Assembly: GCF_022045235.1 (NCBI RefSeq)
Contig: NW_027266264.1
Coordinates: forward strand, 24,738,001-24,802,000
Direction of reading: 5' to 3'
DNA length: 64,000 bases
DNA from: Haliotis cracherodii
Lineage: Eukaryota
Under the pieces are notes generated by a model, which saw only the letters and a program-made list of their open reading frames with translations, did not search any database and was not told where the DNA came from. This document shows, piece by piece, positions 1 through 64,000 of the stretch. Position 1 is the stretch's first letter. Every line of letters begins with the position of its first letter. The translations under genes and the position numbers were made by a program.

Positions 1-1208
1 TAGAGATGCAAATATCAAAGGTCAAGCAGGGACTACTTTCTGTGTTTAGTAACAAACATGGCGATCGATTCAGAATTAACCATCGGGAATCTGGAGAAAC
101 TACTGGGATAGTTGCTATCATTATCAAAAGAATAGTTTAATATACTGAAACTAAGTATAATTTTGATGTACCTAAGTTTTGGCAACTTTGGAGATATACA
201 TTGCAAAACAATTTAGCGAGGACACTACATATATTGTCAAGCTAAGGCTCGCTAAATACAATGTTTATTCCTAATACAAGATATTTACACTCCCCAAACA
301 CACTCGCGTGATAACCTCTATGTACCAAATTACCGTCAGTATAGTGACTTTTTCTATTCACTTTTCTGATTCTTGCTGCACATCATGTATACACATCATG
401 CAACAACCAGGCATTGTTGGGAATGTAGTGATCAGCATGTCCCTCTGTCCATCTAACTTTTAAGTTGTGTTAGATAGCCTATGATGTAATAAGCATGTTT
501 TTAATTAAATTTAAAAAAACACAAATTAGAGATGCTATTTATTATTTAACTTATATTCAACATTGTAAGTTGAACTTTATATCTGGTCATAAAGTACACA
601 CATGACTCACAGCACTTTACACACGCTGTACATGAATTGATGAATTCTCATTTCAAAGTTCTCAAGCGAGCAGAATGTATTTTTTTCATCACTTTTTAGT
701 ACATTAAGAAAATGTTTGACGCGAGCTTCATTTAGTCTCAGTAAGTTATACATGTAGAACTTTCTCCAATGTACATCTGTATATCATTTGATTATTAAGG
801 GTAGTGACCAGTTTTTCTGTCATCTGGGAGATCTCACATATCATTGAGTGTTTAAACCATTGGTGTAACATGTGGCTTTTACTGCATTGATTGTATATAT
901 TGTACATAAAGCGTCGAACCCCTTTCCATGGTCATAAGAAATCTCTGTTGTGAACAGAGTCAATTGTGCGATCCCGAGCGTTTCATGGGCATGTGTTTGT
1001 CATAGTTCTAAAATCACTATAATTAATCCATACTTATAGTGGTCATATTTCAATAATGCGTTTTGTATTTTTCTCAATATTTTATCTTACAACTAAGCCA
1101 AACCTATATGTATTTCTGTAGATAATGTCAGTCAGTTGCCGTCCATGACTCTGGATACCTAACTCAGTCAGCTGGCACAGCTAGGGTTGTGCCCCAGGCT
1201 GTAACACG

Positions 1209-1728
1209 CATCTTCCGGAGGCAAGAGAGTTAACTGACTATAAAAGTCACGTTTCCATTCTTGCCGAACTGGGCTGGTATTATGGAGTTAGAATTTGGCT
1301 GGACTAACGAATCTGTGCATAGTCCAATCCAAATCCGGTTCGTAAAGTGTCATGCATATTTCGGTCGATTGCAGGACTTGCAAAGCGTGTGCACCGCCGA
1401 CTCGTTGTCAACAGATATTTAACTAATCTTTTTCATGTTAACAATCATGGTGCTCACGTAATTTGATGCACTTCGCGATGTAAGACCCGTTTGATCACAA
1501 TATAGATCTTGATTATCGACCAGAACGTCTTGCCTTGGCGCCGCCATTTTCTTTGAAGCCAATGCAAGTGAAACGAGAGGTGGAATCTGATTAGCCCATA
1601 GGGTAGGCCTAGAAGGGACGTAACTCCCACTGGTGGCGCTACGATCGACCGCAGGAATTCCAGCCTAGTTCGGCAAGGGTGGAAACTGGACTTTTGAAGT
1701 CAGTTAACTCTCTTGCCTCGGGAAGATG
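1209..1728. mobile_element. MITE with long (about 70 bp) TIRs CATCTTCC(C/G)GAGGCAAGAGAGTTAACTGAC...; copies at 13235-13754 and 28611-29130
   Basis: The left TIR at 1209 is the reverse complement of ...GTCAGTTAACTCTCTTGCCTCGGGAAGATG ending at 1728; 8-bp TSD GTAACACG/GTAACATG; no coding capacity. Confidence 0.9.
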
Positions 1729-4700
1729 GTAACATGCTGTACATGGCCAGACGCACCATCAGTTTAATATCAGATAGGTAGGAATATAAAGGATATTACG
1801 GTTTGAGTGCACTCCGTAACTATGGAAGAACTGCAATTTATACACCAGACATATGGCACATTTAGATCATAGCTTCAATATTAGGTGACTTACGCATTCT
1901 ACAAAAGGCCTGAGTCCCTATATTTTATACGGACAATAACTTATATTTCATTTATTCTACCATAAAACAACTTGATTGTTAATTGTATGTGTGTATTTTT
2001 CGATATTAGTAGATTAGTTCACTTGTACATTAACTGTTGATACGCCAAGTGATAGAGACAACCGTACATAACATAGCATGAGAAAGAGTACATTGTGGTA
2101 AATACCCGCGGGTAATCTCACGTAAATACCGTCTCATGCAAATATTGTCTATCATTTGGTTAAGCATTTATTGCATTGAAATTATACAGTGCCGTATAGA
2201 ATGCCGTAAATGTAAATGTTAACAGTTCCTGTATGAAATGCCTTAGTCAGAATAACATAAAATACTTCCCAGTCCTTTACTATACACAAATTGCTTTTTG
2301 TTCCGTATTTATTAGAACAATTTTGTTCAGAAGCGTTCCAAACAGTCGCTATCAATTCATGTATGGTTGTCAATTTTAAATTTAATGTTATAATTCATTG
2401 ACTGCATCTTTCTTGTAATGTATTATTGTTTGAATGTATTGCTCTATATGAAATTTCACTCTGCCATGAATAAAGACTTGAAGGGACTCAGCGGCCTTCT
2501 CTCTGTTTCAAGGTGATAGCCGAGTAATCAGCTCTACCAAGCTACTCTCCACTATCTTGGCCATTGTGATCTTAGCAACGATCCAACCAAACTACGTCAT
2601 GTTTATGAATCACTATAAATAATAGTGACACCAGCTGTTAGCATTCAGGTACAAACATGTAATAATGACATGCAGTGTGTATATGTCGCCAAAATACATT
2701 TTGTAAACTAAATCATGCACATGGCATATATGCCCATACTTGTCCTTGACACAAATATTTAGTAATATGAAAACACAAAGTATTTTAAGCATGATAATGA
2801 ACATAAATAAGTTTTGTTTTTGAAATCTTCACCTTCATAATATGTAACATATTCAACCATTTCAAGTTCCTTTTGTAAATACGAATTTGCATATATACAG
2901 GGATATGTGTCAATTACCCTTCACGCCAGCCGTCATATACTGGAATATTGCTGAGTGCGGCGTAAAACAACATACCAACCAACCCTTCACGCCAAACGCA
3001 TTACCATATACGGGTCTTGTAAACAACAAAAAAGACGAATGCTCATTTCACAAATATGTACACAACACCTGTTCGAGCTGTAAAGAAATGTTAGGGGAGA
3101 CGTACGAGGAATTTATTAAATATGACATATTACTTACCTTGTTGATGTGATGGCTGATGCTTTACCATACAATGACATTTACACGGAGATTTCGCAACTC
3201 TTAACGCACTGCCACTAACTTTTTGAATGATAACTGGATGGAGGGTGCCGCCGGTTGAGCGGGGCATGCTGGTTCTTTTAAGAACACATGGTGTCACCAC
3301 TGATTTACAGTGATCATCTAAGATTTTTCATCACCATCGTGCTTTTCTACGCCCTTTAGAATCTGTTGCAGCAGATATTCGAGGCTGAATATTCTCTGGC
3401 GTTCTTTTAAAAGTTAATGATTATGTTTCTTAATTTAAAGATATCAATATAATGCATATGAAAGTTACTGTAGGTGCATTTGCTATATAGGTGTAGAATC
3501 GAATAAATGTTGGCGTTTCTCGAATGATGGACACTTATAAGAATCTCGTCGTGTTCACAGTCGGTAGGTTATCTTTCTTCACGTCCGCCATGTGTATCCC
3601 ATGTCTGCTGGTCTTTTGTACGCGTGACGGTTGTTTGTTTGCCACAATCTTGATTGGGATGCTTTTCTTCTTCACTGAGGTCACGCTGAAGGGGCCTGGT
3701 TTCGGTTCCACACATGGGTACAACGTGTGAAGCCCATTTAAGGTGTCTGAATATTGCTGTCCAGATATTGCTGGATTATTGCTGAAAGCGGCGTAAAACC
3801 ATACACATTCACTCTTCACTGTGGACGTCAAACCAAATTCAGGCATATCCAAATCCGAAGGAAAGAGGTATCCATGTGCAACATGGCCTTCGACCAGCAC
3901 TCTTGACAAGAGCCATATATGCCCGTGAATATTATTCTAATGCCTAGCTCAAAACGCAAGATTGTCTGGAAATATGGAAAACAAAAAGAGAAAATTGTGA
4001 CTGAACTTTGTGTGAATGACATGTAGGTCTAACTAAGTTACTTCAAAGAAGACGCAGTTACCTGGAACATGTTGAAAGAATAAAAAACAGGTAATTTTCA
4101 TACGTTTTTTAATTGTTGAAAGTTCATTGGGAATGACAAACATTGGGGTGGGCCTGGTAATGTTTAGGGTGAAAATGATATTTCATTATCATGACAAAAA
4201 TGTTTAAAATCTCAAGTCTATAATTACACTAATTACAATTAGATTCCATTGAAGACGATAGCTGGGAACATTACTGACTGACAAAGTACTTCTAATGAGA
4301 ACTCCATTAATTTTGAATACATTATGAAAGCACACAATTAATTAATTATTATATGACATCATTTTCTTAGCCACAAAATGTAAACACTACCTACATATTC
4401 AATATCTCATTTCCTAGTCATATTATCAAGACTAACAAACAACTAAACTGTAATAAGGGTATTATACCCCGGGTCTTTTGCGATTTTTCTGAAAATTTGT
4501 TCTGTTATTTCGCAGCACGCACGTGGAGAATGGGAAATCATTGGAATCTTTCTATCAAACTTAAGATCGTTGAAATACTAGTATACACTGTTATATCGTG
4601 AAGACGAATTCCTAGCTCTGCATCCGCAGACACAATGCGTTATCTCTGGTTCATAGTTGATACAGTGAGTATTGTTGGATCAACGTGCCCTTGCTAGAAG

Positions 4701-4968
4701 GTTTATAGCAGATTGTGATGAACATTTTCACATGCTCCAGCTACGCACGAAGGGAGATACGTTGCTGGATCAAGCAAATACACCACCAAACCACAAAGAC
4801 TAACAATAATTCATAATCCAATGAAGGAAGGACTTTCTTTACATTCACAGAAACTATTTGAAAAAGATAATCATTGAGTTTTGATCACGTGGTTACAATA
4901 CGGGTAATACCTGACAGTCAGGTGACTGCGAGTGGTTATATTTAGAAGTGACAGCCGTCAATAGCGCT

Positions 4969-5485
4969 CATCTTCCCGAGGCAAGGGAGTTAATTGACTA
5001 TAAAAGTCCAGTTTCCACCCTTGCCGAACTAGGCTGGTATTATGGAATAAGATTTTGGCTGGACTAACGAGTCTATGCTTAGTCCAATCAAAATCGCACC
5101 ATGAAATCGAAATCCTGTTTTTGAACTGTCGGGCAGATTTCGGTCGATTGCAGGATTTGCAAAACATGGGCAACGCCAACTCGTTGTCAACAGATATTTT
5201 CTCAATCTTTTCATGTTTTTAATCAAGGTGCTCACATAATTTAATGCACTTCACGATGTAAGACCCGTTTTATAACAACATAAATCTTGATTATCGATCA
5301 GATCGTCTAGACTGGGCGCCTCCATTTTGTTAGAAGCAAATGCAAGTGAAACGAGAGGTGAAATCTGATTGGTCCATAGGAGAGCCTTAGAAGGGACATA
5401 ACTCGTAATAGCCACTGGAGGCGCTACGATCGAGCCCAGGAGTTCCAGCCTAGTTCGGCAAGGGTGGAAACTGGACTTTTAAAGT
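4969..5485. mobile_element. Second member of the same MITE family, outer right TIR missing; duplicates at about 16840-17356 and 32359-32875
   Basis: Starts CATCTTCCCGAGGCAAGGGAGTTAATTGAC, is collinear with 1209-1728, and stops at GGAAACTGGACTTTTAAAGT. Confidence 0.85.
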
Positions 5486-5881
5486 AGAGATGATTATGGA
5501 AATGGTTTTGTTTATCAGTAAGTGGCGGGGAGAAGGATACAGTTAATAATCAAGTTCATTTTTATTCTAACTGACAACCAGGATATTAAACTATGATTAG
5601 GAAGGGGAACAATGGAGTAGGCTGGTAGGTGTTCATTATGACATCGAATTTCAAACGCAAGGAATATGACAAAATCTTGGCGTGTTCACATTGGATAGCT
5701 TATTTTTAATCATTTATGTTCACCATGTGTGCTCCACGTTTGTACGCGTGGCGGTTCTTAGTTTGTTGTTCTAGATATTTGACGGTGGCCTGTAAACATC
5801 GAGTCGATCAGACAAATCAGCAGTTGATGTCATGAGCGACATCCAGCACGGTGTAGGGAATGATGACATGCAATAAACCAA

Positions 5882-5944
5882 GTCGCCGAGCCTGACAACT
5901 CGAACCATTCCTTTTACAAGCATCGGTTATTCCATCGGATCTCT

Positions 5945-5976
<32 letters not shown>

Positions 5977-6038
5977 CGCCTAGCCTGACCACTCGACCCA
6001 TTCCTTTTACAAGCATCGGTTATTCCATCGGATCTCAT

Positions 6039-6078
<40 letters not shown>

Positions 6079-6162
6079 AAGATGTAGTAGTAGTCGCCGA
6101 GACTGACCACTCGACCCATTCCTTTTACAAGCATCGGTTATTCCATCGGAGCTCATGTAGTA

Positions 6163-6202
<40 letters not shown>
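5882..6202. repeat. Compound repeat: about 65-bp core plus (TAG)n, 3 units (1 unit at about 17799-17917)
   Basis: GTCGCCGAGCCTGACCACTCGACCCATTCCTTTTACAAGCATCGGTTATTCCATCGGATCTCAT(GTA)n repeated. Confidence 0.93.
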
Positions 6203-6211
6203 CAGAACCAG

Positions 6212-6268
6212 CATCTTCCCGAGGCACTGACTTTTATCGTCAGTTTACTCTCTCGCCTCGGGAAGATG
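6212..6268. mobile_element. 57-bp minimal derivative of the same MITE (TIR ends only) with 9-bp TSD CAGAACCAG; also at about 17924-17976 and partial at about 34412-34459
   Basis: CAGAACCAG|CATCTTCCCGAGGC...GCCTCGGGAAGATG|CAGAACCAG; an empty site with a single CAGAACCAG lies at 33883-33891. Confidence 0.85.
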
Positions 6269-7028
6269 CAGAACCAGTAGACATGGTTTCTGTTGTTGAT
6301 CTAGACCCAATAGCAGAAGTAGTTGATGGAGTAAGTTGTAACGCTGATTTTAGCGACATTCAAGCCATGTGACAGTTGGGGATCATGAGTTACATGTGGA
6401 GGATGTTGCGAGCTGAGGGGGCTTGTCCACCACGAGACAGAAGGTAACTTAACATGTGAACAAGCTAAATTATTATTATTATCATAGTAAATGTAGGCAT
6501 CAGTAGCAAGAAGTAGGATGTATTGAAGTTATACTTCTCGTTGAGGTATGTAATCAGAGCGCACTTTGACCACAAGAGTGGATTTGACAGCAATTCTGTA
6601 ATACTGTGCCACGAAGAGTTACCTCCCTTACAACAGTGGAGACTGCTTGCTGGCTGCACTTCAGCTGTAGGAGTTGTGTTCTTTAACAAATCACCTCACA
6701 GTGCGTCAGAAACAAGAAGCACAATGTATAGTTTCACAACAGAAGCCAAAAAAGGCTTCATTTTGGTCACAAAAGATATATGACCAGTTGTGTTTGCATA
6801 TTTACTTATGTGCATATATTTAAGAAGTGTGAGTAAGATGGGTTTTACACTGATAAACAGGATTTCAGTTGCATCGTAGCGCGTCATATGAATGTGAGAC
6901 TGACAGTCAGTGTACGGACACGTACAACGTCCTGTTATATTGACCATACCGCCCCACTGGTGCACACGTCACAGGTCACAGGTGGTGATGACACGTGACT
7001 GTTTTCATCCGGGTTCGTGGGTCTTTCT

Positions 7029-7045
7029 ACTTTCGCTTTCGCTTT
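7029..7045 (-). promoter_or_regulatory. Tandem IRF-binding element/ISRE-like site upstream of gene A
   Basis: ACTTTCGCTTTCGCTTT, reverse complement AAAGCGAAAGCGAAAGT, matches the GAAAS(C/T)GAAAS(C/T) IRF-E consensus. It lies near TGACACGTGA and CACGTCAC motifs and upstream of candidate donors at 7148/7153. Confidence 0.55.
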
Positions 7046-7319
7046 ACTGTTGTCGTCATGTAACTTCGTAGCGGAGGAGAAGACATACGTCTCGAGCTGA
7101 CCACATACACCAAATCAGATAGTGTAGAGGTCAGTATTTCGGACAATGTAAGGTAACACGGTTGTAGAATAGAAATAACAATTGCTGAAATACGTATTGG
7201 CTAAAGATAGTCGCGGTTGTGTGACTGGCATCGATCCAAGGCACCCCAGACACTAACAGCACTGCGCATACTCTGTGTCATAAAACACTAGGTCATTCTG
7301 AAGTGCCACCACCTGCACC

Positions 7320-7455
7320 NNNNNNNNNNNNNNNNNNNNNNNNNNNNNNNNNNNNNNNNNNNNNNNNNNNNNNNNNNNNNNNNNNNNNNNNNNNNNNNNN
7401 NNNNNNNNNNNNNNNNNNNNNNNNNNNNNNNNNNNNNNNNNNNNNNNNNNNNNNN
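7320..7455. other. N run (assembly gap or masked sequence); others at 46623-46897 and 47447-47623
   Basis: Direct. Confidence 0.99.
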
Positions 7456-8209
7456 TCATTCGGAAGTGCCATCACCTGCACCCAGACACTTTGCCCTTCT
7501 CCTTGTGTTTCCCGTGTGGTTGACTGCACCTACATTGAAACACATATTCGATATAATTGAAACCACCAACTCGTACATCTCACAGACATCACTGTACACT
7601 ATGTCACTGACTTCCGCCATACATTGTACGTCACTGACTCCCTCAATACAATGTATGTTACTATCTTGCTCGTAACGACTCGGCGTACATGGGCTCACAC
7701 ACAGGGTAACATCACATCATATATCCCTCAATATGCCTTAACTAATGATGTATCGCGCCTGGAAGGGAACTGCCTTATACCCCAACAAGCTGCACTTAGA
7801 TTTTTGAGCAGGGTAATATATCCCTTATACCCTGCGTCGAAGCATCAAACCGCACGTTGTCAACCTCGGATCAATCGAACGTCTTTTTTGTATATCAATT
7901 TGTTATAATTCTTTTACAGTGACATATAATCCATATTCCATAACATATAATCCACAATGACAGATTAAAACATTTCAGTAAGATAAATTCGTTGTAGCTG
8001 TATCACTCGGGGTACATGTGGTTTATGCGTCCCTGGTTAGGTTTTATGCCGCGAGCCGGAGGCGTCGAGTTTCATATATTGTAATGATCACCTTGTAATT
8101 GAGATGGCACACGTGTATCTCCAACAGGCAACACATTCCGCGTGTATCACGCATTGGTGACTGATATAAGAGCAACGCTATTTTTCAGGGCATTATCATT
8201 TGCAGAAGC

Positions 8210-8515
8210 CGTCCATATTCCATAACATATAATCAATATATCTCTCCATATTCCATAACATATAGTCAACATATCCGTCCATATTCCATAACATATAATC
8301 CACATATCCGTCCATATTCCATAACATATAATCAATATATCTGTCCATATTCCATAACATATAGTCAACATATCCGTCCATTTACCATAAAATATAATCC
8401 ACATATCCGTCCATATTCCCTAACATATAATCCACATATCCGTCCATGTTCCATAACATATAATCCACATATCCGTACATATTCCTTAACATATAATCCA
8501 CATATCACCCATATT
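8210..8515. repeat. 33-bp minisatellite (ACATATCCGTCCATATTCCATAACATATAATCC) about 190 bp upstream of the gene A ATG, about 9 units
   Basis: Direct periodicity; explains the spurious ICYGIWTDM / MLWNMDGYVDY ORFs. Confidence 0.95.
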
Positions 8516-8706
8516 TGACGTTCCATACTTCCACTCATGTTCCATTTCCATGAATGTTTTATGGCCATTTTCAATGACAAATTGCATCATTTTCCTTGAA
8601 TCTCAATATAAACGGAAATTAAAATAGCTTCAAAGGTGCCTGTGTATTTAGTTCATTCAGTTGGGGATTGTAAGTATAATATCAGTATTTTCCATCCACA
8701 GACAAC

Positions 8707-11336
8707 ATGGCGGCGGCTAGTGCCACTGCAGGCAACAACTACCAGTCATCGACTGGGTTGTTAATCGTAACCTATGTTGGTGACGTCACAAAGGCACAAG
8801 CAGATGGCATTGTTGTCAGCGAGGGGAAATCATTTCGGGGAATGGGATATGTTGCAACAACTCTTGTTAGTGTGGACTCAGAATTCTACAAAAATCGCAA
8901 CAAGCTGATTCAGAAAGAAAAAGCCCATTTCACACCATGGAGGGTGTACACAACTGGGAGTTGCATCAAGTTCGTATCGGTGTTTCATGCTATTGTCATA
9001 CCCCAGGGAGAGAAACAACCAATCCAGGAGTGGCAGGGGAATATGACCTCATTATACAAGAAAATACTCCAAAAAGCTGAGAAGGAGGGTATCTCTATCC
9101 TGGCGGTACCTTTACTAGGCTCTGGTAAGACAATAATCTGAGACGTATGGGGATGTGGTGATATGTTTCTATGTGTTTATCCTAAATGCCCGTCTCGACC
9201 CATGACCGACATGTCACATCTCAATATATATTAATTTGATCTCGTTCAACATTTCAATATCCCCAAATATGCTTGTCTTAAGTGGCATGTGTGTTTAAGG
9301 TACCATTAATCAATTTTCGATTTGACTGGGGGCGGTCGGGTAGCCTAGTGGTTAAAACATTCGCTCGTCACGCCGAAGACCCGTGTTCGATTCCCGACAT
9401 GGGTACAATGTGTGACGCCCATTTCTGGTGTCACCCACTGTGATATAGCTGGAATATTGCTAAAAGCGGCGTAAATCATACTCACTCACTCACTCGATTT
9501 CGACTGTAACATAAGCCTGGTTGAATATGAATCGCTGTCAAATTGCGATGGTGCCAGTTGCTCCTAAATGCTGAAGTGATCTGTCCCTTAAAACTAAAAC
9601 TCTCCACGCTACAGTCATGCGTCTGTATACATTTGCAGGAAAGGTGATTGCGCTTTCCATGTTAGGTTGCACATCATGTATTGTGCGGGGGCACGGGTGG
9701 CCCAGTCGTCAAAGCCACCGCAATTCGTTGTGCAGAGTTGCGTTTCTTGGATACCCCAGAACTATGATTGTTGTTTCGAATCCCGGCTCACCCCGCTTAT
9801 GTTTCTGGGTTTGTCTGCACCATTGCCATGCTCGTGGGTTTCTCAGAAGTGGTAAACGTCTGTGAACTGCATCACTACGGGCTTTCCTCCCACATTAAGC
9901 TGACTAGCCATGATATAACTGGAATACTGTTAAAAGCGGCGTTAAACCCAACACATAAATAATTAATAAATCAACAAGGTTTGTTTTCCTTTCTAAAAGC
10001 AATAACTATGACTTTTGGATGCGAATGTAACTGTACATGCATTTTATGGGCAACAGTATGCATATGTTAAGTAACCTGCGTATCCTATGCATACATGAGT
10101 GTAGCAACACTGAGAACTGGAGATTTTTGTGATGTTTATTTGTTGTTTAACGCCACACTCAGCACTATTCCAGCTATATGACGGTGGTCTGTAAATATTT
10201 GAGTCTGGACCAGACAATCTAGTGATTGACATCATGAGCGTCGATCCACGCAATTGGGATCGATGACATGCATTAACCAAGTCACCGAACCTGACCGGAT
10301 GGATCCCGTTAGTCTTACGACAAGCATAGTCGCCTTTACGGTTTTGTGATGTAGATACTTTTTGTAAACTAAACGTTTGTTTGACTAAAGCCAAAGCCTC
10401 TGAATTGTCTAATCGTTTTTCCCAGGTAAATGCAAGGTAAAACCAGCAGACGCTGTTGAGGTGGCAGTCCGTGCTATGTTCTCTTATAAGAGAAAGTCTC
10501 TCGTCAAGGTACTGCTCGTGTCAGACAGGGAGGACATTGTGGACCAGCTGGCTACTATGTGTGCTTACAACAGCAGTGTGACAGGTGGAAAACCCCTTTA
10601 TCAAAGACCTCCACCAAACATTAAAACGGAACGCCCGCTTCCACAACCCCCGTCTTCAAACGCGAAAGAAAAATCTAAACTTGGTGGAGGGAGCGATAAC
10701 AGTTGTTCAAGCCTGAAGAGAAAGAATGGAGACAGATCAGAGAGAACACATGAGAATGTGGTGAAACAAATGAGACTTGCTCCTCAAAGACGTAATTATG
10801 AAGAGGAAGATGGGGATGAAATTAATGATGATGATGATGAGGAGGAGGACACATCAGAACAAGAAAATACTGGGAGACATGTTGCTGGTAGAATAGGAAA
10901 CCAGGTACAACCTAGAAGAGAACTTGCAACAACCTCAACTGAGAGTGCGACAGGTGCGATATTTTACACATTTATCAAACGTTTCTTTTAATTAGAAAGA
11001 TAACGTGTCATTAAATGTTCATACATAATATGTTAATACACATTTGTTTCAGTTTCTGCGCACATACCTCGACCATCATCCCCAGAGGATGAAATGAAGG
11101 AACAACTCTCCTGCCCGGTGTGTTTAGATCTGTTCACTGACCCGGTCATACTGCAGCCCTGTTGCCACTCTTTGTGCAGTAAGTGTGCGGAAACCATCCG
11201 ATCCCAACAAAGCTCCTTCAAATGTCCTATATGTCAGGCTGTTGTCCAGAATGGCCCACTTCAGAGGAATTTTCACTTGGAAGGCACGGTGAGTATCTAC
11301 AGACGACAGCGGAAGATAAGCAACAGTATGAACTAG
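8707..11336 (+). CDS. Gene A: macrodomain - short acidic linker - TRIM-like RING-HC (C3HC4) putative E3 ligase, 409 aa, 3 coding exons (8707-9124, 10426-10953, 11053-11336)
   Basis: Exon 1 has macro motifs YVGDVTKAQADGIVV...FHAIV...SILAVPLLGSG and ends at a phase-1 donor TCTG|GTAAGA. Acceptor TTTTTCCCAG|GT at 10426 restores G-K-C-K-V-K-P-A-D-A-V-E-V-A-V-R-A-M...VKVLLVS (macro C-terminal helix/strand). Phase-1 donor ACAG|GTGCGA at 10953 joins acceptor TTTGTTTCAG|TT at 11053 in frame with CPVC-x12-CCHSLCSKC-x12-CPIC, stop TAG at 11336. All phases are consistent. Confidence 0.85.
9329..9493 (+). mobile_element. tRNA-derived SINE, family 1, (CACT)n tail, in gene A intron 1
   Basis: Box A TAGCCTAGTGG, box B GTTCGATTCC, tail GCTGGAATATTGCTAAAAGCGGCGTAAA(CACT)n; TSD TCGATTT(C)GACTG; empty site in gene B at 21074-21086. 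Confidence 0.9.
9687..9953 (+). mobile_element. tRNA(Leu/Ser-like)-derived SINE, family 2; orthologous copies at 21252-21528 and 37942-38214
   Basis: Head GGGGGCACGGGTGGCCCAGTCGTC..AAG...TTCGAATCCCGG, central GTGGGTTT...GGGCTTTCCTCCCAC, tail CTGGAATACTGTTAAAAGCGGCGTTAAACCCAAC. Confidence 0.8.
10133..10342 (-). mobile_element. SINE family 3, antisense in intron 1; orthologous copies at about 21680-21900 and 38395-38603; other - copies at about 40972-41210, 46188-46352 and 52702-52810
   Basis: TTTGTTGTTTAACGCCACACTCAGCACTATTCCAGC...GGACCAGACAATC...CAAGCATAGTCGCCTTT is the reverse complement of family 3. Confidence 0.85.
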
Positions 11337-13234
11337 TGTTGGCAAATGTTGGTGTGACTGGAAAGGTTATAAGATAAGACTTAATAGGAATAGGCTTGGA
11401 TTGGAATGAATTTCAGTCGACACATACAAATATTACAATGGTGTGTCATATACTTGATATACGAATACAATAATACTTGTTCATTATTTTACATTGAGTA
11501 AAGACGCCTGTCTACATGTTATACATATATTTGTGTGTTTGTATTTGTGAATCATGTAAACTGCCGGGTAAAAGAAAGTTTATAAAAATGAATTTGACCA
11601 AAGAATTACAACGTTATCAAAACGTTACTAGGCTGAAAGCAGTGTCCGAAACACTGCAAACTTAAGGTCGAAAACACAAATATGATACCCATATAAAAAA
11701 AACCCATCACCATCGAATAAGCAATTCTTGCTTGTTTTATTTTTAGCCACCATCAAACATGGGTGTATACTTTCTTTTGTCTGCTAGTATATATTGGTTG
11801 GTTACATTAGCTTGTGTACTTCAATAACGCAATAGTAATGCAAAGCAACACTGCAGAATACAGATTACAGTGCACACTTTGAATAATGTGAATGCAGTGT
11901 TGCTTTTGATTAATCATATTTACATGACTTTATTTAAGACACTGTATACCAGTATATGGTTACTTTTATCATATAATGGGCAGGTTTCTCGCCAGGAAAT
12001 GTCAACGAATAAAAAAGATATCCAGATAGAGATGCAAATATCAAAGGTCAAGCAGGGACTACTTTCTGTGTTTAGTAACAAAAATGGCGATCGATTCAGA
12101 ATTAACCATCGGGAATCTGGAGAAACTACTGGGATAGTTGCTATCATTATCAAAAGAATAGTTTAATATACTGAAACTAAGTATAATTTTGACGTACCTA
12201 AGTTTTGGCAACTTTGGAGATATACATTGCAAAACAATTTAGCGAGGACACTACATATATTGTCAAGCTAAGGCTCGCTAAATACAATGTTTATTCCTAA
12301 TACAAGATATTTACACTCCCCAAACACACTCGCGTGATAACCTCTATGTACCAAATTACCGTCAGTATAGTGACTTTTTCTATTCACTTTTCTGATTCTT
12401 GCTGCACATCATGTATACACATCATGCAACAACCAGGCATTGTTGGGAATATAGTGATCAGCATGTCCCTCTGTCCATCTAACTTTTAAGTTGTGTTAGA
12501 TAGCCTATGATGTAATAAGCATGTTTTTAATTAAATTTAAAAAAACACAAATTAGAGATGCTATTTATTATTTAACTTATATTCAACATTGTAAGTTGAA
12601 CTTTATATCTGGTCATAAAGTACACACATGACTCACAGCACTTTACACACGCTGTACATGAATTGATGAATTCTCATTTCAAAGTTCTCAAGCGAGCAGA
12701 ATGTATTTTTTTCATCACTTTTTAGTACATTAAGAAAATGTTTGACGCGAGCTTCATTTAGTCTCAGTAAGTTATACATGTAGAACTTTCTCCAATGTAC
12801 ATCTGTATATCATTTGATTATTAAGGGTAGTGACCAGTTTTTCTGTCATCTGGGAGATCTCACATATCATTGAGTGTTTAAACCATTGGTGTAACATGTG
12901 GCTTTTACTGCATTGATTGTATATATTGTACATAAAGCGTCGAACCCCTTTCCATGGTCATAAGAAATCTCTGTTGTGAACAGAGTCAATTGTGCGATCC
13001 CGAGCGTTTCATGGGCATGTGTTTGTCATAGTTCTAAAATCACTATAATTAATCCATACTTATAGTGGTCATATTTCAATAATGCGTTTTGTATTTTTCT
13101 CAATATTTTATCTTACAACTAAGCCAAACCTATATGTATTTCTGTAGATAATGTCAGTCAGTTGCCGTCCATGACTCTGGATACCTAACTCAGTCAGCTG
13201 GCACAGCTAGGGTTGTGCCCCAGGCTGTAACACG

Positions 13235-13754
13235 CATCTTCCGGAGGCAAGAGAGTTAACTGACTATAAAAGTCACGTTTCCATTCTTGCCGAACTGGGC
13301 TGGTATTATGGAGTTAGAATTTGGCTGGACTAACGAATCTGTGCATAGTCCAATCCAAATCCGGTTCGTAAAGTGTCATGCATATTTCGGTCGATTGCAG
13401 GACTTGCAAAGCGTGTGCACCGCCGACTCGTTGTCAACAGATATTTAACTAATCTTTTTCATGTTAACAATCATGGTGCTCACGTAATTTGATGCACTTC
13501 GCGATGTAAGACCCGTTTGATCACAATATAGATCTTGATTATCGACCAGAACGTCTTGCCTTGGCGCCGCCATTTTCTTTGAAGCCAATGCAAGTGAAAC
13601 GAGAGGTGGAATCTGATTAGCCCATAGGGTAGGCCTAGAAGGGACGTAACTCCCACTGGTGGCTCTACGATCGACCGCAGGAATTCCAGCCTAGTTCGGC
13701 AAGGGTGGAAACTGGACTTTTGAAGTCAGTTAACTCTCTTGCCTCGGGAAGATG
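13235..13754. mobile_element. MITE (duplicate of 1209-1728)
   Basis: Same TIRs and TSD at offset 12026. Confidence 0.9.
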
Positions 13755-16700
13755 GTAACATGCTGTACATGGCCAGACGCACCATCAGTTTAATATCAGA
13801 TAGGTAGGAATATAAAGGATATTACGGTTTGAGTGCACTCCGTAACTATGGAAGAACTGCAATTTATACACCAGACATATGGCACATTTAGATCATAGCT
13901 TCAATATTAGGTGACTTACGCATTCTACAGAAGGCCTGAGTCCCTATATTTTATACGGACAATAACTTATATTTCATTTATTCTACCATAAAACAACTTG
14001 ATTGTTAATTGTATGTGTGTATTTTTCGATATTAGTAGATTAGTTCACTTGTACATTAACTGTTGATACGCCAAGTGATAGAGACAACCGTACATAACAT
14101 AGCATGAGAAAGAGTACATTGTGGTAAATACCCGCGGGTAATCTCACGTAAATACCGTCTCATGCAAATATTGTCTATCATTTGGTTAAGCATTTATTGC
14201 ATTGAAATTATACAGTGCCGTATAGAATGCCGTAAATGTAAATGTTAACAGTTCCTGTATGAAATGCCTTAGTCAGAATAACATAAAATACTTCCCAGTC
14301 CTTTACTATACACAAATTGCTTTTTGTTCCGTATTTATTAGAACAATCTTGTTCAGAAGCGTTCCAAACAGTCGTTATCAATTCATGTATGGTTGTCAAT
14401 TTTAAATTTAATGTTATAATTCATTGACTGCATCTTTCTTGTAATGTATTATTGTTTGAATGTATTGCTCTATATGAAATTTCACTCTGCCATGAATAAA
14501 GACTTCAAGGGACTCAGCGGCCTTCTCTCTGTTTCAAGGTGATAGCCGAGTAATCAGCTCTACCAAGCTACTCTCCACTATCTTGGCCATTGTGATCTTA
14601 GCAACGATCCAACCAAACTACGTCATGTTTATGAATCACTATAAATAATAGTGACACCAGCTGTTAGCATTCAGGTACAAACATGTAATGATGACATGCA
14701 GTGTGTATATGTCGCCAAAATACATTTTGTAAACTAAATCATGCACATGGCATATATGCCCATACTTGTCCTTGACACAAATATTTAGTAATATGAAAAC
14801 ACAAAGTATTTTAAGCAAGATAATGAACATAAATAAGTTTTGTTTTTGAAATCTTCATCTTCATAATATGTAACATATTCAACCATTTCAAGTTCCTTTT
14901 GTAAATACGAATTTGCATATATACAGGGATATGTGTCAATTACCCTTCACGCCAGCCGTCATATACTGGAATATTGCTGAGTGCGGCGTAAAACAACATA
15001 CCAACCAACCCTTCACGCCAAACGCATTACCATATACGGGTCTTGTAAACAACAAAAAAGACGAATGCTCATTTCACAAATATGTACACAACACCTGTTC
15101 GAGCTGTAAAGAAATGTTAGGGGAGACGTACGAGGAATTTATTAAATATGACATATTACTTACCTTGTTGACGTGATGGCTGATGCTTTACCATACAATG
15201 ACGTTTACACGGAGATTTCGCAACTCTTAACGCACTGCCACTAACTTTTTGAATGATAACTGGATGGAGGGTGCCGCCGGTTGAGCGGGGCATGCTGGTT
15301 CTTTTAAGAACACGTGGTGTCATCACTGATTTACAGTGATCATCTAAGATTTTTCATCACCATCGTGCTTTTCTACGCCCTTTAGAATCTGTTGCAGCAG
15401 ATATTCGAGGCTGAATATTCTCTGGCGTTCTTTTAAAAGTTAATGATTATGTTTCTTAATTTAAAGATATCAATATAATGCATATGAAAGTTACTGTAGG
15501 TGCATTTGCTATATAGGTGTAGAATCGAATAAATGTGGGCGTTTCTCGAATGATGGACACTTATAAGACTGAATCTCGTCGTGTTCACAGTCGGTAGGTT
15601 ACCGTTCTTCATGTCCGCCATGTGTATCCCATGTCTGCTGGTCTTTTGTACGCGTGACGGTTGTTTGTTTGCCACAATCTTGATTGGGATGCTTTTCTTC
15701 TTCACTGAGGTCACTCTGAAGGGGCCTGGGTTCGGTTCCACACATGGGTACAACGTGTGAAGCCCATTTAAGGTGTCTGAATATTGCTGTCCAGATATTG
15801 CTGGATTATTGCTGAAAGCGGCGTAAAACCATACACATTCACTCTTCACTGAGGACGTCAAACCAAATTCAGGCATATCCAAATCCGAAGGAAAGAGGTA
15901 TCCATGCGCAACATGGCCTTCGACCAGCACTCTTGACAAGTGCCATATATGCCCGTGAATATTATTCTAATGCCTAGCTCAAAACGCAAGATTGTCTGGA
16001 AATATTGAAAACAAAAAGAGAAAATTGTGACTGACCTTTGTGTGAATGACATGTAGGTCTAACTAAGATACTTCAAAGAAGACGCAGTTACCTGAAAGAA
16101 AGAATAAAAAACAGGTAATTTTCACACGTTTTTTAATTGTTGAAAGTTCATTGGGAATGACAAACATTGGGGTGGGCCTGGTAATGTTTAGGGTGAAAAT
16201 GATATTTCATTATCATGACAAAAATGTTTAAAATCTCAAGTCTATAATTACACTAATTACAATTAGATTCCATTGCAGACGATAGCTGGGAACATTACTG
16301 ACTGACAAAGTACTTCTAATGAGAACTCCATTAATTTTGAATACATTATGAAAGCACACAACTGTAATAAGGGTATTTTACACCGGGTCTTTTGGGATTT
16401 TTCTGAAAATTTGTTCTGTTATTTCGCAGCACGCACGTGGAGAATGGGAAATCATTAGAATCTTTCTATCAAACTTAAGATCGTTGAAATACTAGTATAC
16501 ACTGTTATATCGTGAAGACGAATTTCTAGCTCTGCATCCGCAGACACAATGCGCTATCTCTAGTTCATAGTTGATACAGTGAGTATTGTTGCATCAACGT
16601 GCCCTTGCTAGAAGGTTTATAGCAGATTGTGATGAACATTTTCACATGCTCCAGCTACGCACGAAGGGAGATACGTTGCTGGGTCAAGCAAATGAAGGAA

Positions 16701-17862
16701 GGACTTTCTTTACATTCACAGAAACTATTTGAAAAAGATAATCATTGATTTTTGATCACGTGGTTACAATACGGGTAATACCTGACAGTCAGGTGACTGC
16801 GAGCGGTTATATTTAGAAGTGACCTCCGTCAATAGCGCTCATCTTCCCGAGGCAAGGGAGTTAATTGACTATAAAAGTCCAGTTTCAACCCTTGCCGAAC
16901 TAGGCTGGTATTATGGAGTTACATTTTGGCTTGACTAACGAGTCTATGCTTAGTCCAATCAAAATCGCACCACGAAATCGAAATCCTGTTTTTGAACTGT
17001 CGGGCAGATTTCGGTCGATTGCAGGATTTGCAAAACATGTGCAACGCCAACTCGTTGTCAACGGATATTTTCTCAATCTTTTCATGTTTTTAATCACGGT
17101 GCTCACATAATTTAATGCACTTCACGATGTAAGACCCGTTTTATAACAACATAAATCTTGATTATCGATCAGATCGTCTAGACTGGGCGCCTCCATTTTG
17201 TTAGAAGCAAATGCAAGTGAAACGAGAGGTGAAATCTGATTGGTCCATAGGAGAGCCTTAGAAGGGACATAACTCTTAATAGCCACTGGTGGCGCTACGA
17301 TCGAGCCCAGGAGTTCCAGCCTAGTTCGGCAAGGGTGGAAACTGGACTTTTAAAGTAGAGATGATTATGGAAATGGTTTTGTTTATCAGTAAGTGGCCGA
17401 GAGAAGGATACAGTTAATAATCAAGTTCATTCTTATTCTAACTGACAACCAGGATATTAAACTATGATTAGCAAGGGGAACAATGGAGTAGGGTGGTAGG
17501 TGTTCATTATGACATCGAATTTCAAACGCAAGGAATAAGACCGAGACTTTCTGGTCTGTGGACACTGATGGGGACTAAATCTTGGCGTGTTCACATTGGA
17601 TAGCTTATTTTGAATCATTTATGTTCACCATGTGTGCACGTTTGTACGCGTGGCGGTTCTTTGTTTGTTGTTGAACAGTTGTGTTCTAGATATTTGACAG
17701 TGGCCTGTAAACATCGAGTCTGGATCAGACAAATCAGCAGTTGATGTCATGAGCGACATCCAGCACGGTGTAGGGAATGATGACATGCAATAAACCAAGT
17801 CGCCGAGCGTGACAACTCGAACCATTCCTTTTACAAGCATCGGTTATTCCATCGGATCTTAT

Positions 17863-17917
<55 letters not shown>

Positions 17918-18717
17918 AACCAGCATCTTCCCGAGGCACTGATATCGTCAGTTTACTCTCTCGCCTCGGAAAGATGCAGAACCAGTTGACATGGTTTCTG
18001 TTGTTGATCTAGACCCAATAGCAGAAGTAGTTGATGGAGTAAGTTGTTACGCTGATTTTAGCGACATTCAAGCCATGTGACAGTTGGGGATCATGAGTTA
18101 CATGTGGAGGATGTTGCGAGCTGAGGGGGCTTGTCCACCACCAGACAGAAGGTAACTTAACATGTGAACAAGCTAAATTATTTTTATTATCATAGTAAAT
18201 GTAGGCATCAGTAGCAAGAAGTAGGATGTATTGAAGTTATACTTCTCGTTGAGGTATGTAATCAGAGCGCACTTTGACCACAAGAGTGAATTTGACATCA
18301 ATTCTGTAATACTGTGCCACGAAGAGTTACCTCCCTTACAACAGTGGAGACTGCTTGCTGGCTGCACTTGAGCTGTAGGAGTTGTGTTCTTTAACAAATC
18401 ACCTCACAGTGCGTCAGAAACAAGAAGCACAATGTAAAGTTTCACAACAGAAGCCAAAAAAGGCTTCATTTTGGTCACAAAAGATATATGACCAGTTGTG
18501 TTTGCATATTTACTTATATGCATACATTTAAGAAGTGTGAGTAAGATGGGTTTTACACTGATAAACAGGATTTCAGTTGCATCGCAGCGCATCATATGAA
18601 TGTGAGACTGCCACTCAGTGTACTGACACGTACAAGGTCCTGTTATATTGACACAGGTCACAGGTCAAAGGTGGTGATGACACGTGACTGTTTTCATCCG
18701 GGGTCGTGGGTCTTTCT

Positions 18718-18734
18718 ACTTTCGCTTTCGCTTT
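18718..18734 (-). promoter_or_regulatory. Tandem IRF-element/ISRE-like site upstream of gene B
   Basis: ACTTTCGCTTTCGCTTT, identical to unit 1. Confidence 0.55.
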
Positions 18735-19025
18735 ACTGTTGTCGTCATGTAACCTCGTAGCGGAGGAGAAGACATACGTCTCGAGCTGACCACATACACC
18801 AAATCAGATAGTGTAGAGGTCAGTATTTCGGACAATGTAAGGTAACACGGTTGTGGAATAGAAATAACAATTGCTGAAATACGTATTGGCTAAAGAAAGT
18901 CGCGGTTGTGTGACTGGCATCGATCCAAGGCACCCCAGATACTAACAGCACTGCGCATACTCTGTGTCATAAAACACTAGGTCATTCTGAAGTGCCACCA
19001 CCTGCACCCAGACACTAACAGCACT

Positions 19026-19040
19026 GCACACACACACACA

Positions 19041-19080
<40 letters not shown>

Positions 19081-19081
19081 C

Positions 19082-19112
<31 letters not shown>
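19026..19112. repeat. (CA)n(CGCA)n(CA)n microsatellite
   Basis: Direct. Confidence 0.95.
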
Positions 19113-19113
<1 letters not shown>

Positions 19114-19837
19114 TGTGTCATATCATTGAAACCACCAACTCGTACATCTCACAGAGATCACTGTACACTATGTCACTGACTTCCGCCATACATTGTACGT
19201 CACTGACTCCCTCAATACAATGTATGTTACTATCTTGCTCGTAACGACTCGGCGTACATGGGCTCACACACAGGGTAACATCACATCATATATCCCTCAA
19301 TATGCCTTAACTAATGATGTATCGCGCCTGGAAGGGAACTGCCTTATACCCCAACAAGCTGCACTTAGATTTCTGAGCAGGGTAATATATCCCTTATACC
19401 CTGCGTCGAAGCATCAAACCGCACGTTGTCAACCTCGGATCAATCGAGCGTGTTTTTTTGAGCGTGTCAATTTGTTATAATTCTTTTACAGTGACATATA
19501 ATCCATATTCCATAACATATAATCCACAATGACAGATTAAAACATTTCAGAAAGATAAATTCGTTGTAGCTGTATCACTCGGGGTATTTGTGGTTTATGC
19601 GTCCCTCGTTAGGTTTTATGCCGCGAGCCGGAGGCGTCGAGTTTCATATATTGTAATGATCACCTTGCAATTGAGATGGCTCACGTGTATCTCCAACAGG
19701 CAACACATTCCGCGTGTATCACGCATTGGTGACTGATATAAATGTAACGCTATTTTTCAGGGCATTATCATTTGCAGAAGCCGGAGGCCTTACATTAACT
19801 GCCCGACGAAGGAGGGCAGTTGAAAAGACCGAGGACA

Positions 19838-20215
19838 ACATATCCGTCCATATTCCATAACATATAATCAATATATCCGTCCATATTCCATAACATATTA
19901 CCAACATATCCGTCCATATTCCATAACATATAATCAATATATCCGTCCATATTCCATAACATATAAATAACATATCCGTCCATATTCCATAACATATAAC
20001 CAACATATCCGTCCATATTCCATAACATATAATCAATATATCTGTCCATATTCCATAACATATAATCAACATATCCGTCTATAATCCTTAACATTTAATC
20101 CACATATCCGTCCATACTCCATAACATATATTCCTAATATCCATCCATATTCCATAACAAATGATCAACATATCCGTCCATATTCCATAACATATTATGA
20201 ACATATCACCCATAT
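19838..20215. repeat. 33-bp minisatellite, about 11 units, upstream of gene B
   Basis: Same unit as 8210-8515. Confidence 0.95.
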
Positions 20216-20406
20216 TTGACGTTCCATACTTCCACTCATGTTCCATTTCCATGAATGTTTTATGGCCATTTTCAATGACAAATTGCATCATTTCCTTGTG
20301 TCTCAATGTAAACGGAAATTAAAATAGCTTCAAAGGTGTCTGTGTATTTAGTTAATTCAGTTCGGGATTGTAAGTATAATATCAGTATTTTCCATCCACA
20401 GACAAC

Positions 20407-23400
20407 ATGGCGGCGGCTAGTGCCACTGTAGGCAACAACTACCAGTCATCGACTGGGTTGTTAATCGTAACCTATGTTGGTGACGTCACAAAGGCACAAG
20501 CAGATGGCATTGTTGTCAGCGAGGGGGAATCATTTCGGGGAATGGGATATGTTGCATCAACTCTTGTAAGTATGGACTTAGAATTCGACACGAATCGCAA
20601 CAACCTGATTCAGAAAGAAAAAGCCAATTTCACACCATGGAGGGTGTACACAACTGGGAGTTGCATCAAGTTCGTATCGGTGTTTCATGCTATTGTCATA
20701 CCCCGGGGAGAGAAAGAACCAATCCAGGAGTGGAAGGGGAAAATGGCCTCATTATACAAGAAAATACTCCAAGAAGCTGAGAAGGAGGGTACCTCTATCC
20801 TGGCGGTACCTTTACTAGGGTCTGGTAAGACATTAATCTGAAAAGTACAATGTAAAGGGATGTGGTGATATGTTTCAATATGTTTATTCTAAATGACCGT
20901 CTCGATCAATGACCGACATGTCACGTCTCCATATTTGTGAAATTTGGTCTTGTTCAGCATTTAAATATCCCCAAATATGCTCGTCTAAAGTCTAAAGTGT
21001 TTAGGGTAAATATTACAGACAAAACCCTTTCCTTAATCTTAAGAAAAATATCTTTTAAAAGATTAATTATTGTTCGATTTCGACTGTATCATAAGCATGT
21101 GTTGAAGATGGATCACTGTCAAAGGTGCTCCTAAAAGTTTAAATGATCTGTCCCTAGAAGCTAAAGTTCACCACGCCAGTCATGCATCTGTATACATTTG
21201 TAGGAAAGGTGATTGCGCTTTCCATTTTAGGTTGCACTTCATGTATTGTGCGGGGGCACGCGTGGCCCAGTTGCCTAAGGCGCCGCAATTCGTTGTGCAG
21301 AGTTGCGTCCCTTGGATACCCCAGCAATATGATTGTGGGTTCGAATCCCGGATCGCCCCGGTGATGTTTCTAATTTTGTCCGCACCATACCTGTGCTCGT
21401 GGGTTTCACCGGAGTGGTAAACGTCTGAGGCCTGCATCACTTCGGGCTTTCCTCACACATTAAGCTGACACTCCGCGATATACCTGGAATACTGCTAAAA
21501 GCTGCGTTAAACCCAACATACCCACTCATGTTTTGTGCAGCCAACTTACTAAATCAACTAGGTTTGTTTTTCTTTCTAAAACCAATAACTATGACTTTGG
21601 ATGCGAATGTAACTGTACATGCATTTTATGGGCAACAGTATGAGAGCAGCAACACTCAGAATTGGAGATATTTGTGATGTTTATTTGTTTGTTTGTTGTT
21701 AACGCCACACTCAGCACTATTCCAGCTATGTGACGGAGGTCTGTAAATATCGCTTCTGGACCAGACAATCCAGCGCTTGACGTCATGAGCATCGATCCAC
21801 ACAGTTGGGATACGGTGACGTGCATCAACCAAGTCAGCCAGCCTGACCACATCGTTCCTGTTAGTCGTCTCATACCACAAGCATAATCGCCTTTTACGGC
21901 GATGTGATGTACACGTTTTTTAAAAAAGTAAACTTTTATTTTTAACTAAAGCCAAAACCGCTGATTTTTTCTAATCGTTTATTCAGGTAAAGGCAAGGTA
22001 AAACCAGCAGACGCTGTTGAGGTGGCAGTCCGTGCTATGTTCTCTTATAAGAGAAAGTCTCTCGTCAAGGTACTGCTCGTGTCAGATAGAGAGGACATTG
22101 TGGACCAGCTGGCTACTCAGTGTGCCTACAACAGCAGTGTGAAAGGTGGACAACCCCTTTTGTCAAACACTAAAACAGGACGCCAGCTTCCTCGACCCTC
22201 ATCTTCAATCGCAAAATCAAAATCAAGACTTGGTGGAGGGACCGATAGCAGTTGTTCAAGCCTGAAGAGACAGAATGGAGACAGATCAGATTCCTGCAGA
22301 AACAGCGATAACGATGGCACATGTGGCGGTGGAATGGTGCTCCGTAGTGGACGACAACTACCGCCACGCCCTCAAAGTAAGGGTCAGCCATCATGTCCCA
22401 AAGGATATGGTATAGGAAAGATAACTACCACGAACAGAAATCCATCATCTGGCGGTAGACCCGACTCAAGAGCAAGCCACAGTGGCAGTGGGAACAGTCA
22501 GGTCGAACGTGAGTATAGTCACAGAGAAAGAAGAACATTGTATGACCAGGATGTCCAGAAGGAGAATCTGAAGACGAGACCAGAGAGAACACTGGGCGGT
22601 GGGAACAGTCATGTCGAAACTGGGGACAGCCACACAGAGAGAATAACATTGTATGACCAGGATGTCCAGGAGGAGAATCTGAAGACGAGACCAGAGAGAA
22701 CACTGGGCGGTGGGAACAGTCATGTCGGAACTGGGGACAGCCACAGAGAGAGAATAACATTGTATGACCAGGATGTCCAGGAGGAGAATCTGAAGACGAG
22801 ACCAGAGAGAACACTGGGCGGTGGGAACAGTCATGTCGAAACTGGGGACAGCCACAGAGAGAGAAGAACATTGTATGACCAGGATGTCCAGAAGGAGAAT
22901 CTGAAGACGAGACCAGAGAGAACACTGGGCGGTGGGAACAGTCATGTCGGAAGTGGGGACAGCCACAGAGAGAGAATAACATTGTATGACCAGGATGTCC
23001 AGGAGGAGAATCTGAAGACGAGACCAGAGAGAACACTGGGCGGTAGGAACAGTCATGTCGGAAGTGAGCACAGTCACAGAGAGAGAAGAACATTGTATGA
23101 CCAGGATGTCCAGAAGGAGAATCTGAAGACGAGACCAGAGAGAACACTGGGCGGTGGGAACAGTCATGTCGGAAGTGGGGACAGCCACAGAGAGAGAATA
23201 ACATTGTATGACCAGGATGTCCAGGAGGAGAATCTGAAGACGAGACCAGAGAGAACACTGGGCGGTGGGAACAGTCATGTCGAAAGTGAGCACAGTCACA
23301 GAGAGAGAAGAACATTGTATGACCAGGATGTCCAGAAGGAGAATCTGAAGACGAGACCAGAGAGAACACTGGGCGGTGGGAACAGTCATGTCGGAAGTGG

Positions 23401-26168
23401 GGACAGCCACAGAGAGAGAATAACATTGTATGACCAGGATGTCCAGGAGGAGAATCTGAAGACGAGACCAGAGAGAACACTGGGCGGTGGGAACAGTCAT
23501 GTCGAAAGTGAGCACAGTCACAGAGAGAGAAGAACATTGTATGACCAGGATGTCCAGAAGGAGAATCTGAAGACGAGACCAGAGAGAACACTGGGCGGTG
23601 GGAACAGTCATGTCGGAAGTGGGGACAGCCACAGAGAGAGAATAACATTGTATGACCAGGATGTCCAGGAGGAGAATCTGAAGACGAGACCAGAGAGAAC
23701 ACTGGGCGGTGGGAACAGTCATGTCGAAAGTGAGCACAGTCACAGAGAGAGAAGAACATTGTATGACCAGGATGTCCAGAAGGAGAATCTGAAGACGAGA
23801 CCAGAGAGAACACTGGGCGGTGGGAACAGTCATGTCGAAAGTGAGCACAGTCACAGAGAGAGAAGAACATTGTATGACCAGGATGTCCAGAAGGAGAATC
23901 TGAAGACGAGACCAGAGAGAACACTGGGCGGTGGGAACAGTCATGTCGGAAGTGGGGACAGCCACAGAGAGAGAATAACATTGTATGACCAGGATGTCCA
24001 GGAGGAGAATCTGAAGACGAGACCAGAGAGAACACTGGGCGGTAGGAACAGTCATGTCGAAAGTGAGCACAGTCACAGAGAGAGAAGAACATTGTATGAC
24101 CAGGATGTCCAGAAGGAGAATCTGAAGACGAGACCAGAGAGAACACTGGGCGGTGGGAACAGTCATGTCGAACGTGAGTATAGTCACAGAGAAAGAAGAA
24201 CATTGTATGACCAGGATGTCCAGAAGGAAAATCTGAAGACGAGACCAGAGAGAACACTGGGCGGTGGGAACAGTCATGTCGGAAGTGGGGACAGCCACAG
24301 AGAGAGAATAACATTGTATGACCAGGATGTCCAGGAGGAGAATCTGAAGACGAGACCAGAGAGAACACTGGGCGGTAGGAACAGTCATGTCGAAAGTGAG
24401 CACAGTCACAGAGAGAGAAGAACATTGTATGACCAGGATGTCCAGAAGGAGAATCTGAAGACGAGACCAGAGAGAACACTGGGCGGTGGGAACAGTCATG
24501 TCGGAAGTGGGGACAGCCACAGAGAGAGAATAACATTGTATGACCAGGATGTCCAGGAGGAGAATCTGAAGACGAGACCAGAGAGAACACTGGGCGGTGG
24601 GAACAGTCATGTCGAAAGTGAGCACAGTCACAGAGAGAGAAGAACATTGTATGACCAGGATGTCCAGAAGGAGAATCTGAAGACGAGACCAGAGAGAACA
24701 CTGGGCGGTGGGAACAGTCATGTCGGAAGTGGGGACAGCCACAGAGAGAGAATAACATTGTATGACCAGGATGTCCAGGAGGAGAATCTGAAGACGAGAC
24801 CAGAGAGAACACTGGGCGGTGGGAACAGTCATGTCGAAAGTGAGCACAGTCACAGAGAGAGAAGAACATTGTATGACCAGGATGTCCAGAAGGAGAATCT
24901 GAAGACGAGACCAGAGAGAACACTGGGCGGTGGGAACAGTCATGTCGGAAGTGGGGACAGCCACAGAGAGAGAATAACATTGTATGACCAGGATGTCCAG
25001 GAGGAGAATCTGAAGACGAGACCAGAGAGAACACTGGGCGGTGGGAACAGTCATGTCGAAAGTGAGCACAGTCACAGAGAGAGAAGAACATTGTATGACC
25101 AGGATGTCCAGAAGGAGAATCTGAAGACGAGACCAGAGAGAACACTGGGCGGTGGGAACAGTCATGTCGAAAGTGAGCACAGTCACAGAGAGAGAAGAAC
25201 ATTGTATGACCAGGATGTCCAGAAGGAGAATCTGAAGACGAGACCAGAGAGAACACTGGGCGGTGGGAACAGTCATGTCGGAAGTGGGGACAGCCACAGA
25301 GAGAGAATAACATTGTATGACCAGGATGTCCAGGAGGAGAATCTGAAGACGAGACCAGAGAGAACACTGGGCGGTAGGAACAGTCATGTCGAAAGTGAGC
25401 ACAGTCACAGAGAGAGAAGAACATTGTATGACCAGGATGTCCAGAAGGAGAATCTGAAGACGAGACCAGAGAGAACACTGGGCGGTGGGAACAGTCATGT
25501 CGAACGTGAGTATAGTCACAGAGAAAGAAGAACATTGTATGACCAGGATGTCCAGAAGGAAAATCTGAAGACGAGACCAGAGAGAACACTGGGCGGTGGG
25601 AACAGTCATGTCGGAAGTGGGGACAGCCACAGAGAGAGAATAACATTGTATGACCAGGATGTCCAGGAGGAGAATCTGAAGACGAGACCAGAGAGAACAC
25701 TGGGCAGTGGGAACAGTCATGTCGAAAGTGAGCACAGTCACAGAGAGAGAAGAACATTGTATGACCAGGATGTCCAGAAGGAGAATCTGAAGACGAGACC
25801 AGAGAGAACACTGGGCGGTGGGAACAGTCATGTCGAAAGTGGGGACAGCCACAGAGAGAGAACATTGTATGACCAGTGTGACGCCCAGGAGGAGGAACAT
25901 GATCTGAAGACGAGACCAGGGAGAACACGGAACAGTGAACTGAAGAGGGACAATAGGCAAGCTGGTAAGGCGTATTACGAGACTGAAATGGGTGGACATG
26001 ATGAACCAATAGCACTGCAACACCGCTGTGTTATCAGTGGCGAGGTCATACCAAAGATAAAAAACAAGGCACAACATAACGATAAGGATGGTGATGAGAA
26101 TGTGGTGAAACAAAAGAGACTTGCTCCTCAAAAACGTATTTATGAAGAGGAAGATGATGATGAAATTA

Positions 26169-26208
<40 letters not shown>

Positions 26209-26710
26209 GGAGGAGGAGGAGGACACATCAGAACAAGAAAATACTGGGAGACATGTTGGTGGTAGAATAGAAAACATGGAACAACCTAAAAGAGAACTTG
26301 CAACAACCTCAACTGAGAGTGCGACAGGTGCGATATTTTACACATTTATCAAACGTTTCTTTTAATTAGAAAGATAACGTGTCATTAAATGTTCATACAT
26401 AATATGTTAATACACATTTGTTTCAGTTTCTGCTCACATACCTCGACCATCATCCCCAGAGGATGAAATGAAGGAACAACTCTCCTGCCCGGTGTGTTTA
26501 GATCTGTTCACTGACCCGGTCATACTGCAGCCCTGTTGCCACTCTTTGTGCAGTGAGTGTGCGGAAACCATCCGATCCCCAAAAAGCTCCTTCAAATGTC
26601 CTATGTGTCTGGCTGTTGTCCAGAATGGCCCACTTCAGAGGAATTTTCACTTGGAAGGCACGGTGAGTATCTACAAACGACAGCGGAAGATAAGCAACAG
26701 TATGAACTAG
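20407..26710 (+). CDS. Gene B: macrodomain - about 31 x 37-aa tandem repeat - poly-D/E - TRIM-like RING-HC, 1680 aa, 3 coding exons (20407-20824, 21987-26327, 26427-26710)
   Basis: Same splice sites and phases as gene A (TCTG|GTAAGA at 20824; ATTCAG|GT at 21987; ACAG|GTGCGA at 26327; TTTCAG|TT at 26427). The 4.3-kb exon 2 is open (ORF 22022-26365). RING reads CPVCLDLFTDPVILQPCCHSLCSEC...CPMC. Confidence 0.85.
22499..25930 (+). repeat. Coding minisatellite, 111 bp (37 aa) x about 31, in gene B exon 2
   Basis: TTGTATGACCAG recurs every 111 bp from 22538 to 25865; unit HV(E/G)S(EH/GD)SHRER(R/I)TLYDQDVQ(K/E)ENLKTRPERTLGGGNS. Confidence 0.98.
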
Positions 26711-28610
26711 TGTTGGCAAATGTTGGTTTGACTGGAAAGGTTATAAGATAAGACTTAATAGGAATAGGCGTGGATTGGAATGAATTTCAGTCGACACATA
26801 CAAATACTACAATGGTGTGTCATATACTTGATATACGAATACAATAATACTTGTTCATTATTTTACATTGAGTAAAGACGCCTGTCTACATATTAAACAT
26901 ATATTTGTGTGTTTGTATATGTGAATTATGTAAACTGCCGGGTAAAAGAAAGTTTATAAAAATGAATTTGACCAAAGAATTACAAAATCAAAACGTTACT
27001 AGGCTGAAAGCAGTGTCCGAAACACTGCAAACCTAAGGTCGAAAACACAAATATGATACCCGTATATAGAAAAACAACAACATCACCATCGAATAAGCAA
27101 TTCTTGCTTGTTTTATTTTTAGCCACCATCAAACATGGGTGTATACTTTCTTTTGTCTGCTAGTATATATTGGTTGGTTACATTAGCTTGTGTACTTCAA
27201 TAACGCAATAGTAATGCAAAGCAACACTGCAGAATACAGATTACAGAGCACACTTTGAATAATGTGAATGCAGTGTTGCTTTTGATTAATTATATTTACA
27301 TGACTTTATTTAAGACACTGTATACCAGTATATGGTTACTTTTATCATATAATGGGCAGGTTTCTCGCCAGGAAATGTCAACGAATAAAAACGATATCCA
27401 GATAGAGATGCAAATATCAAAGGTCAAGCAGGGACTACTTTCTGTGTTTAGTAACAAACATGGCGATCGATTCAGAATTAACCATCGGGAATCTGGAGAA
27501 ACTACTGGGATAGTTGCTATCATTATCAAAAGAATAGTTTAATATACTGAAACTAAGTATAATTTTGACGTACCTAAGTTTTGGCAACTTTGGAGATATA
27601 CATTGCGAAACAATTTAGCGAGGACACTACATATATTGTCAAGCTAAGGCTCGCTAAATACAATGTTTATTCCTAATACAAGATATTTACACTCCCCAAA
27701 CACACTCGCGTGATAACCTCTATGTACCAAATTACCGTCAGTATAGTGACTTTTTCTATTCACTTTTCTGATTCTTGCTGCACATCATGTATAGACATCA
27801 TGCAACAACCAGGCATTGTTGGGAATATAGTGATCAGCATGTCCCTCTGTCCATCTAACTTTTAAGTTGTTTTAGATAGCCTAAGATGTAATAAGCATGT
27901 TTTTAATTAGATTTAACAAAACAAAACTTAGAGATGCTATTTATTATTTAACTTATATTCAACATTGTAAGTTGAACTTTATATCTGGTCATAAAGTACA
28001 CACATGACTCACAGCACTTTACACACGCTGTACATAAATTGATTAATGCTCATTTCAAAGTTCTCAAGCGAGCAGAATGTATTTTTTTCATCACTTTTTA
28101 GTACATTAAGAAAATGTTTGACGCGAGCTTCATTTAGTCTCAGTAAGTTATACATGTAGAACTTTCTCCAATGTACATCTGTATATCATTTGATTATTAA
28201 GGGCAGTGACCAGTTTTTCTGTCATCTGGGAGATCTCACATATCCTTGAGTGTTTAACCCATTGGTGTAACATGTAGCCTTTACTGCATTGATTGTTTAT
28301 ATTGTACATAAAGCGACGAACCCCTTTCCATGGTCATAAGAAATCTCTGTTGTGAACAGAGTCCATTGTGCGATCCCGAGCGTTTCATGGGCATGTGTTT
28401 GTCATAGTTCTAAAATCACTATAATTAATCCATACTTATAGTGGTCATATTTCAATAATGCGTTTTGTATTTTTCTCAATATTTTATCTTACAACTAAGC
28501 CAAACCTATATGTATTTCTGTAGATAATGTCAGTCAGTTGCCGTCCATGACTCTGGATACCTAACTCAGTCAGCTGGCACAGCTAGGGTTGTGCCCCAGG
28601 CTGTAACACG

Positions 28611-29130
28611 CATCTTCCGGAGGCAAGAGAGTTAACTGACTATAAAAGTCACGTTTCCATTCTTGCCGAACTGGGCTGGTATTATGGAGTTAGAATTTGG
28701 CTGGACTAACGAATCTGTGCATAGTCCAATCCAAATCCGGTTCGTAAAGTGTCATGCATATTTCGGTCGATTGCAGGACTTGCAAAGCGTGTGCACCGCC
28801 GACTCGTTGTCAACAGATATTTAACTAATCTTTTTCATGTTAACAATCATGGTGCTCACGTAATTTGATGCACTTCGCGATGTAAGACCCGTTTGATCAC
28901 AATATAGATCTTGATTATCGACCAGAACGTCTTGCCTTGGCGCCGCCATTTTCTTTGAAGCCAATGCAAGTGAAACGAGAGGTGGAATCTGATTAGCCCA
29001 TAGGGTAGGCCTAGAAGGGACGTAACTCCCACTGGTGGCGCTACGATCGACCGCAGGAATTCCAGCCTAGTTCGGCAAGGGTGGAAACTGGACTTTTGAA
29101 GTCAGTTAACTCTCTTGCCTCGGGAAGATG
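28611..29130. mobile_element. MITE (duplicate of 1209-1728)
   Basis: Same TIRs and TSD at offset 27402. Confidence 0.9.
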
Positions 29131-32100
29131 GTAACATGCTGTACATGGCCAGACGCACCATCAGTTTAATATCAGATAGGTAGGAATATAAAGGATATTA
29201 CGGTTTGAGTGCACTCCGTAACTATGGAAGAACTGCAATTTATACACCAGACATATGGCACATTTAGATCATAGCTTCAATATTAGGTGACTTACGCATT
29301 CTACAAAAGGCCTGAGTCCCTATATTTTATACGGACAATAACTTATATTTCATTTATTCTACCATAAAACAACTTGATTGTTAATTGTATGTGTGTATTT
29401 TTCGATATTAGTAGATTAGTTCACTTGTACATTAACTGTTGATACGCCAAGTGATAGAGACAACCGTACATAACATAGCATGAGAAAGAGTACATTGTGG
29501 TAAATACCCGCGGGTAATCTCACGTAAATACCGTCTCATGCAAATATTGTCTATCATTTGGTTAAGCATTTATTGCATTGAAATTATACAGTGCCGTATA
29601 GAATGCCGTAAATGTAAATGTTAACAGTTCCTGTATGAAATGCCTTAGTCAGAATAACATAAAATACTTCCCAGTCCTTTACTATACACAAATTGCTTTT
29701 TGTTCCGTATTTATTAGAACAATTTTGTTCAGAAGCGTTCCAAACAGTCGCTATCAATTCATGTATGGTTGTCAATTTTAAATTTAATGTTATAATTCAT
29801 TGACTGCATCTTTCTTGTAATGTATTATTGTTTGAATGTATTGCTCTATATGAAATTTCACTCTGCCATGAATAAAGACTTGAAGGGACTCAGCGGCCTT
29901 CTCTCTGTTTCAAGGTGATAGCCGAGTAATCAGCTCTACCAAGCTACTCTCCACTATCTTGGCCATTGTGATCTTAGCAACGATCCAACCAAACTACGTC
30001 ATGTTTATGAATCACTATAAATAATAGTGACACCAGCTGTTAGCATTCAGGTACAAACATGTAATAATGACATGCAGTGTGTATATGTCGCCAAAATACA
30101 TTTTGTAAACTAAATCATGCACATGGCATATATGCCCATACTTGTCCTTGACACAAATATTTAGTAATATGAAAACACAAAGTATTTTAAGCATGATAAT
30201 GAACATAAATAAGTTTTGTTTTTGAAATCTTCATCTTCATAATATGTAACATATTCAACCATTTCAAGTTCCTTTTGTAAATACGAATTTGCATATATAC
30301 AGGGATATGTGTCAATTACCCTTCACGCCAGCCGTCATATACTGGAATATTGCTGAGTGCGGCGTAAAACAACATACCAACCAACCCTTCACGCCAAACG
30401 CATTACCATATACGGGTCTTGTAAACAACAAAAAAGACGAATGCTCATTTCACAAATATGTACACAACACCTGTTCGAGCTGTAAAGAAATGTTAGGGGA
30501 GACGTACGAGGAATTTATTAAATATGACATATTACTTACCTTGTTGATGTGATGGCTGATGCTTTACCATACAATGACATTTACACGGAGATTTCGCAAC
30601 TCTTAACGCACTGCCACTAACTTTTTGAATGATAACTGGATGGAGGGTGCCGCCGGTTGAGCGGGGCATGCTGGTTCTTTTAAGAACACATGGTGTCACC
30701 ACTGATTTACAGTGATCATCTAAGATTTTTCATCACCATCGTGCTTTTCTACGCCCTTTAGAATCTGTTGCAGCAGATATTCGAGGCTGAATATTCTCTG
30801 GCGTTCTTTTAAAAGTTAATGATTATGTTTCTTAATTTAAAGATATCAATATAATGCATATGAAAGTTACTGTAGGTGCATTTGCTATATAGGTGTAGAA
30901 TCGAATAAATGTTGGCGTTTCTCGAATGATGGACACTTATAAGAATCTCGTCGTGTTCACAGTCGGTAGGTTATCTTTCTTCACGTCCGCCATGTGTATC
31001 CCATGTCTGCTGGTCTTTTGTACGCGTGACGGTTGTTTGTTTGCCACAATCTTGATTGGGATGCTTTTCTTCTTCACTGAGGTCACGCTGAAGGGGCCTG
31101 GTTTCGGTTCCACACATGGGTACAACGTGTGAAGCCCATTTAAGGTGTCTGAATATTGCTGTCCAGATATTGCTGGATTATTGCTGAAAGCGGCGTAAAA
31201 CCATACACATTCACTCTTCACTGTGGACGTCAAACCAAATTCAGGCATATCCAAATCCGAAGGAAAGAGGTATCCATGTGCAACATGGCCTTCGACCAGC
31301 ACTCTTGACAAGAGCCATATATGCCCGTGAATATTATTCTAATGCCTAGCTCAAAACGCAAGATTGTCTGGAAATATGGAAAACAAAAAGAGAAAATTGT
31401 GACTGAACTTTGTGTGAATGACATGTAGGTCTAACTAAGTTACTTCAAAGAAGACGCAGTTACCTGGAACATGTTGAAAGAATAAAAAACAGGTAATTTT
31501 CATACGTTTTTTAATTGTTGAAAGTTCATTGGGAATGACAAACATTGGGGTGGGCCTGGTAATGTTTAGGGTGAAAATGATATTTCATTATCATGACAAA
31601 AATGTTTAAAATCTCAAGTCTATAATTACACTAATTACAATTAGATTCCATTGAAGACGATAGCTGGGAACATTACTGACTGACAAAGTACTTCTAATGA
31701 GAACTCCATTAATTTTGAATACATTATGAAAGCACACAATTAATTAATTATTATATGACATCATTTTCTTAGCCACAAAATGTAAACACTACCTACATAT
31801 TCAATATCTCATTTCCTAGTCATATTATCAAGACTAACAAACAACTAAACTGTAATAAGGGTATTATACCCCGGGTCTTTTGCGATTTTTCTGAAAATTT
31901 GTTCTGTTATTTCGCAGCACGCACGTGGAGAATGGGAAATCATTGGAATCTTTCTATCAAACTTAAGATCGTTGAAATACTAGTATACACTGTTATATCG
32001 TGAAGACGAATTCCTAGCTCTGCATCCGCAGACACAATGCGTTATCTCTGGTTCATAGTTGATACAGTGAGTATTGTTGGATCAACGTGCCCTTGCTAGA

Positions 32101-33271
32101 AGGTTTATAGCAGATTGTGATGAACATTTTCACATGCTCCAGCTACGCACGAAGGGAGATCAAGCAAATACACCACCAAACCACAAAGACTAACAATAAT
32201 TCATAATCCAATGAAGGAAGGACTTTCTTTACATTCACAGAAACTATTTGAAAAAGATAATCATTGAGTTTTGATCACGTGGTTACAATACGGGTAATAC
32301 CTGACAGTCAGGTGACTGCGAGTGGTTATATTTAGAAGTGACAGCCGTCAATAGCGCTCATCTTCCCGAGGCAAGGGAGTTAATTGACTATAAAAGTCCA
32401 GTTTCCACCCTTGCCGAACTAGGCTGGTATTATGGAATAAGATTTTGGCTGGACTAACGAGTCTATGCTTAGTCCAATCAAAATCGCACCATGAAATCGA
32501 AATCCTGTTTTTGAACTGTCGGGCAGATTTCGGTCGATTGCAGGATTTGCAAAACATGGGCAACGCCAACTCGTTGTCAACAGATATTTTCTCAATCTTT
32601 TCATGTTTTTAATCAAGGTGCTCACATAATTTAATGCACTTCACGATGTAAGACCCGTTTTATAACAACATAAATCTTGATTATCGATCAGATCGTCTAG
32701 ACTGGGCGCCTCCATTTTGTTTGAAGCAAATGCAAGTGAAACGAGAGGTGAAATCTGATTGGTCCATAGGAGAGCCTTAGAAGGGACATAACTCTTAATA
32801 GCCACTGGAGGCGCTACGATCGAGCCCAGGAGTTCCAGCCTAGTTCGGCAAGGGTGGAAACTGGACTTTTAAAGTAGAGATGATTATGGAAATGGTTTTG
32901 TTTATCAGTAAGTGGCGGGGAGAAGGATACAGTTAATAATCAAGTTCATTTTTATTCTAACTGACAACCAGGATATTAAACTATGATTAGGAAGGGGAAC
33001 AATGGAGTAGGCTGGTAGGTGTTCATTATGACATCGAATTTCAAACGCAAGGAATATGACAAAATCTTGGCGTGTTCACATTGGATAGCTTATTTTTAAT
33101 CATTTATGTTCACCATGTGTGCTCCACGTTTGTACGCGTGGCGGTTCTTAGTTTGTTGTTCTAGATATTTGACGGTGGCCTGTAAACATCGAGTCGATCA
33201 GACAAATCAGCAGTTGATGTCATGAGCGACATCCAGCACGGTGTAGGGAATGATGACATGCAATAAACCAA

Positions 33272-33334
33272 GTCGCCGAGCCTGACAACTCGAACCATTC
33301 CTTTTACAAGCATCGGTTATTCCATCGGATCTCT

Positions 33335-33366
<32 letters not shown>

Positions 33367-33428
33367 CGCCTAGCCTGACCACTCGACCCATTCCTTTTAC
33401 AAGCATCGGTTATTCCATCGGATCTCAT

Positions 33429-33478
<50 letters not shown>

Positions 33479-33543
33479 CGCCGAGCCTGACCACTCGACC
33501 CATTCCTTTTACAAGCATCGGTTATTCCATCGGATCTCATGTG

Positions 33544-33587
<44 letters not shown>

Positions 33588-33652
33588 CGCCGAGCCTGAC
33601 CACTCGACCCATTCCTTTTACAAGCATCGGTTATTCCATCGGATCTCATGTG

Positions 33653-33693
<41 letters not shown>

Positions 33694-33853
33694 CGCCGAG
33701 CCTGACCACTCGACCCATTCCTTTTACAAGCATCGGTTATTCCATCGGATCTCATGTGGTAGTAGTAGTAGTAGTAGTCGCCGAGCCTGACCACTCGACC
33801 CATTCCTTTACAAGCATCGGTTATTCCATCGGAGCTCATGTAGTAGTAGTAGT
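33272..33853. repeat. Compound core plus (TAG)n repeat, 6 units
   Basis: Same unit as 5882-6202. Confidence 0.93.
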
Positions 33854-34021
33854 AAAGGTCGTGACAGTAGTAGTAGATGCAGCAGAACCAGTAGACATGG
33901 TTTCTGTTGTTGATCTTGACGCAATAGTAGAAGTAGTTTGAGTTAGTTTAATTAACGCTGATTTCAGCGACACTCAAGCCATGTCGGGGATTAATATGAG
34001 TTACATGTCGCAGCAGCGGGG

Positions 34022-34305
34022 GAGACCCGTGAAGATCCGGGTTAGAATAGGTCTTCAGCAACCCATGCTTGCCGTAAAAGGCGACTATGCTCGTAGTAAG
34101 AGGCGACTAATGGGATCGGGTGGTCAGGCTCGCTGACTTATTTGATACATGTCATCGTATCCCAATTGCGTGGATCGATGCTCATGATGTTAATCACTTA
34201 ATTGTCTGGTCCAGACTCAAATTTTTACAGACCACCGTCATATAGCTGGACTATTGCGGTGTATGGTGTTAAACAACAAACAAACAAACAAACAAACAAA
34301 CAAAA
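34022..34305 (+). mobile_element. SINE-like retroposon, family 3, (CAAA)n tail
   Basis: GACCCGTGAAGATCCGGGTTAGAATAGGTCTTCAGCAACCCATGCTTG...GTAAGAGGCGACTAA...GATTGTCTGGTCCAGAC...GTTAAACAACAAAC(AAAC)n; more than 10 copies in the window. Confidence 0.85.
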
Positions 34306-34364
34306 AGTAACCACTCGAACTATTCCTTTAACAAGCAAGTCGGTTATTCCCCTGGAGTTAGTGC

Positions 34365-34414
<50 letters not shown>

Positions 34415-35215
34415 GCACTGACTTTTATCGTCAGTTTACTCTCTCGCCTCGGGAAGATGCAGAACCAGTAGACATGGTTTCTGTTGTTGATCTAGACCCA
34501 ATAGCAGAAGTAGTTGATGGAGTAAGTTGCTACGCGGATTTTAGCGACATTCAAGCCATGTGACAGTTGGGGATCATGAGTTACATGTGGAGGATGTTGC
34601 GAGCTGAGGGGGGTTGTCCACCACGAGACAGAAGGTAACTTAACATGTGAACAAGCTAAATTGTTATTATTATCGTAGTAAATGTAGGCATCAGTAGCAA
34701 GAAGTAGGATGTATTGAAGTTATACTTCTAGTTGAGGTATGTAATCAGAGCGCACTTTGATCACAAGTGTGAATTTGACAGCAATTCTGTAATACTGTGC
34801 CACGAAGAGTCACCTCCCTTACAACAGTGGAGACTGCTTGCTGGTAACACTTGAGCTGTAGGAGTTGTGTTCTTTAACAAATCACTCACAGTGCGTCAGA
34901 AACAAGAAGCACAATGTATAGTTTCACAACAGAAGCAAAAAAGGCTACATTTTGGTCACAAAAGATATATGACCAGTTGTGTTTGCATATTTTCTTTTAT
35001 ATTATATATAATAAGTGTGAGTAAGTTGGGTTTTACACTGATAAACAGGATTTCAGTTGCATCGCAGCGCGTCATATGAATGTGAGACTGCCACTCAGTG
35101 TACGGACACGTACAACGTCCTGTTATATTGACCATACCGCCCACTGGTGCACACGTCACAGGTCACAGGTGGTGATGACACGTGACTGTTTTCATCCGGG
35201 TTCGTGGGTCTTTCT

Positions 35216-35232
35216 ACTTTCACTTTCGCTTT
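35216..35232 (-). promoter_or_regulatory. Tandem IRF-element/ISRE-like site upstream of gene C
   Basis: ACTTTCACTTTCGCTTT, reverse complement AAAGCGAAAGTGAAAGT, contains the GAAAGTGAAAGT IRF1/2 consensus; the single substitution relative to A and B stays within the consensus. Confidence 0.6.
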
Positions 35233-36227
35233 ACAGTTGTAGTCATGTAACCTCGTAGTGGAGGAGAAGACAGGCGTCTCGAGCTGACCACGTACACAAA
35301 ATCAGATAGTGTAGAGGTCAGTATTTGGGAAACTGTAAGGTAACACGGCTGTAGGATAGGAGTGCCACTCGCTGACAGTTGCTGAAATACGTACTAGCTA
35401 AAGATAGTCGCGGTTGTGTGACTGGCATCGATCCAGCGCAGCCCAGACACCAACAGCACTGCACATACTCTGTGTCATAAATCACAAGTTCATTCGGAAA
35501 TGCCATCACCTGCACCCCAAACACTTTGCCCTTCACCTTGTGTTTCCCGTGTGGGTGACTGCACCTACATTGAAACACATATTCCATATCACTGAAACCC
35601 GTAACGACTCGGCGTACATGGGCTCACACAAAGGGTAACATCACATCATATATCCCTCAATATGCCTTAACTAATGATGTATCGCGCCTGGAAGGGAACT
35701 GCCTTATACCCCAACAAGCTGCACTTAGATTTCTGAGCAGGGTAATATATCCCTTATACCCTGCGTCGAAGCATCAAACCGCACGTTGTCAACCTCGGAT
35801 CAATCGAACGTCTTTTTTGTATATCAATTTGTTATAATTCTTTTACAGTGACATATAATCCATATTCCATAACATATAATCAATATATCCGTCCATATTC
35901 CATATCATATAATCCACAATGACAGATTAAAACATTTCAGTAAGATATATTGGTATTAGCTGTATCACTTGGGGTACATGTGGTTTATGCGTCCCTGGTT
36001 AGGTTTTATGCCACGAGCCGGAGGCGTCAAGTTTCATATATTGTAATGATCACCTTGCAATTGAGATGGCACACGTGTATCTCCAACAGGCAACACATTC
36101 CGCGTGTATCACGCATTGGTGAATGATATGTGGGCAACGCTATTTTTCAGGGCATTATCATTTGTAGAAGCCGGAGGCCTTACATTAACTGCCTGACGAA
36201 GGAGGGCAGTTAAAAAGACCGAGGACA

Positions 36228-36725
36228 ACATATCCGTCCATATTCCATAACATATCACCAACATATCCGTCCATATTTCATAACATATAATCCACATATC
36301 CGTCCATATTCCATAACATATAATCTACATATCCATCCATATTCGATAACATATAATCAACATATCCGTCCATATTCCATAACATATAAATAACATATCC
36401 GTCCATATTCCATAACATATAACCAACATATCCGTCCATATTTCATAACATATAATCAACATATCCGTCCATATTCCATAACATAAAATCCACATATCAG
36501 TCCATATTCCATAACATATAATCAATATATCTGTCCATATTCCATAACATATAGTCAACATATCCGTCCATATTCCTTAACATATAATCCACATATTCGT
36601 CCATATTCCATAACATATAATCAATATATCTGTCCATATTCCATAACATATAATCCACATATCCGTCCACGTTCCATAACATATAATCCACATATTCGTC
36701 CATATTCCTTAACATATCACCCATA
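36228..36725. repeat. 33-bp minisatellite, about 15 units, upstream of gene C
   Basis: Same unit as 8210-8515. Confidence 0.95.
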
Positions 36726-36918
36726 TTTGACGTTCCATACTTCCACTCATGTTCCATTTCCATGAATGTTTTATGGCCATTTTCAATGACAAATTGCATC
36801 ATTTTCCTTGAATCTCAATGTAAACGGAAATTAAAATAGCTTCAAAGGTGTCTGTGTATTTAGTTCATTCAGTTGGGGATTGTAAGTATAATATCAGTAT
36901 TTTCCATCTACAGACAAC

Positions 36919-42353
<5,435 letters not shown>

Positions 42354-42483
42354 AAGCAGACAGGAATGTCCCTGTGCTATTGTAGCATCAAAATATATGT
42401 ATACTTACTGATTGTAGAACGTACCGGAGCAATTACATCAAGTGCAGGATAATGCAGGTCTCTTGCTGTGTTCGTTCAGATTA

Positions 42484-42658
42484 CAGTAAACTACGGTTAT
42501 AACGAACACGGTTATAACGAACTGACGGATATAACGAACTTACTTTTTTGTCCCGACTATTTGCTGTAGTTATACTGTATATATGCTTATAACGAACTAC
42601 GGTTATAACGAACAGAAATTAGTAGTCCCTTTGAGTTCGTTATAACCGTACTTTACTG
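42484..42658. mobile_element. Tc1/mariner-type (pogo/Tigger-like) MITE just 3' of the gene C stop codon
   Basis: TA|CAGTAAACTACGGTTATAACGAAC...GTTCGTTATAACCGTACTTTACTG|TA, with internal repeats of TTATAACGAAC. Confidence 0.9.
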
Positions 42659-43630
42659 TACCTAATTTTTCCATGGTGTTCGTATCATTTGACTTCCTTG
42701 GCTCCATTAAGTATTAAGATTATGATAAAGACTAAGACAAGTGTAAACCCATTCTTGCGTTTCTTACGTGTTGCTCTCTGTGATGTGATTGGAATGTATC
42801 TTAGATGGGCGATTCACTCAAGTCTTTCTTTAACGCCATGCTTCTCGTTCATGACTTTAGAGATCTTGGTGAATAAACAAGGGAGACTCCAACTAGCATA
42901 TATATATGTTTATTTTATGTTAAGCCATGACTTGTATTTAGGATGTGTTTTTTTATTTGCTTTTTTCTATATTGCCTTTTAAACCCAAAGACAAAGATAT
43001 CTTATCGCATCTAACCATGTACATTAGCAAGCTTAATTATACACGCTTATCAGTGTAGCTACACGATTAAACTAGACACAGGGATACACTATTGCATCCT
43101 GGATGTTTTTGTTGGTACCAGGGAAATATTACGGATAAACAGGATTCGTTATTAACGAATGATGGGTACCAAACACTGTAGATGTGTCAACACGAGGTTG
43201 CCGGGCTGTGGGTCTTCAGTGTACATATTGTAACATGCCCTAGTTTCACTGACACACGCGCGGTTAGCTATGCCTTTTTGGTAACACCCTCCACCCCACC
43301 CCGCAGTGGATAGGGTGTGTGCCCGCAGAGCGCAGGGTCAGTAGTCCGATACCCTGTCGCGCTATGCCTAGAGACGTTACAAAAGATGGTACTTGTTGTT
43401 TCCCTGCCTGGCGCTCGACAGTCAGGTATATTATATTGCTTGAATAAAGTTCTGTATAACCATTTTCTTACGATATTATTTTGACCTTTCGTCCAGTGAG
43501 GCTGGACAGAATAGGTCATCAGCATGCCGAACCTGACCATAATGAGGTCCACGTGGTGGGACCTGACAAGGCTCTGACCCACAATGTCACCACAGCGATA
43601 TGACCTATCGTATATATACTAAGTATTGGA

Positions 43631-43887
43631 GGGGGCACAGGCGCCGCGCTTCGCTGTGCAGAGTTGCGTCCCTTGGGCACGCCAGAAACCTATGATTGTG
43701 GGTTCGAATCCCGGTTCGCCCCGATTATGTTTCTAGGTTTGTCATCACCATGCCCGTGCTCGTGGGTTTCACCGAAGTGGTAAACGTCTGAGACCTGTAT
43801 CAATTCGGGCTTTCCTCCCACATTAAGCTGACACGCCGTGATATAACTGGAATACTGTTAAAAGCGTCGTTAAAACCAACTCACTCA
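43631..43887 (+). mobile_element. SINE family 2
   Basis: Same head, body and tail; flanked by a TSD-like (C)TAAGTATTG repeat. Confidence 0.85.
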
Positions 43888-44290
43888 TAACTTAAGTATT
43901 GAGGTTTCGATAGTCGGAGCTCTAAGATACTCTATCCTTTTCACGAACACCTGGTGTCATCACTGATTTTTAGCGATTCATTCATATTATTGTTACAAAT
44001 ATTTGCCTTTTATGTCCAGTGAGTGAGTGAGTGAGTATGGTTTTACGCCGCTTTTAGCAATATTCCAGCAATATCACGGCGGGAGACTCCAGAAATGAGA
44101 ATATTTGCCTTTTATGTCCAGTGGACAGATAACCGAGACTAATATCCTCGTATAAACGTTGACGTTTTATATTTTGTGGAAGGGGTGCCCTGGGTCGTAG
44201 CTACTGCTACCAGCAACAGACGTGATATGGCCAGAATATTGACTGGCATTGGCGTATAACAGCATTCACTCTCACTCGCTGACTTGGATT

Positions 44291-44555
44291 GAGACCTGTG
44301 AAGATCCGGGTTGGAATAGGTCTTCAGCAACCTATGCTTGCCGTAAAAGGCGAATATGTTTGTCGTAAGAGGCGACTAACGGGATCGGGTCGTCAGGCTC
44401 GCTGACTTGGTTGATGCATGCCATCGATCCCAATTGCGTGGATCGATGCTCATGATATCAAGCACTGAATTGTCTTGTCCAGGCTCGATTATTTACAGAC
44501 CGCCGTCATATAGCTGGAATATTGCTGAGTTCGGCGTTAAACAACAAGCAAACAA
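44291..44555 (+). mobile_element. SINE family 3; other + copies at about 47113-47292, 58220-58403 and 60221-60456
   Basis: Collinear with 34022-34305. Confidence 0.85.
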
Positions 44556-45449
44556 AACGGACAAACAAAACTTTGGTGGAACCACGTGCGGACTTTTTGA
44601 CTTCCTCGTATGAGGATATACGTGCAGTAGATAGTTGTTATGTCGCGAGCTTGTAATCTCCATGAAGAGAATAGCGGTTATTAACTATTAACATTCATCT
44701 TACTTCCTTTTGGTTTTTCCTCTTACATGAAGGTGACGAGACGTGGTACAACTGAACTGCTATTCATAGCGTTGTTGCACAGATGTCACTGTTATCGTTA
44801 TCTGATAGCTCTGATAGATTCAATGTCTGGTAGATAAGAGCAACGGCAATTCCGTATAACCGTATCTACATACCTGTCTTGTATAAAAACGGTTCAATCA
44901 GAGACCATATAATAGAAGGAAATAGATATAAATGTCCCGGAAGACACACATGTTCAGCAAATAATTTGCAGCCAACTGACATGTCCAAAATCATTTGTAG
45001 TCCGCTAAGAGACGTCCTTTTATTGGATTGTCGCTGGTCGTAGTCGGAGAAATCTCGGCTGAGGGAAATAACTCTTGCCCCGGATATTATGTGATGTTGT
45101 TAACGTGGTTACCAGAATGGTCAGTCGTGAATGTCTGCGCATCTGCAGCGGTACAGGGAGTTTAACAGCAGGGTGTCGGGGTGTATCAGTTACATGCCAG
45201 ACCGTAGCGCTGATGGGGAGGGCCGTCCCTCTATTATATGGTCTCTGGTTCAATACATCGTTTTTGGATTCGAACACTGAACATCAAGTGTACCATTGTT
45301 CATACGGATGTGACAGACCAGCCAGATCGTGTCTTTCTGAACACGTGCTAAGTACAACATCTACAAATTCAGTTAGCAAGATGGACCGTTGAGTGTTGCA
45401 GGTACCCGTGCCAGAAAACGTCCGTCAGTTGAGTGGCACGGAATGCACA

Positions 45450-45785
45450 ATGCCCATATTAGGCATTAACGATCGTCATCGAGCATTCGGCATGATTGAA
45501 ACTGCTATGACGACAACACGAGGGTCACCGCACTAGGTTATGCATAGCCTTGCATGGGTGGAAACAGAGGGGGGTTGCGGGGGTGCGCCCCCCCCCCCCC
45601 CCCTTTTTATTCCGAGTTTTTTTTTTATTTCTGTATAAATTACCACCAAAGACAATAAATAGATCTTAATTGTGCACCCCCTGTATCCGCCCATGGCCTA
45701 GTGCGCATGATCGCCCAAGAAACGGAAGCCCTCCACGTGTAACGTCATTACATGGTTATCGCCCTTTCTCACTCGCGCCAACGCC
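45450..45785 (+). mobile_element. Highly degenerate Tc1-like transposase 5' fragment interrupted by a MITE
   Basis: ATG at 45450 reads MPILGINDRHRAFGMIETAM (cf. Tc1 MPRL...RAIGML.AG); after the insert it reads AHDRPRNGSPPRVTS (cf. DRPRSGRPRVTT). Confidence 0.55.
45553..45695. mobile_element. Small GC-rich-TIR MITE; related element at about 62870-62996
   Basis: CATGGGTGGAAACAGAGGGGG pairs with CACCCCCTGTATCCGCCCATG; the second element has AGGTGGATTCAG / CTGGATCCGCCT. Confidence 0.7.
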
Positions 45786-47623
45786 ACCTATCAGCGTTAA
45801 CTCCTGCCAGGCAGACTGTTGCAAATTGTGCGAGTGGTGGGTGCTAGCGGTTGATCCAAACTTTTCGCGACCACCAGGGATCATCACTGATTTTCAGTGA
45901 TCCATTGTCGCCACTATTTTGTCTTTGACGCCCAATGGAATCTGTTTCGGCAGATAATCGAGACTGGTTATTCTCTGGCGTTGGCGTATTGTATTTACAC
46001 AACAGGTAACTTGCACATTTTTCCCAGCAACCGGTACCAAAACCATTGAAGTGAATATAAAGTCTGATTGATAAACACATGGCTAGAGTGGAACCGATAC
46101 AATACAATTATACCTCATGTTAAACAGTCTAAGTGTTGAGTTGAGATGTATCAGCTCTTTATATGTTCTACCTACGTTTTACATTTAGGACCAGACAAAC
46201 CAGTGATTGACATCATGAGCGTCAATCCACGCAATTGGGATACGATGACATGCATGAACCAAGTCAGCGAGCCTGACAGGCTGATCCCGGTAGTCGCCTC
46301 TTACGAAAAGCAGGTGTTGCTGAAGACCTATTGTAACCCGGATTTTCACGGGTATACCTAATACATTGATATGAATAGGGAAGAGCTTATTCATAACGTC
46401 ACTGTAATTCAAACTGTCCATGGTATGAATTAATTCACCTTAATGTATTTATGCAGACACACGGCCATGGTGACAATAAGATGATTAACAACAAAGTAAA
46501 ACGCATAGGGAGCCCGGCTCTGTTATCTCAGAATGTTGCACCATAAGATCCTCTTCGTGAAAGTGCAAACACTGGTATGACTGCGGGTGCACACATATTG
46601 CCTTGATCTTTTGCGCGCGTTCNNNNNNNNNNNNNNNNNNNNNNNNNNNNNNNNNNNNNNNNNNNNNNNNNNNNNNNNNNNNNNNNNNNNNNNNNNNNNN
46701 NNNNNNNNNNNNNNNNNNNNNNNNNNNNNNNNNNNNNNNNNNNNNNNNNNNNNNNNNNNNNNNNNNNNNNNNNNNNNNNNNNNNNNNNNNNNNNNNNNNN
46801 NNNNNNNNNNNNNNNNNNNNNNNNNNNNNNNNNNNNNNNNNNNNNNNNNNNNNNNNNNNNNNNNNNNNNNNNNNNNNNNNNNNNNNNNNNNNNNNNNTTC
46901 TGTACTTTTTACCAAGAACAATATAATCTGTAGTGTATGTTCTTTGAGAAAGTAAGCCTTAAACGATCTCTGTCTCTTGAAAAAGCTTCAGGATGTTGAA
47001 AAAATAGAGAAATTGACCGCCACAAAAAAAAAATCGGTATAATAGTTTTAAATTAAATATATATCTGGTTTGTAGCTGTAGCTGAAAAAAATATCTAATC
47101 TCAATACAAAATCCCACTAACGGGATTGGGTGATCCGGCTCACTGATTTGGTTGATACATGTCATCGTATCCTAATCGCGTAGGTCTATGCTCATATCAA
47201 TCACTGGATTGTCTGGTCCATACTCGTTTATTTACAGACCACCGTCACATAGCTGGAATATTGCTGAGTGCGGCGTTCAACAACAAACAAACATACCGAC
47301 TCACACAATCACCTACGGTTACGATGATTGGTTTGCCCCCACTATAACCTTGCTCACAGGATTAGGCTTCCCCCTATATTCAGCGAGGCGAGGTGAGATG
47401 AAATTTGGTTCAACGTCGGGTCCAATATTATTGCACTTATATATAGNNNNNNNNNNNNNNNNNNNNNNNNNNNNNNNNNNNNNNNNNNNNNNNNNNNNNN
47501 NNNNNNNNNNNNNNNNNNNNNNNNNNNNNNNNNNNNNNNNNNNNNNNNNNNNNNNNNNNNNNNNNNNNNNNNNNNNNNNNNNNNNNNNNNNNNNNNNNNN
47601 NNNNNNNNNNNNNNNNNNNNNNN

Positions 47624-47817
47624 ATTGATAGTGCTAGCCCACTGAGATACCATGCCGCAGTTTAACATGAATACCTTTAGACCCTTAATGCCGAGCGCCA
47701 GGCAGGGTAACAACAAGTACCATCTTTTAACGTCTTTTGGTATGAGGCTGCCAGGGATCGAACCCCGGACCTTCCGCTCTCCGGGCGGACGCTCTACCAC
47801 TAGGCCACGGAGGCGGC
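47624..47817 (-). mobile_element. tRNA-derived SINE, family 4; related copies at about 43289-43425 (+) and 48345-48620 (+)
   Basis: The minus strand reads GGCCGCCTCCGTGGCCTAGTGGTAGAGCGTCCGCC...GGTTCGATCCC...CATACCAAAAGACGTTAAAAGATGGTACTTGTTGTTACCCTGCCTGGCGCTCGGCATTAAGGG. Confidence 0.82.
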
Positions 47818-49580
47818 CACACTGAGCGAGACAAGTCACAATAAATTCCCTTTCTGCACAAGACACCGGTGTTACAACTTCAACATGGACTAATGTCACC
47901 AGTGAGACTAAAAATAGCATGATCATGTAAGCCTCGTTTGTTTATTAAGAAACACGTGGAAGGAATGCTCCATGACTACCTTTAAGACGACACGTCATAA
48001 CTCTGACACGTCATAAGGTACATTCAAGATGGCGTTAGCCTTTACTCACTAAACACTTCAGTGAACATAACACGCTTTACTTATCATCACGACCTTTGCC
48101 AAATAGTGAAAATAAACAACAATCAAATGTTACATACGCGTAGCCTATACATCGGGATATTGCTATTCTGCAACGTGAGATCATGTTTTCACACCAGACA
48201 GATAAGACCAGGAAGTAGGTGCGAGGGCAAGTTCACTCAAGTTTCTTTTCAAAATGATGTCTACGAGATCACAGCCTGACAGCGTTTTCAAACACGGTGG
48301 AATTTAGGTAAGTTTGTGTAGTCAATATTCGGGCAGAATATACTAGTACCAAAAGACGTTAAAATATGGTACTTGTTGTTACCCTGTCTGGCGCTCGGCA
48401 TTAAGGGGCTAAAACAAGGACTGGTCGGCTCGAAGTCAGGGTACTGTGTCTGAGTGGGGTATTCATGTTGAACTGCGGCATGGTATCTCAGTGGACTGAC
48501 ACTATCAATCGGCATCAGTCTGGATTAGTACAAGCAGTCACACACACATGTGCATGTACATGGCTGTATAAGCGCAATAATCTTGGATGCGACGTTAAAT
48601 CCCATTCACCTCACCTCACCATTTATCTCAGTGAGTGCGTGAACATGGTTTAACGCTTGAATACGATGTCAGTGATGTCGCGGGTGTCAGCTGTAAGTAG
48701 GAAAGAATACCAAACTTGACGCAGTGCGTCGTCGCGTACGAGTATTGAGTTGACAAATCTTGGATTCGAAACAACGTCCAGCATATCCTGGTGCGGCGAA
48801 GGGAGGTCACGGTATATAGGAATAGCGGCGCCATAGATTACTATGTCGCCCGTGCTCTCTAATTATATCAGATATTCTGTAATATAATACACACACTTTG
48901 TAAGAGGAAGAGGACAATGTGGGCTAGATAACACTAATCCGTATCATGTTCCCTACGTTCAGGTATATTGCTCATGACCCACTTTATTATTCCATAATGT
49001 AACACACAAACTCCTCCCTTTATTGATGAACATAAATAAAAGTTCAAAATGCTGACAAATTTCCTACAAGGAGGTACCTTATGTGTGTGTGTGTCATCGT
49101 CTATCGTTGTATTCTCAGATAACCACTGGTTGTCACAGTACATAAACACAAACGTATAGGTCCCGGCGCTGTCAATAAAGGGGTTGATAATATTGACTTA
49201 ATGACTAGACAGGTCTAGCAAAGCCTACTGCATTTAGAACAACATACATTTTACACTTCAATCGACCCACCAAACGATGTCGACATTGGTTGAGGCAGAG
49301 GTACAGCTATCAGCAGTACCTTAAACGCGGTGAGTACATTGACAATCCCTCTAGTTAGGAAAGTGAACCATAGACTTCGTGGGTGCTCGTTGACACAAAA
49401 GCAGCCATTTGATATTCTTGAGGGGTATGTGTATGGGGCTGAGATTTTGTGTATGAATGCTAGATATCTTTTCATTTACAGCTGCAAAAATAAACCCAGT
49501 AGGTCGGTGTGGTCGGTGCCATGATTCTTTTTGACCATTTCTTGATTGATATACATCATGCTGTTTGAAGAACTATTTGT

Positions 49581-49609
49581 AGCATCAGCAGCAGCATCAT
49601 CAGCAGCAT

Positions 49610-49648
<39 letters not shown>

Positions 49649-49660
49649 TAGTAGTAGTAG
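49581..49660. repeat. (CAG/CAT)n(TAG)n compound microsatellite
   Basis: Direct. Confidence 0.95.
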
Positions 49661-50181
49661 TTTAGACATTTACAAACTAAACGCGGGTAGATCTATAAAT
49701 GGCGGAGGGAGATCAATAAAAAATACTTCTTATGATAAACATGATTTTATATATTTTGCGGTATACAAATCGCTGTTTTACTGTTAGAACTGTAACTACT
49801 GTTCTATCATTTCAAAGACTTTGGACAAAGTTTAAATTTTCATCTTTTATGACACCCTTATTTTCACCAATCGCTATGCCTGTGAACTGTGTTTAGAGTT
49901 ACCTGCCCTTTACGGGTACCAGTGGTTTGGGACATGACCTTCCAGACACCGGAACAAGGGCTGGAATTTAAAATGAAATCTTTCTTTGCCAAGTTCTGCA
50001 ACAAGTAACAATGTGTTGGCATGAAAGGAAGAGCCCTTCATCTATTTGGTCGTTTGATCTTGAAATAATAACGATGTGCACCTTTTTGTTATTCTCCTTT
50101 GTCAAACTGTGATAGTTTTATTTCGACATACGAAGACAATGAACGTGACCCTAGTGTCTGTTCCTGATTGTAGGTGGGAGT

Positions 50182-53100
50182 ATGATGGCAGCTCCCCGCC
50201 CGACGTCATGTTCAAGACCTACCCAACAGGTCTACGTGACCCCCTACAGCCTTAAAGTCGTCACGTACGTCGGTGACATCATGGCCATATCAGCTGATGC
50301 AGTTGTGACGAGTGAGAAACAGGACCTGGATCGGGAGAGCCAGGTGACAACGACACTTAAAAAGAGTTCCAAGGAATTTGCAGAGAAAAGGGATGAAAAG
50401 AAGAGAACAACGAGACGTTTCAAGTCGTGGTCAGTTCACACCACCCATCTGTTGAATCCATGGCCGTTTAGATTTGTATTCCACGCCATCGCGAAACGTC
50501 CAGGCGAAACCAATAGGTGGGTGATGAAAATGAGGAGGTTATACAAGACGATCATGAAGAAGGCCGAGAAGTATGGCGTGCAAGTCCTGGCCGTTCCTCT
50601 TCTTGGTACAGGTGGGGTAGCGTCTTATGGTTTATAATTCACAGTGTATTTCCGATCAGAACTCAATCTTATCATACTTATACTTCCTTACGCCCTTATC
50701 ATACACAGTAAACTACGTTTATGACGAACACGCTAATAAAGAACTGACCGATGTAACAAACTTATTTCTTAGTCCAGGCAATTTGTTGTATATATGCTGT
50801 AAATATGCTTATAACGAACTACAGTTATTACGAACTAAATTTGTGGTCCCTTTGAGTCCGTTATAACCGTAGTTTGCTGTACTTCATATGATAAATCTAA
50901 TCCGATATTAGCAGTACATTTACTGGCTAAACACATGTTTAAGCTACAGTCTTGGATTATGAATTAAGGGATACCATTTTCAGCGGGGGAAAGGGTGCTC
51001 TCCTCTAAAACTAGGAATGTCGCTTCACAACAGCTTTTATAAATAAGATATGATTTATTTGGTAAGATTTCGCTCAAAGTTTTGTTGTTTTCAATGCAAC
51101 CTGTCATTAATTAGCTGGTTTTGTCAGGTGTCACACGCACGTTGAAATGTGGATGTTTTTGGCGAGGATTAATCGAACCCGGGCGTGACGAGCAAACGCT
51201 TTAACCACTAGGCTACCCCACCGCCCATTTATTAAAGGTCGTGATGATAAGTAAAGCGTGTTATGTTCAGTGAAGTGTTTGGTGCTTAGTGAATGCATGA
51301 GTGCAAGTTAGTGAGTAAAGGGTAACGTCATTTTGAATGTACCTGAGTTATGACGTGTCGGAGTTATGGCGTGTCGGAGTTATGACGTGTCGGAGTTATG
51401 GCGTGTCGGAGTTATGACGTGTCGGAGTTATGACGTGTCGGAGTAATGACGTGTCGGAGTTATGGCGTATGGCGTGTCGGAGTTATGGCGTGTCGGAGTT
51501 ATGACGTGTCGGAGTTATGACGTTTCGGAGTTATGACGTGTCGGAGTTATGGCATGGCGTGTCGGAGTTATGGCGTGTCCGAGTTATGACGTGTCGGAGT
51601 TATGACGTTTCGGAGTTATGACGTGTCGGAGTTATGGCGTATGGCGTGTCGGAGTTATGGCGTGTCGGTGTTATGACGTGTCGGAGTTATGACGTTTCGG
51701 AGTTATGACGTGTCGGAGTTATGGCATGGCGTGTCAGAGTTATGGCGTGTCCGAGTTATGACGTGTCGGAGTTATGACGTTTCGGAGTTATGACGTGCCG
51801 GAGTTATGGCATGGCGTGTCGGAGTTATGACGTTTCGGAGTTATGGCGTGTCGGAGTTATGGCGTGTCGGAGTTATGACGTGTCGGAGTAATGACGTGTC
51901 GGAGTTATGGCGTATGGCGTGTCGGAGTTATGGCGTGTCCGAGTTATGACGTGTCGGAGTTATGACGTTTCGGAGTTATGACGTGTCGGAGTTATGGCAT
52001 GGCGTGTCGGAGTCATGACGTTTCGGAGTTATGGCGTGTCGGAGTTATGGTGTGTCGGAGTTATGACGTGTCCGAGTTATGACGTGTCGGAGTTATAATG
52101 TGTCGGAGTTATGACGTGTCGAAGTTATGGCATGGCGTGTCGGAGTTATGACGTTTCGGAGTTATGGCGTGTCGGAGTTATGGTGTGTCGGAGTTATGAC
52201 GTGTCGGAGTTATGACGTGTCGGAGTTATGGCGTGTCGGAGTTATGACGTGTCGGAGTTATGACGTGTCGGAGTTATGGCGTTTCGGAGTTATGAAGTGT
52301 CGGAGTTATGGCGTGTCGGAGTTATGACGTGTCGGAGATATGGGGTGTCGGAGTTATGACGTGTCGGATTTATGGAGTGTCGAAGTTTTGGCGTGTCGGA
52401 GTTATGACGTGTCGGAGTTATCGCGTGTCACCTTAAAGGTAGTCATGAAGTTTTCCTTCCACGCGTTTCTTAATAAACCAACGAAGCTCACATGATCATG
52501 CTATTTTTAGCCTCATTGGTGACATCAGTCCATGTTGAAGTTGTAAAACCGGTGTCTTGTGCAGAAAGGGAATTTCAGTGTTGCTTTTGTTCTTCTAGCC
52601 TTTGAGTCTCGCTCAGTGTAAGGGGAAGCTAAACCTTCCAGCACGGTTATACTGCTGACATACCAAAAATCATAACAGTTGGTGATTGTGTAAGGTCTGT
52701 ATTTGTTTGTTTGTTGTTTAACGCCGCACTGAGCAATATTCCAGTTATATGACGGTGTCTGTAAATAAACGAGTATGGACCAGACAATCATGCCATGAGC
52801 ATCGATCCACGATTCTGTATGTAATGACAGTAGCGTTGTACATGAACTGACGGCCAAAAGAAATTTTACAGCTTTAAAAATGGAATTGCAAAAAATTAAA
52901 AAAACAGAAATTCAAACGAAATCAATGCAAAACACATCGTCCAAACACAACAATGCTCTATGCAGTAAGTGATACATGTCCAAGGCACGATTTTCGTGTG
53001 TAAAAAATGCGAACAAGTGAAAAACACGTGCCGCTTGGGCAGCCGAAACTACAAGTGAAACAAAGATATATAAATAATTCGGACACTCACTCTGTCAGAC

Positions 53101-64000: not shown

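Follow-up and report, generated by a model that had tools for sequence, protein, structure and literature searches.

The window considered here is a stretch of 64,000 nucleotides (G000:C1:24738001-24802000) of the 1.18-Gb genome of the abalone Haliotis cracherodii, to which flanks of 60 kb were added on each side. Within it, macrodomain ligase genes form a tandem cluster, and two of them, designated B and C, encode a short motif similar to the peptides with which LANA of KSHV and IL-33 dock on the acidic patch of the nucleosome. The question raised by this locus is whether the motif tethers a ubiquitin ligase to chromatin, as the original prediction proposed for B and C, or is a look-alike within a linker.

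The ligase cluster and its domains

Copies of the gene were located by tblastn: X and Z are upstream of the window, A, B, C, and D are within it, and E and F are downstream. The models of A, B, and C were built by coordinates, and all three genes are on the plus strand. Gene A (8707..11336; exons 8707-9124, 10426-10953, and 11053-11336) encodes a protein of 409 residues that comprises a macrodomain, a short linker lacking the motif, and a TRIM-type RING, and that has the same sequence as the database protein P0008. Gene B (20407..26710; exons 20407-20824, 21987-26327, and 26427-26710) encodes 1680 residues comprising a macrodomain, a linker that includes the motif and a repeat, and a TRIM-type C3HC4 RING, with no DTC domain. 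Gene C (36919..42354; exons 36919-37336, 38687-40497, 41534-41751, and 42275-42354) encodes 841 residues comprising a macrodomain, a linker with the motif, and a Deltex RING-DTC. It corresponds to the database protein P0001, except that P0001 (805 residues) lacks roughly one 111-bp unit of the repeat, which the genome carries in frame; this omission, at 39169-39425, is likely to be a false intron. A contig that joins 37335 to 38686 spans intron 1 of gene C, and the motif is covered by contigs in three of four runs, the RNA status of the runs being a guess in both cases.

Gene D (50182-64000) has macrodomain exons (50182 and 57419) and DTC exons (61645 and 62614) with no RING match and is either a Macro-DTC gene without a RING or a broken gene. 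Paralogue E, just downstream of the window (65654-69447 on the window scale, minus strand), duplicates F in inverted orientation; exon 2 of E is spread over two frames and ends after the RING. Z, A, B, and C are separated by spacers (1-6202, 12027-16361, and 27403-33586) that share 98-99% identity, and the duplications are accordingly recent or homogenised. The 5' end of gene A looks like that of C, and its 3' end looks like that of B. An extra exon is present 3' of the RING at 27354-27542 and 11978-12166, and the H. rufescens protein P0003 uses it as an alternative C terminus.

Among A, B, C, and Z, only C has a DTC domain. Pfam RING and DTC domains were found in gene C, and no DTC match follows the RING exons of A and B. 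The DTC of gene C matches that of human DTX3L (E 6e-49) and retains a His and a Glu aligned with H707 and E733 of DTX3L, with an inferred numbering offset that depends on the length of DTX3L. In a fold search, the RING-DTC of gene C matches DTX1/2. The two DTX3L residues are treated in PMC10810221. In A, B, and Z, the final exon (11053-11336 in A and 26427-26710 in B) encodes a TRIM-type RING that is 56% identical to the RING exon of a TRIM-like gene about 50 Mb away (G000:C1:75071660), which points to exon shuffling as the likely origin of the macrodomain-RING fusion in these genes. An analogy with DTX3L had been drawn for both B and C; it holds for C, with its RING-DTC, but not for B, which lacks a DTC and has a TRIM-type RING at its end.

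The macrodomain has a fold similar to those of macroH2A1.1 and PARP14 macro 1 (TM 0.84-0.87 in a fold search). The GDV/T adenine motif is present, and the NAAN asparagine and the glycine loop, which are features of typical ADP-ribose pockets, are missing or altered. The pocket looks degenerate, which leaves the reading of ADP-ribose by this macrodomain unsure.

The motif within the linker

Translation in frame confirms GMVLRSGR as residues 255-262 of gene B (22331..22354, plus strand), with its predicted arginine anchor at 22343-22345 (plus strand), and GMLLRSGR as residues 256-263 of gene C (39034..39057, plus strand). Both octamers are encoded in exon 2 of their genes and lie about 60 residues C-terminal of the macrodomain. 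Their proposed location in a disordered linker agrees with an AlphaFold2 prediction for P0001 based on a 26-sequence alignment, in which the macrodomain (residues ~7-195, pLDDT ~95) and the RING-DTC are folded and residues 199-613, including the motif, have a pLDDT below 50 nearly throughout, with a value of ~38 around the motif itself. The DNA around the motif is almost identical in B and C, and the two copies therefore constitute one observation rather than two.

By composition, the expectation of MxLRSG in the linker is 1.7e-4. Across the genome, a scan with a loose DNA pattern gave 1301 matches, as compared with 997 for a control. Fourteen strict MxLRSG sites other than those in the cluster were chosen by eye from the first 100 among the matches listed for contig C1; 13 of these are in frames of 70 codons or fewer, and the remaining one is in a 184-codon frame whose product looks extracellular. 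The caution, voiced at the outset, that short motifs can arise by chance is thus well founded: the genome does contain chance MxLRSG strings, so the motif alone is weak evidence. An origin from a transposon or from other abalone genes finds no support in the 14 sites examined on this contig among the matches listed.

Searches of protein databases recovered six different proteins, each of them from Haliotis, and a search among shorter proteins and fragments found no further species. The C-type motif is GMLLRSGR in P0001, GMVLRSGQ in H. rufescens, GMVLRSGR in H. asinina, and GLVLRSGR in H. rubra. LRSG is therefore invariant in all four C-type proteins (H. cracherodii, H. rufescens, H. asinina, and H. 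rubra), the four species amounting to about two independent lineages. Of the 187 gap-free linker columns in these proteins, 64 (34%) are invariant, and for four invariant columns out of four at a place named beforehand this gives a P of 0.014 if columns are independent. The linker of P0001 is identical to that of H. asinina at 114 of 289 positions and to that of H. rubra at 99 of 204, below the identities of the macrodomain (~69%) and the RING region (80%). The linker has, however, three invariant runs of four columns, of which the motif is one, and 6 of 10 columns are invariant in the motif island as compared with 7 of 10 in a second, ten-residue island. Two other islands, in the region of 39683-39790 and about 40150, are as conserved as the motif in the four species: this ten-residue stretch, just upstream of 39683, and LSIS.

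In H. rubra (P0009), whose C-type model stops early in the DTC, Leu occupies the Met position, and a linker deletion begins a few residues after the motif, which remains. The last Arg is replaced by Gln in the H. rufescens C-type protein and in a contig of the organism coded B, which also has a synonymous change; the contig of the organism coded D differs by a synonymous change only. P0003, the B-type protein of H. rufescens, has Cys in place of the anchor Arg, and the case is therefore weaker for gene B than for gene C. An in-frame deletion of 21 nt removes GGGMVLR in the organism coded C (one contig, depth 6.5, gene copy not assigned); contigs drop variants, so this organism may also have an intact copy. 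For conservation of the motif in orthologues against a divergent linker, the evidence is of modest strength and mixed: LRSG is retained in four of four proteins, but other islands match it, and the anchor is lost in P0003 and in one contig.

The motif is absent from gene A, in which 8 nt stand, in frame, in place of 680 nt present in C (39003-39682) and 3803 nt present in B. At the junction (10724..10763, plus strand) the flanks are joined by an 8-nt match to the repeat unit (microhomology). Both A and Z have 224 codons fewer than C, a loss that takes in the greater part of the linker along with the motif and the repeat. The same junction is found in H. rufescens P0004 and appears as a loose end in three of three contig runs of other organisms, and the deletion is therefore an old one, with no specificity for the motif. 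The absence of the motif from A and the in-frame deletion are as originally described, but what was lost is 224 linker codons rather than the motif in particular.

In gene B, the motif is followed by a tandem repeat of 30.6 x 111 bp (37 residues), in frame (22484..25876, plus strand), that is of mixed charge and slightly acidic (K+R 16.8%, D+E 19.1%). Gene C has 2.3 copies, and the H. asinina and H. rubra proteins lack the repeat, which in B has expanded locally. The long charged repeat after the motif is real, but its likeness to LANA is superficial, and a LANA-like role was rejected because the repeat is not conserved.

Outside the subfamily, LRSG is present in 0 of 147 RING-DTC proteins from the best 150 profile-search matches, as compared with 1.9 expected from shuffles, and exon 2 of the paralogues X, E, and F has no motif. 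A motif common to the whole family was rejected on these grounds. Residues 682-689 of P0054, a multi-macrodomain RING-DTC protein, are HRMMTRSK and resemble the IE1 anchor, the count of such strings being at chance level. In a tree of macrodomains, which excludes the RING and the linker and leaves out P0003 for want of exon 1, A, B, C, and Z form one group (98/98) with the proteins of H. rufescens, H. asinina, and H. rubra, and the branching inside it gives no order for the duplications. The simplest reading of these sequences is that the motif was gained once, in a subfamily ancestor that had a DTC, and was lost later in RING-only duplicates. The RING-only genes A, Z, and B would then be derived copies in which the anchor is repeatedly lost, so that the motif of gene B may be a relic.

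The same observations can be read as those of a chance look-alike, a neutral Ser/Gly/Arg-rich stretch of linker that was inherited by the duplicates and has not eroded within one genus. The equal conservation of other islands, the three separate losses or anchor changes, the chance strings elsewhere in the genome, and the absence of the motif from all 147 other RING-DTC proteins are consistent with such an origin. We nevertheless consider it unlikely, given the low expectation by composition together with the invariant core, the survival of the motif beside the linker deletion of H. rubra, and the confinement of all gene-assignable losses to RING-only duplicates.

Predicted docking and proposed function

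A complex was predicted for a 32-residue peptide of gene B with H2A and H2B of the same genome, in which the acidic-patch residues are intact. The prediction was made without the histone and peptide alignments that had been built. It gave a score of 0.69, whereas the best of three controls, which took in no scrambled or Arg-mutant peptide, gave 0.01. The score mark is reached by 51 of 78 solved pairs and 2 of 108 mismatched pairs, peptides being outside this calibration; on eukaryotes the corresponding numbers are 39 of 65 for solved pairs that have no similar complex and 2 of 126 for unrelated ones. The runs share at least 57% of contacts, and the partner pLDDT is at least 56. In the predicted complex, the Arg contacts residues 61 and 92 of H2A and 102/103/106 of H2B (the H2B contacts fall within 102-110), the Met contacts H2A 56, 57, and 60, and the Ser contacts H2A 64; D90 is absent from the listed contacts. 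The Arg would thus insert between H2A E61 and E92, the Met would pack on E56/Y57, and the Ser would contact E64, in the manner of LANA. These contacts match the arrangement of LANA on H2A-H2B as given in PMC9040877.

The modelling that had been suggested as a check on H2A-H2B therefore yields a LANA-like pose, which possibly reflects memory of the LANA structure. The LANA complex is already solved, so the docking result may show likeness and not binding, and may be recall of the LANA-nucleosome complex (1ZLA). An in silico screen reports that acidic-patch anchors share no general motif and that raw placements of arginine are numerous (10.1101/2024.06.26.600687). We regard it as reasonably probable that the motif binds nucleosomes. 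That it is an acidic-patch anchor which arose in one abalone Macro-RING-DTC lineage and tethers the ligase to chromatin is, in our judgement, evenly balanced. None of these observations concerns viral chromatin, which had been named beside host chromatin as a possible site. The motif is likely to be functional in C, and its function in B is doubtful.

Conservation is silent on the identity of the partner, and a conserved linear motif could instead be phosphorylated, serve as an import signal, or bind to DNA, to poly(ADP-ribose), or to some other acidic protein. Val or Leu in place of the basic R7 of LANA and the lack of a classical nuclear localization signal in C would fit such a role. The conserved M/L, L, R, S, and G are, however, the residues of the published MXLRSG consensus, and the predicted pose is LANA-like; a partner other than the nucleosome appears quite improbable.

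If the motif is an acidic-patch anchor, the tether would hold the gene C protein on nucleosomes, the macrodomain would read ADP-ribosylated chromatin, and the RING-DTC would ubiquitylate histones or ADP-ribose nearby. Gene C would then unite in one chain what mammals divide between PARP9 and DTX3L. The weak points of this mechanism are nuclear entry, as a sequence search of the gene C protein found no classical NLS (K[KR]x[KR]), and the degenerate-looking ADP-ribose pocket.

Binding to the acidic patch could also serve to park the ligase, which would be kept inactive on chromatin until damage or infection, as in the case of IL-33, with the untethered duplicates acting freely. According to PMC6092330, chromatin binding limits the release of IL-33 and leaves transcription unaltered, and the repeated loss of the anchor in duplicates would be compatible with this role. 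DTX3L, however, has the histone substrates H4 and H2B (10.64898/2026.04.23.720386), so targeting is a simpler use of the anchor than parking, which we consider very unlikely.

In a wider proposal, an anchor of the LANA/IL-33 type would have evolved convergently in an ADP-ribose-reading Deltex, giving a single-chain, chromatin-tethered equivalent of PARP9-DTX3L, and the cluster would then have diversified by switching the anchor on or off and swapping the RING, giving chromatin-bound and free immune ligases that are possibly in conflict with nuclear DNA viruses using the same patch. This is put forward as a speculation that is rather unlikely. A genuine case of the motif in a mollusc ligase would mean that a host can evolve a LANA/IL-33-type anchor anew within one genus, and it would suggest how, where PARP9 is missing from an animal, histones come within reach of a Deltex ligase. 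The cluster provides natural variants with the anchor (C and B) and without it (A, Z, and P0003) for a direct test.

Comparison with known systems

The literature found, most subscription papers being outside its scope, ties MXLRSG to LANA and IL-33 only and, within the same limits, includes no report of the motif in a Deltex or a mollusc protein. Both this class of motif and the Macro-RING-DTC architecture are known, and their combination is absent from the literature so covered. The abalone motif shares the M-x-L-R-S-G consensus and the flanking G and R with KSHV LANA (PDB 1ZLA) and IL-33; the published consensus leaves x free. The predicted contacts with H2A E56/Y57/E61/E64/E92 are like those of LANA. 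In LANA, R7 bridges to H2B E110, whereas all abalone copies have Val or Leu at this position and no basic residue. Unlike LANA, the abalone motif is internal, is situated in the linker of a host E3 ligase, and is not accompanied by a viral DNA-binding domain, and its binding is predicted only.

With DTX3L and the invertebrate Macro-RING-DTC ligases, gene C shares the DTC, the RING-DTC fold, and the macrodomain. According to bioRxiv 10.64898/2026.04.23.720386, macrodomain-bearing DTX3L is present in species without PARP9. Gene C differs from DTX3L-type ligases in having no detected RRM/KH region and in having the motif that is missing from the 147 other RING-DTC representatives; A, B, and Z differ from them in lacking the DTC. 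RNF168, RING1B, and SHPRH are reported to be RING ligases that are placed on nucleosomes via the acidic patch, as is proposed here for the abalone ligase. In contrast to these, the putative abalone anchor is a LANA-type hexapeptide that is at least ~350 residues from the RING and lies beside the macrodomain.
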